Counted from the stretch's first letter, positions 1-64,000 are shown. The stretch: DNA of 64,000 nt from Myxococcota bacterium (GCA_028278345.1 JANQEL010000227.1:43924-107923), one strand, 5' to 3'. Numbers and translations: made by a program. The notes: a model not told the origin generated them from the sequence alone.

Positions 1-65
1 TCTACCGCGCGAAGGCGTCCGGCCGCGACTGCGTCGTGGTCTTCGACGACGACATCGACGCCTGA
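1..65 (+). CDS. 3' end of a GGDEF-domain diguanylate cyclase (partial, runs off the left edge)
   Basis: Frame 3 reads YRAKASGRDCVVVFDDDIDA then TGA at 63-65. The YRAK..GR..V pattern is the usual C-terminal end of GGDEF domains. Only 20 codons are visible. Confidence 0.45.
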   Translation, partial: YRAKASGRDCVVVFDDDIDA

Positions 66-204
66 TCTTTGTCGCAGCGAGGCGTTCCCCCTCGCGTTTG
101 GCGTCGTGTATTGGCAACCCCTCGCCAACTCGGTTAGGGTCGCGAGACCGAAATGCGCTGGAAGGGTTCGTTCCTTCGCTCGCGTGTCGCAACGCTTTAG
201 AAAT

Positions 205-395
205 AGACACGCGCGCGAAGGTTCGTTTGGGAAGCCGGTGAGAATCCGGCGCGAGCCCGTCGCTGTAACTGGGGACAGCATCGACAAATTGCCACTGATC
301 CAAGGCGTGGACTTCCTGGCGAAGTCGCGCGGCGGATTGGGAAGGCGTCGATTGCTGGACGATCCAGAAGCCAGAAGACCGACCTTCCATCGTCC
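205..395 (+). promoter_or_regulatory. Cobalamin (B12) riboswitch
   Basis: Conserved core GGGAAGCCGGTGAGAATCCGGCGCGAGCCCGTCGCTGTAAC (229-269), GCCACTG (291-297) and B12-box-like AGCCAGAAGACCGACC (368-384). A P1-like pairing joins GAAGGTTCG (217-225) to CGACCTTC (380-387). It lies upstream of the 618-1439 gene on the same strand. Confidence 0.75.
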
Positions 396-617
396 ATGAA
401 GTAGACGTTCTTCTCCGGGTCCGAGAAGGAGTTTCGAACGTCGCGCTGCCCGCGCCGAGCGATCCGATGGATCACCCGGCACGGCGCCGAGCGCGACGGT
501 TCTCCTCCCCACCGAGCCCCGGCGCAGACGCCTGCGGCGCACTCGGTCCGCGCGCCGCAGGGACGGCCGCGGCAACACGTGCTGTTTGCCTTCGGGGAAA
601 CGAGGAGAACAACCCAG

Positions 618-1439
618 ATGAGCCATATCGCTCGCCGGGCGCGCCGCAGCGCCCTTCACCGCATCGTCACACTATTCGCCCTGGCCACCCTCGGCGTCGC
701 CGCCACCACGGCACAGGCGACCACGGTCAACTTCGACAGCTTTGCTCTCGACCCGAGCGGCTACTACAACGGCAGTGATCTCGCCGGTGGTTTCACCATC
801 GGCAACGCCGATTTCACGAACAACTTCACCGACTTCGGTGGAGGTTGCTGTTGGGATGGCTGGTCCGTCTCGAACCACGGCGACATCAGCACCCCCGGCT
901 TCGGCAACCAGTACAGCTCGTACACCGGCGGCGGCGTCGGGGGGAGCAGCAACTTCGGTGTTGGCTTCACCGACTCCGCGGACATCACCCTCAACGGCGC
1001 CACGGCGGTCACCGGCGCCTACCTCACCAACACCACCTACGCCGCGCTCTCGATGTTGAACGGCGACGCCTTCGCGAAGCAGTTCGGGGGGGCCTCGGGA
1101 ACCGATGCCGATTGGTTCAACGTCACGATCGAGGGGAAGCTCGGCGGCGCGTCGACGGGGAGCGTGGTCTTCTACCTGGCCGACTATCGATTCGCGGATT
1201 CGGCCGACGACTACATCATCGATGAGTGGACCTGGGTGGATCTTTCTTCCCTCGGGACCATCGACGAGCTCGACTTCACCTTCGGCTCTTCGGATGTCGG
1301 GACCTTCGGGATCAACACCCCGACCTATGTCGCGATCGATTCGCTCACGTCCGTTCCCGAGCCCGGCAGCGGAACGCTTCTGGCCTGCGGAGTCGCGCTA
1401 CTCGCGGGTCGACGGCGCAGTTCGATCCGACGCTCGTAG
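618..1439 (+). CDS. Secreted DUF4465-like protein with C-terminal PEP-CTERM sorting signal
   Basis: ATG at 618 is preceded by AGGAGA. The signal peptide is MSHIARRARRSALHRIVTLFALATLGVAATTAQA. The Gly/Asn/Trp-rich body (CCWDGWSVSN, DWFNVTIEG, FYLADYRF) resembles DUF4465. The C-terminus is VPEPGSGTLLACGVALLAGRRRS. Confidence 0.8.
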   Translation: MSHIARRARRSALHRIVTLFALATLGVAATTAQATTVNFDSFALDPSGYYNGSDLAGGFTIGNADFTNNFTDFGGGCCWDGWSVSNHGDISTPGFGNQYSSYTGGGVGGSSNFGVGFTDSADITLNGATAVTGAYLTNTTYAALSMLNGDAFAKQFGGASGTDADWFNVTIEGKLGGASTGSVVFYLADYRFADSADDYIIDEWTWVDLSSLGTIDELDFTFGSSDVGTFGINTPTYVAIDSLTSVPEPGSGTLLACGVALLAGRRRSSIRRS

Positions 1440-2393
1440 GGCGTGACGCAGACGACGTAGTACGCCGCGGCGCGGTGCATAGACCTGCACCGCGCCCGGT
1501 GGACGCGTCTTGAATCGACGGTGGCTCCAGATCCACTGCTCGGGTGCAGCGCGGATCGCGGCTTCGATCGCGGCGTTCATGCGCGCGACGTTGATCGCGA
1601 GCGCCTTCTCGCGCGCCTGCCCTTCGGGCTCGAACTCGAGGGGCGGGCCGATGCGCGCGGTGTGTCGCCCGCTGCGCCCATCGCGAAAGAAGAAGACGGG
1701 AACGACGGGAGCTCCGCGCGTCATCGCGAGCTGCGCGGGACCGCTTCGCGTGCAGGCCTGGATGCCGAGGAAGGGGGCGTACACGCCTTCCTCTTCGCTC
1801 GCGTTCTGGTCGAGCAGCAGCGCCACGTAGCGCCCGCGCGAGAGCGCGCGGAAGATGCCCAGGGCTGCACGCCCCATGGCGAGGGGCTCGAGGCCATTCG
1901 CTTCGCGCCAACCCGTGACGATGCGATCGATCTCGGCGTTTGCGAAGGGATGTTGAACGACGCTCACCGGCAGGCCGTGGTGTGCGAGGGCCGCCGCACA
2001 GAACTCCCAGGAACCGAAGTGGGCGGTCAGAACGAGCGCACCCGCTTTGCCCTGGTTGCGTTCGAGGGCTTCGAGGTTCTCGCGCCCCTCGATGCGGACC
2101 CGCTCGAAACCCGCGCGCGAGGGAAGCGCAACCATGCGAGCGAGTTCGGCGAAGCTGCGACCGAGGTTCGCGAAGCTCCCCTGGAGGATGCGCCTCCGCT
2201 CGGCTTCGTTCTTTTCGGGAAAGGCGAGACGCAGGTTCGCGCGGGCATCCCGGGTGCGCGGGCCACCGAACAGCGCATAGCTTCGAGCGAGGGCCGCGCA
2301 GAGTTCGCGAGCGAAGTTCGCGGGCAGGTGCCCTACGAGGTGAAGAGCGCCTCGTAGCCCGCCTGCGATCATGCGATCTGCGCTGCTCACCAC
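1398..2393 (-). CDS. LpxL/HtrB-family lipid A biosynthesis (lauroyl/myristoyl-type) acyltransferase
   Basis: LTAHFGSWEF matches the H(F/L)GNWE catalytic motif of late lipid A acyltransferases. It is about 331 aa and is the last gene of the 14278-1398 operon. Its 3' end overlaps the convergent 618-1439 gene by 42 nt. Confidence 0.75.
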   Translation of the reverse strand: MVSSADRMIAGGLRGALHLVGHLPANFARELCAALARSYALFGGPRTRDARANLRLAFPEKNEAERRRILQGSFANLGRSFAELARMVALPSRAGFERVRIEGRENLEALERNQGKAGALVLTAHFGSWEFCAAALAHHGLPVSVVQHPFANAEIDRIVTGWREANGLEPLAMGRAALGIFRALSRGRYVALLLDQNASEEEGVYAPFLGIQACTRSGPAQLAMTRGAPVVPVFFFRDGRSGRHTARIGPPLEFEPEGQAREKALAINVARMNAAIEAAIRAAPEQWIWSHRRFKTRPPGAVQVYAPRRGVLRRLRHALRASDRTAPSTRE

Positions 2394-2417
2394 TTCGCCC
2401 TCTTCTCTCCGCGCGCG

Positions 2418-2816
2418 CTACGGGGTCGTCGATTCCTCGCGCTTGCGTGTGAAGCGCACCCCCGTCCAATCCAGCACACCCGCAATCGGTCGGGGCTTGC
2501 GAACTGTCATCGTCACGAAGTCGATCGGGAAGCGATCGAAGAGCGCGTCGGCGATGCGCTGGCCCAGCGCTTCGACAAGCTTGTGCTCGCGACCGCCCGC
2601 GACCTTCTCCACCACCTCGTACACCTCACCGTAGTCGACGGTGTGGGTGAGATCGTCCGAACGACCGGCCTGCGTGAGATCGAAGCCGAGTTCGAGATCG
2701 AGGCGCACGGGCCTTCTCATCCGTCTCTCGGCCTCGCTGACGCCGAGGGCCGAAGGCACCTCGATGCCTTCCAGAAGGATCACGTCGGGTTCTCGTTCGC
2801 GGCTGCGCTCGCTCAT
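2418..2816 (-). CDS. folB: Dihydroneopterin aldolase family protein (FolB-like)
   Basis: 132 aa. ILLEGIEVPSALGVSEAERR...VDYGEVYEVV...LVEALGQRIADAL is a typical FolB/tunnelling-fold pattern. It starts 12 nt after the ACC stop. Confidence 0.75.
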   Translation of the reverse strand: MSERSREREPDVILLEGIEVPSALGVSEAERRMRRPVRLDLELGFDLTQAGRSDDLTHTVDYGEVYEVVEKVAGGREHKLVEALGQRIADALFDRFPIDFVTMTVRKPRPIAGVLDWTGVRFTRKREESTTP

Positions 2817-2828
2817 GGCGGTACGACG

Positions 2829-5800
2829 TTACCGCGCTGCGGGCGAATCCAACATCGCGCGCAATTCCGCGATCAGCATGGAGCGCATCGCCTCGGGCTC
2901 GATGATCCGCTCGAGGGAGCCGACTTCGCGCGCGCGCTCGACGCTGTGGATCTCGTCGAATTCGGTGGCGAGCTCCGCCTGCTTCTCGAGGGTGACGTTT
3001 TCGATCATCGAGTCGAGGGCCTCACGCGCTTCGGTGGTGCCGCGTACGCGCAGCTCGCGCTCGCAACGCTTCACGCGCTCGTCGGCGAGGACGCGCACGC
3101 GGACGTCCCGCGCGAACACGACCTTGGCCGCGGGGCCACCGCCGATCACCGACGCGTAGGAGCCCGAGAGCGCGAACGCCTTCATCGAATCGTTGAGCTC
3201 CTGCGAGAAGACCACGTAGGCACCGCCGTGATAGCGCGACACCACCTGGAAGAGCAGCGGCCCTTCGAAGTTCACCACGGCAGTCGCGATCTCGGCGCCG
3301 TATTCGAGCTGCAGCTTGCGCAGGCTCTCGGGCGAACCGTCGAAGCCGGAGAGGTTCGCGAGCACCACCACCGGGCGACGGCCGCTCGCTGCGTTGATGG
3401 CACGCGCCACCTTCTTCGACGAGAGCGGGAAGAGCGTCCCGCCCGTCCACGATTCCGGTCCATCGAAGGGGCGATAGCCGTCGCGCGGCACGTTCTGGCT
3501 CTCGATTCCGATCACCGTCGTCGGCATGCCGCCGAGATGGGCGTCCCACACGATCGCGGTCTCGGCGCCCACCATCTGTCGCCAGCGTTCGAGATAGCCG
3601 CCATCCTGATCGATCACCGCCTTCATTACGCTGCGCATGTCGAAGGGGCGCTTGCGACCGGGGTTCGTCTCGTCGTTGAAGATCTCCCCCACGGTCTTGA
3701 AGTCGGAGCCCTCTTCCGCCGAGATCTCGACCTCGCACACCGAGCGATCGTCGGCGTCGGTAGTCTCGAACGAGCGCGGGCGGACTTCGTCGGGCGCCAC
3801 GTAGGTGTAACGGTAGTACTCGAACAGGGTCTGATAGGCCTCGGCGAGGTTGCGCGCGTAGTACTGCGCCTGGCCGTTCGGGCCCATGATGCGCTCGTAG
3901 CCGCCAATGGCCTCTTCGCTCTCGGCCGCGACCGCACCCGAGGCTTCGAGGGCCGCGCGACCGGTGAGCACCATCGAGGCGTGGGGCGTCATGATGAGGG
4001 CACCGCGGGTGTGCATCAGCATGGTGGCCAGCGCGTCGAAGTAGCTCTGCGCACCGACGTTCGTGCCCTGCACGATCAGGTTGATCTCACCACCGGCCTG
4101 GGTGAAGTTGACGATGCGCCGCACGACCCGCGCCGTCGCGTCGAGGTTCTCGGTGCCGCTGTCCATCGCGATCTTCGCGCCACTCGAAACCGGCACCCAT
4201 TCGAAGGGCACGCCGAGTTCTTCCGCGAGATCGAGGCCGGCGACCAGGCGATCGCACTCGGGGATCGAGAGCGCACCCATGCCGAGGGTCGGATCCGAGA
4301 GCGCGAGCACGCGCTTCATGCCTTCGGGGTGCTTGTCGGTCGGCGTCGAGATCACACCGAACACGACGCCCGCCGTGTTGGTTCCGGGTACGCGTTCGAT
4401 CGGAACGGCCCGCGGTGTCTGGGCCGATTCGTCGAGGTCGTACTCGACGAAAGTGCCGCGTGGGATGCCGCTCGAGCCGTTGCTGCGATTCGAACCGTGC
4501 GCGACCTCTTCCGTCACCTCGTCGGTGATGCGGCCTTCTTCGTCCGTCGTCAGCATGCTGATGACTTCGTAGGGGTAGACCCAACGCCTTCGGCGCGCGG
4601 CCACCACCTTGCGCTCGTAGTCGCCGGCGGGGCGCAGCGGCTCGTCGTGGGGTTCGCGCCAGGAGATCTCCATCTGCGGGCCCGTGTCGGTGATCACGAC
4701 TTCCAGAGCCTGCGCGGGGGCGTCGGGGGTTTCGGGATCGAGCTGCTGCAACCGCACGGTCACCTTCTCGAGGCCGAGATGGCGGGTCGCCGGCAGCAGG
4801 CGTCGCGCGAGCTTCGCCGCGGTGTCGCTGTCGATGACGATCGCGGGCGCGACGGCGATCGAGATCCGGTTCCACTGCAGGCGACGGCGCGGATCGCGGG
4901 TCTGCAACACGGTGCGCAGGCTACGCGCCGCACGGTGGAAGACGCGAACGAACGCGGGGATGCGCTTCTCCGCGTCCGCGGTCGCACCGGGGGAACGATC
5001 CCGCGCGTCGGCGAGCACGAACACCCGCTCGTCGCCGGGTTCTTCGCGGCTGCGGCCGTAGAAGGTGTAGATGCCTTCTTCGCCCGGCAGGCGTTCGAGT
5101 TCGAAATTGTCCAGGCGCGCGAGCGCAATGCGATCCGCGGTCTCGGGGTGCATTTCGTGCAGGCGCGTGTTCTCGCCGAACCCCTGGCCATCGCTCGCGG
5201 CTTCGAAGGTCTTGCACTGATCGTTGCCATCGTCCTGGATGAACCCCGTCACGAGACGACACGGCAGCGCGCTTCCCTCGAGTTCAGCGGCGACGCGCGA
5301 AGCGATTCTCTCGGCTTCCCCTTCGCCTTCGGGAAGGGATACGAGCAGTTCCATCGAGTGCGCGCGTTTGTCGCCACCCTGGGTGAGCCGCTCGGTAGCG
5401 CCCACGAGCGCCTTGGCGACCGCTTGCGGCGCATCCTTCTCACCCGGTGTAGCTGCGACGACGAGGCCGACGTCGGGATACTCGAAACAGAGCACGCGAA
5501 TGCCATCGCGCTTGATGAAGCTGCGCTGGCTCGGGATCGCGGGGGAGTAGACGCGCTGCACATGGGCCGCGAGGGCGATCTCGCGCAAGCTCGGGTCCGT
5601 CGCAGCGAGCCAGTTGCCCACGCGATCGAAGACACGCCTGGCCGCCGCGGCCACTTCGAGCATCACGCCCGCCGACGGTTCGCTGGGCCTGCTCTTGCTC
5701 TCGCTCTCGCGCAACCAGTTCTCGAGGTCGCGCGAGCGCTGCTCGGCCGCCTTCTCGACCTCGCGCTTCTCGAAGAGCACGTAGTTGGCTTCGTGGGAAG

Positions 5801-8486
5801 CGTCGGCGATGGTGTCCGAGAGCCGGCCGCGCATGCGCGTGATGCGGATCAATGTGCCCGAGAGCTTCGCGTCCTTGTCGAACTCGATGCCCGCTTCAGC
5901 CAATGCCGTCAAGTGACGCAGCACGGCGAGCACGAGGCGCAGGCGCAGACCCGTTTCGACCTGCGATGCGAAGAGCCGGAGCACGGCGCGCTCGAGGGCG
6001 TCGCTCGGTTCGAGCTGCTTGACGTCGTAGTGCGCGAGCGCGCGGCGAACGAGATCGAGGAATTCTTCGGCGATGCCGGCACCCTCGGCGCGCAGGCGTC
6101 GCACGAACATGCGGAAGCGCGCTTCGTTCGAGGGCCCGAGGTCACCCGAGATCGAGGCGCGGGGCGCGCTGATGAACATCTCTTCGGTGTCGACGAAACT
6201 CGAGAGCGCGTCGCGGATGCGCGAAAGCTGTTCGAGGAAGCCCAGGGAAACGCCTTCGGGGATCGGCGCTTCGAGGAAGGCGACGAGGCGTTCGCTGCGC
6301 TCGGGGTTGGCGTCGAAGCCGAGGAGCACGCGCCGCACCTCTTCGAGCACCGAATCGATCGCGGCCTTGCGGGCCGAGCGTTCCGCCCGATCGGCCGAAA
6401 CCAGATCGGGGTTGCCGAGGGGATCGTCGCCGTCGGGCTGGAAGAGCAGTGCGAGGGGATCGGTCTGCTCGGGCAACTCGATGCGCGAGCTCGCGCCGGC
6501 GCCGTCTTCGTCGTCCTTCGCCGGCTCGATCACGAGCAGCACTTCGCCCGCGCTCACCTGCTGGCCTTGACGTACGCGCACCTCGCTCACCACCCCGGAG
6601 ACCGGCGCGTTGAAGGCGATCTCCATCTTCATCGCTTCGACGAGGCCCAGCGGTTGGCCGGCCTGGACGGTGTCGCCTTCCTTCACCTGCACGGCGACCA
6701 CCATCGCGGGGGTGCCCGAAAGCACCTGCCCCGCGGTCTGCCAGCTGTAGCGATAGGGGTGGCCGTCGATCTCGATGCGCAGGCCGAGGTCGGAGGCGTC
6801 GTAGAGGATGCGGCGCACGCGGTCGTCGATTTGCAGGCGCGCGCGGTTCTGCCCCTCTTCACTCATGTAGGCGCCGACCACGCGCCCATCGAGATGCACG
6901 CGATAGCCCCACGCGCCGGTCGCGTAGACGGTGGTGCGGTAGCTCTCGCCCTCGAAGCTCACGTCGATCTGCTGGCCGGTGGAAGCGGGTATGCGTTCGG
7001 GCGCGATGCGCGAGACGTCGGAGTAGAAGTTGAGACGCGCAGCGGCGCGGCGGCGCTGATACGCGAGGATTGCCGCGGCTACGAAGGCGTCGCGCGCGGT
7101 CGGGTCGTCGGTCTTCGAAGCGGGGCGTTCGCGCCGATCGAGCCAGCCGGTATCGACGGCGCCGCCGCGATACTCGGGGCTGTTGAGCACTTCGAGCAGA
7201 TAGCCGCGGTTCGTCGCGCCGCCTTCGATCACGACTTCCATGTCGTGCAGCACGCACTCGAGTCGTGCGAGCGCGTCGTCGCGATCATCGCCGATCGCGA
7301 TCACCTTGGTGACGAGGGAGTCGAAATCCGGCGGCACGGTGCTCCCGGCCAACACCCCCGAATCGATTCGCACCCGCGGGCCCATGGGCGGCTCGAAGCG
7401 AACGATGCGCCCGGGCGAAGGCAGGAACCCCTGGTCGGGATCTTCCGCGCAGAGGCGGGCTTCGATCGCGACCCCTCGTTCGTTGATCTCGACGTCCTTG
7501 ATCGACTCGCCGCGGGCGATGCGGATCTGCAGCTGGACGAGATCGATGCCCGTGATCTCCTCCGTGATGCCGTGCTCGACCTGGAGGCGTGGATTCACTT
7601 CGAGGAAGTAGAAGTGATTGCCCTGGAGCAGGAACTCGACGGTCCCCACACCGGAGTAGTTGACGTGCGAAGCGATGCGCACCGCGGCCGCTTCGATGTC
7701 GGCGCGCAGCTCTGCCGAGAGATCCGGCGGCGGCGCTTCTTCGAGCACCTTCTGATGGCGGCGCTGCACCGAACAATCTCGCGAGCCGACCGCGATCACG
7801 CTGCCGTGGAGGTCGGCGGCGATCTGGACCTCGATGTGGCGGCCGTTCTGCACGCGCTGTTCGAGAAAGAGGCGATCGTCACCGAAGGCGCCCTTCGCTT
7901 CGGCCGCAGCCGAGCGGAAGCCTTCGGCGAGCTCGTCCTCGCAGTCGATCATGCGGATGCCGCGACCACCGCCACCGGCCGTGGCCTTGATGACGACGGG
8001 GAAACCGATCTTGCGCGCGTGTTCGAGGGCTTCGTGTTCGTCCTTCAGTTCGCCGCCGCTCCAGGGCGAAACGGGAACCTGGGCTTCTTCGGCGGCGAGC
8101 TTCGAAGTGATCTTGTCGCCGAGGGAGCGCATCGCGGCAGCAGTCGGGCCGAGGAAGACGATGCCGGCTTCGCTGAGCTTGTCGACGAAGTCGGGGCTCT
8201 CCGCGACGAAGCCCCAGCCGGGCCAGACGGCGTCGGCTTCGACCTGCCTGAGCGCGGCCAGCACGCCTTCGTGATCCAGATAGGCCGAGACGGCGCCACC
8301 GGGATGGGAGATCTCGATCGCGCGATCGGCCTGACGCACGAAGGGAGCGTCGCGATCGGGGTGGGTGTAGAGGGCGACCACTTCGAGGTCGCTGCGCTCG
8401 TGGGCGCGCAGGCTCTTGACCGCGCGCACGCAGCGCATCGCGGCTTCGCCGCGGTTCACGATGGCGAGACGTCGAATTTCGGTCAT
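2829..8486 (-). CDS. Single-chain multidomain acetyl/acyl-CoA carboxylase (biotin carboxylase - BCCP - long central region - carboxyltransferase), about 1885 aa
   Basis: The N-terminus MTEIRRLAIVNRGEAAMRCVRA and GFPVVIKATAGGGGRGIRMI indicate an ATP-grasp biotin carboxylase. The biotinylation motif is EAMKMEIAF. The C-terminal half is carboxyltransferase-like (GGAYVVFS, SGFDGSPESLRKLQLEYGA). I chose the ATG at 8486 because it overlaps the upstream stop as ATGA. Confidence 0.9.
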   Translation of the reverse strand: MTEIRRLAIVNRGEAAMRCVRAVKSLRAHERSDLEVVALYTHPDRDAPFVRQADRAIEISHPGGAVSAYLDHEGVLAALRQVEADAVWPGWGFVAESPDFVDKLSEAGIVFLGPTAAAMRSLGDKITSKLAAEEAQVPVSPWSGGELKDEHEALEHARKIGFPVVIKATAGGGGRGIRMIDCEDELAEGFRSAAAEAKGAFGDDRLFLEQRVQNGRHIEVQIAADLHGSVIAVGSRDCSVQRRHQKVLEEAPPPDLSAELRADIEAAAVRIASHVNYSGVGTVEFLLQGNHFYFLEVNPRLQVEHGITEEITGIDLVQLQIRIARGESIKDVEINERGVAIEARLCAEDPDQGFLPSPGRIVRFEPPMGPRVRIDSGVLAGSTVPPDFDSLVTKVIAIGDDRDDALARLECVLHDMEVVIEGGATNRGYLLEVLNSPEYRGGAVDTGWLDRRERPASKTDDPTARDAFVAAAILAYQRRRAAARLNFYSDVSRIAPERIPASTGQQIDVSFEGESYRTTVYATGAWGYRVHLDGRVVGAYMSEEGQNRARLQIDDRVRRILYDASDLGLRIEIDGHPYRYSWQTAGQVLSGTPAMVVAVQVKEGDTVQAGQPLGLVEAMKMEIAFNAPVSGVVSEVRVRQGQQVSAGEVLLVIEPAKDDEDGAGASSRIELPEQTDPLALLFQPDGDDPLGNPDLVSADRAERSARKAAIDSVLEEVRRVLLGFDANPERSERLVAFLEAPIPEGVSLGFLEQLSRIRDALSSFVDTEEMFISAPRASISGDLGPSNEARFRMFVRRLRAEGAGIAEEFLDLVRRALAHYDVKQLEPSDALERAVLRLFASQVETGLRLRLVLAVLRHLTALAEAGIEFDKDAKLSGTLIRITRMRGRLSDTIADASHEANYVLFEKREVEKAAEQRSRDLENWLRESESKSRPSEPSAGVMLEVAAAARRVFDRVGNWLAATDPSLREIALAAHVQRVYSPAIPSQRSFIKRDGIRVLCFEYPDVGLVVAATPGEKDAPQAVAKALVGATERLTQGGDKRAHSMELLVSLPEGEGEAERIASRVAAELEGSALPCRLVTGFIQDDGNDQCKTFEAASDGQGFGENTRLHEMHPETADRIALARLDNFELERLPGEEGIYTFYGRSREEPGDERVFVLADARDRSPGATADAEKRIPAFVRVFHRAARSLRTVLQTRDPRRRLQWNRISIAVAPAIVIDSDTAAKLARRLLPATRHLGLEKVTVRLQQLDPETPDAPAQALEVVITDTGPQMEISWREPHDEPLRPAGDYERKVVAARRRRWVYPYEVISMLTTDEEGRITDEVTEEVAHGSNRSNGSSGIPRGTFVEYDLDESAQTPRAVPIERVPGTNTAGVVFGVISTPTDKHPEGMKRVLALSDPTLGMGALSIPECDRLVAGLDLAEELGVPFEWVPVSSGAKIAMDSGTENLDATARVVRRIVNFTQAGGEINLIVQGTNVGAQSYFDALATMLMHTRGALIMTPHASMVLTGRAALEASGAVAAESEEAIGGYERIMGPNGQAQYYARNLAEAYQTLFEYYRYTYVAPDEVRPRSFETTDADDRSVCEVEISAEEGSDFKTVGEIFNDETNPGRKRPFDMRSVMKAVIDQDGGYLERWRQMVGAETAIVWDAHLGGMPTTVIGIESQNVPRDGYRPFDGPESWTGGTLFPLSSKKVARAINAASGRRPVVVLANLSGFDGSPESLRKLQLEYGAEIATAVVNFEGPLLFQVVSRYHGGAYVVFSQELNDSMKAFALSGSYASVIGGGPAAKVVFARDVRVRVLADERVKRCERELRVRGTTEAREALDSMIENVTLEKQAELATEFDEIHSVERAREVGSLERIIEPEAMRSMLIAELRAMLDSPAAR

Positions 8487-9097
8487 GCCGCCACTCCTCG
8501 CGTTTCGACCGCGTAGGCGAGCCAATCGCCGTGATGGGAAAGCGAGAGACTCATGTCGAGGGGTTCTCCGTCGAGGCGGAGCTTCGGAATGCGTCCGCTC
8601 TTCGTGATGTCGACGCGGTTCGGGTCGACATCGAGTTGCTTCGCGAAGGCTTCGCGAGCGAGCTGGCGCACCTGCGTGCTCGGATCCCCTTCCGAGCCGC
8701 CCTCGGCGGTGCCGCGAGGCACGACTGCGCGGAGTACGTATGTGAAGTCACTCGGAGCCCGCGCAGCGAGGGCGTGCACGCGATCGCTCCCGGGTTCGAG
8801 CACCACGAGGAACTGCCCGCTCGTGTGCCGCACGGGCATCCAGGTCTCCGCCCAGCGCTTCTCGAACCACACCTCGAATGCGCGAGGTGAGAAGATCGTG
8901 CTCGGGTCTTCTTGCTTGGCGGCCTTGAAACACGCTTCCTTTGCGGCCCAGAGCTGCCAGCGCGTGGTCTTGCCGAGTTGGTCGCGCTCGATCGCAGCGC
9001 GCTCGGCGTCGCGAAACACGCGCGCGTCGAAACGCTGGCTGTACGTCGTGATGTCGGCGTCGACGTCATGGATGTCCACCACATCATTGCCGACCAT
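8483..9097 (-). CDS. 4'-phosphopantetheinyl transferase
   Basis: Starts MVGNDVVDIHDV (the GxDxxxI opening of PPTases) and contains WAAKEACFKA and SLSHHGDWLAYAV. About 204 aa. Its ATG at 9097 overlaps the PlsC-type gene, and its stop overlaps the ACC start (ATGA). Confidence 0.75.
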   Translation of the reverse strand: MVGNDVVDIHDVDADITTYSQRFDARVFRDAERAAIERDQLGKTTRWQLWAAKEACFKAAKQEDPSTIFSPRAFEVWFEKRWAETWMPVRHTSGQFLVVLEPGSDRVHALAARAPSDFTYVLRAVVPRGTAEGGSEGDPSTQVRQLAREAFAKQLDVDPNRVDITKSGRIPKLRLDGEPLDMSLSLSHHGDWLAYAVETRGVAA

Positions 9098-9848
9098 CGA
9101 AGTACGCCTCTTCCATGTTCGAGAGCCGCGCGAGCACCTGCTTGGCGAGATCGAGGGAGCGCCTTGCACCCTTGGCATCCGACTTGGGTTCGAAGCACTC
9201 CATCTCGACATGGAACGTGTCGCCCATGTTCGGAATGCTTCCCCAGGTCTCCTGGGTATCGCCGCGGGCATAGACGCAGAGCACCCGACAACCGGGAGTC
9301 GAATTGATGATGCGACCCACGCCCCAGGCGATCGACTCTCCCGTGACGCGACCCGTGCGACTGCGCGTGCCTTCCGGGAACACCATCGCGATCTCTCCCC
9401 GGTTCAGCAGATAGGTCACGCGCGAAAGCACCTGCCCCACCTGTTCCCGCTCCCCGCCACGCGAGATCGAAATGCACTTCGCGAGGAAGGTGAGAAGTCG
9501 CGTCATGTAGGTGCGCCCGAAGTTCTTTCGTTCGGGCGTGTTCCAGGCCAGGGCGTCGTAGTGGATCGAGTAGTACCACCAGGGCGCGAGGGCCCACGCG
9601 ACGATCAGCGAGTCGATCAGCGTCAGGTGGTTCGGGCAGATGAGCAGGGGCGCATCACTCTCTTCGCGCAACGCGCGAAAGCGCGCGCGAAGCGCCTTCG
9701 CATCTGCGATGCGGTAGCCGAGAATCCACCGCATGAAGAAGACGAGCGGACCGATCCAGAATGGAGCGACGAGCCGCCCCACTTCACGTTGGAACGCGTG
9801 ATGGAAGAGCACGCGACGGGATAGCCCCGTTGGCGCCGCCTTGCCCAT
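9084..9848 (-). CDS. PlsC-type lysophospholipid / 1-acyl-glycerol-3-phosphate acyltransferase
   Basis: The HX4D motif is NHLTLID and the second motif is VFPEGTRSRTGRV. 254 aa. Confidence 0.8.
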   Translation of the reverse strand: MGKAAPTGLSRRVLFHHAFQREVGRLVAPFWIGPLVFFMRWILGYRIADAKALRARFRALREESDAPLLICPNHLTLIDSLIVAWALAPWWYYSIHYDALAWNTPERKNFGRTYMTRLLTFLAKCISISRGGEREQVGQVLSRVTYLLNRGEIAMVFPEGTRSRTGRVTGESIAWGVGRIINSTPGCRVLCVYARGDTQETWGSIPNMGDTFHVEMECFEPKSDAKGARRSLDLAKQVLARLSNMEEAYFDGRQ

Positions 9849-9873
9849 GCGAGCCTCCGAAGTCGCTACCGGC

Positions 9874-10122
9874 TCAGCCGAGCTTCGAGGCGATCAGCGT
9901 GACGGCGTCGCCGACGGTGTTCACCGAATCGACGTCCTCGTCGGCGATCTCGATGTCGAACTCGTCCTCGAATGCGATCACGACGTCAACCAGCCGCGCC
10001 GAGTTCACCTTCAGGTCTTCGAGGATGTTCGTATCCATCGACACCGAGGCGAGGGCATCTTCGTTCTTCACCCACGGCGTGAGGATCTTGACGACTCCTT
10101 CCATCACTTCCGACTGTTCCAT
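9874..10122 (-). CDS. Acyl carrier protein (divergent)
   Basis: 82 aa. LEDLKVNSARLVDVVIAFEDEFDIEI is an ACP helix II pattern, but with NSA in place of the canonical DSL. GGAGG sits 4 nt upstream of the ATG. Confidence 0.85.
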   Translation of the reverse strand: MEQSEVMEGVVKILTPWVKNEDALASVSMDTNILEDLKVNSARLVDVVIAFEDEFDIEIADEDVDSVNTVGDAVTLIASKLG

Positions 10123-10188
10123 GACTCCTCCAATTGGCAGATTTTCGAGATTGAGTTGGCGCGTCGCGCAGGGGAGATCGGGCTCCGC

Positions 10189-11460
10189 CTACGCTTCCCA
10201 CTTCTTGTAGATCACGCAGGCGTTCACATCGCCGAAGCCGAAGCTCGACTTGGCGAGGATCTTCATGTCCGGCGCATCGCCGCCCTCGTGGGGGATCGAC
10301 TGGGCGTAGGGCTGGATCTCATCGTGGACGTCTTCGCAGTTGATCGCGGGCTGCACGAAGCCGCCCTTCAGCATCAGGACGGAGGCCACCGACTCGAGAC
10401 CGCCGGCCGCGCCGAGGGCGTGACCCACGAGGGACTTCGTTGCGGTGATGGTCGGGAAGTCATCCGGCGCGCGGTCGAGCCCGCGCGACCAGGAGCCGAT
10501 CTCCTTCGGGTCGGCACCCGTCGCGGTGAGGTGGCCGTTGATCACGTCGACCTGCGAACCGTCGATCTTCGCGTCGGCGAGTGCCGTCTTGATGCAGCGC
10601 ACCACGCCTTCGGGGTTCGGCGCCGTCATGCTGCCGCCGGTGCGGTGGCCGCCGCAGTTCACGGCCGACCCGAGCACTTCGGCGTAGATCTCGGCGCCGC
10701 GCGCTTCCGCGCTCTCGAGACTCTCGAGCATCAGCATGCCCGCACCCGAACCCGGAATGAAGCCCCCCGCCGATGCGCTCATCGGGCGCGACGCCTTCTC
10801 GGGTTCGTCGTTGAAGTCGCGGCACAAGACGCGCATCGCGTCGAAGCCCGCCCAGATGTAGTGGCTGGCCGCTTCGGCTCCACCGCAGATCATGCGCTCG
10901 GCGAGGCCCGCGCGAATGCGTTCGACCCCCATCGAAACGGCTTCGGTGCCGGTGCTGCACGCACTCGAGTTCGTCGTGACCTGGTTACCGAGGGCGAGCT
11001 GCCCCGAGACACGCGCCGAGATTCCGCTCGCCATCACCTGCTCGACCGAGGTCGAGCCCAGGCGGCGGATCTTCTTCTGGTCGGTGAGCGGCACGACCTT
11101 TTCCGCCGTCGTATCCATGCCGCCGATCCCGGTGCCGAGGATCGCGCCGGTATCCCAATCGACGTCGCTTTCGAGCTCGGGCACCTCCAGCTCCGCGCTG
11201 CGCCAGGCTTCGACCGCGGCCAGGCTCGCGTAGCGATGGCTCATGTTCATCGCGAGCAGTTCGTCTTCGCGGAAGGTGGCTTCGGCCAACTCGTCGACGC
11301 CCTCGGGCGTACCGGCAACGCGACAACCGAACTTGCAGTCTTCCATGATCGCCTGATAGCGGATCCCGGACTGTCCCTTCCGCAGCGCCGATTCGAAGGC
11401 GCTGATGCCGTTGCCGTTCGGCGCGATCACGCCGAGACCCGTCACGACTACTCGTCTCAT
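10189..11460 (-). CDS. Beta-ketoacyl-ACP synthase I/II (FabB/FabF family)
   Basis: Starts MRRVVVTGLGV. The Cys-His-His triad contexts are NSSACSTG, NGHLTATG and KSLVGHALGAAG. The start overlaps the upstream stop (ATGA at 11457-11460). Confidence 0.9.
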   Translation of the reverse strand: MRRVVVTGLGVIAPNGNGISAFESALRKGQSGIRYQAIMEDCKFGCRVAGTPEGVDELAEATFREDELLAMNMSHRYASLAAVEAWRSAELEVPELESDVDWDTGAILGTGIGGMDTTAEKVVPLTDQKKIRRLGSTSVEQVMASGISARVSGQLALGNQVTTNSSACSTGTEAVSMGVERIRAGLAERMICGGAEAASHYIWAGFDAMRVLCRDFNDEPEKASRPMSASAGGFIPGSGAGMLMLESLESAEARGAEIYAEVLGSAVNCGGHRTGGSMTAPNPEGVVRCIKTALADAKIDGSQVDVINGHLTATGADPKEIGSWSRGLDRAPDDFPTITATKSLVGHALGAAGGLESVASVLMLKGGFVQPAINCEDVHDEIQPYAQSIPHEGGDAPDMKILAKSSFGFGDVNACVIYKKWEA

Positions 11461-11915
11461 CGTGGAACTCCCATTCCCGACAGCACTCCCGAACACACCA
11501 CGGTACCGTCGTCGAGCGTCATCTCTACTTCGCAGCGAAGCTTCTTGCGGCGGAACATGCTCTTTCGCGCGGTGGTGGTCACGCGATCGCCCGGTTTCAC
11601 GATGCCCGAGAAATCGACCTGGGCGTCGGTGAACAGCGTGATGAGCTTCTCGACCTCTTCCGCCGAGTGCTCGGCGGCGTAGAGGTAGATGCCGTACGCC
11701 ACGACCCCGGCCTGGGCCATGGTCTCGATCAGGATCACCCCCGGCGTCACGGGGTTGCCGGGGAAGTGACCGCGATAGAAATCCTGGTCTTCGCGAAAGG
11801 TGTACCGCGCCACGATGTGATCGGGGTCGAGCTCCACGATCTCGTCGATGAAGCGGAAGGGTTCCTGTTGGGGGACCCTGGCGAGCACTTCTTCGTGGCT
11901 GAGCAGATCACCCAC
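11457..11915 (-). CDS. FabZ-like 3-hydroxyacyl-ACP dehydratase (hotdog fold)
   Basis: FYRGHFPGNPVTPGVILIETMAQAG is the FabZ active-site pattern. 152 aa. The GTG start overlaps the FabG stop by 8 nt. Confidence 0.8.
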   Translation of the reverse strand: MGDLLSHEEVLARVPQQEPFRFIDEIVELDPDHIVARYTFREDQDFYRGHFPGNPVTPGVILIETMAQAGVVAYGIYLYAAEHSAEEVEKLITLFTDAQVDFSGIVKPGDRVTTTARKSMFRRKKLRCEVEMTLDDGTVVCSGVLSGMGVPR

Positions 11916-12636
11916 CGTACATGCCTCCGTTGACGTGCACGACCGTGCCGTTGATGTAACTCGCGCGCGTCGAGAGATAGGCGACCACGTCGGCGACTTC
12001 GTCTGCCGTTCCCATGCGGCCCTGCGGAATCCGCGAGAGGATCTGTTCCTTGACCTCGTCGGGAAGCTCTTCCGTCATGTCGGTGTCGATGAAACCGGGG
12101 GCGACGGAGTTCACCAGGATCTCGCGGCCGGCGAGCTCCTGGGCCAGCGACTTCGTGAAGGCGTCGAGCCCGGCCTTCACCATCGTGTACGGCACCTGAC
12201 CGGGGTTGCCGGTGTGCCCCACCACGCTCGAGATGTTCACGATGCGGCCGGTTCCCTTTCGCATCATGAAGCGTCGCAACACCATCTTCGAGAGATACCA
12301 GGTACCGCGAGCCACCTGGGCCACCGAATCGTATTGCTCGAGGTTCATCGTCAGCATCGGGGCGTTGACGTTGTAGCCCGCATTGTTGACCAGCACGTCG
12401 ACGCGACCGGCCACCTCCTTCAACTCCTTCACCATCGCGTCGATGGCGTCGGAATCGGAGAGATCGGCGCGCACGCCGAAGCCGTCGGGCAACTCGGCGA
12501 TCAGCTTCTTCGCCTTCTCCTCGCTCGAGCGATAGTGGACGCCCACGCGAAAGCCCTCTTCCGCGAGTCGTCGGCAGCAGGCTGCACCGATCCCGGTGCC
12601 GCCCCCCGTCACGAGTGCCACCGCGGCCTCGCTCAT
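11908..12636 (-). CDS. fabG: 3-oxoacyl-ACP reductase (SDR, FabG-like)
   Basis: Contains VTGGGTGIGAA, NNAG and YTMVKAG (YxxxK). 242 aa. The ATG at 12636 overlaps the FabA stop (ATGA). Confidence 0.9.
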   Translation of the reverse strand: MSEAAVALVTGGGTGIGAACCRRLAEEGFRVGVHYRSSEEKAKKLIAELPDGFGVRADLSDSDAIDAMVKELKEVAGRVDVLVNNAGYNVNAPMLTMNLEQYDSVAQVARGTWYLSKMVLRRFMMRKGTGRIVNISSVVGHTGNPGQVPYTMVKAGLDAFTKSLAQELAGREILVNSVAPGFIDTDMTEELPDEVKEQILSRIPQGRMGTADEVADVVAYLSTRASYINGTVVHVNGGMYGG

Positions 12637-13235
12637 CGATCGTCCCTCCCGCCGTGGGCGTGTTCCGAAGCCAGGGGATAGTCGCCGTAGTCGATGCCGG
12701 TGAAGGTGCCGACGCGCGCCTTCTCGATGCGGTAGATCTCCTGATCGTCGACCAGCACGCGCGCGTTGCCGACCGCCATCGAGGCGCCCTGGGTTTCGAG
12801 TTCGGTGTAGCGGCGCACGTCGATCTCGTAACGCACGAGTTTGTCGTAGGGCCGGATCTGCCCCATGAAGTCGACTTCGCCCACGCCGAGAGCGCGACCG
12901 GTTCCCGGCCCACCGCGCCAGACGCAGTAGAAGCCGAGCAACTGCCACACGGCATCGAGGCCGAGACAGCCCGGCTGCACCGGATCGCCGTTGAAGTGGC
13001 AGTGGAAGAACCAATCGTCGAGACCTACGTCGGCTTCCGCAACGATGCGCCCGCGCGCCTTGTTGGCTTCGATCTCGGTCACGCGATGGAACATCATCAT
13101 CGGCGGAGTCGGGAGCCGCGCGCGAAAGCTCTCCGGCGGATCCTTCACCAGGCGGCCATAGGCAAAGGCCAGCAGTTCGGCACGATCGAAGTGATCGCGG
13201 CCGCGAAATTCTTCATACGTGATCGGGTTGGTCAC
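12633..13235 (-). CDS. fabA: FabA-type 3-hydroxyacyl-ACP dehydratase/isomerase
   Basis: FFHCHFNGDPVQPGCLGLDAVWQLLGFY closely matches the FabA signature FFxCHFxxDPVMPGCLGLDAxWQL. I chose the GTG at 13235 because it overlaps the KAS III stop (GTGA). The longer ORF runs to 13286. Confidence 0.8.
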   Translation of the reverse strand: MTNPITYEEFRGRDHFDRAELLAFAYGRLVKDPPESFRARLPTPPMMMFHRVTEIEANKARGRIVAEADVGLDDWFFHCHFNGDPVQPGCLGLDAVWQLLGFYCVWRGGPGTGRALGVGEVDFMGQIRPYDKLVRYEIDVRRYTELETQGASMAVGNARVLVDDQEIYRIEKARVGTFTGIDYGDYPLASEHAHGGRDDR

Positions 13236-14278
13236 GCTGCCCCTCCCGACGACGCGCGATTGAACCGCAACAGATATCGCCCCCACGTCAGTCCCGACCC
13301 GACACCCACCAGCGCGATGTCATCGTCGGCGTTCCACTTGCCCCAGTTCTGCGACACGACCGATGCACTGCTCGCGCCGCCGGTGTTGCCATACCAGTCG
13401 ACGTTGAAGTGATGGCGCTCTTCGGGAATGTCGCACCGGTTGCAGACGTTTTCGAGCATCCGGAGGTTCGCCTGGTGGCCGATGAAGTGCAGGCGTCGGC
13501 CCTCTTCGGCGTATTCCTCTTCGAGGGCGCGATAGCCCGCGATCGTCTTCTTGATCGCGAACATCTGCACCGTGCGCCCTTCCTGCTCGAAGAAGCCGAG
13601 GCGTGGGATCACCACCTTGTCCTGCCCGGCGGGATTCGACGCGAGATTGCTGCCCAGCACCGTCGCCGCACCCGGGTTTCGCGTCGAAAAGACCGCCGCC
13701 GCTGCGCCATCGCCCCAGAGCACCGCCGAGTTGCGGTCCGAGTAGTCGATGGTTCGCGTCATGACTTCGGCGGCCACCACCAGCACGAAATCGGGCAATG
13801 CGCCCTCGTCCATCATGGAGAGCATGCGGACCGCCGCGAAGTAGCTGGTGCAGGCCGAAGCGACGTCGAAGGCCGGGGCTTCGATGCCCAGCAGATCGGC
13901 GACACGCGCGCCCTCCGCCGGGATCGCGTAATCGGGGGCACAGCCCCCGCCGATCACCATGCCGATCTGGTCCGCCGTCACGCCTGCGCGCTCGAGGGCC
14001 ATCCTGGCCGCTGCGGCGCCCATCTCGGCGTTCGACACCTCGGCCACCGCGATCCCCTCGCGCGGATCGCGATTCTTCGTTTGTGCGATGTAGTCGAGGG
14101 GGAGCCCCGTGCGCCGCGAGCGAATTCCGACGCGATCCATGATCCAGTCGTCACTCGTCTCGATCTCGAGGCTCTCGAGAAAGGCGTTGGTGATCTCGTT
14201 GGGCGGGTGGAAGTGCCCGATCCCGTGGAGTTGAAGACTCACTTCGCGCACCCCCCATTCATCTGAGGCACTCCACAT
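13232..14278 (-). CDS. Beta-ketoacyl-ACP synthase III family (FabH-like)
   Basis: The Cys-His-Asn contexts are ASACTSYFAA, IGHQANLRM and YGNTGGASSASV. 348 aa as the ORF is drawn, and the exact start is uncertain. It is the first gene of the operon. Confidence 0.8.
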   Translation of the reverse strand: MWSASDEWGVREVSLQLHGIGHFHPPNEITNAFLESLEIETSDDWIMDRVGIRSRRTGLPLDYIAQTKNRDPREGIAVAEVSNAEMGAAAARMALERAGVTADQIGMVIGGGCAPDYAIPAEGARVADLLGIEAPAFDVASACTSYFAAVRMLSMMDEGALPDFVLVVAAEVMTRTIDYSDRNSAVLWGDGAAAAVFSTRNPGAATVLGSNLASNPAGQDKVVIPRLGFFEQEGRTVQMFAIKKTIAGYRALEEEYAEEGRRLHFIGHQANLRMLENVCNRCDIPEERHHFNVDWYGNTGGASSASVVSQNWGKWNADDDIALVGVGSGLTWGRYLLRFNRASSGGAA

Positions 14279-14439
14279 CTCATGCCGCTTGATCGCGGTG
14301 AGATGGTGCGCGTTCGGGACTCAGAGTCATTGTTTGACGGCACGGAGTTCTGCTGGAGCACGAGCGCTGACAAGAGGGGCCACTCCACACCACGTCAAGC
14401 GTGGCTCATTGAACGCACAAACTAGCCTGAAAGGCGAAA

Positions 14440-14466
14440 GGGCTTTGCAAACCTCCTGCAAAACCC
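14440..14466. promoter_or_regulatory. Imperfect inverted repeat GGGCTTTGCA-N7-TGCAAAACCC in the AT-richer leader of the lipid operon
   Basis: The 10-nt arms match at 9 of 10 positions. It lies about 165-190 nt upstream of the KAS III start, in the lowest-GC stretch of the 14279-14642 intergenic region. Confidence 0.3.
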
Positions 14467-14642
14467 AGCATTCGTAATGTGTTTTTCGATCGGGTCGGAC
14501 GAGCCCCGACTCGGGTCGCTGCATCGCGATACTCGAGGGGGCTGGGTGGACGCGGCTTGCTTGGGTGGGAGATCCGGTCGGGGGTGACCGCGCAGGCGCG
14601 TCGCGAGGAGGCGGCAGCTTACCATGTGAGATTCCGGATATC

Positions 14643-17498
14643 TCACCCCTGCGGGGAAGGCGTCAGACCCAGACCGACCTCGTGGAGAACACCGGGGAGC
14701 GACTCGAGCTCGATCAGCGAAATCTTGCTCCCTCCGGGGAGAGCTTCCTGAAGAGTGCGGAAGTACGGCCGGTCGGGGCGGGCGTCGACGATCAGCGCGA
14801 TCCCGCGGTCGGTCTCGCTGCGGATCAGCCGCCCCATCATCTGCTTGAGGTGCAGCTTCATCTTCCCGAGCGAGAGGCGGGTGAAGGGGTCTTCCCCCGC
14901 TTCGCGCACGCGCTCCTCTCGCCGGCGGCGAAGCTCGTTCGGCACCTCGAAGGGGAGCTTCTCGATCACCACCGCCTGCAGGGCATCCCCCGGGAGATCG
15001 AGACCCTGCCAGAAGGTGCGCGCCCCGAGCAGCACCGCGCCCTCGCTCGAGTTCGCGAAGCGATCGACCAGGGCGGCGGGATCGTCGTGGGCCCGCACCG
15101 GGGCGAGCACTTCGATGCCGGTTCGATCGAGGGCCGTACTCAAGAGCGCCGCGACTTCACGCATGCGCTTCAGGCTCGTGAACAGGCCGAGGGTTCTTCC
15201 GCCGAGTTCGCGGGCGAGCAGTTCGAGGGCGCGCGCCGTGTCGGCCACCGGATCGCGTACCCGTGCCAACGCCACCGCGCGCATGTTGTCGTGATACGGA
15301 AACGGACTCGCGACGCGAACGCGTTCGACGAGATCGCGACCGCGTTCTTCGATCTCGAGTTCGCCGAGCGCCGCGAAGGCATCGTTGGCAACGAACAAGC
15401 TCGCCGACACCGCGGCGAAGGTGTCGAGTCCATCCATGAAACCCGCGTGATACGAAGACGCCGGACTCACCGGACGAATCGAAAGTCGAAAGCGCGAACC
15501 CGGTCGGCCGAGTCCTTCGAAGGAAGACACGTGACTCGGCGAATCACTGAACGCCATCCGCAACCCGTCGGCCGCGTCGTAGAGATCGCCGATGCCGCGC
15601 ATCAGCGGGTCGTCGCTTTCGTCGACGGTCGTGCGTTCGGCGGCGAGGGCTTCGGCCGCCTGGGCGACGCCGTCGAGATGGGTCGCGGCTTCGCGCGCGA
15701 AGCGGGCCGCGTCGGGAAGATGGACGTCGGGCTCCTTCGGTAGCTGCAGTTCGCCGTACTCGTTCGCGAAGCCCACGATGCTCTTCGCGAGCCCGCCGAA
15801 TGCGACGTCCACTTCGCGTCGCCACGAGAGCACGTCGACCGCGACCCGCTTTCGCAGTTCGACGGGAAGCAGGCGCGCCTCGCTGCGATCGCTCGGGCGG
15901 CCGAAGATCTCGTCGATGCGTTCGAGCACATCGTCGGGCTGCACCACCTGGGCGTACACGTTGTCGGCCACCCCGGCGAGCTCGTGGGCCTCGTCGCAGA
16001 TCACATGGGCGAGCCGCGGATAGTCGGGCGGCCAGCGCAAGAGCAGATCGTGGTTGGCCACCACGAGGTCGGCCTTCGCGAGCGCCGCCCGGCGGGCGCC
16101 GAAGGGACAACCCGGCGTTTTTCCACAAGCTTCCCGGCTGCAGTGCTCGGCGCGGCCAGCAACGGAACGTGTTCGCAAATCGCGCAAACGGGGGTAGCGG
16201 CGCATCAGGGCTGCTGGGAGGTCGCCGATCTCGGCGTGAGCGCGCGTGCGCGCACAGGTGAGCAGCACGCTGTAGGCCGCGCGCTCGTCGGGGAAGACGT
16301 CGATGTCGCGACCCTCTTCGAGCACCTGGTTCAAGCGTCTTTCGCAGGCGTAGTTCGCCCGGCCCTTGATCGAGAGCGCGCACAATCGCGGATGACCCAG
16401 GAAGCGCGCCGCGGCGGCAATGTCCTTCCGCAGCAACTGATCCTGCAGGAGTTTGGTTCGCGTCGAGACGACGATCGGTCCGCGCTCGCCGCGCTCGCGT
16501 CTTTCCCTCGCGAAGGGGATCGATGCCGCCAGATAGGCGAGTGACTTCCCGACGCCGGTTCCGCCTTCGAGCAGCAGTGTCTTGCCGTCGCGCAGGTGGC
16601 GGATGAAGTGGCGCGCGAGTTCGATCTGCTCTTCGCGCACGCGGTAGCCAGGGAAGTAGCGACGACCGCGGGCTTCGTCGTGAAGTGCGTCGAGGATCGC
16701 ATCTTCGTCGAAGGGGACGGGGGCTTCGTCGCAGTCGCCGATCTCGATGAACTGCGCGCCCGGTTTGGCCGCGTCTTCGCCCCTGCTTTCCAATCCCTCG
16801 ATGATCAACGGGCCGTGCAGCAGTTCGAGCCACGGCGACTCGGGTTCGTAGCGATCGAGGGCGCTGCGCGCGTTCGCGTAACGCGCTTCGCCGAGCTCGG
16901 CACCGGCGGCGATCGCGGCGAGCACCTCTGCGGTATCGAGGGCGTCCTGCAGCGCGCGATGTCGTTCCTCGCGACCGAGCAGCGTGCGCACGATGGTCGC
17001 GAGGCGCAGATCCGAGGCGTCGGGATGGGTGAGCGCGAGCAGGTCCTGGGTGTCGAGGAAGACCGCGCGCTTGAAGTCGGGTGAAAGGAAGCGCGAGAGG
17101 AAGCTGCGCTCGAACTCCGCGTTGTGGGCGATGATCACGCGGCCCGCGAGGGCTTCCTCGACGCGGTAGCGCACGTCGTCGAGGCGCGGCGCACCCTCGA
17201 CGTCGCGGTCGCGCAACCCGGTGATGCGCTGGATCTCCGGCGGCAGCGGCGCGCTCGGGCTCACAAGGCCGCCCAGGGCCGAGATCTCGACCCCGGAGGC
17301 GGCGAAATCGATTGTGAGAACGCCTACTTCCAGGATTTCGGCCGCCGAATCGCCCGGCAGCCCGGTGGTCTCGAGATCGACGATCGCCAGCGGCCCCGCG
17401 CGCTCGACGAGGCGGCGAAACCAGGCCGGATCGAAGCCGAGATCGTCGGCCGTGCGGGGCTGGAGCGAGAAGGCCTCGGCGGCTGGGGTCTCGGGCAA
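14643..17498 (-). CDS. dinG: DinG-family ATP-dependent helicase with N-terminal DnaQ-like 3'-5' exonuclease domain
   Basis: The exonuclease motifs are IVDLETTGL and IIAHNAEFERSFL. Walker A is GGTGVGKS and the DEAH box is VICDEAHEL. Cys-rich Fe-S insert residues fall in YACERRL, LLTCAR and CSREACGKTPGCPF. Confidence 0.85.
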   Translation of the reverse strand: MPETPAAEAFSLQPRTADDLGFDPAWFRRLVERAGPLAIVDLETTGLPGDSAAEILEVGVLTIDFAASGVEISALGGLVSPSAPLPPEIQRITGLRDRDVEGAPRLDDVRYRVEEALAGRVIIAHNAEFERSFLSRFLSPDFKRAVFLDTQDLLALTHPDASDLRLATIVRTLLGREERHRALQDALDTAEVLAAIAAGAELGEARYANARSALDRYEPESPWLELLHGPLIIEGLESRGEDAAKPGAQFIEIGDCDEAPVPFDEDAILDALHDEARGRRYFPGYRVREEQIELARHFIRHLRDGKTLLLEGGTGVGKSLAYLAASIPFARERRERGERGPIVVSTRTKLLQDQLLRKDIAAAARFLGHPRLCALSIKGRANYACERRLNQVLEEGRDIDVFPDERAAYSVLLTCARTRAHAEIGDLPAALMRRYPRLRDLRTRSVAGRAEHCSREACGKTPGCPFGARRAALAKADLVVANHDLLLRWPPDYPRLAHVICDEAHELAGVADNVYAQVVQPDDVLERIDEIFGRPSDRSEARLLPVELRKRVAVDVLSWRREVDVAFGGLAKSIVGFANEYGELQLPKEPDVHLPDAARFAREAATHLDGVAQAAEALAAERTTVDESDDPLMRGIGDLYDAADGLRMAFSDSPSHVSSFEGLGRPGSRFRLSIRPVSPASSYHAGFMDGLDTFAAVSASLFVANDAFAALGELEIEERGRDLVERVRVASPFPYHDNMRAVALARVRDPVADTARALELLARELGGRTLGLFTSLKRMREVAALLSTALDRTGIEVLAPVRAHDDPAALVDRFANSSEGAVLLGARTFWQGLDLPGDALQAVVIEKLPFEVPNELRRRREERVREAGEDPFTRLSLGKMKLHLKQMMGRLIRSETDRGIALIVDARPDRPYFRTLQEALPGGSKISLIELESLPGVLHEVGLGLTPSPQG

Positions 17499-17720
17499 GT
17501 CGGCGTACTCGCTAGCAGTTCATTGAAGAGCCCTGACCGAGCCAGGTGCAGTCATTCGGGCCAAGACCAAGGCGCGGAAGCGTGGGCGTAGCCAGAGCTA
17601 CGGCCGCGGTTTCGCAACGCGGGGATTGGCCCGAAGGGCTGCGCATGGCGACCGAAGGGATCTTCAATGCACTGCTCTAGTTCGAGGTGGGTGAAGGACG
17701 CCCACTGTAGCGCCGCGAGA

Positions 17721-17969
17721 TCAACCGCCGGCGAGGGCGGGAAGAAAGTGCACCTCGCTGCCATCCGGCACGGGTTCGAAGAGCGGATCCGCGACCATCT
17801 CGCCGTCGATGGCGACCGCGAACTTGTCACCGAGGCGTTCTTCGAAGCCCGGGTAGCGCGCTTCGATCGCGCGGATCACGGCGCGCACGGTACCGGCCTC
17901 GACTTCGAGGGTCGTCTGACCGTCGACATGGGATTGGAGTCGCGAAGGAACGCTGACCGTGCAGCTCAT
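17721..17969 (-). CDS. MoaD/ThiS-family ubiquitin-fold sulfur-carrier-like protein
   Basis: 82 aa ending ...HFLPALAGG with a terminal Gly-Gly. The ATG at 17969 overlaps the stop of the Mo-hydroxylase large subunit (ATGA). Confidence 0.7.
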   Translation of the reverse strand: MSCTVSVPSRLQSHVDGQTTLEVEAGTVRAVIRAIEARYPGFEERLGDKFAVAIDGEMVADPLFEPVPDGSEVHFLPALAGG

Positions 17970-20230
17970 CGCTTCGCGGTTCCGCGCTCCTGTATCGCGG
18001 CCAGCAGCCTTGGGGGCGAAATCGGAAGTGACTCCATGCGCACGCCGGTCGCGGCGGAGACCGCATTCGCGACGGCTCCGAGCGCCGGCACGAGCGGCGT
18101 CTCCCCCACTCCGCGCACACCGTAGGGGTGCTTCGGGTTCGGCACTTCGACGATCACCGTGTCGATCATCGGAACGTCGGAGGCCACGGGCATGCGGTAG
18201 TCGAGGAAGCCCGCGTTCTCGACTTCGCCATCCTCCGAAAACACGTAGGCCTCGTTCAACGCCCAGCCGATCCCCTGCACGGCACCGCCCTGCATCTGAC
18301 CTTCCACGTAACTCGGATGGATCGCACGCCCCGCGTCCTGGATCGCCGTGTAGCGAATCACTTCGGTGCGCCCGGTCTCGGGATCGACTTCGACATCGCA
18401 CAGATGCGTGGCGAAGCCCGGGCCGACGCCGCGCGCGTTGAGCTGCGCCTGCCCGTTGATGGGGCCACCCGTCTTCTCCATGCGACGTGCGATGTCGGCG
18501 ACCGTGAGCGGGTCGGCCTCGACGCCGCTGCCTTCCGCGGGAACACAACGCCCGTCGGCGAACACGACCTGATCGACTTCGCACTCCCACATCATGGCCG
18601 CCCGCGCGCGCAACTCGGCGATGATCTCCTTGCAGGCGTTGATCACCGCCCAACCCGTCGCGAAGGTGGTGCGGCTTCCGCCCGTGCCGTCGTTGAACCC
18701 GACGCCCTCGGTGTTCGCCACGACGGGGCGCACCTGATCGACGTCGATGCCGAGTTCCTCGGCGGCGAAGATCGCCATCGAAGCGCGCGAGCCGCCGATG
18801 TCGGGGTTGCCTTCCACGACGATCGCTCCGCCGTCTTCGGTGAGGTGCACCTCGGCGCTCGACTGCTGCCCGGCGTTGAACCAGAAACCCGAAGCCACGC
18901 CGCGCCCCTGATTCTCGCCCAGCGGAGCCGTGTAGTGGGGATGCGCCTTCGCGGCCTCGAGGGTTTCGATGAAGCCGATCGTCCGGAAACGCGCGCCGAA
19001 GGACATCTGCGAACCCTCTTTCATCGCGTTCGCGATGCGCAGATCGATCGGGTCGACGTTCAGTTCGCTTGCGAGTTCGTCGAGCAGGCTCTCGAGGGCG
19101 AATGCGGGCATCGGAGCCCCGGGTGCGCGATAGGCGTGCATCTTCGGCTTGTTGAGCACGACGTCGAAGCCCTCGATCACGAAATTCGGGATCTCGTAGA
19201 CCGAGAAGATGGTCATCACCCCGGCGTTCACCGGCGAGCCGGGAAAACCGCCGGCCTCCATCGCCATGTTGACGCGCCCGGCGATCAGGTCGCCGTCGCG
19301 GGTCGCGCCGATCTCGAGTTCGATCTTGCTCCCCGCAGCGGGTCCGCTCGCGCGGAAGACCTCTTCGCGCGTCATCACCATTTTGACCGGTCGGGCCGCC
19401 TTGCGGGAGAGCACGACAGCGACGGGTTCGAGATAGACGGTCGTCTTCCCCCCGAAGCCCCCGCCGATCTCGCTCGGCGTGACCTTGATTCGCGACTCGG
19501 GTATCCGCAACACGGCCGCCGTGTCGCGGCGAATGCCGAAGCCACCCTGGGTGCAACACCAGATCTCGCTGAGCCCTTCCTCGTTGGTTCGCGCAACGAC
19601 CGCGTGGGGTTCGATGTAGCCCTGGTGCACGGTCTCGGTGCGAAACGTGCGCTTGAGCACGACGTCGGCCGAGGCCAAGGCCGCCTCGACGTCACCGCGT
19701 TCGTAGTAGAAGGTCTCGGCGATGTTCGACGGGGGTTGCCCCTCGCGGCCTTCCGGCTCGAAGTAGTCGTGCAGCACGGGGGCATCGTCCGCCAGGGCGT
19801 CGTCGAGGTCGAAGACCGCGGGAAGGGGTTCGATCTCGACTTCGATCTCCTTCAGCGCGCGTTCGGCGATCGCTTCACTCGTCGCCGCCACCGCGGCCAG
19901 CGCGTGCCCGCGGTAGAGAACCTTCTCGCGCGCCATGATGTTGCGCGAGCGCTCGGCGGACTCCCTGCCGTGCTTCAGCGGGATGTCGGGAAGATCGGCC
20001 GCGGTCGCCACGGCCTTCACTCCCTCCATGGCCTCCGCCTTCGAGGTATCGATGCGCACGATGCGACCGTGGGGCACGTCGCTGCGCAGCACCTTCCCCC
20101 ACAGCATGCCGGGAAAGGAGAGGTCGGCGCCGAATCGCGCACGCCCCGTCACCTTGTCGAGGCCATCGGGGCGGATGGGGCGAGTGCCCACCCAGCGATA
20201 CTTCGAATCTTCGCGTGCCTCGACACTCAT
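17966..20230 (-). CDS. Molybdopterin-binding large subunit of a xanthine dehydrogenase / CO dehydrogenase / aldehyde oxidase family enzyme
   Basis: Contains RWVGTRPIRPDGLDKVTGRARFGADL and SEIGGGFGGKT, with a typical length of about 754 aa. I chose the ATG at 20230 (MSVEARED...). Confidence 0.85.
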   Translation of the reverse strand: MSVEAREDSKYRWVGTRPIRPDGLDKVTGRARFGADLSFPGMLWGKVLRSDVPHGRIVRIDTSKAEAMEGVKAVATAADLPDIPLKHGRESAERSRNIMAREKVLYRGHALAAVAATSEAIAERALKEIEVEIEPLPAVFDLDDALADDAPVLHDYFEPEGREGQPPSNIAETFYYERGDVEAALASADVVLKRTFRTETVHQGYIEPHAVVARTNEEGLSEIWCCTQGGFGIRRDTAAVLRIPESRIKVTPSEIGGGFGGKTTVYLEPVAVVLSRKAARPVKMVMTREEVFRASGPAAGSKIELEIGATRDGDLIAGRVNMAMEAGGFPGSPVNAGVMTIFSVYEIPNFVIEGFDVVLNKPKMHAYRAPGAPMPAFALESLLDELASELNVDPIDLRIANAMKEGSQMSFGARFRTIGFIETLEAAKAHPHYTAPLGENQGRGVASGFWFNAGQQSSAEVHLTEDGGAIVVEGNPDIGGSRASMAIFAAEELGIDVDQVRPVVANTEGVGFNDGTGGSRTTFATGWAVINACKEIIAELRARAAMMWECEVDQVVFADGRCVPAEGSGVEADPLTVADIARRMEKTGGPINGQAQLNARGVGPGFATHLCDVEVDPETGRTEVIRYTAIQDAGRAIHPSYVEGQMQGGAVQGIGWALNEAYVFSEDGEVENAGFLDYRMPVASDVPMIDTVIVEVPNPKHPYGVRGVGETPLVPALGAVANAVSAATGVRMESLPISPPRLLAAIQERGTAKR

Positions 20231-20359
20231 GGATGACGACTCCCGTGGCGGTGTAGATCTTTCGCGGATCCGAGTAAGCTTGGCGGACTCAATTCCCGCG
20301 TCAACGTTCGCGGGTTGCGATTCGCGCCCGCCCACTCCCGCACACGGAATTCACCTCCC

Positions 20360-21226
20360 ATGGAAATCGAGCGATACGTTGCCCCTGGCACGCTCAGCGA
20401 AGCGGCGGGCCTGCTCGCAGACGAATCGATCAACCCGGTCGTGATGGCCGGCGGAACCGATCTGCTCGTCCAGGCCAAGCTGCAGGAAAGCGATCCCTTC
20501 GTCGTCGTCGACGTGAAGCAGATCCCCGAGCTGCGCGAGATCCGCGTGAGCGACCGCGGCTTCGAGGTCGGCGCCGCCGTCACCGGCGCCGAACTGGGGG
20601 AACACGATGAACTCTGCGCGGCCTGGCCCGGCGTCGTCGAAGCCGTGGAGTTGATCGGCTCGACCCAGATCCAGGGACGCGCGACCGCGGGTGGCAACGT
20701 CTGCAATGCGTCGCCCGCGGCGGATTCCGTGCCCGCATTGATCGCGGCCGGCGCTGTCGGCCGGGTGTTCGGCCCCGATGGCGAACGCGAGGTTCCGGTC
20801 GAGGAGATCGCGACCGGACCGGGTACCACTTCGCTCGGTCGGGGCGAACTGCTCGTTTCCTTTCTGCTCGAGCCTCCGAACGCCCGCCGCGGCGATGCCT
20901 ACCTGCGCTTCATTCCGCGCACCGAAATGGACACCGCGGTCCCCGGGGCGGGCGTCTGCCTCACCCTCGACGAAGCTGGCCAGGTCGAAAGCGCGCGCGT
21001 GGGTCTCGGCGCGGTCGCCCCGACCGCGCTGCGCGTCGATGCCGCAGCCGAAGCCATTGCCGGTGGCCCCCTCGATGGCGACGCCCTCGAACGCCTCGCG
21101 AGCGCAGCCCGCGCCGCCTGTCGCCCGATCGACGACAAGCGTGGCACGGCCGACTACCGAACCCAGCTGGCCGGCGTACTCGCGCGCCGCGCCGCGAAGA
21201 TCGCGCTCGAGCGCGCCCGGAGCTGA
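20360..21226 (+). CDS. FAD-binding medium subunit (CoxM/XdhB-like) of the Mo hydroxylase
   Basis: MEIERYVAPGTLSEAAGLL...VMAGGTDLLVQAKL is an FAD_binding_5-type pattern. It is divergent from the large-subunit gene. Confidence 0.85.
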   Translation: MEIERYVAPGTLSEAAGLLADESINPVVMAGGTDLLVQAKLQESDPFVVVDVKQIPELREIRVSDRGFEVGAAVTGAELGEHDELCAAWPGVVEAVELIGSTQIQGRATAGGNVCNASPAADSVPALIAAGAVGRVFGPDGEREVPVEEIATGPGTTSLGRGELLVSFLLEPPNARRGDAYLRFIPRTEMDTAVPGAGVCLTLDEAGQVESARVGLGAVAPTALRVDAAAEAIAGGPLDGDALERLASAARAACRPIDDKRGTADYRTQLAGVLARRAAKIALERARS

Positions 21227-21238
21227 GCGAAGGACGAC

Positions 21239-21718
21239 ATGCCGAAGACCCACATCACGACCCGCATCAACGACGACGAAGTCGAGTTCCTCTGCGAGCC
21301 GCGCCAGACGTTGCTCGAAGTCCTTCGCGAAGAACTCGGCCTTACGGGTACCAAGGAAGGTTGCGGTACCGGCGATTGCGGTGCGTGCTCGATCACCCTC
21401 GACGGCCGCCTCGTCTGCGCTTGTCTCGTCCTCGCCGTCGAAGCCCAGGGTCGGGAGATCGGCACCGTCGAAGGGGTCGCCGATGGGGACACGCTCCATC
21501 CGCTGCAGGCGAAGTTCCTCGAACACGCGGCGCTGCAGTGCGGCATCTGCACGCCGGGGTTGATCGTCGCCGCGAAGTCCCTGCTCGAACGCAACCCCGA
21601 TCCCAGCGAAACGGAGATCCGCTACTGGCTCGCGGGCAACCTCTGCCGCTGCACGGGCTACGACAAGATCATTCGCGCCGTGCAGGATGCGGCGAGCGAG
21701 CTGCGCACCTCTCAGTAG
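21239..21718 (+). CDS. [2Fe-2S]-binding small subunit (CoxS/XdhC-iron-sulfur-like) of the Mo hydroxylase
   Basis: Contains GCGTGDCGACSI, CGICTPG and CRCTGY. 159 aa. Confidence 0.9.
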   Translation: MPKTHITTRINDDEVEFLCEPRQTLLEVLREELGLTGTKEGCGTGDCGACSITLDGRLVCACLVLAVEAQGREIGTVEGVADGDTLHPLQAKFLEHAALQCGICTPGLIVAAKSLLERNPDPSETEIRYWLAGNLCRCTGYDKIIRAVQDAASELRTSQ

Positions 21719-22029
21719 GAGACTTTCGTCTCGAGGCGTCCGTCTTCTCCGCGAACGATGCGCACGCGCGTCATGCACGCCATGCAGTAGAGCTGATCGC
21801 CTTCTCGCAGTTCGCGCGCCGAACGCATCACGATCTTGCACACCGGGCAGAGTGCTTCGTTCGGGGCCAGCTCATCCTCCGGTCCGAGCCACCGCCGGTA
21901 GAACTTGCGGTACTTGCGCGGCACCTCGTCGAAGCCGCGATCGTCGAGCTCATAACGACGGCGCGGCCCCGATTCGGCCCCTCCCTCCCCTACGTCGACC
22001 ATCTGGGTCGCCACGGATCCGTCCGCCAT
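21712..22029 (-). CDS. Small Cys4 zinc-ribbon / rubredoxin-like protein
   Basis: 105 aa with CPVC-X17-CMAC near the C-terminus. The ATG at 22029 shares one nt with the upstream stop. No recognisable family beyond the Cys knuckles. Confidence 0.5.
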   Translation of the reverse strand: MADGSVATQMVDVGEGGAESGPRRRYELDDRGFDEVPRKYRKFYRRWLGPEDELAPNEALCPVCKIVMRSARELREGDQLYCMACMTRVRIVRGEDGRLETKVSY

Positions 22030-22799
22030 CACAACCCCAATCGACGCACGGCTTCGCGATAGTCGCGACCGAGCTTCGTGATGGTGTCTTTCTCGACGCC
22101 CAGGGCCTTCGCGGTGTGTTCGAAGGTGTTGAGCGCGAAGGCCTCGAGCTCGTTCTTCACCAGCTCGATCCAGGCGCGCCGCGAAGGGTCGGTCCGCAGA
22201 CGTCGGGCGATCTCGTTCTCGCCGAAGCCGATGTGACGCCGCTCGTCGCGCAACATGCGCTCGAGCATGTCGACGGTCACCGGGTCGCCCACCGACGCGT
22301 GGGCACGGAAGGCCGCAAACTCCATCGCCTCGAGCGAGACGTTTTGCGCGAAGATCGCGAGATCCCACTGCTTGGTATCGACGAGATGCAGGAGCTTGTC
22401 CCGAAACTCCAGCATCGCCGGCGTCGCGCGCCGTTCGATTTCGGCAGTGGGATCTTCGACGCCGATGTCCTCGAGCCTCTGCAGGATGACCTCGACGTGA
22501 CGCGCTTCGTCGACCACCTGGGTCGCGAGGAAGATCATGCTCGAGCGGTTCGGCGCAATGCGAACCAGCCCACTCGACGCTTCGAGGGCGGCGGTCTCCG
22601 CGACGGCGTAGTTGCAGAGCGCCGTCGTCAGGCTCTCGACTTCGTCCGGCGCGAGATCGTCGGCCGCAATGTCGGCGCGGTGCCCGTGTTCGAGATCGGA
22701 CAGATAGTCCTGCACCGCGCCGAACCAGTGGTCGAAGCTTCGAACCTCTCGTTCGAAGACATCCGGTTCCAGATCGTGGATCTCACGAATCTGCGACAC
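22029..22799 (-). CDS. Ferritin-like diiron-carboxylate protein (paralogue B)
   Basis: The E...EXXH...E...EXXH pattern is AETAALEASSGL, DEARHVE, SLEAMEF and DERRHIGFGE. 256 aa. Confidence 0.7.
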   Translation of the reverse strand: MSQIREIHDLEPDVFEREVRSFDHWFGAVQDYLSDLEHGHRADIAADDLAPDEVESLTTALCNYAVAETAALEASSGLVRIAPNRSSMIFLATQVVDEARHVEVILQRLEDIGVEDPTAEIERRATPAMLEFRDKLLHLVDTKQWDLAIFAQNVSLEAMEFAAFRAHASVGDPVTVDMLERMLRDERRHIGFGENEIARRLRTDPSRRAWIELVKNELEAFALNTFEHTAKALGVEKDTITKLGRDYREAVRRLGL

Positions 22800-22811
22800 G
22801 CAAACCTCCGA

Positions 22812-23693
22812 TCAGGGCCGGGTCGGCGTCTGGTATTCGATGCCAACGCGATCGAGGCGCTTCTTGAACTCGCCGAGCACGGTGTCGGCCAGCAGGCCTT
22901 CCATCTCTTCGGGTTCCATCGTGGCGAGGTTGGCGCCCTGCCAGTTCGCGGCTCCGCCGCCGGCCTGCTCGCGCGCGTGCTGCATTTCCTCGCGCGCCTG
23001 TCCGTCGCGGAACTGATCCGCGAACGTGGCGAGCATGAAGTACGACATGTCGCGCTGCATGCGTTCGATCTCGGGCTTCTTCTCGGGGAACTCGCGAATC
23101 AGGGCACCGATCCGGTTCTCGCCAAAGCCCACGTGACGTCGCTCGTCGGCGATCGTGCCGGAGAGCGTCTTCGCGAACTTCGAGTTGAGGTCGCGATTGG
23201 ACGCCTCGAGCATCTCGAAGACGGTGAACGCCATGCCTTCGAGGATGATGTTCTGGCCGACGACGCCCGCGACGAAATCCTTCTTGTCGACCTTCTCGAG
23301 AAGGATCTCGGCGAACTGCGCGAGATTGGGGTTCGTCTTTTCGGCGATGACCGTCTCGAGTTCATCCTTCTTCACGCCCAGGTCGTAGAGGCGCTGGGTG
23401 AAGATCTCGACGTGCCGCGCCTCGTCGAGGGTCTGCGTCGCGAGGAAGCGCTTGCTGGCTTCGTCGGGCGCCGCGTTGATCAGGCCCGAACTCGCGGCGA
23501 GTGCGCAACGCTCACCCGCGACCAACTGCGTCGTGAGCCGGATTGCCTGCTCGCGCATCATCGGATCCTGAAGCACGAGTTCCGGTTCCTTCTGGTTCGG
23601 TTCGTGCCCGAACTCGGTCTCTTCGAGATAACCCTGTGGGCAGGATTCGAGCCAGTACTGGATGGAATAGGCGTCGAGGAAGTTGGTCGTCAT
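22812..23693 (-). CDS. Ferritin-like diiron-carboxylate protein (paralogue A)
   Basis: Contains GERCALAASSGL, DEARHVE, ILEGMAF and DERRHVGFGE. AGGAG sits upstream of the ATG at 23693. 293 aa, and clearly paralogous to the next gene. Confidence 0.7.
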   Translation of the reverse strand: MTTNFLDAYSIQYWLESCPQGYLEETEFGHEPNQKEPELVLQDPMMREQAIRLTTQLVAGERCALAASSGLINAAPDEASKRFLATQTLDEARHVEIFTQRLYDLGVKKDELETVIAEKTNPNLAQFAEILLEKVDKKDFVAGVVGQNIILEGMAFTVFEMLEASNRDLNSKFAKTLSGTIADERRHVGFGENRIGALIREFPEKKPEIERMQRDMSYFMLATFADQFRDGQAREEMQHAREQAGGGAANWQGANLATMEPEEMEGLLADTVLGEFKKRLDRVGIEYQTPTRP

Positions 23694-23757
23694 GATGTCT
23701 CCTGATTCGCGGGCGCAACCCAGGAAACAGCAAGTTCCGTGCCGCCGGGCACGCAAC

Positions 23758-23770
23758 TGACATCATGTCA
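23758..23770. promoter_or_regulatory. Perfect palindrome TGACAT-C-ATGTCA upstream of the diiron operon
   Basis: It lies 65-77 nt upstream of the 23693 start. On the coding (minus) strand it contains a TTGACA hexamer. Confidence 0.3.
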
Positions 23771-23900
23771 AACGGCGGTAATGCCACACACAGTCGTGAC
23801 ACCGGATGGATGAGGGGCGGGGCGCCACGATGGGGACGGCGCCTGGGACAGATCGGGACCCGCCGCTCGCGAGGCCCGCTCGTCGGCCGGCTGACGGCCC

Positions 23901-24347
23901 CTACGACTCCTCGATCCGGTGGTTCATCGGGGGCTTGGGGATCACGACGACGTCTTCGTTCGCGTAGCGCTTCTCGCACTGGCCGGCGCTTTGCTTCACG
24001 ATCGCGCGCTCGAACGCGGCATCGAGGGCGAGCCACTCCTCCATCAACTCGGGCTCGACCCCCGCCTCTTCGATCGACTCGCGAAGCAGCGCGTGGCGCA
24101 GCTCGAAGAGTTCCTTGTTGATGAAGATGTGCTTGTGGGCGGTGTTGGCCGCCTTGCCGCGGTAGACGCGCGGGCCCCCGAAGGCCTGGCCCATGAAGTC
24201 GCTCTGCTGGGCTTCGATGTGCTTCTGGTCGACCTCGCTGAAGTAGCCCTTCAGCCAGGGGTGTTCGTAGACCTTGTCGTAGAAGAGCTTGTGGATCTTC
24301 TCGATGACCGGTCGGCCGCCGAGGCGTTCGTAGAGGGGTCTGCTCAT
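23901..24347 (-). CDS. Truncated haemoglobin (2/2 globin)
   Basis: 148 aa. The trHb pattern is MSRPLYERLGGRPVIEKIHKLFYDKVYEHPWLKGYF...HIEAQQSDFMGQAFGGPRVYRG...HKHI. Confidence 0.8.
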   Translation of the reverse strand: MSRPLYERLGGRPVIEKIHKLFYDKVYEHPWLKGYFSEVDQKHIEAQQSDFMGQAFGGPRVYRGKAANTAHKHIFINKELFELRHALLRESIEEAGVEPELMEEWLALDAAFERAIVKQSAGQCEKRYANEDVVVIPKPPMNHRIEES

Positions 24348-24438
24348 GGCGTCACCTGCATTGCGCTCATGGATACGCAGGACATATCGGCGCAATGCGG
24401 GCGGAAGGTTACGAGAATCTGGTAACGCCACCGCAAAG

Positions 24439-24476
24439 CAGGAGGGGTGAGACGAACTGTCGCCCCACCCCTCCTG
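24439..24476 (-). terminator. Terminator-like hairpin after the TPP-enzyme gene
   Basis: A perfect 11-bp stem (CAGGAGGGGTG / CACCCCTCCTG) with a 16-nt loop, 30 nt past the stop at 24506. It is followed on the minus strand only by CTTTG, a weak U tract. Confidence 0.5.
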
Positions 24477-24505
24477 GTTCGAACCCTGGCTAGATGAATG
24501 AACGT

Positions 24506-26152
24506 CTAGACGTAGATGCCGCCCTTGAACTCGCGGTCCTGGCGGATCATCACGTTGATGAGGGCCGGCTTGCCCGAAGCGGCAGCCCGCTCGAGGGCGG
24601 GACGCAGCTCGGCCGGATCCTCGACGTTCTCGCCGTAGCCGCCCAGCGCCTCGACGACCTTGTCGTAGCGGGTGCGGTTGAGGATCGCGCCGTCGAGGCG
24701 GTCCCAACCCATCATCGCACCCTGGGGTCGCATCATCTGGCCCCAGGCGCCGTCGTTACCGACGATGCCGATGATCGGCAGGTTGAAGCGCACGGCGGTG
24801 TCGTACTCGAAGCCGTTCAAACCGAACGAACCGTCGCCGTAGACGATCACCACGCGCTTGTCGGGATGCGCGAGCTGCGCCGCCAACGCGAAGGGCATGC
24901 CGACACCGAGGGTTCCGAGCGGCCCCGGATCCATCCATGCACCCGGCCCCTTCACCGGAATGATCTTCGCCGCGGTGGCCACGATGTCGCCGCCGTCGCC
25001 GATCACGATCGGGCTGTCGAGGGTGTCGAGCCAGTCGCGTACTTCCCTGCACATGCGCTGGGGGTCGACGGGGGTTTCGTCGCTGTTGAGCGCCGCCTGC
25101 ACCTTGGCTTCGGCTTCGTTCTCGAGCTCGCGCAGTTCGTCGCGCCAGGCCGTGAAGTCGAGTTGCAGCCCCTGGTTCTTCATCTCTTCCGAGAGCATCT
25201 CGAACGAACAACCCACGTTGCCCACGAGCGGCACGTCGGTCTGACGGTTCTGGCCCATCAGGATGTTGTCCATGTCGAGCTGGATCACCTTGGCGTCTTC
25301 GGGGATGGCCTTGCCGAAGCGCATGCGGAAGTCGAGCAGCGTACCCGCGAGCATGATGCAGTCGGTCTTGGCCAGCGCATCGCGCCGCGAGCGGTTCAGG
25401 AACTGCGGCGACTCCCACGGCACCGTGCCGCGACCCATGCCGTTGCAGTACGTGGGCAGGTGGATCTCGTCGATGAAGCTGTTCATCGCGGCTTCACCTT
25501 CCGACCACTTGACCGCGGTACCGGCCATCAGCATCGGGCGTTCGGCCTTCGAGAGTTCTTCGAGGGCGTTGCGCACCTCCGTGCGATCGGGCGAGATGCG
25601 CGGCGCCGTCGTGCGGATGCGCGGCACCACCACCTCTTCGTCGGCCACCTGCCCCATGAAGATGTCCATCGGGATCTCGAGGAAGGCGGGGCCGGGGGTG
25701 CCCGAGATCGCGTGGCGGATCGCCAGCTCGATGTACTCGGGGATGCGATAGCTCTCGAAGCAGGCGTCGGCGTACTTCGTGATCGGGCGCATCACGCCGA
25801 TGTGATCCATCTCCTGCAGCGAGCCGCGGCGCAGGTTGTTGAACGGGCCCTGCCCGCCGAAGACCAGGATGGGCGAGTTGGCGCGCCAGGCGTTCGCCAC
25901 ACCCGTCACGCCATCCGTCACACCGGGGCCTGCCGTGATCGCGGCCACGCCGACCTTTCCGGGGTTGCAGCGTGCCCATGCGTCGGCGGCGTGCACGGCG
26001 GCCTGCTCGTGGCGCACGTCGACGATCTTGATCCCCTCGTCGAGGCAACCTTCGTAGAGCGGCATGATGTGCCCGCCCGACAGAGTGAAGATGACTTCGA
26101 CGCCGGCCTCTTTCAGGGCCTTGGCGGCGAGCTGTCCACCGGAAAACGGCAT
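24506..26152 (-). CDS. Thiamine-diphosphate-dependent enzyme (acetolactate synthase / oxalyl-CoA decarboxylase / 2-hydroxyacyl-CoA lyase family)
   Basis: The N-terminus is MPFSGGQLAAKALKEAGVEVIFTLSGG. Also contains ITAGPGVTDG and the TPP motif GDGSFGLNGFEYDTAVRFNLP. 548 aa. Confidence 0.85.
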   Translation of the reverse strand: MPFSGGQLAAKALKEAGVEVIFTLSGGHIMPLYEGCLDEGIKIVDVRHEQAAVHAADAWARCNPGKVGVAAITAGPGVTDGVTGVANAWRANSPILVFGGQGPFNNLRRGSLQEMDHIGVMRPITKYADACFESYRIPEYIELAIRHAISGTPGPAFLEIPMDIFMGQVADEEVVVPRIRTTAPRISPDRTEVRNALEELSKAERPMLMAGTAVKWSEGEAAMNSFIDEIHLPTYCNGMGRGTVPWESPQFLNRSRRDALAKTDCIMLAGTLLDFRMRFGKAIPEDAKVIQLDMDNILMGQNRQTDVPLVGNVGCSFEMLSEEMKNQGLQLDFTAWRDELRELENEAEAKVQAALNSDETPVDPQRMCREVRDWLDTLDSPIVIGDGGDIVATAAKIIPVKGPGAWMDPGPLGTLGVGMPFALAAQLAHPDKRVVIVYGDGSFGLNGFEYDTAVRFNLPIIGIVGNDGAWGQMMRPQGAMMGWDRLDGAILNRTRYDKVVEALGGYGENVEDPAELRPALERAAASGKPALINVMIRQDREFKGGIYV

Positions 26153-26381
26153 GGGGAATCCTTTCGTGGGCCCGACGCAGGTCGGGAGTGATCGGGGGTA
26201 GAGAGAAGGGGTTGGGGGAGATCGCGCGTCATCTCTTCCTGGCTCGGCGAGATCGGCGCGAATCGCGCAATCGGCACGCGCGATGTCGATTCACGGTATC
26301 AACCGGGCCCTGCCGCCGCACCCCCGCGAAACGCGTCTCGCGCGGCGTCCCACAACGCGAGTCGGCGGGAATCATCGCCCG

Positions 26382-26420
26382 AAACGAAAACGGGGCGACT
26401 CCCGTGAGGGAGCCGCCCCG
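26382..26420 (-). terminator. Rho-independent terminator of pal
   Basis: The minus strand reads CGGGGCGGCTCCC-TCAC-GGGAGTCGCCCCG followed by TTTTCGTTTCGG. It starts 22 nt after the pal stop. Confidence 0.7.
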
Positions 26421-26442
26421 TAAGCGTCTCGCCCGATGTCCG

Positions 26443-26940
26443 CTAGCGGGTGCGGAACTCGGCGCGGCGGTTGAGCGACCAGGCCGATTCGTCGTGCCCC
26501 ATCGCCGCCGGCTTCGACTCGCCGTAGCTCACGATGCGCATCTGCGAATCCGAAACGCCGAGCGCCGACAGGTAGCGGCGAACCGCTTCGGCGCGGCGCT
26601 CGCCCAGCGCCAGGTTGTATTCCTCGCTGCCGCGCTCATCGGCGTGACCCTCGATGACCGCGACCGCGTCGCTGGCCTTGAGCGCCTCGGCGTTGGCCTT
26701 CAGCACGTCGCGCATGTCGTCGCGAATCTCCGAGCGATCGAAATCGAAGTACGCGGTGCCCAGGCGCACCTCGGTCGGGCGGGTGTCGCGCACCGGTTCT
26801 TCGGGCGGGTCGCCCTGGCTGAATTCGCTGCCCGTGTCCGGAGCGGGTTCGGTTTCCGCGACCTCGGCGGTCTGCTGGCAGGCCACCGTGAAGAGCAGAG
26901 CAAGTACCGTTGCCGTCAGCGCAGTGATTCGTTTCGTCAT
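26443..26940 (-). CDS. pal: Peptidoglycan-associated lipoprotein (OmpA-family C-terminal domain)
   Basis: The lipobox is LLFTVAC. Also contains FDFDRSEIR and IEGHADERGSEEYNLALGERRA. Confidence 0.9.
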   Translation of the reverse strand: MTKRITALTATVLALLFTVACQQTAEVAETEPAPDTGSEFSQGDPPEEPVRDTRPTEVRLGTAYFDFDRSEIRDDMRDVLKANAEALKASDAVAVIEGHADERGSEEYNLALGERRAEAVRRYLSALGVSDSQMRIVSYGESKPAAMGHDESAWSLNRRAEFRTR

Positions 26941-27235
26941 GGTTCCCTGTTGTTCCCCTGTCCTTGTGTACGGCTTGCGTACATGGCGAATCAGCTCGCG
27001 GCAGTCGATCTTGCGATTGATTTCGCTGGTGAATGTTGATTGGAGTGCACCGCGCGATCGCGCTGGGACTGTTCGTCAGCTCGTCGACAGCGTGTTCGAT
27101 GTGCTGCCAGCCCCGATCCCACCCAGGGGGCAGATGATGGGGGTTCCTCCCAGGACCCGCAACTCTCGCGCAACTCCGGCGACGCTGCTTTGTCACCGCA
27201 ATGCGCCCAATCGTGCCGCGATTTTTCCTCGACGC

Positions 27236-28093
27236 TCAGTCGGGGGCGGCGGGTACCTGGGGTTCGGGGGGCTTCGCACGCGGGAAGACCACGTTCGATC
27301 CCTCGGCGAGCACCGTCACCATGAGGTGAACCAGGTCGCGGTTGCCGGGTAGTTCGTCGAGCCCACGCGACAACAATGCGAGTGCCTCGTTGCGTTGCCC
27401 CGCCGCGAGCAGCAGATGGCTCGCTTCGAGGTAGGCGCGCGCCAGATGGGGATCGTCGTAGCGAACTGTCACATCGTCTCCGCGCCGGGCACGCTCGGCT
27501 TTCACCTTGGCGGCGTTGCCTTCGCCCTGGGCCAGCGCGCGATAGAGCTCGAGGGCCTCTTCGCTGCGGCCGGCGTCGCGCGCGCGGTCGGCAAGCTGCA
27601 GCCCACTTCGCAGTAGGAGTGCTTCGGCGGGTTGTCCCTCGCATTCTTCGGCTGCCAACCTCCGGGCCAACGCGCGAGCGCGTTGCGGTCGCTTGCCCTC
27701 ATCGAGCACCTGCTCGGCCGCCAATGTGATGGCTGAACATTGGTCGTGATGTTCTGCTCGACGCCAGGCACCGCCAGCCCCGCGATAGGCATCGAAGCGA
27801 TCGACGGCGAGTTCGCCGCGGCCAGCTGCGAGGTTTGCGCGTGCGCTGCCGGCGAGTGCGCGGGTGTTCTTGCGATCGCCCACGAGAGCGCGATCGAACA
27901 AGCGCGAGGCCTCTTCGACATCGCCCCGCGCCATGGCGAGTTCGGCTCGTTCGAGGTGGCTCTTACCGTGGTCGTCGTCGCCGAGCGGCAGGATCGACGC
28001 GCACCCTGCGATGCCCACCAGGAGTGCAAACGCGGCAAGCGCAAGAAGGGTTCGAGACTCCCTCACCTCCTTGCCAGTCGATCCGCCCGACAT
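27236..28093 (-). CDS. TPR-repeat lipoprotein
   Basis: I chose the ATG at 28093 (MSGGSTGKEVRESRTLLALAAFALLVGIAGCAS, which has a lipobox). The body has repeated Ala/Leu-rich TPR-like helices. It lies directly upstream of pal. Confidence 0.6.
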   Translation of the reverse strand: MSGGSTGKEVRESRTLLALAAFALLVGIAGCASILPLGDDDHGKSHLERAELAMARGDVEEASRLFDRALVGDRKNTRALAGSARANLAAGRGELAVDRFDAYRGAGGAWRRAEHHDQCSAITLAAEQVLDEGKRPQRARALARRLAAEECEGQPAEALLLRSGLQLADRARDAGRSEEALELYRALAQGEGNAAKVKAERARRGDDVTVRYDDPHLARAYLEASHLLLAAGQRNEALALLSRGLDELPGNRDLVHLMVTVLAEGSNVVFPRAKPPEPQVPAAPD

Positions 28094-28214
28094 GCGCCCG
28101 CCTCCATTCGACCTGCCTATCGATAGATACCCGGATTCGCGCGTGAAGGCGAATCTCTTCGCGCTCGCGGCACGCGGGTTCAACACGACGAGGGGTTTCG
28201 GTAGGGTCCGCGCC

Positions 28215-29738
28215 GTGTCCTCCGAATCCACACCCGAAAACCCGACGCCGGCGAAGGACGAGCAGCTCGCACTGCTTCGTTTCGGGGGTGAAGTCACGCT
28301 GAAATCGCCGGCCACGCGCCGGCGATTCACCAAGCGGCTGCTCAAGAACCTGCGCGACGCACTCAAGTCAACGGGAGGTTCGGGACGAGTCGAGCGCGAC
28401 CACGATCGCGTCTACGCCACCGCGCCGAAGCAGGTGGATCTCGCGCCACTCGCGCACTGCTTCGGCGTGCAGTCGCTCTCGGTCGTCGAGCCGTGTGCGT
28501 GGAACGACCTCGACGACATCGTCCGCCACGCGACCGCGCGCTTCGGCGACAGCGTGCGCGGCAAGACATTCGGCGTGCGGGTGCGGCGCGTCGGAAGCCG
28601 CGAGGCCATCCCGTTCCGTTCGCAGGATGTCGCTCGCGCAGTCGGCGCGGCGCTCAATCGCGAAGCCGCGGGCGTCGACCTCGATCATCCGCAGGTCGAA
28701 GTGCAGATCGAAGTCATGCCCGGGCAGGCGTACCTCTTCTCGGAGCGCGTACCCGGCCCGGGGGGCCTGCCGCTCGGGGTCGAGGGGCGCGCGATCGCGC
28801 TGGTTTCCGGCGGCTTCGATTCCGCGGTCGCGGCCTGGACGGTGATGAAGCGCGGCGTCGTGCTCGACCACGTCTTCTGCAATATGGGCGGGCGCGATCA
28901 TCAGCTCGGCGTGCTGAAGGTGATGAAGCACATCGCCGATCATTGGTCCTTCGGCCATCGCCCGCACCTGCACAGCATCGACTTCGATGCCGTGACCCGC
29001 GATCTGCAGGAGAAGGGCGAGCCCCGCTACTGGCAGGTCGTGCTCAAGCGCTTGATGCTGCGCGTGGGGGAGATGATCGCGGCCGAACGTGAAGCCCATG
29101 CGATCGTCACCGGCGATGCCGTGGGCCAGGTGTCTTCGCAGACCCTGCAGAACATGGCGGTAATCTCGGAAGCCACGCGAACGCCGGTGCTGCGCCCGCT
29201 GGTCGGCTTCAACAAGGAAGAGATCATCAAGATCGCTCGCGACATCGGCACCGACGTACTTTCGAAGGACGTCGCCGAGTACTGCGCCATGGTGCCGAGC
29301 AAGCCGGCCACCAGCGCGAGCCTCGAAGTGATCCTCGAAGAAGAGAAGAAGCTCGACCTCTCGCTCCTCGAACGCGCGGTGGCCGAGCGAAGCGTGATCG
29401 ATCTGCGTGCCCTCGATCTCTCGAGTGCAGAGTCGGGCGCCCTCGAGATCCACGAACTGCCGAAGGACGCCGTGCTGATCGATCTGCGCTCGGCCGCGGC
29501 CTATCGCGGTTGGCACTACGAAGGCGCATTGCACCTCGAATTCCACGAGGCGCTCCGCGCTTATCCCCACTTCGAGAAGGGCCAGCACTACGTGCTGGTG
29601 TGCGAGTTCGGCTTGAAGAGCGCACACCTCGCCGAGATGATGCAGCGCGAAGGCATGCAGGCGAGCCACTTCGGCCGCGGCTTGAAGGACCTGATCGACC
29701 ACGCCCGCGCGAACGGGCTGCCGGTACCGAACTTCTAG
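28215..29738 (+). CDS. thiI: tRNA 4-thiouridine synthase ThiI with C-terminal rhodanese domain
   Basis: The PP-loop is LVSGGFDSAVAAW, preceded by a THUMP-like N-terminal region. The rhodanese Cys is in VLVCEFGLKS. The GTG at 28215 is my choice, so the start is uncertain. Confidence 0.8.
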   Translation: MSSESTPENPTPAKDEQLALLRFGGEVTLKSPATRRRFTKRLLKNLRDALKSTGGSGRVERDHDRVYATAPKQVDLAPLAHCFGVQSLSVVEPCAWNDLDDIVRHATARFGDSVRGKTFGVRVRRVGSREAIPFRSQDVARAVGAALNREAAGVDLDHPQVEVQIEVMPGQAYLFSERVPGPGGLPLGVEGRAIALVSGGFDSAVAAWTVMKRGVVLDHVFCNMGGRDHQLGVLKVMKHIADHWSFGHRPHLHSIDFDAVTRDLQEKGEPRYWQVVLKRLMLRVGEMIAAEREAHAIVTGDAVGQVSSQTLQNMAVISEATRTPVLRPLVGFNKEEIIKIARDIGTDVLSKDVAEYCAMVPSKPATSASLEVILEEEKKLDLSLLERAVAERSVIDLRALDLSSAESGALEIHELPKDAVLIDLRSAAAYRGWHYEGALHLEFHEALRAYPHFEKGQHYVLVCEFGLKSAHLAEMMQREGMQASHFGRGLKDLIDHARANGLPVPNF

Positions 29739-29749
29739 CGAGGGTGTTC

Positions 29750-30220
29750 ATGCTGGTCGCCGCACGCGTGGTTCACGTCCTCTCGGTCGTTCTGTGGATC
29801 GGGGGCGTCGCCTTCGTGACCACGGTGCTGATTCCGGCGATTCGCAGGCACCCGAATCCCGAGGAGCGCGGCGAGATCTTCGAACAGTTCGAATCGCGCT
29901 TCGCCCTGCAGGCGAAGGTCACGACCTTCCTCGCGGGCGCCTCGGGCTTCTATCTCCTCTACGAGATGGATGCCTGGGCGCGCTACCTCGACCCGTCGTT
30001 CTGGTGGGTCCACCTCATGACCTTCGTGTGGTTCGCTTTCACCCTCGTGCTTTTCGTGCTCGAACCGGCCTTCCTTCACCGCTACTTCCTCGAGCAGGCG
30101 AAGAAGGACCCCGAGCGCGCCTTCGCGTTCCTGCAGCGGATGCACTGGGTGCTGCTGACCCTGAGCCTCACCGCGATCGTGGGCGCAGTGGCAGGGACCC
30201 GCGGCTACCTGCGCTTCTAG
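29750..30220 (+). CDS. Small integral membrane protein (about 4 TM helices), function unknown
   Basis: 156 aa with hydrophobic segments VVHVLSVVLWIGGVAFV, FLAGASGFYLLY, VHLMTFVWFAFTLVLFVL and WVLLTLSLTAIVGAVAG. Confidence 0.55.
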   Translation: MLVAARVVHVLSVVLWIGGVAFVTTVLIPAIRRHPNPEERGEIFEQFESRFALQAKVTTFLAGASGFYLLYEMDAWARYLDPSFWWVHLMTFVWFAFTLVLFVLEPAFLHRYFLEQAKKDPERAFAFLQRMHWVLLTLSLTAIVGAVAGTRGYLRF

Positions 30221-30247
30221 CGCACGTCGTGAGCGTGTGGCCCCGAC

Positions 30248-30718
30248 TCAGAAGTTCTCGGAGAGGTAGTTCTCGAGACCGACGCTCTCGATCAGCCGCA
30301 ACTGGGTCTCGAACCACAGGATGTGGTCGCTTTCGGTGTCGGTGAGCAACTCTTCGAGCATCTCACGGGTTCCGTTGTCGCCCTCCTCGCGGCAGAGCGC
30401 GATCGCCTCGTTGAGGTTCTTCGCCACCTCGATCTCGATGGCGAGATCGTTTTCGAGGATCTCCTTGGGCGTGGTTCCGATCGTGAGCGGAGCACGCGCC
30501 GCGACATCGGGTCGACCGTCGAGGAAGAGAATCCGTTTCACGATGCGGTCGGCGTGCCCTCTCTCGTCTTCGCTTTCGTGTCCGATGCGTTCGTAGAGCT
30601 TCATGTAGCCCCAGTTCTCGAGCATGCGCGATTGCACGAAGTACTGATCGATCGCCGTGAGCTCGACGGCGAGCAATGCGTTGAGGGTGTCGATGACTCG
30701 TTGGCTGCCTTGCATCAT
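30248..30718 (-). CDS. bfr: Bacterioferritin
   Basis: MQGSQRVIDTLNALLAVELTAIDQYFVQSRMLENWGY...ESEDERGHADRI. The start is one of the adjacent ATGs at 30715 or 30718. Confidence 0.9.
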   Translation of the reverse strand: MMQGSQRVIDTLNALLAVELTAIDQYFVQSRMLENWGYMKLYERIGHESEDERGHADRIVKRILFLDGRPDVAARAPLTIGTTPKEILENDLAIEIEVAKNLNEAIALCREEGDNGTREMLEELLTDTESDHILWFETQLRLIESVGLENYLSENF

Positions 30719-30952
30719 GACTCCGTGCACGAGGGAAGAAACGTCGATTGCGAATGCGACCGGCCGGGATGGTGATGGAAGGAAGCCTCGCGATCAAGAA
30801 TCACGCGCTCGAGACCACACTGAGACTCATCGACACATCGCAGCGCTGGGAGGTCGGAACCGAACCAATCGATTTCGAATCCAGTTGATCCTTCGATCGG
30901 CGGCCGTCTTCCTACAACTCGCAGGTGAGTTCGGGTGCACGGTGCCGGATAC

Positions 30953-31903
30953 CTAGGCGCCGGGCGCTCCTTCGGGGTCGATGCTGCGAAAGAGCCGATC
31001 CATGCTGGGCGTCGGGATCGAGGCCGAAGCGGCCAGTGCACGGAGTTCGTCGGCGAGCTGCCGCATCTCGCTTCGTGCCGCGAGAGCGTGACCGATCTGG
31101 ATGCTCGCGGACGGGTCTTCGAGCATTCGGGGAATGATCTTCAGCAGGAGCCACCCGGGGATCCAGCGAAAGACCCGATGGCTCGAGGGCGTGATGGGGG
31201 TGCCGCTCGCCCCGAGCACCGCGTAGCCCTCGCGGATCGCTTCGAGCATCAGGCGAAGTACGTCGCGATCGAGTGCCAGCTTGCCGATGTCTCCACCCGC
31301 CATGTAGAGCGCGCCTGCGGTCGGGGCGATTTCGGCCGCGTGCGTCTTCAGCCAGGCGTCGATGTTCGGAGAGATCGACACCGGGAAGCCCGCGCTTCGC
31401 AAGGCGTCGGCCGCAGCAGTGATTCGTTCGCTACGGCTGCCATCGAGTTCACCGATCGTCGTTGGCTGGTCGCGCTCGGCGAGTACGACGTAGCGAATGA
31501 CGCCTTCGCTCGGGATCCCGGCCGCGCCGGGAAAACCCAGGAGGACGCGATCACGCCCGAGTGCCTCGATCATCTGCGCCGCGCCGGCCGCGTTGTTGCC
31601 GAAGAACATGACGCTCGGGGTCCGGCGATTCGCCGCCAGGATGGGCAGCACCTCGGCGACGTGGTTCTTCGGAAGGATCACGAAGACGAGGTCGTACGCA
31701 TCGTCGGGGTCGAGCTGCTCGATGACCTCGACGCGAGTCGTCGTCCTCTCCTGGCTCCCGAACTCTTCGAGCACGATCCCGTGCTCACGAATCTCGGCGG
31801 CCCGCTTCCCGCGCGCGAGGATCGATACGTCATCGCCCGAAGCTCGAAGCTTCGCGGCGTAGAGGACTCCGATGTTGCCCGCACCGTAGATCAGGATTCG
31901 CAT
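30953..31903 (-). CDS. 2-dehydropantoate 2-reductase (ApbA/PanE family)
   Basis: MRILIYGAGNIGVLYAAKL is a Rossmann-fold pattern. About 316 aa, with an ApbA-like C-terminal helical domain. Confidence 0.75.
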   Translation of the reverse strand: MRILIYGAGNIGVLYAAKLRASGDDVSILARGKRAAEIREHGIVLEEFGSQERTTTRVEVIEQLDPDDAYDLVFVILPKNHVAEVLPILAANRRTPSVMFFGNNAAGAAQMIEALGRDRVLLGFPGAAGIPSEGVIRYVVLAERDQPTTIGELDGSRSERITAAADALRSAGFPVSISPNIDAWLKTHAAEIAPTAGALYMAGGDIGKLALDRDVLRLMLEAIREGYAVLGASGTPITPSSHRVFRWIPGWLLLKIIPRMLEDPSASIQIGHALAARSEMRQLADELRALAASASIPTPSMDRLFRSIDPEGAPGA

Positions 31904-31955
31904 CGTCTTCGGTGCGATATCAAAGCACGATCGGCCGCCGGTCAACCAGATTCGA

Positions 31956-32711
31956 TCAGTGGCCTTCTTCCTGCAGCTCGAGGGCGCGTTCGAGGAGTTC
32001 GGCGCGTTCTTGCGGGGGGAGTGCGCGGAGCTTTCGCCACTGGGCGCGCAGGCGTTCGCGCTTTTCCTCGGGCATCTGGGACCAGCGGCGGGCGTTTTCG
32101 CGCATCACGGCGCGGTCCTCTTCGCCGAGTTCCTTCAGTTCGAGCAGACGGGCTTCGAGGGCGGCGCGTTCGTCGCTCGGGAGTTCGCGGAAGCGTTGGA
32201 TGTCCTGCCACAGGGCCTCGCGCTCCTTGCGTGGCAGTTCGCGGAAGCGTCGGCGCAACGCCCTGCCCTCTTCGGGGGTGAGGTCGAGTTCGCGGGCCAG
32301 TTCGCGGGCGCGCTCGCGCGCAGCGTCGAGGGCCTCCTCGATGCTCGGCAGGCCGTGCTTCTCGCGAAAGGCCTGGTTCTCCTTGCGGATCTTCTCGCGC
32401 TCCTCTTCGGGCAGGACGTACATCAGCCGACCTTCGCGGCGCAGGATGCGGCGGCGTTCGCGGGGCGAGGCGTCGCGCAGTTGGCGATGCAACCGCTCTC
32501 TTCGCATGTCGCGCTCTTCGGGGGTGGCGTTGCGGAAGCGCTCGACGCGCTCGCGGATGCCCTCCGGAAGGCGCTCGAGTCGCGACTCGTCGGGCTTCGG
32601 TTCGGCGCTCTCTGCATTCGAGATCGACGCGCCGAAGCCGCAGAGTGCGAGCACGACGAAGAGCAGGACGCATCGCCGTGTCATGACGGTCATGTCGAAC
32701 GACGCGCTCAC
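31956..32711 (-). CDS. Periplasmic DUF3106-like repeat protein (third gene of the ECF sigma module)
   Basis: It has a signal peptide (MTRRCVLLFVVLALCGFGASISNA). Repeated motifs include RFRNATPEERDMRRERL, RFRELPSDERAALEARL and RRWSQMPEEKRERLRAQWRKLRALPPQER. The GTG at 32711 overlaps the upstream stop, and an ATG at 32693 is also possible. Confidence 0.65.
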   Translation of the reverse strand: MSASFDMTVMTRRCVLLFVVLALCGFGASISNAESAEPKPDESRLERLPEGIRERVERFRNATPEERDMRRERLHRQLRDASPRERRRILRREGRLMYVLPEEEREKIRKENQAFREKHGLPSIEEALDAARERARELARELDLTPEEGRALRRRFRELPRKEREALWQDIQRFRELPSDERAALEARLLELKELGEEDRAVMRENARRWSQMPEEKRERLRAQWRKLRALPPQERAELLERALELQEEGH

Positions 32712-33385
32712 GATGTCTCCTGAGATCCGGGGGGTTGCTGATCGCGCTCTTCGAGGGCGAGCAGGGCTTCGAGCAGATCGAGTTCTTCGATCACCTCGAA
32801 GTCGCGCAGGGTCTCGAGTTCGAAGACGATGGCCAGTTCGACGTCGCTTGCATCTTCGGCGTCGGGCGTCTCGCTTGCCGCGACCTGAGGTGGAGTCTCC
32901 TGGACCGGTTCGACCGTCTCGACGGGTTCGTCGGTTGTCGCCACTTCGACCACCGCGGTGTCTTCTTCAGGCAACTCGAACGTCGGGATCGGCACCACCT
33001 CGGATTCCGGTGTGGTCTGCAGTTCCGGCGATCGATCGGCCACCGTGGTTTCTTCGTCGCTGGTTGGCAGGGCAAGCCAGCCGGCGAGCAAAGCAGCCGC
33101 GATCGCCGCTGCAAGGGGCAAGCGCCAATCCCACGAAGACGCGGGTGTCTCGGCATCCCCTGCGTCCCGCGCGATCCGCGCTTCGAGTCGCTCGTAGAGA
33201 TCCGACGACATACTCGGCGCCTCGAGGGAGCGAAGTGCTTCATCGACTCCCTCGAGAGCTTCGAGGCGTTCGCGCAACGCGGCGTCGCTTTCGACGGCAT
33301 CGCGAAGCGCTCGTGCTTCGTCTTCAGTGAGCTCGCCATCGATCAGCGCCGACAGCCGTTCTTCTCGTTCGTCTCGTTCACTCAT
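32708..33385 (-). CDS. Anti-sigma factor (RseA/ChrR-like N-terminus, one TM, acidic periplasmic tail)
   Basis: Contains LSALIDGELTEDEARALRDAVESDAALRERLE and a TM segment LPLAAAIAAALLAGWLAL. It sits immediately after the ECF sigma gene. Confidence 0.6.
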   Translation of the reverse strand: MSERDEREERLSALIDGELTEDEARALRDAVESDAALRERLEALEGVDEALRSLEAPSMSSDLYERLEARIARDAGDAETPASSWDWRLPLAAAIAAALLAGWLALPTSDEETTVADRSPELQTTPESEVVPIPTFELPEEDTAVVEVATTDEPVETVEPVQETPPQVAASETPDAEDASDVELAIVFELETLRDFEVIEELDLLEALLALEERDQQPPGSQETS

Positions 33386-33402
33386 TGCATCACTTCCCGG
33401 CG

Positions 33403-34011
33403 CTAGTTCGCGCTGCCACCCGTTCCCGCGATTCCATCTTCACCGACCTTTGCCATGCGATCCGCGAGCGCGACACGCGCGCGGTGCACCAACGACTTCA
33501 CGCTCTTCTCCGTCGTTTCGAGTGCGACGGCCACCTCGGCGTACGACATGCCCTCCACCGCCGAAAGCCAGATCGCCATGCGCTGGCGTTCGGGGATGTC
33601 CTCGAGTGCGGCTTCCACGCGACTCGTCCTTCGGCGAACGTCGAGCTGACGATCTGCCGCCGGCCCACTCGCCACCAGATGGAGCGGCGCGCGATCCTCG
33701 TCTCCGACTTCGTCCGCGCTGTCGTGGGGACGCGAACGCCGCGGTCTCCGCAGTTCGTTGAGCGCGAGGTTCGTCCCGATGCGGTAGAGCCAGGTCGAGA
33801 ACTTCGCATCGGGCCGGTAGCGATCGCGGGCGCGATGAACTCTCAAGAAGGCCTCCTGCACCAACTCCTCCGCGGTCGCCGCATCGCCCACGATGCGCTG
33901 TAGGTAATGAAGCAGGGGGCGCCCCCAGCGTTCGAACAGCGACGCGAAGGCGGAGTCGTCCCCAGCGCAAAACGCCAGCATCTGCTGAACATCCGGGTCC
34001 GCGTCCCGCAA
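33403..34011 (-). CDS. ECF-type RNA polymerase sigma-70 family factor
   Basis: Region 2 is EELVQEAFLRVHRARDRYRPDAKFSTWLYRIGTNLALN. Region 4 is MSYAEVAVALETTEKSVKSLVHRAR. Confidence 0.9.
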   Translation of the reverse strand: MRDADPDVQQMLAFCAGDDSAFASLFERWGRPLLHYLQRIVGDAATAEELVQEAFLRVHRARDRYRPDAKFSTWLYRIGTNLALNELRRPRRSRPHDSADEVGDEDRAPLHLVASGPAADRQLDVRRRTSRVEAALEDIPERQRMAIWLSAVEGMSYAEVAVALETTEKSVKSLVHRARVALADRMAKVGEDGIAGTGGSAN

Positions 34012-34108
34012 TCGAGCCTCCGTTCAGCAGTGAAACCCTCGACCCATCGGGAGGTTGCGCCAGAACCCGGAAATTCCTCGATCTCGGCTCTCGAGCCGAT
34101 GGGCGGCG

Positions 34109-34942
34109 CTAGAGCCCTTCGAGGAAGGCCGCGACCCGCGCGTTGAAGCCCTCGGGGTCTTCGAGGTTCGCGACGTGGCCCTGATCGAGCAGCACGACCG
34201 CCCTCGCGTTGCCGAGCTTCGCCTCCATCACATCAGCAGCGCGCAAGAAGGCCTTGTCTTCCGAGCCGATGATCACGATCGCGGGGCAGGTGATGCCCGG
34301 CAGCTCGTCCATGATGCCGGGGGCCTTGCCGGAGATCTGGCGACCGAAGTGGGCGAGCCCCTCGATGTCCTGCTGCACGATCGCGTCGCTTGCCGCCTTC
34401 GCCTGGGGGAGTTCGGGCTTGCGACCGATGCACGTCTCGCCGGCGCGCCCGGAGACGAAGGCTTCGAGGCCGCGCTCTTCGAGGTACTTCGCCGTGCGCT
34501 CGGTTTGATCGGCCCACTTCTGCTGCGCCTCGGGGTTCTTGAAGCCGGGGCCGGTCGCGAGCAATACGAGGCCCTTCACGCGCTCTTTGTGCTGGGCGGT
34601 GTAGTGGAGCGAAGCGAGGCCACCGAAGGAGTGCCCGGCCAGCACCACCTGGCCGCTACCGCCTTCGAGGGCCCAATCCATCACGCGACCGAGATCGTCG
34701 AGCACCTTCTCCATCGTGTAGAGCGACGGATCGTCGGGAGCTTCCGATCGGCCGTGACCGCGGAAGTCGTGGAGCACGACGCGCGCACCGGCCGCCACCA
34801 GGGGCTCGACCTGCGGGCGCCAGTTTTCGTGGGTCGTGCAATAACCGCAGGAAAAGACGATCGGCGTCCCTTCACCGTGGGCTTCGACGTAGAGCGACAC
34901 GCCGTCGCTGGCTTCGATGTGGGTGGTCTCCGATCGCGCCAA
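34109..34942 (-). CDS. Alpha/beta-fold hydrolase
   Basis: The nucleophile elbow is LAGHSFGG, with HDFRGHGRSE upstream. 277 aa. Confidence 0.8.
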   Translation of the reverse strand: MARSETTHIEASDGVSLYVEAHGEGTPIVFSCGYCTTHENWRPQVEPLVAAGARVVLHDFRGHGRSEAPDDPSLYTMEKVLDDLGRVMDWALEGGSGQVVLAGHSFGGLASLHYTAQHKERVKGLVLLATGPGFKNPEAQQKWADQTERTAKYLEERGLEAFVSGRAGETCIGRKPELPQAKAASDAIVQQDIEGLAHFGRQISGKAPGIMDELPGITCPAIVIIGSEDKAFLRAADVMEAKLGNARAVVLLDQGHVANLEDPEGFNARVAAFLEGL

Positions 34943-35035
34943 GGCTTCCTCCGACTTCCGTTTCGACTTCCCGGTGCAGCGGCCGATCGTGGGCCGATCT
35001 GCGCGGCGCCCACCTTAGCGTCTTGTCGGACTGCT

Positions 35036-36784
35036 TCAGCGGATCTCGATCCACGCCGTGGGAAGCGCGAGCGGCCTCCCCGTCTGCAGCGCCGCCCACC
35101 AATCGCCGAGCCCCGTCATGCCCTCCGGCCACGGAAGCTGCGCTGCCAGGGCCTCGAATGGCGTCGTCTTCGCCATGGGCGAGCCGAGGGTGCCGCTCTG
35201 GATCAACTCCGTGATCTCGTCGGCGAGCGTCGGCGGCGCGGGGAAGGTCACCAGACTCACGTCGGCCCCTTCTTCGTGCCCGAGGTCGCGCAGGATCATG
35301 TCCACGGCTTCGCGCACACCGCCGAGCTCATCCGCGAGCCCGACTTCGACCGCCTGCTCTGCCGTCCACACGCGACCCTGCCCAACGCGATCGACCTGAT
35401 CGAGTTCGAGCCCACGCCCTTCCGCCACCCTCGCAATGAAGAGGCGATAGACCTCGTCGGTGATGCTCTGGAGGCGCGCCTTCGCACCCTCACTCGGCAC
35501 GCGGGTCGGACTCAGGAAGTCGGCATGGCGACCGCGAACGAGGGTCTCGCTCTCGATCCCCCACTTGTCCATGAACTTCTCGAAGACGGGAAAGAGGGAG
35601 AACACGCCGATCGAACCCGTGAGTGCGCCGGGCGCGAGCACGATGCCGTCCGCCGCCGAAGCCACGTAGTACGCCGCGGAAGCGGCGAGATCGGAGACCG
35701 AAACGACGACCGGGATGCCGCGCCGGCTCACGCGGTCGACGGCACTCCACATCATCTCGGCCGCGAGGGGTGAACCGCCGGGGCTGTCGAGACGCAGCAC
35801 GATGCCGGCGACGTCGGGATCATCGGCTGCAGCTTCGAGGGCCAGGACGGTGCGCTCGCTCGCGAACACCGGCGACCCCGAACTGGTTCGCGAGGCCTTG
35901 CCCGAAACCACGACGCCACTTCCGTAGACGATCGCGACCGTGTGCTCGGGGGCGAAGCCCGTGCTCGAGGGGTCGGCGCCTGCGTATGCCGCAGCATCGA
36001 GGATGGGGGCGTCCTCATCGAAGAGGTCGACGACGTCGCGAACCCCATCGATCATGCCGCGCGCATGAAGCTCGGCCGGGGTCACGAGCCCCTCGTCGAT
36101 GATCTCGATCACGCGTTCCTTCGGAATCCCGCGCCGCTCGGAGATCGCAGCCACGTAGCGCGCCTGCGCGCCGTCGAGCAGCGCGTTGTACATCTCGCGC
36201 GACGCGTCCGACATGCCGTTGTTCGCGAAGGTTTCGACCGCGCTCTTGTACCGACCCACCCGGGTCGCCTGGAATTCGATACCGAACTCCTCCCACATGT
36301 CGCCGAAATAGATGTACTCCGCCGACAAACCGAGCATCGGCACCAACGCTCCCGAAGCGACGTAGACCTCGTCCGCCGCCGTGGCGATGTAGTAGGCGCG
36401 ATTCACCAACACCGACTCGGTTTCCAGTAGCGCGATCGTGTGACGCCCCGCCGCACGCAGTCGTTCGATCGCCCTACGTACCTCGGCGGCTTTCCCCCAG
36501 CCGAGCGAGACATCCCCGATGCGCAACACCACGCGTTCGATCCGGTCGTCTCGCTCAGCGAGTTTCAAGACCGAAAGCAGCGAGAGAAAGGGCTTTCCAC
36601 TGTCTTCGAGCAGGCGAGAAAGCAGGGGAGCCTGATCGGCCTCCACGTATCGGCCGCCGATGGGAACCACGAGCTGCGTGCCGTCTTCGACGGGCACGTA
36701 GGGGTTCGAAAACACCGTCACCGCGAACACGATCGCGCTCACGACTAGCGAGAACACGAGAAGACGACGCAACACCTTGGCCAT
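35036..36784 (-). CDS. sppA: Signal peptide peptidase SppA, 67K (tandem S49) type
   Basis: An N-terminal TM segment is followed by two S49-like halves (VVLRIGDVSLGWGKA... and IVLRLDSPGGSPLAAE...SDLAASAAYYVASAAD). 582 aa. Confidence 0.85.
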   Translation of the reverse strand: MAKVLRRLLVFSLVVSAIVFAVTVFSNPYVPVEDGTQLVVPIGGRYVEADQAPLLSRLLEDSGKPFLSLLSVLKLAERDDRIERVVLRIGDVSLGWGKAAEVRRAIERLRAAGRHTIALLETESVLVNRAYYIATAADEVYVASGALVPMLGLSAEYIYFGDMWEEFGIEFQATRVGRYKSAVETFANNGMSDASREMYNALLDGAQARYVAAISERRGIPKERVIEIIDEGLVTPAELHARGMIDGVRDVVDLFDEDAPILDAAAYAGADPSSTGFAPEHTVAIVYGSGVVVSGKASRTSSGSPVFASERTVLALEAAADDPDVAGIVLRLDSPGGSPLAAEMMWSAVDRVSRRGIPVVVSVSDLAASAAYYVASAADGIVLAPGALTGSIGVFSLFPVFEKFMDKWGIESETLVRGRHADFLSPTRVPSEGAKARLQSITDEVYRLFIARVAEGRGLELDQVDRVGQGRVWTAEQAVEVGLADELGGVREAVDMILRDLGHEEGADVSLVTFPAPPTLADEITELIQSGTLGSPMAKTTPFEALAAQLPWPEGMTGLGDWWAALQTGRPLALPTAWIEIR

Positions 36785-36941
36785 TTCACTCCCTCCGGGC
36801 TCGGATAGAGATTAGGTCGGAACCGTTGCAACGAGAACCGTCGACGGACGACGACCTCTTCTCACCATTTAAGAATCGTACCTGCACCATCCGATAGCGA
36901 CCTACCGAGCGCCCGTTCCAGCGCGCCTCCATGGAGAGCCC

Positions 36942-37841
36942 GTGAGTCTTCTCGATCGCCTGCTTTCGAGGTCCAACCCCGACACCGACGCCATGCTCGT
37001 GGACGAGCCTGCACATGCGCCCGAAGTGGAGCGCGAACTCGATGCAGCACGAGCCCGCATCGCGCAGCTCGAAGCCGAACTCGCCGACTCGCATGAGAAG
37101 GTGGCCGAAGCCGAGCGCAGCCTCGAACAGATCTCGAACCTCACCGAGAGCCTCGCCGAATCGCGCGCGCGTTCAGCGAAGAATCTCCAGGATGTGAAGA
37201 ATGCCAGGGCTCGAGTCGAGGAGATGAACTCGACCTTGGCCCAGCACGACAACGCCCTCAAAGTCGCTCTTGCCGAGGCGAAAGTCGCGACCGAAGAGAA
37301 GGATCATCTGATCCGTGCGGTGCGAGCGGCGATCGAAGAGCTCACGGTTTCGATGAGTGCATCCGCCAAGGAGTGCTGCGAGGGCGCCGTGGCCGCGGAG
37401 AGCGTGGGCATGGCCGCGCACTCGGCCATGAACGAGGCCGCGGAAGCTGCCTCCCGCGCGGCCGAGATCATCGACGTCTCCGCCGCGATCCAGAAGGTGG
37501 CGGACCGCACCCGCCTGCTCTCCCTCAACGCGAAGATCGAAGCCAGCAAGGCGAACGAATTCGGTCGCGGTTTCGGCGTGGTCGCCGACGAGGTCGGGCG
37601 GCTCTCCCAGGAAGCCTCGGACGCGAGCGACCGCGTCGCCAGGGTGGCGTCGGTACTCGAGAGCAGCACGCGTCAGGTCTGCGAGTTCATCGAAGAGCTG
37701 CGCGAGAGCACCCAGGCCGTCAACCAGTTCTCCGAGCGCGTGGTCTTCACGACCCGCAAACAGGAAGACGCGATGCTGGCGCTGGGTGAGCAGATCACGA
37801 CGGCCCCGGACGACTCCGAAGCCGCGCCGGCCGACTCCTAG
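36942..37841 (+). CDS. Soluble protein made of a coiled coil plus an MCP signalling domain
   Basis: [40 protein letters not shown] matches the highly conserved MCP hairpin tip. No TM, HAMP or sensor domain is visible. 299 aa. Confidence 0.7.
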
Positions 37842-38314
37842 CCGGCGAGCTTGCTGAAGGCCTCGACCACGTCGTCGGGAGCCTGGACGAGTTCGACGAG
37901 AACGCCCTCGCCCCCGATCGGCGATTCCTCGTTGCCCTTCGGGTGGATGAAGCAGACGTCGAAACCCGCCGCGCCCTTGCGAATGCCACCTGGCGTGAAG
38001 CGAACGCCCTGCCCTTCGAGCCAGCCGACCGCCGCCTGCAGATCGTCGATCCACAGGCCCACGTGGTTGAGCGCCGGGTCGTGCACCTTGGGGCGCTTCT
38101 CGGGATCGATCGGCTGCATCAGATCGACTTCGACCTTGAACGCACCGGCGCCCGTCACCGCGATGTCTTCGTCGACGTTCTCGCTCTCGCTCTGGTAGGT
38201 GCCGGTCGCTTCGAGACCGAGGGTGTCGATCCAGAACTTGCGAAGCGCGGCCTTGTCGAGACCGCCGACGGCGATCTGTTGCAGGCCCAGAACTTTGAAG
38301 GGTCGCTCGGACAT
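37838..38314 (-). CDS. VOC/glyoxalase-fold protein (methylmalonyl-CoA epimerase-like)
   Basis: 158 aa. Contains [20 protein letters not shown] and [26 protein letters not shown]. Confidence 0.7.
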
Positions 38315-38427
38315 GGGGTTCTCCAGCTCGGGGTGGGGAGGGTTGAGGCTGCTGCGCCCGAAAGCGCGGCGGCCCAGTCTACCCAACCGTTCGCCTTCGA
38401 CCGCCCCCGTATCGCTACTGTCTGGCC

Positions 38428-39168
38428 GTGCCTGAACCCGCCGAGATCTTCGAGCGCATCTTTGCGCCGCTGAGCCAGCACGCGCCTGGAAGCGAAGCCT
38501 CCAGTCTGCGCGCCCTTGCGGCCGTACCGAAGCTCGCACTCGACGCGCGCATCCTGGATGTCGGCTGCGGACCCGGCCGCCACACCCGCCTGCTCGCCAG
38601 GGAGACGGGCTGCAGGGTGGCGGCGGTCGATCTCGCGCGTGCGGTGCTCGGGCGCGTACGCGTTCCCGGTGATGCCACGGCGGAGAGGATCGACGTCGTT
38701 CAGGGAGACATGGGCCGGCTGCCCTTCGCCGACGAGTCCTTCGAGCTGATCTGGTGCGAGGGCGCGATCTACTGTGTGGGGTTTCGCGAAGGCCTCGATC
38801 ACTTCCGCCCCCTTCTGCTCCCGGGCGGGCATCTCGCCGCCAGCGACCTGGTCTGGCTGCGCGAGGAGCGCCCCGCCGAAGTCGTCGAATTCCTGGCCCT
38901 CGAGTACCCCGAGATGGTGAGCAGCGAGGTGCGCCGCGGAGAGATCGCGGCGTCCGGCTACGAACTGCTGGAGGAGTTCGCGTTGCCTGATTCCGACTGG
39001 TTCGATGTCTATTATGCGGAGCTCGAGGCACGGCTTCTCGAGCTCGATGGCGAAGACCTGGGTCCCGGAAGGGCCGTCGTCGAGATGTGCCAGCGCGAAA
39101 TCGACGTGATGCGCAAGACGGACGGCGCCTGTGCATACGTCTTCTACATCATGCGAAAGACCCACTGA
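38428..39168 (+). CDS. Class I SAM-dependent methyltransferase
   Basis: Motif I is [12 protein letters not shown]. It has a GTG start, and its stop overlaps the following kinase start (TGATG). Confidence 0.75.
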
Positions 39169-40472
39169 TGCTCGAAACCCTACGGTCGTTCTTCGAACCC
39201 CCGATCACCGCCGACCCCGGTCAGGCTGCGACGCGCCTCGCCTGGGTGGTGCGCCTGCGTTGGCTGGCGCTGGGGGCCCAGGTGCTTTCGATCATTCCCG
39301 CTCTCGAGTTCGAGGTGCTCGAGCGCGAGATGGTGCCGCTCTTCCTCGCGGTGGTGGCTGCGCTCGCGCTGCTCAACATCGCGACCTGGGGTGCGCTGCG
39401 GCGAGAGAGCGAGGTGCATCCCGGCCACGTCTTCTTCCAGTTGGCGGCCGACGTCGCGGCACTTTCCGCGCTGCTCGCCCTCACGGGCGGTGCGTGGAAT
39501 CCGCTGATGTCGATCCTCTTCGTCCACATGGGGCTCGGGGCGCTACTCCTCGAAGGACAGCTCTCCTTCTTTCTCTTCATCTTGATCCTCGCGTGCATTG
39601 GATTCAATCAGGCGATGGCCCGCATCCCTCCCGGTCTCGAGGGCAGCCTGCTTCCGCCCTACCTGTTGTTTCCCGCGCAGTACACCGTTGCCGGTGTGTT
39701 CTGGATCCTGACCGCGTGGCTCTCTCGCACGCTGATGGCGCTGCAAGCGCACTTCTCCTTCTTGAGCGAACGCAAGACGCGCATCGACCGACTTCGCGCG
39801 GTGGGTGCGCTGGCGGCCGGTCTCTCCCACGAGTTCGCGACGCCGCTCAACACGGCGAAGCTCAAGCTCGCCCGCCTCGCGCGCACCCAGGATCTGGGAG
39901 ACGACAGCGATTGGGCGACGGCCAGCGAGGCCCTCGAACGCTGCGAGGAGATCCTGCGCCGCATGACGGGTTCGCAGCTCGAACCCGACGGGGTCCTCCT
40001 CGAGCCGGTGGACGTGCCGCGCATCGTCGAGCGCATGTGCGACAGCGCGCGGGAAACCAACCATGGGCAGATGGGCGGCAAGATCCGCTTCTCGAACGCC
40101 AGCCGCAGCCACCGGCGCGCCCTGCTCCCCGCGGTGGCCTTCTCGCATGCGATCCTGAATCTGCTCGACAATGCACGCGAATCGACCCAGGGCGAGGGGG
40201 TGACGGACGTCGTGGTGAGCTCTCGCGCAGGGCACCTCGAGGTGTCGGTGCTCGACCGGGGCCCCGGCTGGCCCGACGTGGTGCGCAAACACTTCGGTGA
40301 ACCGTTCATTACCACCAAACCGGACGGTGTTGGACTCGGTCTCTACTATGTCCATAATCTGTGTGAAGCTGTCGGCGCCGAATTCATCCTGGAAGATCGC
40401 GAGGACGGCGGCGCCGAAGCGCGCATCATCCTACCCGCGTACGTACCCGCCGCGGAAACCACGATCGCCTGA
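39168..40472 (+). CDS. regB: RegB/PrrB/ActS-like membrane redox-sensing histidine kinase
   Basis: Multiple N-terminal TM helices include LTGGAWNPL, which resembles the RegB GGXXNPF quinone-site motif. The H-box is LSHEFATPLNT, the N-box LLDNARES and the G-boxes DRGPGWP and GLGLYY. Confidence 0.75.
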   Translation: MLETLRSFFEPPITADPGQAATRLAWVVRLRWLALGAQVLSIIPALEFEVLEREMVPLFLAVVAALALLNIATWGALRRESEVHPGHVFFQLAADVAALSALLALTGGAWNPLMSILFVHMGLGALLLEGQLSFFLFILILACIGFNQAMARIPPGLEGSLLPPYLLFPAQYTVAGVFWILTAWLSRTLMALQAHFSFLSERKTRIDRLRAVGALAAGLSHEFATPLNTAKLKLARLARTQDLGDDSDWATASEALERCEEILRRMTGSQLEPDGVLLEPVDVPRIVERMCDSARETNHGQMGGKIRFSNASRSHRRALLPAVAFSHAILNLLDNARESTQGEGVTDVVVSSRAGHLEVSVLDRGPGWPDVVRKHFGEPFITTKPDGVGLGLYYVHNLCEAVGAEFILEDREDGGAEARIILPAYVPAAETTIA

Positions 40473-40544
40473 TCGCCTACCGACCTCCCCGATCGCGCCC
40501 AGACCCAGAAGCGCCTCGAAGAACAGCCACGAGGAATCGCAGCC

Positions 40545-41114
40545 ATGCCCGAAAGCGAAGCCGCAACCACGACAGAAGAACCCGAAGATCGAGAGAAGAC
40601 GTTGCTGATCGTCGAAGACGACGACCGCTTCGCCGACACCCTGGCGACCGAGTTTCGCGATCGCGGCTACACCGTGGGCCGGGTATCGGATCTCGCCGGC
40701 CTCGAAGGCACGGATCCGAGCGAGTTCTCCTACGCGGTGGTCGACCTGCGCCTGCGCCGTGACAGCGGCCTCGACGCGATCACCTCGATCAAGACCCGCT
40801 CACCCGGTACGCGCATCGTCGTGCTGACGGGCTACGGGAGTATCGCGACCGCGGTACAGGCCACCAAGAACGGCGCCACCAACTACCTCACCAAGCCGAT
40901 CGACATGGACGAACTCGAGCACACCCTGGTCACCGGTGGCTCGGGGGACGAGACGCCGATCCCCGACGAGTTCCAGAGCCTCGACCGCCACGAGCGCGAG
41001 TACATCGAATACGTGCTCAACGAATGCGGCGGCAACATCAGTCAGGCAGCGCGGCGACTCGGACTGCATCGTCAGAGCCTGCAGCGCAAGTTGCGCAAGT
41101 TCACGCCGCGCTAG
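40545..41114 (+). CDS. regA: RegA/PrrA/ActR-like response regulator (receiver plus Fis-type HTH)
   Basis: Contains LLIVEDDD, VVDLRLRRDSG and GNISQAARRLGLHRQSLQRKLRK. 189 aa. Confidence 0.85.
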   Translation: MPESEAATTTEEPEDREKTLLIVEDDDRFADTLATEFRDRGYTVGRVSDLAGLEGTDPSEFSYAVVDLRLRRDSGLDAITSIKTRSPGTRIVVLTGYGSIATAVQATKNGATNYLTKPIDMDELEHTLVTGGSGDETPIPDEFQSLDRHEREYIEYVLNECGGNISQAARRLGLHRQSLQRKLRKFTPR

Positions 41115-41139
41115 CGCGCCTTCCCTCACGGAGACGAAA

Positions 41140-41889
41140 ATGAACCGCTTCGAAGACCTCGTTGTATTGCTGACGGGCGCCGCCTCCGGCATCGGCAAGG
41201 CGAGCATCCTGCGCATGGCCCGGGAAGGCGCGAGCGTCGTATGCGCGGACATCCAGCGCGAAGGCGCAGAGGCGACCGCGAAGGAAGCACGCGAACTCGG
41301 CGCGAAGGCCATCGCAGTGCCGGTCGACGTCGCCGACCCCGACTCCGTGCGCGAATGCGTCGACGCCGCGATTGGCGAGTTCGGACGCATCGACGCGCTA
41401 TGCAACATCGCGGGCATCCTGCACTTCGACAACATGCACGAACTCAGCCTCGATCGTTGGAACCAGATCATCGCCGTGAACCTCACCGGCACGTTCCTGA
41501 TGACCCAGGCCGCGCTTCCCCACCTGCTGGCCAACGGCGGAGCCATCGTCAACATGGCTTCGACGGCGGGTCAGGCGGGCCAACCCTGGAGCGCCGCCTA
41601 CTCGGCCGCCAAGGGCGGCATCCTTTCGCTCACCCGCACGACCGCGGTCGAGTACGGAAGGCAGGGTGTTCGCTGCAATTCGCTATCGCCGGGTGGTGTC
41701 ATCACCCCGATCCACAACGAGTTCCAGTTTCCGGAAGGCGCCGACCAGACGCTGCTCCAGCGCATCACGCCGCTGGACAAGATGCGCCCCGCCGAAGTCG
41801 CTGCGAACGTGGTCGCCTTCCTCGCCTCGCCCGATTCCATCCACATGAACGGCGAGGACATCCGCGTCGACGGCGGGACCCTGGCGTAG
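41140..41889 (+). CDS. SDR-family oxidoreductase
   Basis: Contains LTGAASGIGKA, the catalytic YSAAKGG and PGGVITP. 249 aa. Confidence 0.85.
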   Translation: MNRFEDLVVLLTGAASGIGKASILRMAREGASVVCADIQREGAEATAKEARELGAKAIAVPVDVADPDSVRECVDAAIGEFGRIDALCNIAGILHFDNMHELSLDRWNQIIAVNLTGTFLMTQAALPHLLANGGAIVNMASTAGQAGQPWSAAYSAAKGGILSLTRTTAVEYGRQGVRCNSLSPGGVITPIHNEFQFPEGADQTLLQRITPLDKMRPAEVAANVVAFLASPDSIHMNGEDIRVDGGTLA

Positions 41890-41906
41890 AGCGCGCTCTT
41901 CGATCT

Positions 41907-43652
41907 CTACTCGAGGAAGCTGCGGAGCACCGAGCTGCGGCTCGGGTGGCGCAGCTTGCGCAGGGCCTTGGCTTCGATCTGGCGGATGCGTTCGCGGGTC
42001 ACGTCGAAGTCGTTGCCGACCTCTTCGAGGGTGTGCTTCGAGCGCTCGCCGATGCCGAAGCGCATCTTGAGCACCTGGGCTTCGCGCGGCGGGAGTGAAG
42101 AGAGGGCGGAGAGGGTCTGATCCTCGAGGCTCGCCTGGATCGCGGCCTCCTGCGGATCGATGGCTTCGGTGTCTTCGATGAAGTCGCCGAGATGACTGTC
42201 GTCGTCGCCGACCGGGGCTTCGAGGCTCACGGGCTCGCGCGCGATCTTGAACACCATCTGGACCTTCTCGAGGGGGAGATCCATCTCGCTCGCGAGTTCT
42301 TCGGGCGAGGGTTCGCGACCGAGCATCTGTACGAGGTGTCGCGTGGTGCGCACGATCTTGTTGATCGTGTCGATCATGTGGACCGGGATGCGGATCGTGC
42401 GGGCCTGATCGGCGATTGCGCGGGTGATCGCCTGGCGGATCCACCAGGTCGCGTAGGTGGAGAATTTGTAGCCGCGCTGGTACTCGAACTTCTCGACCGC
42501 CTTCATCAGGCCGAGATTCCCCTCCTGGATCAGGTCGGAGAACTGCAGCCCGCGGTTGTTGTACTTCTTGGCGATCGACACCACGAGGCGAAGGTTCGCT
42601 TCGATCAGTTCTTCCTTGGCGAGGTGGGCGCGCTCGGCGCTTTCGGCGTGCCAGTTGAGGGCGACGCGCACTTCGTCGCTCTTCATTCCGCAGGCCTCTT
42701 CGAGGCTCGCGACGGCGGCGTCGATCTCTTCGATCTGCGCCAGCACGTTCTCGATCTCCGCGCGATTGCCGCCGAGCTTCGCGAGCGCATCCTCCGCGCC
42801 CGCGCTCCGGCCGAGTGCGCGACGCGCACAAGTGGCGAACTCGGAGGCCGACATCATGTACGGCCGCATGATGCGCTGCGCGCGCCCATCGAGGCGCGCG
42901 AACGCCTCGGCGAGTTCGCGGAAGTCGCAGGCGAGGCCTTCGTACTGGCTTCGCGCGAAGCGGGTGCGGCGCAGCTTCGCGAGCATCTTCTTGTAGTCGG
43001 AGTCGTTCTCGGCCTGGAGCTTGGCGCGCGCCTGGCGCTTGCCCTTGCCTGCTACGCCGTTGGTCTTGGCCGAGAGTTCCGCGTTTCGGTCGGCGATCTT
43101 CTCTTCGAGCTTCTTGATGGCGTTCATCGTCGTGAGGAAGTGACGACGTCGCTTTTCCTTGGGCTCGGCGTTGGTGTCGTCGAGCCCGTCGACGACAGCG
43201 CGCAGGTTGATCTCACCCGCGCGGAAGCGCTCGGCGGCCGAGAGCACGGCCGCGATACCCCAGGGATTGGCGAGCAGGGCGAATTGCGCGTCGTGGGTCG
43301 CGGATTCGATCCGCTTGGCGATCTCCACCTCGCCTTCGCGGGTGAGCAACGCGACCCGACCCATCTCCCGCAGATAGACGCGAACGGGATCCTGGGTGGC
43401 CGAACGTTCTTCGGGGTGGAGCTTCGACTTCGTTGCGCGTCGCGCCTTCTTGGCAGGCGCTTCGGGGGGAACGCTCGCGACCTTCGACTTGCTCGCCTGC
43501 TTGCCTGTCTTGTTCTTGCTACCAGCAGCCTTCGAAGAAGCAGCGTCGGGAGCGCTCGCGGTCTTGGCCGCACGCTTCGTCGCACCGCTCCGCTTGGGAG
43601 TGGTCTTGGTGACAGCAAGGTCCGCGGACGTCGAGGGCGCGTTCGAAGCCAT
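41907..43652 (-). CDS. rpoD: Primary RNA polymerase sigma factor RpoD
   Basis: Contains [27 protein letters not shown] and [30 protein letters not shown], with a Lys/Ala-rich N-terminal extension. 581 aa. Confidence 0.95.
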
Positions 43653-43821
43653 GGGGGGGTCTCCTTGCGAGCTGCATTTCCGCGGCGCTGCGTCGTCTCC
43701 GCGGGTCAGTGGCTGCGTCTTCTACAATTTGGCGTCTATGTCGTGGTCGTCTACGTCGGGCTGTCTCACCTCGGCGCTGGTTGCCGGCTTCGAAGCTTGC
43801 CAGGAATGAAGAGCCGAAACT

Positions 43822-45663
43822 TCATCGCTTCTTCACACCCTGCGCGGCGCGCCGTTCTTCGAGTTGTCTCTGCTTACGTGCCAGGAGGTCATCGTGGTCC
43901 GCGTCGGGGTCGTGGAACTCACGAGTGACCTGGGATTTCTCTGCCGCTCGCCGCCTTTTCGTGAACCACGAGAGGATGTCGTCGAGCATTCGTTCCGGGG
44001 AAGTGTCGCTGTCTTGAACCCAATCGTCGACCGCTACGCGTCGAAGTCTCGCTGCGGCCTCGGCGTCGAGACGCTCCTCGAGCAGGTCGAGGTCGATCGC
44101 GCCGCCGTCGTCGACGTGTCCATCTTGCGCTGCGTCAATCAACAGCATCAGGATCGCCTTCCAGGAACCTTCGGGGACGAGTTCGTCGACGCGCTCACGC
44201 AGGTTGTCCGAGAGCAGCGTGGGGTAGAGATAGGCGAGTTGGGTGAGGCGATGGAGGTGTTGCTCCTCGCGCCCTGCGGGTGTGCGATCGACCAGGCGCG
44301 GTGCCGATGAACTGCCGGTGGGCTCGCCGCCGCGCGCGGATTCGCGGGGGTGACGCCCGCGTGCGTCACTCTGGGCGCGTCTCACGACGGTTTCGACGGC
44401 CGCGGGGTCGGTCGAGGTCACCAGCGCGAGGCGCCGCGCGTACTCGACGCGCTCGACCGGATCCTGGTAGAGCGCCACGAAGCGCGCCACGTGGTTGACC
44501 ACCGAGGCCTTCTCCGAAGGGGTCGTGCAGCCCTGCTTGATCGCGTTGCGCATCACGATCTCGATCGCCTCGGGGGCACCGTCGACGAGTTTACGCAGTG
44601 CGTCAGGACCGTGGGCTTCCAGATAGCTGTCGGGGTCCTCGCCGGGCGGTAGCAAGGCGGCACGTGCACGTAGCCGCGCAGGCAGCAGGATTTCGAGGGC
44701 CTTCTCGACGGCGGCCTGTCCGGCGGCGTCGCCGTCGAAGAGCAGGACGACCTGCTCGGTGCGGCGCTTGAGTTGTCGAGCATGGCCCTCGGTGAGCGCG
44801 GTGCCGCACGTTGCAAGCGCCTCGGGCATGCCGGCGCGCGCGAGCGCGATGCGATCGAAGTAGCCCTCGCAGAGAATCGCGCGTCCCCCGCGGCGAATGC
44901 CTTCGAGGGCTTGCGGGAAACCGTAGAGCGCATCGCGCTTGTGGAAGATCGGGCTCTCGGGGGTGTTGAGATACTTGGGTTCCTGATCGGGAAGCGTCGC
45001 GCGCCCGCCGAAGCCAATGATGCGATCGCGCACGTCGCGAATCGGGAACACCACGCGACCGCGCAATCGCGCGTACGAGCCGCCGCGCTTGCCTCCCCGA
45101 TCGCCGTCGCGCTCGACGAGCAGCCCCGCTGCGATGGCGTGCTCTTCGCTCACCCCACTGCGCTCGAGTTCGCGACCGAGCTCGTCCCAACTGTTCAGCG
45201 CAAAGCCGATGCCGAAGCGCTCGATCGCCTCCTGGTCGAGACCGCGCTTCGCGAGATAGGCGCGTGCGGCTTCGCCTTCCTTCGAAGCGAGCCCTGCCCG
45301 ATAGATGCGTTGGGCGACTTCGTTCGCGGCAAAGAGGTGTTCATTGATGCCGCGGCTGGAACTCCCGGTCTCGGGGATCTCGATCCCGACTTCGGCGGCG
45401 ATGTTGCGCGTCGCCTCGGGGAAGGTCAGCCCCTCGTGGCGCATCAGGAAGCTGATCACATTGCCGCCGACCTGACAGCCGAAGCAATGGAAGATCTGAC
45501 GCTCGGGGTTGACGTTGAAGGAAGGAGTCTTCTCGTCGTGGAAGGGACAGCGGCCCTTGTAGTTGCGGCCGGCCTTCTTCAGCTCGACGTAGCGTCCGAT
45601 GAACGAGACGATGTCGGCGCGATCCTTGATCTCCTGGATCGTCTCTTCCGGAATAAGACCCAA
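43822..45663 (-). CDS. dnaG: DNA primase
   Basis: The zinc finger is CPFHDEKTPSFNVNPERQIFHCFGC and the Toprim motif is ILCEGYFD. 613 aa. Confidence 0.95.
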   Translation of the reverse strand: MGLIPEETIQEIKDRADIVSFIGRYVELKKAGRNYKGRCPFHDEKTPSFNVNPERQIFHCFGCQVGGNVISFLMRHEGLTFPEATRNIAAEVGIEIPETGSSSRGINEHLFAANEVAQRIYRAGLASKEGEAARAYLAKRGLDQEAIERFGIGFALNSWDELGRELERSGVSEEHAIAAGLLVERDGDRGGKRGGSYARLRGRVVFPIRDVRDRIIGFGGRATLPDQEPKYLNTPESPIFHKRDALYGFPQALEGIRRGGRAILCEGYFDRIALARAGMPEALATCGTALTEGHARQLKRRTEQVVLLFDGDAAGQAAVEKALEILLPARLRARAALLPPGEDPDSYLEAHGPDALRKLVDGAPEAIEIVMRNAIKQGCTTPSEKASVVNHVARFVALYQDPVERVEYARRLALVTSTDPAAVETVVRRAQSDARGRHPRESARGGEPTGSSSAPRLVDRTPAGREEQHLHRLTQLAYLYPTLLSDNLRERVDELVPEGSWKAILMLLIDAAQDGHVDDGGAIDLDLLEERLDAEAAARLRRVAVDDWVQDSDTSPERMLDDILSWFTKRRRAAEKSQVTREFHDPDADHDDLLARKQRQLEERRAAQGVKKR

Positions 45664-45752
45664 ACTTGCCCCGTTTCAATTCAACCGGGCGAAGGTCCCA
45701 TCACTGGCTGTGCGGTTTGCGCACATGGGCTGTGCGCCAGCACCGCAGTCGT

Positions 45753-45950
45753 TCAGTTGGACATCCGCCGCATCTTCTTCAGCGCGCGCTTGCGAGCCGC
45801 AGCCGCCTTCTTCTTCTTGCTGATGCTCGGCTTGTCGTAGTACTCGCGTCGTCGCAGCTCGGTCAGGATGCCGGCCTTTTCGCAGCTCTTCTTGAACCGC
45901 TTCATGGCCTGCTCGAACGATTCGTTTTCCTTGACTTTGATGACGGTCAT
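45753..45950 (-). CDS. rpsU: 30S ribosomal protein S21
   Basis: [42 protein letters not shown]... 65 aa from the ATG at 45950. Confidence 0.9.
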
Positions 45951-46195
45951 ACGCGCTATTGGCTCCTGATCATCGAGCGCCCTTTTCAGCTGCGGACGCG
46001 GTCGACGATCTGTGATGAGTGGTTTCCGGTTGGGGTCCGTGTCGAACACTGCGGCGGGCGGGGGCCCTGCTCTTCGAGTGCTGGGTTCGACGCGGTCGAT
46101 TCTTTCGGTCCTCCGGCGAATTCCATTGACAAATCAATGGGCTTCGCGGGAACGCGGCACGCTAGCGCACGGTCTGGCCCTGGGAAATGGGGGGC

Positions 46196-46945
46196 TCAAC
46201 CGACTGCTGCCAGGGCCTCGGCCAGGTCGACGGCCCCGGTGTAGAGGGCCTTGCCGACGATGATCCCCGCGATTCCCGAGGCGGATTCCGCTGCAGCGGC
46301 GGTGATGTCCGCAGTCTGGGCGACGCCCCCGGAGACGATCACCGGGATGCTCACCACCTTGGCCAACTCCAGCGTCCCCGCGAGGTTGGGGCCCGTCAGC
46401 ATGCCGTCCCGGGAGATGTCGGTGTAGACGATGGCGGCGACGCCGGCGTCCTCGAACTGCACGGCGAGCTCGCTGGCCCGGGCCTCGCTGGTGTCGAGCC
46501 AGCCTTCGACGGCGACGCGGCCGTCGCGGGCGTCGATGCCGACGACGATCTGCTCCGGAAAGCGGCGCGCCGCCTCGCGTACGAGATTGGGGTCGCGCAG
46601 GGCCACGGTGCCGAGAATCACGCGCTGGATCCCGAGGGAGAGGGTCGCCTCGATCGTATCGAGGTCGCGAATGCCGCCCCCGAGCTGGACCGGGATGTCC
46701 GTGCCCACCGCCTTCACGATCGACGAGATCGCCTCGCGGTTCTCGGGCCGCCCGGCCTTCGCGCCATCGAGATCGACGACGTGGAGGCGTCGAATCCCGT
46801 GTTCGGCGAAGCCACCGGCGACCTTGCCGGGATCTTCGCCGTAGACGGTCTTCTGGTCGTAGTCGCCCTGGGAGAGGCGAACGCAGTGGCCGTCGATGAG
46901 GTCGATGGCGGGGATGACTTCGAAGGGGGAAGGGGGCGTGGGCAT
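46196..46945 (-). CDS. hisA: 1-(5-phosphoribosyl)-5-[(5-phosphoribosylamino)methylideneamino]imidazole-4-carboxamide isomerase
   Basis: Contains [40 protein letters not shown] and IVSGGV. 249 aa from the ATG at 46945. Confidence 0.9.
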
Positions 46946-47079
46946 TCGGTGTTCCGCTCGCCAGCCGTGGGTTCCAGCTGGCCGCATCGGGGGTAGGTAC
47001 CTCAGCCGGGTCGGAAGTGCCCGGCGCTCGACCCCCGATGGTTGGACTCGGCTGCCCCGCCGGCCCTTCCCTCTCGAGA

Positions 47080-48030
47080 TCACCGCACCTGAACGCACTC
47101 CGCGACGGCACCGATGTGTCGTTCGTCGGTACCGCAGCATCCGCCGAGCACGTTCAGGTTGGGCAGGCGCTCGTGGAGGGAGGCGCACTCCCGCCCGAAC
47201 GCCTGGGGATTGCCGTCGTCGAGTTCGGTGCACTCGTCGAGTTCGGCGTGGCTCTTCTTCGACGCGTTGCCGCGGATCATCCGGATGCGCTCCACCCACG
47301 GTGCGCCTTCAGCGCCGGCGAACTGGCCGGCGAAGTGGCTCGTATGGGCACAGTTGATTCCGTAGTAGGCCGCGTAGGCGTCCGTGGCCTCGTCGACCGC
47401 GGCGATCGCCTCGCCCAGGGGTTGCCCGGTCGGCAGCCGACCATCCGTCTCCACCGTGAACGCAATCACCACGGGCATCTCACAGCGGCGTGCGGCGCGT
47501 ACGATGCCGATCGCTTCACCGGCATGCGTCATGGTGAGGGCCGTCACGAGATCGGCGTGCGAGTTCGCAAAGGCCTCGACCTGCGCCAGGTGGTAGGCCT
47601 CCGCTTCGTCGGGGCTGAGCAGTGCGTCGGGTGCATAGCCGTCGCCGCGAGGCCCGAGGTTTCCGCTGATGACGATCGGGGCTTCGGGGGTTTCGAATCG
47701 ATGGCGAATCTCTTGGAGGTGCAGCACCGCCTCCTGGTTCAACATCGCGAGCGCGGCGCCGTCGTGTCCGAGCTTCTCGCCCCAGTCCTTGTTGGCCCGC
47801 CAGGTCGGGGTTTCGAGGATCAGCCCCACTCCGTGCTTGACCGCCACTTCGGCGTACGGGACGTAGCAGTCGTACAGCTCCCGGCGTCCGGGCTCGCTGG
47901 TGAGCAGATGGAAGGCGGCGAACTCGGGAAGGTCGACGCCGCGCTGGAAGACCAGAGTGGTCTCCAGCCCTCCGTCGGTGAGGAAGAGATCTCCGTTCAT
48001 CTGCGGAAGTCGATCGCGGTAGCGAGGCAT
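47080..48030 (-). CDS. Homocysteine S-methyltransferase family protein
   Basis: Contains [14 protein letters not shown]. The Zn-ligand contexts are GINCAH and LGGCCGT. 316 aa from the ATG at 48030. Confidence 0.8.
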
Positions 48031-48092
48031 GTTGGTTCTCCTGTTTCGAATCGGTTGGGTGTCGTCGTGCAAGCAGGTGGTGTGGTCGTGCT

Positions 48093-48887
48093 TCAAGCCG
48101 TTCGGTACAACGGCTCGGCGTTGGGTTCGGCAACGGGTTCGCGCGGCGTGCCCACATCCTTGAAAGCCAGCATCTCGGCCACGCGCGATGAAGCGCCCGG
48201 GTAGAAGCCGGTTTCGTGCACGTAGTCCTTCGGGTTCTCGAAGGTTCCGAAGAGCAGGTCGAAGACCGGCAGATCCGAGAAGTTGCGATCGTGGATGCCC
48301 TTCGCGTGATGGATCGTGTGGCTCTCCGGGCGTTGCACGAAGTAGCCGAGCCAGCGGGGCGTCTTGATGTTGGTGTGCTGGAAGACGCCGAGCAGGAACG
48401 TCGCCATCATGTAGAAGGTGGCGGCCTGCGGAGTCATCCCCAGCAACCACACCGTGCTGAGACTGCCGAGCACGGTCCACCCGACCATGTCGAGCGGGCT
48501 GAAGTAGAAGGCGCCATAGGTATCCATGCGCTCGGCGCTGTGATGCATCTGGTGGAAGGCGCGCCACAGCGCGTTCGACCCGTGCATCGCGCGATGCCAG
48601 AAGTAGACGCCACCTTCGTAGACGACGACCGCCACCACGCCCGCCCACAGGCCGAGGTGACCGAGGTCCATCACCTGGTACGAGGCGAGGGTCGCGTCGG
48701 TGAACAGCGGCAGGTAGGAAGAGAGGAAGAAGTAGAAGGCGAAGGACGCCAACCCTCGGGTCTTCCAGCCGGGTACGACCGGAAGGGCGCGTCCCGGTGC
48801 GATGGCTTCGGCGAGCATGAAGCTCGCGTACAAGCCGATCAGGATGAGGGAGAGGGGGTCCATCAGGATCTCGATCGGGGTCGGCAT
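48093..48887 (-). CDS. Sterol desaturase / fatty acid hydroxylase superfamily membrane protein
   Basis: The histidine boxes are HRAMH, HQMHH and HTIHH, set in a polytopic membrane protein. 264 aa from the ATG at 48887. Confidence 0.8.
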   Translation of the reverse strand: MPTPIEILMDPLSLILIGLYASFMLAEAIAPGRALPVVPGWKTRGLASFAFYFFLSSYLPLFTDATLASYQVMDLGHLGLWAGVVAVVVYEGGVYFWHRAMHGSNALWRAFHQMHHSAERMDTYGAFYFSPLDMVGWTVLGSLSTVWLLGMTPQAATFYMMATFLLGVFQHTNIKTPRWLGYFVQRPESHTIHHAKGIHDRNFSDLPVFDLLFGTFENPKDYVHETGFYPGASSRVAEMLAFKDVGTPREPVAEPNAEPLYRTA

Positions 48888-49112
48888 GGTCTTGCTCCTT
48901 GTCGGGTGGGTGGGGCGCGATCGGGGTTGTGCAGCGGCCTGGGGCGGCCTTGATCGCCCCTGTGGCGCGCCATACCATGCGGATTCACCAGTCAAGGCCG
49001 CGTGAATCGAGCGTCAACGCGGCGTGAATTCGACGCGCCGCTGCGAAAATCTCGAGAAGCGCCCTAAAAATCGTGCAGATCACGTCGGTCTCGACGCGCG
49101 TCGCGGGGCCGA

Positions 49113-52100
49113 ATGGCCCTTGCCGCTGACGGTCGAATCCCGGTGCCTCCGACTCTCCAACTCTTCGGTGGATTCCAGCTCGAATCGGGGCTCGGCCCTG
49201 AGGCGCGACTCTCGGCGAAGAAACCGATCGCCCTGCTCACCTACCTCGCCGTGCGAAGGGGGCAACCCCAGACCCGCGACAAGCTGGCCGCGCTGCTCTG
49301 GGAGGATCGCCCGCAGGCCCAGGCCAAGGGGAGTTTGCGCCAGGCGATCCTGCAGCTGCGCCGCGGGCTGCCGGAAGGTGTGCTGCGCGCGGAAGGCGAG
49401 AACGTCTCCCTCGGCGAGTCGATCGATGTCGACGTCATCCGCTTTCGCGAGTCGATCGATGCCGCCGATCCCGCGAGCCTCGAGGAAGCGGTCTCCCTCT
49501 ATCGGGGGGATCTGCTGGAGGGCTTTCATCCCCGGGCTCCGGTGTTCGAGGAGTGGCTCACGGGAGAACGCGAGGTCTTGCGGCAGCTCGCCGTTCAGGC
49601 CCTCGACGATCTACTCGCCCATGCCGAAGACGCCGGGGACTATCCCCGGGCGATCCGCGCCGGGGTCCGCCTCCTTTCGCTGGATCCGATGCAGGAGTCG
49701 CTCCACCGCAAGTTGATGCGCCTCCACGCCGAGCAAGGGCAGCGCGGTGCAGCGCTTCGCCAATACCGCGTACTTCGCGAGCTGCTCGCGAACGAATTCG
49801 ACGCGGCGCCGCAGAATGAAACCGAGGCACTCCACCGGGCGATTCGCGAGGGACGCGTCGGGGGCCCTCCCTCTTCGGGCGCGGATAGCGCGGTTGCGGA
49901 TGGCGCGGTCGCGTCCCGCGAGTCGCCCCGCGACGAGTATGAGGTTGAGGTCGAGGACGGCGAGTCGCCGAACGTGGCGGAGCTACGCCCGGTCACGATC
50001 GTGAGCGTCCAGCTTTCCGACGAGGAGCTGCTCACGTCCCAATCCGTCGAGCGGGCGCGCGAGCGAGAGCGGGCCTTCGAAGGTCGCGTCGAAGCCGCGG
50101 CGGCGACCTTCGGTGGCCAGGCGATCAAGCAGTTGGGCGGACACCTCGTGATCGCGTTCGGAATTCAACGCGCGCACAGTCGCGATGCGGGCCTGGCGGC
50201 GCGCGCGGCGATGTCCCTGCGCACCGGCGGCGAGGATACACCGGCCGGCGACGACGACGCGGGGAGCGCCTACAAGATCGGGATCGCCTCGGGACAGATC
50301 ATGGTCGATCCTCGCGATCTCGACGCCCCTCCCCTGTTGAGCGGCTCCGCGATCAGTAGCGCCGCCGCGCTGGCCGCCCGTTGCCCACCGGGCGACGTGC
50401 TCGTGACGGCTTCGTTGCGACGCGGCTTGATCGGTCGAGCGCAGTGCGAGCCCGGCCGCGACGAGCTGGCGAACACGTGGCGATTGTTGGCGGTATCCGA
50501 CTCGTCCGCGCACGGGGACGAATACGCGCCCCCTCAGCGCCCATTCGTCGGGCGGAGCATCGAACGGCGCCTGCTCGAGAGCAGCCTCGAGGTCTGCCGG
50601 AAGGAGGGGCTCGGCCACACGTTCCTGATCCGCGGCGACGCCGGGATCGGCAAGACCCGCCTCGTCAACGCATGTCGCGAACGCGCCGCGGCACTGGGCT
50701 TCGGCGTGCACGGGGGAGAACTCCTCGACTTCGGGACCGCGGGAAGCCGCACGCTTCTGGCTTCGCTTTCGCGCCAGCTCCTCGGACTCGACGCGAACGC
50801 CGATGACGAGCGGGTGCGCAGTGCCGCCGAGGCGGCCGTCCGAGCCAGCGTGATTCGCGACTCGGAGCGGGTACTCCTCGAAGATCTCCTCGATGTATCG
50901 CTCTCGAGCGAACTGCGCGCCCTGCGCGAAGCCATGGACGTGGAGACGCGGAGACGCGGTCGTGCCGAAGTGTTGGTGCGCCTGGTCACGGACGCCTGCG
51001 AACGACAACCGCGCCTGTTGGTCATCGAAGATCTGCACTGGGGCGACGCCGACATCCTCGAGTGCATCGCGGCGTTGCTCCGCGCCGTCGGCGAACTGTC
51101 GGCGGTTCTCGTCATGACGTCGCGGATCGAGGACGAGCCGGAGCAGGGTCCGTGGAAAGACGGTCGACTTCGCACACCGTTTACTGCGATCGAACTCACG
51201 CCCCTGCGCACCGGCGAGGCGCTCGAGTTCGCACATCACTTCTCGGCAGTCGACGAGGCGCAGGTCACCGCCTGCGTCGAACGCGCCGACGGCAACCCCC
51301 TCTTCCTCGAACAACTACTGCTGAGCATCTCCGAGGGAGAGTCGGAGCTTCCGACCACCATCCAGAGCATCGTGGTTGCACGCCTCGACGCGCTCACCCC
51401 GATGGATCGCGATGCCCTCCGGGTCGCTTCGATCCTCGGACAGCGGTTCTCGGTCGCAGGGCTGCGCACGCTTCTCGGACGCGATGACTACGAAGGCGAG
51501 GGCTTCGTCGAGGCGGGGCTCGTCGATGTCGTCGCTCCCGGCGAGATGCGTTTCAGCCACGCCTTGATCCACGAAGCGGTCTATGGGTCGGTTCCGGAGA
51601 CCAGGCGCAGTGAACTCCATCGCCGCGCCGCGCAGTGGTACGAACCGACCGAAGCACTCGTGTGTGCCGAGCACCTGGAACGCGCAGGGGATCCCGGGGC
51701 CGCGGCGGCCTATCTGCGGGCCGCAACCGAGTTGAGCGATGAGTACCGCCACGAGCGAGCGCTCGAGATCGCCGGCCGCGGGCGCGACCTGGCGAACGAT
51801 GAGCGCGTTCATTGCGAACTCGATTGCATTCGCGGCGACCGACTGATCGATCTCGGTCAGATCGATGAAGCACTTTCGGCCTACGAGGAAGCCGAGCGCC
51901 ACGCGATCGAGTCCGGAGAGCGTTGTCGCGCCTGGTTGGGGGTTGCCAACGCGATGCGCTTGACGGATCGCCGCGAAGAAGCCCTGGCGCGTCTCGAACG
52001 CGCGGAAGCAGAGGCACAGGGAGCGGGCCTCGAAGAGGCCCTCGCCAAGATCTACTTCCAGCGCGGCAACCTGCTCTTCCCGATGGGCGACATCGACGGT

Positions 52101-53006
52101 TGCCTGGCTGCCCACGAGGCGGCGCTCCGGAGCGCCAGGTCGGTCGGCTCGAAGTACGACGAGGCGAGCGCCCTCGGCGGCCTGGGTGACGCCTACTACC
52201 AACGGGGGCAGATGATCCGCGCCCACCAGCACTACGACGAGTGCATCGAACTCGCCCGTCGCCTGGGATATGGACGCATCGAGGTCGCCAACCTCCACAT
52301 GCGGGGTGTCACGCTCATGTACCTCGGCCGCGCGCGCGAAGCGCGCGCCGAAATCGAGGAGGCGATTCGGCTCGCCGGCGTCGTGGGCAATCGACGCGCC
52401 CAGATGGTGGCGCACAGCTGCACCGGTGATGTGCTGGTGTGGATCGGCGATTGGCCGTCCCTCGAGGAAGATTCGCGCAACACCGCAGAAGGCTGGCCCG
52501 ACCTCCGGACACCCGGCTTCGAGGCAATGGCGCGTTGCTATCAGGGCTACGCGGCCGCGGTACAGGGAAGGCTGGAAGAGGGAGACCGGTGGATCGCCGA
52601 AGGCCTGCGTTGCGCCGGAGACAGCGCCTTTGCGGGGCCCTTCGCTCTCGGAGTGGTTGCAGCGACCACGCGCGACGACGCTGAACGCCAAAGGGCACTC
52701 GAAGAAGGCGAGCGCCTCCTCGAAGACGGAAGCGTGAGCCACAACCACTTCTGCTTCCGCGTATTCGCCATGCAGGCGTGCCTCGCGGCCGGTGACCTCG
52801 AGGCGGTCGAGCACCACGCCTCGGCACTCGATGCCTACACCGCGGACGAACCGCTGCCGTGGAGCCGCTTCTTCAGCGCGTGGGGGCGTGCCCTGGCCGA
52901 GCACGCGCGGGGCGAGGGCGATGTCGACGAGCTGTTGCGTCTGCGCAGCGAAGCGGTCGAGTTCGGTCTCGGCGCCGCGCTTCCGCTGCTGGATCGGGCG
53001 CTATAG
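49113..53006 (+). CDS. Large signal-transduction ATPase: SARP/OmpR-type winged helix plus BTAD, a class III cyclase-homology domain, a P-loop AAA/STAND ATPase, and TPR repeats
   Basis: Residues 1-250 are BTAD-like (LLWEDRPQAQAKGSLRQAILQLRR, YRGDLLEGF, LMRLHAEQGQRGAALRQYRVLRELL). The cyclase-like block runs VTIVSVQLSDEE...IKQLGGHLVIAFG...YKIGIASGQIMV. Walker A is IRGDAGIGKTRLV. The C-terminal 450 aa or so are TPR-like. Confidence 0.85.
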   Translation: MALAADGRIPVPPTLQLFGGFQLESGLGPEARLSAKKPIALLTYLAVRRGQPQTRDKLAALLWEDRPQAQAKGSLRQAILQLRRGLPEGVLRAEGENVSLGESIDVDVIRFRESIDAADPASLEEAVSLYRGDLLEGFHPRAPVFEEWLTGEREVLRQLAVQALDDLLAHAEDAGDYPRAIRAGVRLLSLDPMQESLHRKLMRLHAEQGQRGAALRQYRVLRELLANEFDAAPQNETEALHRAIREGRVGGPPSSGADSAVADGAVASRESPRDEYEVEVEDGESPNVAELRPVTIVSVQLSDEELLTSQSVERARERERAFEGRVEAAAATFGGQAIKQLGGHLVIAFGIQRAHSRDAGLAARAAMSLRTGGEDTPAGDDDAGSAYKIGIASGQIMVDPRDLDAPPLLSGSAISSAAALAARCPPGDVLVTASLRRGLIGRAQCEPGRDELANTWRLLAVSDSSAHGDEYAPPQRPFVGRSIERRLLESSLEVCRKEGLGHTFLIRGDAGIGKTRLVNACRERAAALGFGVHGGELLDFGTAGSRTLLASLSRQLLGLDANADDERVRSAAEAAVRASVIRDSERVLLEDLLDVSLSSELRALREAMDVETRRRGRAEVLVRLVTDACERQPRLLVIEDLHWGDADILECIAALLRAVGELSAVLVMTSRIEDEPEQGPWKDGRLRTPFTAIELTPLRTGEALEFAHHFSAVDEAQVTACVERADGNPLFLEQLLLSISEGESELPTTIQSIVVARLDALTPMDRDALRVASILGQRFSVAGLRTLLGRDDYEGEGFVEAGLVDVVAPGEMRFSHALIHEAVYGSVPETRRSELHRRAAQWYEPTEALVCAEHLERAGDPGAAAAYLRAATELSDEYRHERALEIAGRGRDLANDERVHCELDCIRGDRLIDLGQIDEALSAYEEAERHAIESGERCRAWLGVANAMRLTDRREEALARLERAEAEAQGAGLEEALAKIYFQRGNLLFPMGDIDGCLAAHEAALRSARSVGSKYDEASALGGLGDAYYQRGQMIRAHQHYDECIELARRLGYGRIEVANLHMRGVTLMYLGRAREARAEIEEAIRLAGVVGNRRAQMVAHSCTGDVLVWIGDWPSLEEDSRNTAEGWPDLRTPGFEAMARCYQGYAAAVQGRLEEGDRWIAEGLRCAGDSAFAGPFALGVVAATTRDDAERQRALEEGERLLEDGSVSHNHFCFRVFAMQACLAAGDLEAVEHHASALDAYTADEPLPWSRFFSAWGRALAEHARGEGDVDELLRLRSEAVEFGLGAALPLLDRAL

Positions 53007-53012
53007 GGCGCC
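52949..53012 (+). repeat. 64-bp direct repeat, copy 1 (covers the last 18 codons plus stop of the 49113-53006 gene)
   Basis: Identical to 54700-54763 except for one position (G at 52996 versus A at 54747). Confidence 0.95.
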
Positions 53013-53042
53013 GTTTACGGTCGGCAGTCCACTTTCGCAAGG
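53001..53042 (-). pseudogene. Relic of a hisB 3' end (last 13 codons plus stop)
   Basis: The minus strand encodes PCESGLPTVNGAL*, against [13 protein letters not shown] at the real hisB end (56693-56734). 31 of 42 nt are identical, and 10 of the 11 differences are at third codon positions. No similarity continues upstream. Confidence 0.45.
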
Positions 53043-53178
53043 AAACGGCCGTTGCGAGATCTTTCCTGCTTGCTCCCCCTGGCTCGAAGCTGGGGCACGG
53101 TGGGTTCGTCGAGTATTCTCCCGATCCGCGCATGAACGGTCGTCCAGCAAGCCCTCGCCGCTCGAGGTCGACATCGCC

Positions 53179-54657
53179 ATGACCACACCGACCGCTCGTG
53201 ACCTCGCAGCCAGGATGGTTTCCCCTGCGCTTGCTGTTCTGACCCTGGTCTACGCGTCGCTGGCGTTGCTCAACCTGGCGGGGCCGTGGATCACGGGAGC
53301 GCCGATCGCGCCGCGCGCCACCCTGTTCACCGCTAGCGCGGCAGCGAGTCTATGCGCCGGTGCATGGCTGATCGTCCGGAAACGACCCGTTTCGGCAACC
53401 TGGGCGAACCCGGTGCTCGCCGGCCTCGGGCTCCTGATGGCAATGACGTCATCCATCTACCTCTGGCTTGTTCCGGATCCGGTCCACACGGGCAATCACA
53501 TGCTCGCCTCGATCGCGATCGGGAGCGTCATCATCTCAAGACGCTGGCTTGCGATTACGCTTGCGGGTGTCATGGCGTGCTGGCTCGTTCCCGCTCTCGC
53601 GGGCCCGCTCGACGAGGACTGGTTCCATTGGGGCGCGATGCTCGTGCTTTCACAGTTCTTTGCGGCCAGCATCGCCGAGTTTCGGCTCCGCACGACGCTA
53701 CGGCTGATCGAGTTGCGACGGGTGGCGGAAGAACGTTTGCACGAGACCGAGCGAGAGGCGAAGCGCCGAGAGCGCGCCGAAGCAAGGTTGCGAGAAGCAG
53801 AGCGAACGACGGCGCGAGCGAAACTGGTCGAGTCCGCGCTCGCTGTACAGCAAGCGAAGATCGAACGGCTCGAGCTGGAGCGAGACAACAAGCTACTCGA
53901 ATCGCGCGTGCTCGAGATCGGGAATGCGCTTACGGAGAGCCAACAGAGCCTCGCCGCGCAGCAGCCTCTGGCCGCCATTGGAACACTTTCGGCCGGAATC
54001 GCTCATCAGATCAAGAACCCCGTTGGTTCGATCCTGAATTCCGCCAGCTATGCGCTGCTCGAACATGGGGATGGGGACGAAGACAACGTGCGTATCGCGG
54101 CACTCAAGGAGATTCACGCGAGCGCGGCGCGATGCGGGCGGATCCTGAAGAACGTGCTCAACTTCTCGCGCACCGAGTCCACCGAAATGTGGAAGGAAGA
54201 ACTCGACGGATTGATCATGATGGCTGTGAAGGTGACGGCGCCCGCGGCTCGTGAGCACCACGCCAATTGCGAGATCCAGCTCGCACCCGGGAAGCCGCAA
54301 ATCTTGATGAATCCGATCGCGTTGGAGCAGGTCGTCGTCAACCTCATCCAGAACGCGATCGAATCGAAGCCTACCGGAGTGCATGTGCGAATCTCGACTC
54401 GACCGATCGGGGGTGAGATGGAGATCGCCGTCGAAGACGACGGGCCCGGTCTTCCGGCTGAAGCAGCACAACACCTCTTCGAGGCGTTCTACACGACCAA
54501 GGGAGGCCAGGGGGGGTCGGGCCTCGGCCTGGCAGTCGCCCGGAAGATCGTCGAAGCGCACAAGGGTCGGATCTTCCTCGGTTCCGAAGAAACCGACGAT
54601 CTCCACCAGCAGCGCCTGCCCGGGGCGTGCTTCCTGATCCGGCTCCCCGCGACCTAG
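53179..54657 (+). CDS. Orphan membrane sensor histidine kinase
   Basis: About six N-terminal hydrophobic helices are followed by a charged coiled coil. The H-box is GIAHQIKNPVGSI, the N-box NLIQNAIES, and DDGPGLP and GGSGLGLAVARKIVEAHKGRI follow. No response regulator is adjacent. Confidence 0.85.
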   Translation: MTTPTARDLAARMVSPALAVLTLVYASLALLNLAGPWITGAPIAPRATLFTASAAASLCAGAWLIVRKRPVSATWANPVLAGLGLLMAMTSSIYLWLVPDPVHTGNHMLASIAIGSVIISRRWLAITLAGVMACWLVPALAGPLDEDWFHWGAMLVLSQFFAASIAEFRLRTTLRLIELRRVAEERLHETEREAKRRERAEARLREAERTTARAKLVESALAVQQAKIERLELERDNKLLESRVLEIGNALTESQQSLAAQQPLAAIGTLSAGIAHQIKNPVGSILNSASYALLEHGDGDEDNVRIAALKEIHASAARCGRILKNVLNFSRTESTEMWKEELDGLIMMAVKVTAPAAREHHANCEIQLAPGKPQILMNPIALEQVVVNLIQNAIESKPTGVHVRISTRPIGGEMEIAVEDDGPGLPAEAAQHLFEAFYTTKGGQGGSGLGLAVARKIVEAHKGRIFLGSEETDDLHQQRLPGACFLIRLPAT

Positions 54658-54699
54658 TTCGGCCATCCCATCGCCGGGCAGCCTCGCGGCCGGTGAACT

Positions 54700-54763
54700 C
54701 GAAGCGGTCGAGTTCGGTCTCGGCGCCGCGCTTCCGCTGCTGGATCAGGCGCTATAGGGCGCC
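54700..54763 (+). repeat. 64-bp direct repeat, copy 2 (non-coding copy of the 49113-53006 gene tail)
   Basis: See copy 1. It still reads EAVEFGLGAALPLLDQAL* in frame but has no upstream gene body. Confidence 0.95.
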
Positions 54764-54798
54764 CTCGACGGCGAGCAGCCGAACTCCCATTGGCCTTC

Positions 54799-55680
54799 CT
54801 ATGCACCGTCGCCCAGACAGACGAACCCGTCGCTGATTGCGAGGTCGCCGGCTTCGGTCTTCACCTGGAACGAGATGACATCGCCGGTGATCCTGCTTTC
54901 GAGGGACAACGTCGACGGCATCAAGACCATCGAGGTGAAGCGACACCCCAACCGCTTCACGAGCGCAGGCTGTCCTACAGCGTACTCGTCGACGATACGA
55001 CTCACGGCGAGCGCGAGGGTCGCGGTACCGTGCAGGATGATGTCCGGCAGGCCGGCCGCCAGCGCAATCGCGCGATCGGTGTGGATCGGGTTCCAGATTC
55101 GCGCGCACTCGGTGTAGGTGTGGGCCGCGCCTTCCGGGACGTGGATGTCGCAGCGCTTCGCATCGTCGAGCGGTTCGAGCTTCGGGAGCGGCGGCGCAGT
55201 CTCGATGCTTCGGTCTTCGCCCTCCACGTCGACGCCCCGGTAGACGGCCGTCTGGAAGGTCGTCACCACGGCTTCGCCGGTCGTGGCGTCCGCCGTATCG
55301 AGGCGCGTCGTCGAGACCGCTCCGGCTCGGGTGGCCTGGACACCGATCAGCGTCGAGCGCGTGGCGAGCTTGTCGCCAGCGCGAATCGGTCGGTGGAGAT
55401 GGAGATCGTGCGAACCGTGAACGCCCCGGGCACTCTCCGCGAGATCCGGCAGCGGCACACCCTTCGTATCGGGCTTCTGCAAGAGCACCGGCCACTCGAT
55501 GCACACGGGAAACACCGGGTGCGCGATCACCGCGTTCGCCTGGGTGTCCATGTAGAGGGGATTGAAGTCGCCCAGCGAAGCTGCGTAGGCCATCAGCCAG
55601 CGCGCATCGACGTCGTGGGTCAGGGTCGGAGTCGTTGCACCTGCGGTGCCGGAATGAACGGGCATGAACGATGTCCCCAC
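54799..55680 (-). CDS. MaoC-like double-hotdog (R)-hydratase/dehydratase family protein
   Basis: There are two hotdog halves. The C-terminal half has WNPIHTDRAIALAAGLPDIILHGTATLAL, a MaoC dehydratase pattern. 293 aa, start uncertain. Confidence 0.7.
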   Translation of the reverse strand: MGTSFMPVHSGTAGATTPTLTHDVDARWLMAYAASLGDFNPLYMDTQANAVIAHPVFPVCIEWPVLLQKPDTKGVPLPDLAESARGVHGSHDLHLHRPIRAGDKLATRSTLIGVQATRAGAVSTTRLDTADATTGEAVVTTFQTAVYRGVDVEGEDRSIETAPPLPKLEPLDDAKRCDIHVPEGAAHTYTECARIWNPIHTDRAIALAAGLPDIILHGTATLALAVSRIVDEYAVGQPALVKRLGCRFTSMVLMPSTLSLESRITGDVISFQVKTEAGDLAISDGFVCLGDGA

Positions 55681-55740
55681 TGGCCTTCGGTGATCGGTTC
55701 TCGACGATCTTACCGAGGGTCGAGGGGGATGTGCGTCGTC

Positions 55741-56703
55741 TCAGACGTGGTTGCGCAGCATCAGTTCCTTCGGATGCGGCGCGAGATAGACCTGGCCCTC
55801 GAGGTACTCGATCTCGTGGCGACGAACGTGGTGTCCCAGCAGCGTGAGGGGGACCACGAGCGGAACGAGGCCCTTTCGATAGTCGTGGATCAGGTCCGCC
55901 AACTCACCCCGTGAGGCGGAGTCCAACTTCTTCTTGATGTGGCCGGCCGCGTGCTGCAGAACGTTGGCGTTGCGCCCGCGCGTGGCCATCTGCGACAGCG
56001 CCCGCATGAACCCGCTTTCATACTTCTCGCGGAAGGCGGCGCGCGGCGTCTGTTTCAGCCGCGCGACCAGGCGACCGAGTTCGCGATACGCCTCGGTCGA
56101 GTGCGCCATCAGCTGGAGCTTGTGGACGGTGTGGAAGGCGACCACCTGGCCGCGAGTCCAACGTCCCTGGAAGAGTTGGCGAAGTCGCTGATAGGCGAAT
56201 ACCCGCTCGATGAAGTTCTCGCGCAGTTTCGGGTCGTTGAGTCGACCCTCCTCCTCGACCGGGAGGTTCGGGTAGGCCTCCATGAGGAGCGACGCGTAGA
56301 GTCCCCTTCCGTCTCGCCTGGGCATCCCCTCTTCTCTGTAGACCTTCACCCGTGCCATTCCGCAACTCGGCGAGTCCTTCTTCAGGATGTAGCCGCAGAG
56401 ATCGAGGCCCCGGAGCGCGCGCACACGTCGCGCCGAGAATCGCTCCATCGCCCGCGTGTGATCGCGACCGGAGTCGATTTCGATCATGCGAATGCCGGCG
56501 GCCTGCTCCACGAGTCGCATCGCAGGTCGCGGCGTGCCCATGCCGGCCTCGACCTCGGGACAGACGGGAACCCACTCGAAGAACCGACCCAGCAGATCCG
56601 TCACGAAACGGTCCCGCTTGTGCCCGCCGTCGTAGCGCACCTCGTTTCCGAGCAGGCAGGAAGAGACACCCAGCCGGATGGAGGGCTCGGGGCTAGAGCG
56701 CAC
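55741..56703 (-). CDS. DUF523 (TudS-like Cys-rich) plus DUF1722 (YbgA-like) fusion protein
   Basis: The N-terminal part has [19 protein letters not shown] and KKDSPSCG. The C-terminal part is a YbgA-like helical domain ([15 protein letters not shown]...HKLQLMAHS). The only plausible start is the GTG at 56703, which overlaps hisB by 11 nt. Confidence 0.7.
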
Positions 56704-57289
56704 CCTTGACCGTCGGCAGCCCACTCTCTCGCGGATCGATCTCGACTGCGATGCGCAGCGCTCGCGCCGCGCCCTTGAACACGGCCTCGGCGACGTGGTG
56801 CGGGCTCTCGCCATAGCTTCGATTGATGTGCAGATCGAGACCGGCGTGTTGCGCGAAGGCGAGGACGAAGTCCTCCACCAGCGAGATGTCGAAGTCGCGC
56901 ACCATGCGGTTTGCGATCTCGACGTTGTAGACCACGAAGGGACGATTGCTGACGTCGATCGCCACCTCGACCCTTGCCTCCGCCATCGGGAGCACGAAGC
57001 TCCCGTAACGGCGGATACCGGCCGCGTTGCCAAGCGCTTCGCGGAAGGCCTGGCCGAGGGTGATGCCCACGTCTTCCACCGTGTGGTGGAAGTCGACATC
57101 GATGTCGCCGCTTGCGCGAAGCGTGAGGTCGAAGAGCCCGTGCTTCGCGAAGGATTCGAGCATGTGGTCGAAGAAGGGGATGCCCGTCTCGACTTCATAG
57201 ACGCCGCTGCCGTCGAGGTTCAACTCGACCGCGACGTCGGTTTCTCGCGTCTTACGCGTGAGCGCCGCGCGACGCTCACGCGCAGCCAT
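56693..57289 (-). CDS. hisB: Imidazoleglycerol-phosphate dehydratase
   Basis: Contains [37 protein letters not shown] and [17 protein letters not shown]. 198 aa from the ATG at 57289. Confidence 0.9.
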
Positions 57290-57444
57290 GGCAGAGGATG
57301 TGGATTCGTCCGGCACAATGAACCCCGGGAACGCGGACAAGGGGGGTGTTCGCCGCGTTTCTCGCGCCTGTTTATAGCGCTTTCGGCGCAAATTCCGAAT
57401 TCGGCGCGCGTACCGGGCCTGGACCGCCCCTCTATCGCCTCGCT

Positions 57445-58809
57445 CTAGAGCTCGGCCTCGCGGGCCGCTTCTCGCTCGCGGCGCACCCGGCGGATCTTCT
57501 GCAGGCGCAGATCCACGCTCTTGCTCGCACCGCCCACACCCTCGACTTCGCCCAGGCGAATCACCTCGGCGCCCAATTCTCGCAACTTGGGCGGCTCGAA
57601 GCGGATGAAGGCGGTGCGCTTCAGGAAGTCGTCGACACCGAGCGGTGAACCGAAGCGCGCCGCTCCACCGGTCGGCAGCACGTGGTTGGGGCCCGCGATG
57701 TAGTCGCCGACCGCAACCGGAGTGTAGTGGCCGAGGAAGACCGCGCCGGCGTTGCGCACCAGTTTGTGCGCGCCATCCGCGTCCTTGAGGGCGAGCACGA
57801 GGCGCTCGGCCGCGTACTCGTTGGCGAGCTCGATCGACGCCGCCTGGTTCTTCGTGACGATGATGGCGCCGCGCGCGGCCAACGCTGCCTTCGCGGTGCC
57901 CGCCGCTTCGAGGGCCTTGATCTGCCGCGCCATCTGTTCGTGGACGCGGCTCGCAACCGACTTGCTGTGGGTGATGAGGATCTGCTGCGAGTCCTCCGAA
58001 CGTTCCGCCTGGCTCAGCAGATCGGCGGCCACCCAGGCCGGGGTCGCGCTCGCATCGGCGACGATGCAGAGTTCGCTCTCACCCGTGGGATCGTCGATAC
58101 CAACGTTGCCCATCAGGAGATGCTTCGCGTAGTTGGCTGCGGCCTCGCCCGGGCCGACGATGCGATCGACGCGCGGGATTACGCGAGTGCCGAGGGCCAT
58201 GGCGGCGATCGCCGGCGCGCCTCCCGCCTTGAACACGCGGTGAACACCCGCAACCCGCGCGGCCATCAGGATCTCGGGCGCAATCTCCCCGCTCGCATCG
58301 GGTGCCGTCGTGAGCACGATCTCGGGAACTTCGACCACCGAGGCCGGCGTCACGTACATGATCACGCTGCTCGGGCTGACGTTCTTCGTGGCCTTCGGGA
58401 TGTAGAGGCCCACGGTGTCGAGGGGACGAACGCGGTGCCCCATGTAGGCACCGCCTTCTTCGCGCATTTCCCAGCTCGAGGGCACGCGCTTGCGGTGGAA
58501 GGCGCGGATGCGCATGGCGGCCTTGCCGATCGCCGCACGATCGACCGGGTCGACGGACTCGCAGGCCGCGTCCCATTCGTCGCGGGTCACTTCGATCGAC
58601 TCGGGGGTGGAGTCGTAGTCCGCCTTCAGGAAGCTGCGGATCGCCGCGTCGCCTTCTTCGCGGATCTTCTCGATCGCTTCGACGACCGAGGAATGGAAAT
58701 CCTCTTCGACTTCGCGCGTGCGGTCGCACAGCGCCTTCCATTCCTGCGCGAACGCATCGTCGTCCGCCTTGAGGATCCGCATCAGCTTCGTGCTGCTCTT
58801 GCTCGCCAT
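57445..58809 (-). CDS. hisD: Histidinol dehydrogenase
   Basis: About 454 aa from the ATG at 58809. It shows HisD-like blocks ([69 protein letters not shown]). Confidence 0.9.
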
Positions 58810-58916
58810 CGCTCGCCCCTTGTATGTCGCGTTCATCCCGTGCCGGATGATTCCGCTGCGACTGCACTCTTTGCCTTCGGCCGTGTTGCCCACCGAAGGC
58901 GAATGCTTCGGACGAG

Positions 58917-59855
58917 CTAACTCGAAGGCTCCTGCTTCTGTTCTTTCCCGCTCGACTCGTTTGGGGACGAACTGCCTTTGCGTGCACTCACTGCGCGCGC
59001 CTGGCCGGCGAGATCGTGAAGGATGCGGATGTCGGTGAGCCCGACCTCCTTGCACCACGACGCGACCGGTTCCGCCTGTCGCGGATCGAGTTCTACGAGA
59101 AACAACCCCCCATCGTTCAGCGCGGAACCGACGCCCGCTATCAGGGGTCGCAGTACCGCGTATCCATCCTCTCCTGCGAACAGCGCCAGTTCGGGTTCGT
59201 GTTCGAGTTCCCTTGCCAGCGTGGAGCGTTCCGCCCCGGCGACGTAGGGGGGATTCGAGATCACCAGGTCGAAGCGTTCCCCGGGTACGGCGTCGAACAG
59301 GCTTCCCTCTTCGAACCTCACCCGGCCATTCAGCTGCAACTGGTCGGCATTTTCGCGCGCAACCTTAAGCGCGGGGGCGGAAACATCGGTCGCAACCACC
59401 TGTGCTTGCGGCCTTTCCGTTGCGATCGAAAGCGCGATCGCGCCCGAACCCGTACCGATGTCGAGCACGCTGTAGCACCGGTTCTCGTCCGACATGTGGT
59501 CGAGTGCGCTGCTCACCAGAAGCTCGGTTTCGGGACGCGGGGTGAGAACGTCGCGCGTGACCTTGAAGTCGAGCGACCAGAACTCGCGCTCGCCGATCAA
59601 CAGCGAGACCGGGATCCGTTCTCCTGCTCTTTGTTTCACATATTCGCGAAAGGCCGCGCGTTCTTCGGGGAGCAGGGGCTTCTCGTAGTTGAGATAGAGA
59701 TCGAGCCGACTCATCCCGAGCGAGTGGGCGAGCAACACTTCGGCATCGAGGCGAGCGGTTTCGATGCCCTGCTCCGTGAGATGCCCCGTCGTCCATTGCA
59801 GGATTTCGAGAATCGTCCACGTACGCTCGCGCGAACCGTTCGAACTCAAGAGCAC
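58917..59855 (-). CDS. prmC: Release-factor glutamine N5-methyltransferase
   Basis: Contains VLDIGTGSGAIAL and VISNPPYV. It directly follows prfA and has a GTG start at 59855. Confidence 0.85.
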   Translation of the reverse strand: MLLSSNGSRERTWTILEILQWTTGHLTEQGIETARLDAEVLLAHSLGMSRLDLYLNYEKPLLPEERAAFREYVKQRAGERIPVSLLIGEREFWSLDFKVTRDVLTPRPETELLVSSALDHMSDENRCYSVLDIGTGSGAIALSIATERPQAQVVATDVSAPALKVARENADQLQLNGRVRFEEGSLFDAVPGERFDLVISNPPYVAGAERSTLARELEHEPELALFAGEDGYAVLRPLIAGVGSALNDGGLFLVELDPRQAEPVASWCKEVGLTDIRILHDLAGQARAVSARKGSSSPNESSGKEQKQEPSS

Positions 59856-59865
59856 GCCCGCGAGT

Positions 59866-60933
59866 TCATTGTTCCGCGACCTGGGCGAGCATCACACCGC
59901 GAACCCCGTCGAGAAGCTCGTCGAGATCACCTTCGAGCACGCTCTCGAGCTTGTGCAGGGTGATGGATGCGCGGTGATCCGTGATGCGGTTCTGCGGGAA
60001 GTTGTAGGTACGGATCTTCTCGCTGCGTTCGCCGGTACCGACCTGCTCCTTGCGCTCGCTCGCCCGCTCGGCGTTCACGCGCTCGGTCTCGAGATCGAGC
60101 AGCCGCGAGCGCAGCACCTTCATCGCCTTCGCCTTGTTCTTGTGCTGGGACTTCTCGTCCTGGCACTGCACGACGAGACCGCTCGGCAGGTGGGTGATGC
60201 GCACCGCGGAGTCGGTGGTGTTGACGCTCTGCCCGCCCGGACCACCGGCGCGCATCACGTCGATGCGAAGCTCCTGGGGATCGATCTCGACATCGACCTC
60301 TTCGGCCTCCGGCATCACGGCCACCGTCACCGTCGAGGTGTGGATGCGCCCCTGGGCCTCGGTCGCGGGCACCCGCTGTACGCGATGCACCCCCCGCTCG
60401 TACTTGAAGCGGCTGAAGACGTCGCGGCCGTCGATCGTGGCGATGACTTCCTTGAAGCCACCGCCCGGCGTCTCGGAGCTCGACATGATGTCGACCTTCC
60501 AGCCGAGGCGCTCCGCGTAGCGGGTGTACATGCGAAAGAGATCGCCGGCGAAGAGCGCGGCTTCGTCGCCGCCGGTGCCGGCGCGGATCTCGAAGATGGC
60601 GTTCTTCTCGTCGAGGGGATCCTTGGGGATGAACAGCTCGAAGAGCTTCTGGTCGAGTTCTTCGAGCTCGGCCGTGAGGCTTTCGAGTTCGCTCCGCGCC
60701 ATCTCGGCCACGTCGGCGTCGTCGTCCTCGACCATCTGCTTCGCTTCGTCGAGTTCGCGGATTACGTCGCGATAACGCATTCCGGTGTCGACGACTGGGC
60801 GAAGTTCAGCTAGATCCTTCGCGAGATCCTTGAAGCGCCCGGGCTGACTCGCTACGTCGGGATCGGCGAGCTGGCCCTCGATTTCTCGACTGCGCTCTTC
60901 AGCCTCGGTGATGCGTTCGAGGTATTTCGACAT
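59866..60933 (-). CDS. prfA: Peptide chain release factor 1
   Basis: The GGQ motif lies in [20 protein letters not shown], and the PxT-type decoding region is in RVQRVPATE. 355 aa from the ATG at 60933. Confidence 0.95.
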
Positions 60934-61177
60934 GGTTTCGTGTGGGTTCGATTGCGCGGATGAAAAACGCGTTTCTCTCGGCCCGGGTGAATCTCGGGGC
61001 TCGAGCGCGCGCGAGGGTATCGAATCACCTTCGGCCAACACCACGGAAAACCAACGAACCCGTCCCCCAGGCCCCCGAAACCCGAGGAACGCCCGAAGGC
61101 ACCCTCAATAGTAGAATCCGCGGCTCGTCGTTGATCGGCCCGCGGCACACGACACCCACTCAATCTGGAGACATTTC

Positions 61178-61756
61178 ATGACCCGCGCTGCCCGCCCGAT
61201 CGTTCCTCTCATCGTCATTTCCCTCTTCGCGTGGGGCTGCCTGGGCTCGGGTGGCGACGGCGACAGCTCCAGCAATGAAGAAGCCTGTGAGGATTTCTGT
61301 AGTCGGGGCGTCGAGTGTGGGTTCATTGGCGACGGCGACGTAGACGAGTGCGAAGACGATTGTGAGGACGTGATCGACGAGGCGGTCGACATCACCGACG
61401 CGTGCGAAGACGCGATCATCGCCTACATCGACTGCGTGGTGGATCTCGCGTGTGAGGACGTCGTCAATCTGGAAGAAGAGGCACCGACTGAATGTCGAGA
61501 TGCATTCGACGACGCCGCAGACGCCTGCGAAGGCCAGATCCTCGGTGACGACGACGACGATGGCGGGATCGACGACATCTTCTTCTGCCCGCCGGACGAA
61601 TTCATCGATCTTTCCGAGGTCTGCGACGGCGATTGCGACTGTGGCTCGTGCTTCGACGAGGACGAGATCATCTGCGCCGCCGAGCCCGCCCAGGCCGCAC
61701 GGGCCGACGAAGACCTGATGAGCCACGAGTTCTTCGACTACACCCGGGCAAACTGA
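61178..61756 (+). CDS. Highly acidic, Cys-rich lipoprotein
   Basis: The lipobox is LFAWGC. The mature part is about one third Asp/Glu with about 18 Cys. The C-terminal block is FFCPPDEFIDLSEVCDGDCDCGSCFDEDEIIC. Confidence 0.6.
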   Translation: MTRAARPIVPLIVISLFAWGCLGSGGDGDSSSNEEACEDFCSRGVECGFIGDGDVDECEDDCEDVIDEAVDITDACEDAIIAYIDCVVDLACEDVVNLEEEAPTECRDAFDDAADACEGQILGDDDDDGGIDDIFFCPPDEFIDLSEVCDGDCDCGSCFDEDEIICAAEPAQAARADEDLMSHEFFDYTRAN

Positions 61757-61936
61757 GACCGGGGGCCTCTCCCGCGCGGCGCCCTGCGCCCGCGCGGTTC
61801 GGCAACTACGAGTGCATCCCGAGGCGCCATGAGGCGTCTTCGGGATGCCTCGTATTCGGCCGACATATTCGAAGGCGCCAAACCACTCATTCGGGAAGCC
61901 GGGTGATTGCATCGCGATCGCCCTGGGAGACCCCGA

Positions 61937-62935
61937 ATGAAACCCACCCGTCTACTCGCCCTGTCCCTGGGACTCTTCTTTCTCTTGTGCGCCGCGGGCA
62001 CCGCCAGCGCCGCACCCTTCACGGTGCTCACGTACAACATGAAGGGACTACCGGCGATGATCGAAGTCGAGCCCGGCGTCTTCGTCCCCGGCAACCCCGA
62101 TTCTCCGGTGGCCGTGCCGCAGATCGAGACCGCGCTGCAGAACAACATCACCAGCTTCGATGTGGTCGCGATCCAGGAAGCCTTCGACCCGGGCTATTAC
62201 GCGGACATCGCGGCCACGGGTTCCAACGCTCCTCCCTTCGATCCTCCCTCCGGTGGTGCCCTCGCCGGTTCGGGGTTGCTGCGTCTCTCGCAGGATCCCT
62301 ACAGCGACTACGCCCGCGAAGGGTGGAACACATGCGGGCCCAACCGCGACGACTGCGCCGCCAACAAGGGCTTCTCGAGGGCGCGCCACACCGTGATGGG
62401 CGAGACCGTCGACATCTACAACCTGCACGGCGACGCCGGACAGGAGGCACTCGACTTCGCCGCGCGTGCCGATCAGCTCGACCAACTCGCCGCCCACATC
62501 GACGCCTTCTCCGCAGGCAATGCGGTGATCGTGCTCGGCGACACCAACAGCCTCTTCAACCGCGTGGGCGATTCGCTGCCTTCCTTCCTGACGTCGACGG
62601 GGCTCGCTGATACCTGGGTCGAACTGATGAACGGCGGCAACGTACCGCTGGCAGGCTCGATGCCGCTTCCGGGCTGCACGAACGACGCTGAGACCGATGG
62701 CGCCGGCTGCGAGCGCATCGACAAGGTGCTCTTCCGCAACAGCGCAACCCTCGCGCTGAACCCGACCGCGTACGACACGCCGACCGGTCTCTTCGACGAC
62801 GACATGGGCGACCAGCTCACGGATCACCTCCCGGTGGTCGTGACCTTCGACGCCCAGGTGATTCCGGAGCCCGGTACCGCGACGCTCCTGATGGCGGGCC
62901 TGGTCGGCCTCGCGGCACGACGCAAGCGCGCGTAG
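61937..62935 (+). CDS. Endonuclease/exonuclease/phosphatase (EEP) family protein with PEP-CTERM anchor
   Basis: It has a signal peptide (MKPTRLLALSLGLFFLLCAAGTASA). EEP blocks are FTVLTYNMKG, FDVVAIQEAF and LTDHLPVVVTF. The C-terminus is VIPEPGTATLLMAGLVGLAARRKRA. Confidence 0.8.
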   Translation: MKPTRLLALSLGLFFLLCAAGTASAAPFTVLTYNMKGLPAMIEVEPGVFVPGNPDSPVAVPQIETALQNNITSFDVVAIQEAFDPGYYADIAATGSNAPPFDPPSGGALAGSGLLRLSQDPYSDYAREGWNTCGPNRDDCAANKGFSRARHTVMGETVDIYNLHGDAGQEALDFAARADQLDQLAAHIDAFSAGNAVIVLGDTNSLFNRVGDSLPSFLTSTGLADTWVELMNGGNVPLAGSMPLPGCTNDAETDGAGCERIDKVLFRNSATLALNPTAYDTPTGLFDDDMGDQLTDHLPVVVTFDAQVIPEPGTATLLMAGLVGLAARRKRA

Positions 62936-63186
62936 TCTTCCCGGCGAACGCCGAGGGATATCACCATGCGCTTCGGCGAATCGCAGGGTTCGCGTTTCTG
63001 GCCCGCGACTTCGCTGGCGACGAAGACTGCTTCGCGCGCGCTGAAGACTGGTTCTATTGCTGGTTCGATCCAGACTTGAGCTGCGAGGACCACGAAGAGT
63101 ATGAAGAGTCCGGAGTTCGACCCGAGCGAGATCATCGACTGCGACGACTAGGCAATCGCGGTGATCGACGCCTGCAACGGCATGGT

Positions 63187-64000
63187 CTACGACAGCGATC
63201 TCTTCGAGGACTTCGGCGACTTGTCGTGGAACCGACGCACGGACCTGCATCGTTTCGCATTCGGGACGGGCCAGCGGGCCAGCGGGCTGGTGGTCGCCAA
63301 GAGCAGCACGAGGGCCCCGAGACCGACCGGAGTCAGCAACGGGACTGCCGGCGGTACGACGAGATAGAGCAGGTTGAGTACCAGAGTGTTGGGAAAGACG
63401 TGGTCGGTAAACAAGAGCACGGGGCCCGACCCCGCCACGATCGCGCCCTCGTCGAACAAGAGGCAGGTCGCAGCATTCGAGGGTGCGTTGTCGAGGGTCG
63501 CCAGGGTCGTGGCACCACCATCGGTGTCGACCCAACCGGGGAATTCGGTGTTGTAGTTGGTGACCACGCCCGCCGGTCCGGTCATGATGGGATGTTGGGA
63601 CGCGGAGCTTGCCGGCTGGCTACCGGATAGCGTGCCGGTCGTCGTCACTCCGAACACCGTCGAAAGGCTCACGTTGGCCGCGGCGACATCGGGCAACGTG
63701 TGGTTGTCGGTGAGGATGATCGCCGCTCCACCGCCGTCGACGTACTGCGAAAGCGCCGCCTGCTCCGAGGCATCGAGGGGTGTGATACCTGCAGATTGGC
63801 TGAATGCAGAGCCCACGATCACGAGGTCGAGGCCCAACAGGTACTGCAGTGTGAGCACATTGGTGCCGCTGAACTGGGCGAGTGGATACGTTGCGAGGAT
63901 GTCGCCCCGCAGGAGTTCGAACTGCGAGCCCTCGGCCGGACTGAAGATCCCGCCGCGACTCGCGTCGAAACCCCCGATCACCTGAGCGCGCGCCACTCCC
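63187..64000 (-). CDS. Exported protein of unknown function with a C-terminal hydrophobic anchor (probably 5'-truncated by the window edge)
   Basis: The frame is open to the right-hand edge of the window. The C-terminus VPPAVPLLTPVGLGALVLLLATTS plus a basic tail resembles PEP-CTERM/IPTL-CTERM-type sorting signals. The body has no motif I recognise. Confidence 0.45.
   Translation of the reverse strand, partial: GVARAQVIGGFDASRGGIFSPAEGSQFELLRGDILATYPLAQFSGTNVLTLQYLLGLDLVIVGSAFSQSAGITPLDASEQAALSQYVDGGGAAIILTDNHTLPDVAAANVSLSTVFGVTTTGTLSGSQPASSASQHPIMTGPAGVVTNYNTEFPGWVDTDGGATTLATLDNAPSNAATCLLFDEGAIVAGSGPVLLFTDHVFPNTLVLNLLYLVVPPAVPLLTPVGLGALVLLLATTSPLARWPVPNAKRCRSVRRFHDKSPKSSKRSLS

Follow-up and report, generated by a model that had tools for sequence, protein, structure and literature searches.

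The window analysed here, a stretch of 64,000 nucleotides from a Myxococcota bacterium, contains a string of eleven minus-strand genes, most of them belonging to families of fatty acid synthesis, together with two candidate regulatory elements upstream (Table 1). An ORF check of the 64-kb window located 11/11 ORFs at the coordinates given in the first-pass annotation, and the overlaps and maximum gap reported there agreed exactly with every junction sequence. ATGA start/stop overlaps were found at 8483-8486, 11457-11460 and 12633-12636, a GTGA overlap at 13232-13235, and longer overlaps at 11908-11915 (GTGGGTGA) and 9084-9097 (ATGGTCGGCAATGA); the widest intergenic gap, 66 nt, lies between the KAS and ACP genes and the remaining gaps measure 25, 24 and 12 nt. 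Most starts have a GGAGG-like ribosome-binding site upstream. For KAS III, whose ORF opens with the ATG at 14278, a GTG 12 codons further in (14242) is the more likely true start, because the N-termini of relatives align there. The family assignments of all eleven genes were backed by Pfam domain searches, and the motifs NHLTLID, HFGSWE (LpxL-type protein) and KVNSARL were each recovered from the translations, which also display the Cys-His-Asn motifs of KAS III and the EAMKM biotinylation motif of the ACC. No FabD, enoyl reductase or thioesterase was detected in the block using the translations and domain and model searches, as had been reported.

Table 1. Genes and candidate regulatory elements of the operon, numbered from the first nucleotide of the window.
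Feature	Position	Strand	Evidence
LpxL-family (lipid A late) acyltransferase, 3' end of string	1398..2393	-	Lip_A_acyltrans PF03279, 188.7 bits
FolB (dihydroneopterin aldolase)	2418..2816	-	Pfam FolB; TIGR00525 89 bits, cut-off 72 (pass)
Eukaryote-type single-chain acetyl-CoA carboxylase (ACC), 1885 aa	2829..8486	-	Pfam BC, biotin_lipoyl (BCCP), ACC_central, Carboxyl_trans (CT)
AcpS-like 4'-phosphopantetheinyl transferase (PPTase) with inserted segment, 204 aa	8483..9097	-	Pfam ACPS
GPAT/AGPAT-superfamily acyltransferase (HX4D = NHLTLID; FPEGTRS)	9084..9848	-	PF01553, 44.5 bits
ACP of a predicted distinct family, Ser41	9874..10122	-	Pfam PP-binding, 26.9 bits
Elongating beta-ketoacyl-ACP synthase (KAS; Cys-His-His)	10189..11460	-	Pfam ketoacyl-synt N and C
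FabZ-like dehydratase, non-canonical	11457..11915	-	Pfam FabA-like domain, 62 bits
FabG-like 3-ketoacyl-ACP reductase (SDR, Y-x3-K)	11908..12636	-	Pfam adh_short and KR
FabA-type 3-hydroxyacyl-ACP dehydratase/isomerase	12633..13235	-	Pfam FabA, 137 bits
KAS III (FabH-like, initiating)	13232..14278	-	Pfam ACP_syn_III and ACP_syn_III_C
Near-palindrome TGACTCTGAGTC, window copy of an operator conserved in relatives	14318..14329	-	
Direct repeat TTTGCA-N5-TTTGCA, DinG/KAS III intergenic region	14446..14462	-	Candidate regulator site

Five of the proteins (ACP, KAS, KAS III, FabG-like and FabZ-like) scored under the NCBIfam curated cut-offs for housekeeping equivalogs. KAS III reached 211 and 180 bits against the FabH subfamily models (cut-offs 249 and 292), the FabG-like protein 255 bits against TIGR01830 (cut-off 298) and the FabZ-like dehydratase 78 and 74 bits against the FabZ equivalog models (cut-offs 113 and 155), while the ACP fell short in all AcpP models (e.g. 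TIGR00517, 49 bits with a cut-off of 70). The KAS scored 294 bits against the FabF model TIGR03150 (cut-off 494) and 254 bits against the FabB model NF005935 (cut-off 630) and is equidistant from the two families, solved chains of both matching at ~190 bits. FabA passed NF003509 (205.5 bits, cut-off 124) and failed TIGR01749 (175 bits, cut-off 238), and aligns with E. coli FabA across the active-site stretch CHF...GLDAxWQ. The best solved relative of the FabZ-like dehydratase is the anammox protein amxFabZ (7qv0, 62.8 bits), canonical FabZ reaching ~54 bits. Its Val71, in the acyl tunnel, aligns with the bulky Ile69 of amxFabZ, a position occupied by Gly in canonical FabZ (PMC10139942), and the equivalent residue is V, I, M or L in 71/71 orthologues. 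amxFabZ works on its own amxACP and not on canonical ACP, and its bulky residue accompanies poor long-chain turnover (PMC10139942). Weak ApeI/ApeP-like Pfam matches were also observed for the dehydratase of relatives.

The ACP Ser41 aligns with the serine of the DSL motif of B. subtilis ACP. The deviation at this attachment site noted earlier (KVNSARL, not DSL) is real and represents a family signature, not decay: DLKVNSARLVD around Ser41 is invariant in 76/76 ACP orthologues across phyla. ACPs of this type are 60-90% identical across phyla and have 2271 relatives in a metagenome protein collection; a search using E. coli AcpP as the query missed the ACPs of the block at E<1e-4. Since they are missed by the AcpP query and models yet have an invariant site and high identity, the ACP is, as judged by sequence comparison, a separate and strongly constrained family. 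Taken with the failure of E. coli AcpP to detect these ACPs, the below-cut-off scores therefore point to a distinct paralogous set. The PPTase matched ACPS with 40.5 bits (cut-off 25) across residues 2-62 only, gave no meaningful sequence match to solved structures and is just 26-43% identical among relatives. Its gene overlaps that of the acyltransferase by 14 nt in the window, and this junction is ≤20 nt in 99% of 70 loci (median -14).

The ACC_central domain of the ACC scored 35.6 bits (cut-off 23.2), and the C-terminal 1225 residues matched eukaryotic carboxyltransferases at ~75 bits as opposed to ≤32 bits for bacterial CT subunits. The earlier description of a "giant ACC" holds in that a single chain carries all domains, but the type is a known one, the eukaryote-like multidomain ACC of actinomycetes. 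The Saccharopolyspora representative, SACE_4237, is an essential housekeeping carboxylase (PMC6491548) and is likewise a single chain of ~200 kDa with the order BC-BCCP-central region-CT and a CT half nearest eukaryotic ACC. Window-type ACC occurs in Myxococcota-type and Binatia genomes and is translationally coupled here to FAS genes, whereas the actinomycete gene is described as a stand-alone housekeeping ACC (PMC6491548); AccS of Shewanella is a fusion of another kind, its domains being arranged differently (PMC11602165).

The GPAT/AGPAT-type acyltransferase, which scored 25.7 bits against the AGPAT model TIGR00530 (cut-off 103), has 751 homologues, is present in every related locus and is proposed to be the off-loading enzyme. 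Its AlphaFold model (pLDDT 84.6) returned human GPAT1 (8e4y) and squash acyl-ACP GPAT (1k30) as top PDB fold matches, and the modelled fold appears closest to GPATs, the acyl-ACP-dependent plant enzyme among them. The LpxL-type protein reached 142 bits against TIGR02207 (cut-off 298); its gene is confined to Myxococcota-type loci, with 35-64% identity. FolB is probably a co-oriented neighbour outside the lipid function.

A relative of the acyltransferase is encoded by at least 238 species genomes, and the best 80 of these loci, all uncultured (Myxococcota-type, Longimicrobiales and Binatia), were compared. The conservation that the first-pass annotation had proposed to examine was borne out, gene order and tight junctions recurring in 80/80 related genome loci, and the genes do not stand together by chance. 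The operon is also carried by complete genomes (e.g. OZ245002.1 and OZ252253.1) and by a 6.25-Mb contig of ERZ26167894. It is syntenic with a DinG-like gene and lies ~7 kb from dnaA in one related locus (L083); its position is thus in a conserved core region.

Gene presence was counted in the 63 loci with the full core visible. KAS III, the FabZ-like dehydratase, the elongating KAS, the ACP, the GPAT/AGPAT-type acyltransferase and the AcpS-like PPTase form an invariant core (63/63), and FabA, FabG, a FabI/FabL-like enoyl reductase that is absent here, ACC, FolB and the LpxL-type gene vary. FabA occurs in 55/63 and is missing from one sub-lineage, the FabG-like gene in 42/63 (63-87% identity among relatives) and the single-chain ACC in 50/63, being missing from Longimicrobiales loci, where the core is present without FabG or ACC. 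FolB was found in at least 19/63 (23/80 of all loci compared; absent in L001-type loci) and the LpxL-type gene in at least 21/63, both counts being minima, as the sequence of some loci stops short of these genes. What was proposed as one coupled unit therefore stands as a tight unit kept across relatives, but its eleven-gene extent does not hold: only certain lineages have FolB and the LpxL-type gene as neighbours, and FabA, FabG and ACC are also dispensable in some lineages. Similarly, the enoyl reductase is indeed absent from the window, but most relatives' operons carry one, the FabI/FabL-like gene (Y-x6-K) being the first operon gene in 46/63, which therefore indicates an ordinary saturating FAS cycle and not one lacking this step. 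FabD was found in 0/80 related loci, nor was it found in the 64-kb window. In Binatia the acyltransferase and ACC are paired without FAS genes, so that the former may work independently of the special ACP.

The near-palindrome TGACTCTGAGTC is present as a single copy in the window and aligns with the promoter/operator of relatives, in which the operator overlaps a sigma-70-like promoter, TTGAC-N6-TGACTCnnAGTCATAAT; the window's -10 element is degenerate. JGI metagenomes, scanned for the exact pattern, contained 11 matches, and 10/10 informative ones sit directly upstream of the operon, between the DinG-like gene and the KAS III or enoyl reductase gene. This predicted palindromic operator-promoter was seen solely before this operon and was counted as a mark of a distinct system. 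The TTTGCA direct repeat, also a single copy in the window, recurs at the equivalent position in loci L004, L007, L010, L017, L021, L030, L031 and L054 and is a candidate site for a presumed regulator.

The operon shares enzyme families and catalytic motifs with canonical type II FAS (FabH, FabD, FabG, FabZ/FabA, FabI, FabB/F, AcpP, AcpS), and relatives with the enoyl reductase encode a complete elongation cycle. It differs in that its FAS components, FabA excepted, fall under curated cut-offs, in the ACP site (N-S-A-R in place of D-S-L-D), in the bulky residue replacing the tunnel glycine of the dehydratase, and in never being linked to FabD while having ACC, PPTase and acyltransferase built in. 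The rhizobial acpXL-fabZXL-fabF2XL-fabF1XL-lpxXL cluster similarly brings a dedicated ACP, dehydratase, KAS and LpxL-family acyltransferase together in one string; the operon has one KAS, not two, keeps the LpxL-type gene outside its invariant core, and has KAS III, FabA, PPTase, GPAT/AGPAT-type acyltransferase and ACC. The mycobacterial FAS-II operon (fabD-acpM-kasA-kasB-accD6) likewise constitutes a second FAS, has an ACP of its own and includes a carboxylase gene, but it carries FabD and only a carboxyltransferase subunit, elongates FAS-I products and is without acyltransferase or PPTase, whereas the window operon is without FabD and has a full ACC, an acyltransferase and a PPTase. The PUFA synthases of myxobacteria contain an AGPAT domain and have a PPTase encoded in the same cluster; they resemble the operon as carrier-based lipid synthases that are coupled to a PPTase of their own and off-load directly through a glycerolipid acyltransferase. 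They are giant multidomain proteins of type I that contain tandem ACPs, whereas the window components are discrete type II proteins. The anammox amxACP/amxFabZ cluster, a candidate ladderane lipid pathway (PMC10139942), likewise has a second dedicated ACP and a non-canonical FabZ beside a canonical set, which is assumed here, and the window dehydratase is nearest amxFabZ among solved structures, with a bulky residue at the Gly69-equivalent position. In contrast to that cluster, the operon is without radical SAM or phytoene-desaturase-like partner genes and adds KAS III, FabA, PPTase, acyltransferase and ACC; the window ACP shows no particular closeness to amxACP, none of whose chains appeared in its top 60 matches to solved ACPs.

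In the best reading, judged somewhat better than an even chance, the region forms a single operon under its own predicted promoter and operator, built around the distinct ACP, and encodes an orthogonal second type II FAS that passes its product to the glycerolipid acyltransferase and borrows FabD and enoyl reductase from a primary FAS, which is assumed; we infer its orthogonality to a housekeeping FAS, the lipid that accepts the chain and the nature of that chain. Three marks of a distinct system are the invariant ACP site, the bulky dehydratase tunnel residue and the operon-specific operator-promoter. Also counted in favour were the dedicated PPTase, the GPAT-like fold of the acyltransferase model and, by analogy, what may be a discriminating, amxFabZ-like dehydratase. 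The absence of FabD from 80 loci and the lineage losses of enoyl reductase, FabG, FabA and ACC fit what would be expected of a system leaning on a primary FAS. Counting against this second FAS are the acyltransferase-ACC pair of Binatia, the essential housekeeping role of this ACC type in Saccharopolyspora (PMC6491548), a housekeeping-like gene list (fabH, fabA, fabG, fabZ, fabF, acp, plsC-like, acpS-like, acc, lpxL), conservation as strong as that of housekeeping FAS proteins, and the position in a conserved core region. The last four favour the main rival, possible but rather doubtful, that this is the lineage's only lipid operon, which would have replaced canonical fab, acpP, acpS and accABCD, with fabD and enoyl reductase elsewhere, and whose acyl-ACP would feed all phospholipid (PlsC-like acyltransferase) and lipid A (LpxL) synthesis. 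The genes do span initiation, elongation, two dehydratases, a ketoreductase, a carrier, a holo-ACP synthase, ACC and glycerolipid and lipid A acyltransferases; ACP (60-90%) and FabG (63-87%) identities are very high, core-genome synteny extends to the vicinity of dnaA in L083, the ACC type is essential in an actinomycete (PMC6491548), and the enoyl reductase inside the operon of 46/63 relatives gives a full FAS cycle. However, five proteins miss the housekeeping cut-offs, the ACP is without the near-universal DSL/helix-II pattern used by many partner enzymes, and the sole dehydratase of FabA-less lineages has the bulky residue that in amxFabZ parallels poor long-chain turnover (PMC10139942). 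The Longimicrobiales core, without FabG or ACC, is therefore not a self-sufficient FAS, and FabD is nowhere linked to the operon.

An LpxL-family gene closes the string here and in many Myxococcota-type loci, and the operon, like the AcpXL cluster, encodes its own ACP, dehydratase and KAS. A system of the AcpXL/LpxXL kind, in which a dedicated ACP would carry a special chain (e.g. one that is very long or hydroxylated) for the LpxL-type enzyme to install on lipid A as the main product, is nevertheless improbable. Lipid A delivery as the main route is not supported, because the invariant off-loader is the GPAT/AGPAT-type acyltransferase, not the LpxL-type enzyme, which is absent in Longimicrobiales-type loci and was counted in at least 21/63 full-core loci. 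Its low identity (35-64%) is as expected of a syntenic neighbour, and one elongating KAS is encoded, where the AcpXL cluster has two FabF paralogues in tandem. A polyene product would follow from the lack of an enoyl reductase in the window, and the ApeI/ApeP-like matches of relatives' dehydratase lean the same way. A type II polyketide-like or aryl-polyene-like pigment or secondary-lipid cluster is nonetheless highly improbable, given the FabI/FabL-like enzyme heading the operon in 46/63 relatives, a bona fide FabA, and the lack of a chain-length-factor partner, AMP-ligase, thioesterase, second ACP and exporter.

For the favoured second FAS, the pathway steps were assigned from family membership. 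The AcpS-like PPTase would convert the unusual ACP to its holo form at Ser41, malonyl-CoA would come from the single-chain ACC, and malonate would be loaded on the ACP by a FabD encoded elsewhere. KAS III would start the chain and the single KAS elongate it, each round using the FabG-like reductase and the two dehydratases, of which the amxFabZ-like enzyme would have a narrowed tunnel and FabA may be able to add a cis double bond. The round would be closed by an enoyl reductase, operon-encoded in most relatives and acting in trans in this genome. With no thioesterase, acyl-ACP would go straight to the co-translated GPAT/AGPAT-type acyltransferase, which would put the chain on a glycerol-phosphate or lysolipid acceptor, and the downstream LpxL-type enzyme of this lineage may draw on the same acyl-ACP.

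All eleven minus-strand open reading frames that the first-pass annotation had placed at 1398-14278 of the window (G+C about 66%) were found there, each of its gene assignments was backed by Pfam, and the NHLTLID, HFGSWE and KVNSARL motifs that it quoted are present in the translations. Ten of the eleven were picked as likely coding frames by a GC3 filter; the FabG frame was not in that list, and its coding status rests on Pfam and NCBIfam matches. The start/stop overlaps already described were exact (ATGA at 8483-8486, 11457-11460 and 12633-12636; GTGA at 13232-13235), as were the overlaps at 11908-11915 (GTGGGTGA) and 9084-9097 (ATGGTCGGCAATGA); the other intergenic gaps measure 66, 25, 12 and 24 nt, and most starts are preceded by GGAGG-like ribosome-binding sites. 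As a small correction, the start of the KAS III gene was moved to the GTG at 14242, probably the true start codon, since that is where the relatives start. A DinG-like exonuclease/helicase gene lies upstream of the block on the same strand, across a 364-nt gap, and a convergent DUF4465/PEP-CTERM gene lies downstream. Pfam annotation of the remaining window returned ordinary chromosome (rpoD, dnaG, his genes, a release factor and a xanthine-dehydrogenase-type enzyme) and no canonical fab cluster or acc genes. The terminator scan yielded no more sites than shuffled sequence, and no RNA element was found within the operon using Rfam.

Several features of the surrounding sequence were recorded in passing. 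A cobalamin riboswitch (Rfam RF00174, 88.7 bits) at 202-401 (+) lies directly upstream of the gene at 579-1439 (+), which encodes a DUF4465 protein with a C-terminal PEP-CTERM-like sorting signal, an arrangement that suggests B12 control over the expression of a surface protein. Just upstream of the DinG-like gene is a divergent three-gene xanthine-dehydrogenase/CO-dehydrogenase-type molybdoenzyme set (17966-21718), with the large subunit on the minus strand and the FAD and 2Fe-2S subunits on the plus strand. Two adjoining proteins at 22029-23756 (-) have weak matches to ferritin-like di-iron families (R2-like ligand-binding oxidase, phenol hydroxylase, aldehyde decarbonylase), the second of the pair being without any Pfam family. 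Two further lipid-modifying genes of the 64 kb, for a protein of the fatty acid hydroxylase family at 48093-48995 (-), weakly OlsE-like, and for a double hot-dog MaoC/HadAB-like dehydratase at 54799-55680 (-), are unlinked to the operon.

Conservation was assessed by a scan of one genome per species, using an alignment of the acyltransferase (AT) homologues (n=751, all uncultured bacteria labelled Myxococcota or Deltaproteobacteria) as the query. The scan found at least 238 species that encode a relative of the AT, and the 80 best loci were retained; these derive from metagenome-assembled genomes of Myxococcota type, several of which bear the wrong label Spirochaetaceae, and from Longimicrobiales and Binatia, with single bins each from Holophagae and Opitutales. 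Large protein searches with the AT, ACC and ACP likewise returned uncultured metagenome-assembled genomes only, and no named or cultured organisms. Exact look-ups of window proteins gave nothing for the ACP and, for the AT, a 2-kb Logan contig only. When the window proteins were compared with the 80 loci by tblastn, gene order was alike everywhere. Tight junctions are a conserved feature of the operon: at the boundary between AT and PPTase the median is -14 nt, and 20 nt is not exceeded in 99% of 70 loci, and the ACP gene is always preceded by a spacer of about 74 nt. Gene-presence counts and layouts were collected over the 63 loci in which the whole KAS III-to-PPTase span is visible (full-core loci; see the table) and, taken with the junctions, indicate a functional unit made up of six core genes and a set of optional modules. 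The eleven-gene unit proposed earlier was thus borne out in its order and tight junctions, and narrowed in its extent, as only this core is constant. The presence of FolB, of the LpxL-type gene and of the DinG-like gene appears to reflect lineage-specific synteny.

Upstream elements in the window, and occurrence of genes and layouts among the 63 full-core loci (ER, FabI/FabL-like enoyl reductase)
Feature	Position in window	Strand	Occurrence
Palindrome	14318-14329	-	single copy in 64 kb
Direct repeat TTTGCA-N5-TTTGCA	14446-14462	-	single copy in 64 kb
FabZ-like dehydratase, KAS, ACP, acyltransferase			63/63 each
FabA			55/63
ACC			50/63
ER			46/63
FabG			42/63
LpxL-type gene			21/63
FolB			19/63
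Layout ER + FabA + FabG			19 of 63
Layout ER + FabA without FabG			19 of 63, including all Longimicrobiales, which are also without ACC
Layout FabA + FabG without ER			15 of 63, the window's own layout
Layout ER + FabG without FabA			8 of 63
FabA only			2 residual loci of 63

In Binatia the AT-ACC pair alone is kept, beside glycosyltransferases. In two such loci (L053, 4295-10597; L066, 9914-16216) the AT and giant ACC genes are translationally coupled with a 3-4 nt gap, there are no genes for FAS, ACP or PPTase, and the neighbours are family-2 glycosyltransferases and an O-antigen-ligase-like gene. On the 6.25-Mb, complete-genome-sized contig of locus L083 the operon occupies 3781-17084 (22494-24122 was also noted), about 7 kb from dnaA and therefore near the replication origin, and synteny with a TPP-enzyme gene and the DinG-like gene is kept. 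Myxococcota-type operon loci deposited as 'Spirochaetaceae bacterium' (L008, L014, L016, L017, L022, L030, L031 and others, among them the isolate HK-STAS-MYXO-51) suggest that public records contain a systematic taxonomic mislabelling.

The first operon gene in many relatives encodes a 324-aa SDR whose top NCBIfam match is the enoyl-ACP reductase FabL and whose C-terminal half is covered by the alignment with E. coli FabI. Its motif spacing is Y-x6-K, which is typical of FabI/FabL, as against Y-x3-K in the window's FabG-like protein. The lack of an enoyl reductase reported by the first-pass annotation therefore holds for the window block and not for the family: the gene is present in 46 of the 63 relatives, and the ancestral chemistry is accordingly a normal saturating elongation cycle. 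No orthologue of the relatives' ER gene was found in the window; the SDR at 40936-41889, considered as a displaced ER, was rejected at just 27% identity to the relatives' operon-type enzyme.

Most of the block proteins match housekeeping families but fall short of the cut-offs when scored with curated NCBIfam models. Cut-offs were missed by KAS III (FabH models, 180 vs 292 and 211 vs 249), FabG (255 vs 298), the FabZ-like protein (74 vs 155 and 78 vs 113), the KAS (FabF, 294 vs 494) and the ACP (AcpP, 49 vs 70), and were reached only by FolB and by FabA in one of two models (NF003509, 205.5 bits vs 124, reached; TIGR01749, 175 vs 238, missed). FabA aligns with its E. coli namesake through CHFxGDPVxPGCLGLDAxWQ, with the His/Asp active-site stretch kept, and by HMM and PDB scores the KAS is no nearer to FabB than to FabF. 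Searches of the window and 80 related loci by tblastn with E. coli proteins found no FabD (flanks of up to 10 kb per side) and no canonical AcpP (E<1e-4), and the sole find with FabI was the operon's own enoyl reductase.

The ACP carries V-N-S-A-R-L in place of D-S-L, its serine aligning to the DSL serine of B. subtilis ACP, and the surrounding DLKVNSARLVD is invariant in 76/76 orthologues across phyla; the metagenome protein collection contains 2271 proteins of this family, and all ACP models that matched the protein did so below their cut-offs. The PPTase matches PF01648 (ACPS) over residues 2-62 (40.5 bits vs a Pfam cut-off of 25) and misses the AcpS equivalog models (20-23 bits vs 124-165). 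At 204 aa, compared with about 120-130 aa for compact AcpS, it resembles AcpS in its N-terminus and in a C-terminal motif, carries an inserted segment, evolves fast (26-43% identity among relatives) and gave no meaningful match, and so no solved relative, among PDB sequences. For the FabZ-like protein the closest solved structure is anammox amxFabZ (7qv0). Its Val71 aligns with Ile69 of amxFabZ, at the position of a conserved glycine in canonical FabZ, and all 71 of 71 orthologues have V, I, M or L there. In amxFabZ the bulky apolar residue at the tunnel-glycine position narrows the tunnel, and the enzyme is active on its own ACP and inactive on canonical ACP (PMC10139942).

The AT (PF01553, 44.5 bits; HX4D as NHLTLID; FPEGTRS) misses the 1-acylglycerol-3-phosphate acyltransferase model TIGR00530 (25.7 bits vs 103). 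Its AlphaFold model, built from 29 homologues (pLDDT 84.6), has human GPAT1 (8e4y) and the acyl-ACP-dependent squash GPAT (1k30) as top fold matches. It is the sole off-loading enzyme found in every locus, no thioesterase being present. The LpxL-type protein (PF03279, 188.7 bits vs 22.3) misses its best specific equivalog (142 vs 298), and its gene is absent from Longimicrobiales-type loci.

The ACC carries BC, BCCP, ACC_central (35.6 bits vs a cut-off of 23.2) and CT domains on one 1885-aa chain (Pfam), and its C-terminal two-thirds score 49-77 bits with fungal and human ACC carboxyltransferases vs at most 32 bits with AccD/PccB-type subunits. By domain make-up it is a eukaryote-type multidomain ACC, with predicted acetyl-CoA carboxylase activity and homodimer formation. 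The best 120 homologues listed are all from uncultured bacteria (59-87% identity). The same architecture is found in SACE_4237 of Saccharopolyspora, the essential, housekeeping ACC of that organism (PMC6491548), whereas Shewanella AccS (PMC11602165) has a different domain order.

Upstream of KAS III, relatives with the window's layout share a promoter-like TTGAC-N6-TGACTCnGAGTCATAAT with a palindrome overlapping the -10 region, and the direct repeat TTTGCA-N5-TTTGCA. In several other layouts the palindrome precedes the ER gene, and as a candidate operator over a sigma-70-like promoter, with the direct repeat close by, it was noted in L007, L010, L017, L031, L052, L056, L068 and L084-L094. When JGI metagenomes were scanned for exact occurrences of the operator-promoter pattern, 11 matches were obtained, and all 10 that could be judged sit in the interval that separates a DinG-like gene from the operon's first gene. 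Hence the conserved candidate operator belongs to the operon itself, and the DinG-like gene lies outside that operon. As a regulon search, the same scan found only copies before this operon, and gave no lead to fabD or a regulator.

Dedicated ACP-centred FAS side-lines are already known, among them AcpXL and mycobacterial FAS-II. The anammox cluster is another (PMC10139942); it comprises amxACP, two FabF genes, a radical SAM enzyme and a phytoene-dehydrogenase-like gene, none of which is in the block, and the bulky tunnel residue is common to amxFabZ and the operon dehydratase. No description of the present cluster was found in the searchable literature. What is new is the combination of parts, the invariant ACP signature, the remodelled PPTase, the candidate operator and the breadth in uncultured phyla, the ACC type being already known.

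The most economical reading, towards which we lean, is that of an orthogonal, accessory second type II FAS, a primary FAS being assumed. The dedicated ACP would be activated by the operon's own PPTase, the chain would be built by its own initiating and elongating ketosynthases and non-canonical dehydratase, and the acyl chain would be off-loaded directly to the glycerolipid acyltransferase, with FabD, and in the window's genome the enoyl reductase too, supplied from elsewhere. The loss of ER, FabG, FabA or ACC in different lineages, with FabD never present, is the pattern of a system backed by a primary FAS, and the Longimicrobiales version, which cannot be self-sufficient, was counted in the same direction. 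The ACP and dehydratase signatures were also so counted, by analogy with a documented precedent for carrier-protein discrimination (PMC10139942). That the operon is instead the lineage's only, housekeeping lipid operon seems rather unlikely, although its gene list reads as a housekeeping inventory, sequence conservation is very high, its position is that of the core genome (about 7 kb from dnaA in L083) and an ACC of the same type is the housekeeping enzyme of Saccharopolyspora (PMC6491548). We give still less credence to Myxococcota-type lineages being without any canonical FAS II and drawing all membrane and lipid A acyl supply from this one regulated operon, whose parts would then be an N-S-A-R-site ACP, a remodelled AcpS, an amxFabZ-like dehydratase and the eukaryote-type single-chain ACC.

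A lipid A-dedicated system like AcpXL/LpxXL is improbable, because the LpxL-type gene is outside the core: LpxXL is a constant partner of its ACP, whereas the operon's gene was seen in 21/63 full-core loci, and the very-long-chain system has two tandem FabF paralogues where the operon has one KAS. A polyene or polyketide product is very hard to credit, since the defining parts are missing. Aryl polyene clusters have a KS and chain-length-factor pair, an AMP-ligase, a thioesterase, two ACPs and exporter genes, none of them in the block, and are without an enoyl reductase, whereas a FabI/FabL-like ER occurs in 46/63 relatives. The aryl-polyene/polyketide and PUFA-synthase readings were rejected on these missing parts and on the presence of the enoyl reductase and a true FabA.

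Whichever FAS reading holds, the eukaryote-type single-chain ACC is extended beyond actinomycetes, and under either the conserved candidate operator is a handle for finding the regulator. Were this the only FAS, the canonical AcpP-centred machinery, among the most conserved bacterial pathways, would be replaceable wholesale; without any canonical FAS II, a eukaryote-like, lipid-synthesis-coupled ACC would stand in a phylum that figures in many discussions of bacterial contributions to the lipid metabolism of eukaryotes. If the operon is a second FAS, it would represent a widespread, uncharacterised lipid pathway, with at least 238 species genomes and thousands of metagenomic homologues, in which a new family of ACP comes with its matching PPTase and with an acyltransferase for off-loading built in. 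Engineering would gain from it an orthogonal ACP/PPTase/FAS toolkit, and a membrane lipid class so far unrecognised would be predicted in the uncultured Myxococcota and Gemmatimonadota, which are abundant.

Follow-up and report, generated by a model that had tools for sequence, protein, structure and literature searches.

What reaction might be carried out by two adjacent, paralogous diiron proteins encoded together with a small four-cysteine (Cys4) protein, and under which conditions would their genes be expressed? We analyzed this question at a locus within a 64-kb stretch of DNA (hereafter, the window), and in comparison with 80 related loci, all of them from assemblies of uncultured bacteria such as Myxococcota and Binatia. 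The three genes, called here A, B and the Cys4 gene, are as follows.

22812-23693, minus strand: gene A, an ORF for a 293-aa ferritin-fold diiron protein
22029-22799, minus strand: gene B, encoding a 256-aa paralogue of A with the full ligand set
21712-22029, minus strand: Cys4 gene, encoding a 105-aa protein with CPVC-X17-CMAC

A conserved three-gene operon

The three genes are arranged head to tail, with a gap of 12 nt between A and B and a 1-nt overlap between the ATG of the Cys4 gene and the stop codon of B; positions, sizes, spacing and overlap are all as given in the preliminary description. The A-B-Cys4 order was kept in 64 of the 80 related loci, which is far above chance, and B followed A in 67, while three further loci had A and the Cys4 gene without B. 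The recurrence of the trio in other genomes, on which the earlier proposal of a module had been made to depend, was therefore confirmed. The gap before A was always longer than 45 nt in the related loci, consistent with A having its own promoter. A was the best-conserved member of the trio; among its 1974 homologues, the best 120 were 71-83% identical to it. Neither a reductase nor a substrate-defining enzyme was found among the module genes or as a conserved neighbour at the 80 related loci, in agreement with what had been noted for the operon in the window. A, B and the Cys4 gene are one self-contained, widely conserved three-gene operon, which is not previously described.

Two further features lie upstream of the operon.

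23901-24347, minus strand: gene for a truncated haemoglobin of group 1, separated from A by 207 nt
24439-24476, minus strand: strong hairpin after the TPP-enzyme gene (stem of 17 bp; free energy -42.9 kcal/mol, z = -5.6)

The globin gene, previously placed about 200 nt upstream on the same strand, encodes a protein that scored 51.1 bits with Pfam Bac_globin (cut-off 21), and its best PDB matches were THB1, group 1 trHbs and M. tuberculosis HbN. It had been regarded as the head of the module; however, none of the 80 related loci has it, and in the closest of them (L001) the TPP gene lies immediately before the promoter, both being the same as here. The globin is an insertion relative to L001, and is a lineage-specific neighbour outside the conserved module. 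The idea that an O2-binding protein stands beside the operon survived in a weaker form, since hemerythrin adjoins the operon in 6-7 loci. The hairpin noted earlier is real; its U-tract is weak and it was not listed by the terminator scan. A different hairpin with a T-run is read from the sequence at the same place in L001. The hairpin in the window is likely a terminator that isolates the upstream TPP gene.

Promoter and low-oxygen context

The region between the globin gene and A contains the following features.

23698-23703, minus strand: Shine-Dalgarno sequence AGGAGA for A, read from the sequence
23730-23743, minus strand: sigma-54 type -24/-12 element GGCACGGAACTTGC, whose start lies 50 nt ahead of the start codon of A
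23744-23872, minus strand: upstream promoter region, partly conserved with the intergenic region of L001 by local alignment
23758-23770: palindrome TGACATCATGTCA, which occurred in none of 100 shuffles of the window

When both strands of the window were searched for GGCACG-N4-TTGC, the element at 23730-23743 was the single match, and it is identical in L001. Of 79 sequences, 39 had such an element in the 250 nt preceding A (background, 0.016 per 250 nt), and a recognisable one was missing upstream of A in half of the loci. Judged by its -24 GG and -12 GC elements and their canonical spacing, the operon promoter is of the sigma-54 type. In addition, AAGGAG-type words were enriched upstream of A in other loci. 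The region at 23744-23872, palindrome included, is a candidate for activator binding. The palindrome had been reported from the promoter region and is indeed present there, but no other locus has it upstream of A. Moreover, no common upstream site was found in the 39 sigma-54-bearing upstream sequences, and none of them carried the M. xanthus NmpR box (GCGCA-N5-TGCGC) upstream of A.

Genes neighbouring the trio were counted as raw tallies. A REC-AAA+-HTH (NtrC-type) activator gene adjoins the operon in 14-16 of the 80 related loci and a protoglobin kinase gene is present in 10, and recurring neighbours were hemerythrin, USP, CBS and FixI/G/P/CcoN, with NnrS also among the O2/NO-related ones. 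In four loci (L017, L018, L073 and L086), the trio lies between the kinase/activator pair and a cbb3 cluster, and a further locus (L083) has a diverged A-like gene that likewise carries a sigma-54 element and is accompanied by kinase, activator and CBS genes. Note that neither the activator nor the protoglobin kinase was found within the 64-kb window itself. In M. xanthus, the NmpR regulon is sigma-54 dependent and hypoxia-induced, and its members include a CBS and a USP protein, a P-type ATPase together with cbb3 oxidase, and HemN together with hemerythrin; a ferritin-like gene is not mentioned for it (PMC11841059). By analogy, the neighbour set in many relatives matches this Myxococcus low-oxygen regulon (NmpRSTU), and from the context in relatives the operon appears to be switched on at low oxygen.

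The diiron pair and the Cys4 protein

A and B were 37% identical over 218 residues (E 8e-39), and each carries the E/ExxH/E/ExxH ligand set, as expected for the adjacent paralogues that had been recognised here. The ligands (E61, E91, H94, E152, E184 and H187 in A; E68, E98, H101, E157, E186 and H189 in B) were invariant in 81 of 81 A-type and 67-68 of 68 B-type sequences, so that the conserved module indeed consists of a dedicated Cys4 protein and two diiron paralogues, neither of which lacks a ligand. The third motif had been given as LE(G/A)MEF for both proteins; this holds for B (LEAMEF), but A reads LEGMAF and lacks the second Glu. In B, an invariant and B-specific E160 makes this motif ExxE.

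The AF2 model of A (pLDDT 87.7) was helical, and its best structural match was VlmB (8wvr/6d9f, TM 0.80-0.81; VlmB itself, TM 0.81, E 7e-9), followed by R2c, R2lox and aldehyde-deformylating oxygenase (ADO). A profile of A matched a VlmB homologue in the PDB with E 5.7e-21, N-terminal segment included, and the single sequence matched VlmB with E 1.5e-17 at 25% identity. The ligand set of A and B, together with a helical model of A that matches R2, ADO and VlmB, places them in the ferritin-like diiron-carboxylate superfamily. Sequence and model suggest that A and VlmB belong to the same branch of it; at 25% identity, the family assignment goes no further.

Profile matches were judged against Pfam and NCBIfam cut-offs, with Pfam matches listed to E <= 1. 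Scores were below the cut-off for AurF (13 vs 29.6 bits), COQ7 (12 vs 23.5), MiaE_2 (19.6 vs 25.2) and Ald_deCOase (23.5 vs 28), and FA_desaturase_2 gave no match in the Pfam profile search of A and B. The AurF, acyl-ACP desaturase, COQ7, MiaE and ADO families were therefore rejected, and the resemblance to AurF-type or acyl-ACP desaturase enzymes suggested earlier was not upheld. R2lox was also rejected, as its NCBIfam profile gave 32.8 bits, far under the cut-off of 194. RNR R2 was rejected because Ribonuc_red_sm scored 17.8 bits against 33.6, there is no R1 partner, and the residues four positions after the first His ligand are Phe98 in A and Ile105 in B; Phe98 occupies what we take to be the position of the E. 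coli R2 radical Tyr. The searches thus leave the two proteins outside the well-characterised families, and none of the findings that the preliminary description had named as fatal to its proposal was encountered.

The CPVC-X17-CMAC motif of the 105-aa protein was present as described, and its four Cys belong to 36 columns that were invariant in 40 of 40 aligned homologues, as does the terminal Tyr, which was the last residue in 64 of 67 loci. All 692 homologues were unnamed and none had a Pfam domain; for the protein itself, no rubredoxin profile was matched in Pfam at E <= 1, and no NCBIfam family at all. The protein consists of a variable acidic N-terminus and a conserved basic core (R23-Y105, 83 residues) whose pI is about 9.3, as compared with about 5 for A and B. 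In its AF2 model (pLDDT 81), residues ~58 to 105 match LysW: the best Foldseek matches (3vpb_E, 3wwn_B and 5eio_C) had probabilities of 0.99-1.0 with weak E-values of 0.05-0.2, and target-normalised TM values were 0.65-0.78. On this model, the Cys4 protein is a member of an unannotated family with a LysW-like zinc-ribbon fold in its C-terminal half.

Proposed function and comparison with known systems

The explanation we favour, to which we would give about an even chance, is that the trio encodes a low-oxygen-induced, three-subunit diiron-carboxylate oxidase or oxygenase from the VlmB/R2lox-like branch within the ferritin superfamily. In it, A and B would pair as an R2-type heterodimer with a dimetal site of its own in each subunit, and the two sites would not be equivalent because the extra ExxE glutamate is present only in B. 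The basic, LysW-fold Cys4 protein would be an obligate accessory subunit, docked on the acidic A and B; we count the charge contrast in support of such a complex, and the conservation of the whole 83-residue core fits a docking subunit. Its role could be that of a structural or effector subunit, or of a one-electron relay if the site holds Fe. Transcription would start from the sigma-54 promoter upstream of A upon activation by an NtrC-type response regulator, and since in many relatives this activator and a protoglobin (haem) sensor kinase make up an NmpU/NmpR-type pair, the operon would be induced once O2 becomes limiting. The scarce O2 would be used to oxidise a small, probably polar metabolite, with the neighbouring truncated haemoglobin in this window, and hemerythrin at other loci, perhaps acting as an O2 buffer. 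As no conserved reductase or substrate-related enzyme lies nearby, we infer the chemistry from the fold alone.

An unlikely alternative is a split rubrerythrin-like scavenger, in which A and B would reduce H2O2, O2 or NO with electrons delivered via an Fe(Cys)4 rubredoxin-like centre of the small protein, protecting the cell in oxic/micro-oxic transitions without any organic substrate. Rubrerythrin combines a diiron four-helix bundle with a Cys4 module and carries ExxE in its helix C, and the trio resembles it in both respects, with the invariant ExxE in the third ligand helix of B alone. The lack of a conserved substrate-defining gene and the O2/NO-related neighbours (hemerythrin, NnrS, group 1 trHb and cbb3 oxidase) would also suit a scavenger. 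However, Pfam Rubrerythrin scored 13.9 bits for A against a cut-off of 22.8 and did not match B, the extra Glu is missing in A, and the Cys4 module here is encoded by a gene of its own, as a 105-aa protein that spaces its Cys pairs by 17 residues, resembles the LysW zinc ribbon in its model and has no rubredoxin profile match; hence we rejected the rubrerythrin family. Furthermore, the nearest relatives (VlmB, R2lox and ADO) activate O2 and act on organic substrates.

It is decidedly less probable that the small protein is itself a substrate or carrier, with A and B oxidising or cross-linking its C-terminal Tyr to give a protein-derived cofactor or modified protein, or with a metabolite carried on the C-terminus as on LysW. 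The near-universal terminal Tyr, the existence of A-Cys4 pairs without B, and the zinc-ribbon fold shared with LysW over the C-terminal ~48 residues (Foldseek probability 1.0) speak in its favour. LysW, on the other hand, has an acidic C-terminal tail with a terminal Glu and works with the ATP-grasp partner LysX, whereas the Cys4 protein is basic, ends in a Tyr placed directly after the last strand of the model with no flexible acidic tail, and has an extra conserved N-terminal segment of ~35 residues. No ATP-grasp or ligase partner was found among the neighbours of the 80 loci, so that a LysW-type carrier protein, as defined by tail and partner, was rejected; moreover, conservation spans the entire core, beyond the terminus.

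A very improbable reading is that the trio works in catabolism, as a multicomponent oxygenase like PaaABC or the bacterial multicomponent monooxygenases, with an aromatic, CoA-bound or alkane substrate and with the small protein as PaaB or gamma subunit. In the phenylacetyl-CoA epoxidase core, a large diiron subunit (PaaA) and a smaller paralogous one (PaaC) go with PaaB, a bridging protein of about 100 aa, and the resemblance to PaaA/PaaC drawn earlier stands only as far as subunit size is concerned. B also passed the Pfam Phenol_Hydrox cut-off (32.4 vs 24.4 bits; A failed with 14.5), some homologues have a precomputed PF05138 match or an automatic PaaA name, and genes for P450, luciferase-like monooxygenase and acyl-CoA dehydrogenase are near some loci. 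However, neither A nor B matched PF05138 (PaaA/PaaC) at E <= 1, and PaaA/PaaC structures were absent from the best 50 fold matches of the A model. B keeps all six ligands, unlike PaaC, which has lost them, or the beta subunits of multicomponent monooxygenases, and the small protein is a Cys4 protein folded like LysW. In addition, the trio loci have no linked gene for a reductase, an effector, a ligase or ring cleavage and no nearby paa gene, paaD, paaE and paaK included, and 293 and 256 aa compare with about 500 aa for a monooxygenase alpha subunit. The PaaA/PaaC family was thus rejected. Least probable of all is a natural-product N-oxygenase that converts hydrazine to azoxy like VlmB (chemistry described in PMC11705231): VlmB is the closest solved relative of A, but the identity is just 25%, genes like VlmO, for tRNA-dependent enzymes or for other biosynthetic steps were not found near the 80 loci, and identities of ~70% or more across distant lineages, with a stress regulon as context, are untypical of a biosynthetic cluster.

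The favoured oxidase or oxygenase shares with VlmB (PDB 8wvr) and with 'Protein 60' of Kitasatospora setae (PDB 6d9f) the ligand set, the TQ..DEARH helix and the N-terminal YWL..QG.L..GH segment of A. In contrast to VlmB, the trio has a ligand-complete paralogue pair, a dedicated Cys4 protein, a sigma-54 type promoter and a low-O2 context, and has no VlmO. RNR R2 and R2lox gave the next-best fold and profile matches and share with A a Glu as the first ligand, but with scores far below the family cut-offs.

Diiron-carboxylate enzymes catalyse some of biology's hardest oxidations, and new branches of the family, such as VlmB, aldehyde-deformylating oxygenase and R2lox, have repeatedly yielded new chemistry. 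The branch of A is unusually conserved, its partner family is without any annotation, and an O2-activating enzyme induced at low oxygen would be counter-intuitive. A more far-reaching version, which we consider unlikely as a whole, is that the trio is a new low-oxygen enzyme system with two chemically different dimetal sites in one heterodimer and a new LysW-fold Cys4 family, in which the invariant C-terminal Tyr and conserved Tyr/Trp of the partner would be a radical/electron relay or modification site, and which would carry out an essential O2-dependent reaction at scarce O2.

Unlike the NmpRSTU regulon, the trio is without the published NmpR box and the window without kinase and activator; like that regulon, the trio has a sigma-54 promoter, and in relatives it is surrounded by the kinase, the NtrC-like activator, CBS, USP, hemerythrin and P-type ATPase/cbb3 genes. 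If low-oxygen induction is confirmed, the recently described Nmp oxygen-utilisation regulon would gain an enzymatic output, and the trio would provide a concrete target for biochemistry in uncultured Myxococcota and Binatia, which are common in soil and sea.

Conservation and layout of the A-B-Cys4 trio

Two ligand-complete ferritin-fold paralogues and a conserved Cys4 partner are encoded together in the window, within a row of five minus-strand genes defined by gene calls and profile searches.

The five genes of the minus-strand row
24506-26152, minus strand, TPP enzyme (thiamine-diphosphate enzyme, acetolactate-synthase / 2-hydroxyacyl-CoA-lyase-like)
23901-24347, minus strand, globin (truncated haemoglobin)
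22812-23693, minus strand, gene A, 293-aa diiron protein
22029-22799, minus strand, gene B, 256-aa paralogue of A
21712-22029, minus strand, Cys4 gene, 105-aa CPVC-X17-CMAC protein

The spacing given in the preliminary description was confirmed, with gaps of 12 nt between A and B and 207 nt between globin and A, while B and the Cys4 gene overlap by 1 nt. The 3' end of the trio operon is convergent with a plus-strand coxS-like gene. Among one-genome-per-species contigs, 154 stretches encode a relative, and the best 80 of these were examined; they are labelled Myxococcota, Binatia, Thermodesulfobacteriota and others, and all are uncultured. The order A-B-Cys4 was found in 64 of the 80 loci. The core of the preliminary description, a diiron pair with a Cys4 protein, stands. 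In three loci A is followed directly by the Cys4 gene, and in about 10 A is alone; most A-only copies fall within two sub-clades of a neighbour-joining tree and therefore look like secondary duplications. The reverse check agreed: upstream of two Cys4 homologues on long contigs a B-type gene was found once more, and an unannotated A-sized gene (298 aa) lay nearby. The non-coding DNA 5' of A is always longer than 45 nt (usually 100-300 nt), and the gene after the Cys4 gene varies, no conserved downstream partner being found in the 80 loci, indicating that the trio is a self-contained transcription unit.

This module excludes the globin, the TPP enzyme and the palindrome noted earlier in the promoter region. 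In L001, the locus closest to the window, the gene order is TPR-OmpA-TPP-A-B-Cys4-DinG-like helicase; relative to it, the window has two insertions, the globin in the stretch from the TPP terminator to the A promoter and three coxS/M/L-like genes beyond the Cys4 gene. The globin, a group 1 truncated haemoglobin, had been proposed to head the module, but no globin gene occurs in any of the 80 related loci. The palindrome is real (23758-23770) and unlikely by chance within the window; as an operator it was rejected, since it is absent from every other locus, L001 included. A strong hairpin (-42.9 kcal/mol, z -5.6) follows the TPP gene, and a different hairpin with a T-run lies at the same position in L001, so that the TPP gene looks like a separate transcript. 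The TPP enzyme (24506-26152, minus strand) shares 97% protein identity with its L001 orthologue (L001:2184-3827), versus just 56-82% for the flanking OmpA, TPR, A, B and Cys4 genes, which suggests unusual constraint or recent transfer; among NCBIfam profiles it is near acetolactate synthase PRK05858 and 2-hydroxyacyl-CoA lyase, below both cut-offs.

Several further features were noted around these genes. The three xanthine-dehydrogenase/CO-dehydrogenase-family genes at 17966-21718 (large Mo subunit on the minus strand, FAD and 2Fe-2S subunits on the plus strand) are missing from the syntenic L001 locus and thus represent an insertion in the window. FabA-like and KAS III-like genes (12636-14278, minus strand) adjoin a DinG-like exonuclease-helicase (14646-17498), whose syntenic counterpart in L001 directly follows the trio. 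A classical ferritin/Dps-type gene (30251-30730, minus strand, 160 aa, Pfam Ferritin 124 bits) lies 6 kb off and is unrelated to A/B. In one lineage (L088:5715-6164 and L089:517-966), a 149-aa UPF0093/CopD membrane-protein gene stands between A and B, followed by two large unannotated genes (768 and 653 aa); we take this PF03653 protein to be HemJ-like, and it may hint at a link to haem biosynthesis. Just one relative came from a cultured organism, Leptospira santarosai: a distant ferritin-like gene in single copy (L081:6001-6930, WP_004474266), beside an amino-acid permease, an SCP2 protein and a large aminotransferase. Distant relatives in Leptospira and beside MMPL transporters have neither B nor the Cys4 gene and offered no transferable function.

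Family and fold of the three proteins

By alignment, A and B are paralogues (37% identity, E 8e-39), and both contain the E / ExxH / E / ExxH set read earlier by eye. Across alignments from the 80 related loci, 81/81 A-type and 67-68/68 B-type sequences keep the six ligand residues unchanged. The third motif was described as common to both; it holds for B, as LE(A/S)(L/M)EF with Glu160 invariant (67/67), whereas A has LEGMAF with an invariant Ala155, indicating that the two metal sites are systematically different.

At E <= 1e-5, 1974 homologues of A were found, the best 120 at 71-83% identity; these come from metagenomes, or from assemblies with labels such as Myxococcota and Deltaproteobacteria. 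Automatic names among the homologues include 'ferritin-like', 'rubrerythrin' and 'PaaA'. The family is small: a search of 1.84 billion 50%-identity representatives gave only 71 below 1e-30, the entire A clade being one representative at that clustering level. No curated family among the Pfam and NCBIfam profiles claims A, whose top scores were 17.8 bits for Ribonuc_red_sm (cut-off 33.6) and 32.8 for NCBIfam R2lox (cut-off 194), and B exceeds the cut-off of the generic Phenol_Hydrox model alone (32.4 bits versus 24.4). Pfam/NCBIfam scores for AurF, COQ7, MiaE and ADO, as well as RNR-R2, R2lox and rubrerythrin, were below cut-offs. The nearest solved structure by sequence is a 'putative VlmB homologue' (6d9f/8wvr; single-sequence E 1.5e-17, family-profile E 5.7e-21), the match taking in the N-terminal YWL..QG.L..GH segment. 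The AlphaFold model of A (pLDDT 87.7) matched the azoxy synthase VlmB (TM 0.81, 25% identity), with Chlamydia R2c, R2lox and aldehyde-deformylating oxygenases as the next matches. Among distant relatives just one domain fusion was seen, a weak one to an acyl-CoA-dehydrogenase N-domain.

The Cys4 protein has 692 homologues, all of 90-114 aa, all 'hypothetical' and none with a Pfam domain. A variable acidic N-terminus precedes strong conservation over residues 23-105, with 36 invariant columns, among them the two CxxC pairs, several Tyr and Trp residues and the C-terminal Tyr, the final residue in 64/67 loci. No rubredoxin profile matched the protein. Foldseek matched the C-terminal ~48 residues of the predicted model (pLDDT 81) to the LysW zinc ribbon at probability 1.0 and a target-normalised TM of 0.65-0.78, at weak E-values (0.05-0.2). 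The Cys4 core has a pI of ~9.3, versus ~5 for A and B; such charge complementarity, together with the strict linkage, suggests that the protein docks on A/B as a subunit.

Promoter and low-oxygen neighbourhood

The operon has its own sigma-54-type element and recurs among low-oxygen response genes. The word GGCACGGAACTTGC (23730-23743), beginning 50 nt upstream of the A start codon, is by its sequence a canonical sigma-54 -24/-12 element; GGCACG-N4-TTGC matches nowhere else in the 64-kb window. Equivalent elements lie within 250 nt upstream of A in 39/79 sequences, mostly 38-100 nt from the start codon, against a background rate of 0.016 per 250 nt; one also precedes a more divergent A-like gene in L083. 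A sigma-70-like promoter for A was looked for and not found, the FNR/CRP box TTGA-N6-TCAA occurred in 0/79 upstream regions, and looking for a common activator site, an inverted repeat shared among the sequences upstream of the sigma-54 elements, turned up nothing convincing. Three loci without the element (L068, L077 and L079) share the word (G)ATTCCCACGC(G/C) 110-145 nt upstream of A, which may be the site of a different regulator.

Neighbouring genes in the 80 related loci (raw counts without genome-wide background)
REC-AAA+-HTH sigma-54 activator, 14 of 80
Protoglobin-domain histidine kinase, often divergent from A, 10 of 80
CBS proteins, 5-14 of 80, method-dependent
Hemerythrin, directly adjacent in L003, L008, L010 and L060, 6-7 of 80
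WS/DGAT, 7 of 80
Kinase-like protein with AAA_33 domain, 6 of 80
Universal stress proteins, 4-5 of 80
Crp/Fnr regulators, 5 of 80
Phosphofructokinase, 4 of 80
FixI/FixG/FixP/CcoN (cbb3 oxidase cluster), 3-4 of 80
NnrS, 2 of 80

This context points to oxygen limitation, with at least one low-oxygen-type neighbour in only 29/80 loci. In L017, L018, L073 and L086, the trio sits exactly in the interval that separates the kinase/activator pair from the cbb3 cluster. Note that L086:228-14336, on a 1.2-Mb contig, forms a complete 'hypoxia island': USP, protoglobin kinase and sigma-54 regulator; then hemerythrin, CBS and an unannotated 298-aa A-sized gene on one strand, with B-Cys4 on the other; and finally DsbD_2-FixS-FixI-FixH-FixG-FixP-FixQ-FixO.

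Proposed function and comparison with known systems

We propose that A and B would pair as an R2-like heterodimer whose two dimetal sites are not equivalent. The basic Cys4 protein would dock on this heterodimer as a structural or electron-relay subunit. An NmpR-like activator would switch the operon on as O2 drops, and the enzyme would oxidise a small metabolite with O2, which may be buffered here by the adjoining truncated haemoglobin and in other loci by hemerythrin. We hold this reading as a whole with moderate confidence. The main rival, a split rubrerythrin-like scavenger of H2O2, O2 or NO, would account for the missing substrate genes and for the ExxE motif in B, but neither the profiles nor the small-protein fold support it, and we consider it rather doubtful. 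For the small Cys4 protein, a role as substrate or carrier is unlikely. Its likeness to LysW lies in the zinc-ribbon fold of the C-terminal part, and a LysW-type carrier identity was rejected because the protein is basic and has neither an acidic tail nor an ATP-grasp partner. A Paa- or BMM-like catabolic oxygenase is likewise unlikely, and the PaaA/PaaC analogy once drawn from protein size was abandoned, as the PaaA_PaaC profile gave no match to A or B. Also unlikely is a VlmB-like natural-product enzyme; VlmB itself acts in valanimycin biosynthesis, where it oxidises a hydrazine, giving an azoxy group (PMC11705231).

The superfamily and general chemistry of the proposed low-oxygen oxidase are known. 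On the other hand, the A/B subfamily with its high conservation, the family of LysW-fold Cys4 proteins dedicated to it and the link of the trio to a sigma-54 low-oxygen regulon appear undescribed so far; a literature search found no paper on the trio. A published regulatory parallel is the NmpRSTU 'oxygen utilisation' regulon of Myxococcus xanthus, in which the protoglobin kinase NmpU and the NtrC-like NmpR drive sigma-54 promoters under hypoxia, their targets being a CBS protein, a USP, a P-type ATPase together with cbb3 oxidase, and HemN together with hemerythrin; a ferritin-like gene is not mentioned there (PMC11841059). The trio differs in that the M. xanthus NmpR box is missing upstream of A (0/39 sequences with a sigma-54 element) and that neither such a kinase nor an activator lies within this window, whereas its neighbours in relatives correspond to the NmpRSTU gene set.
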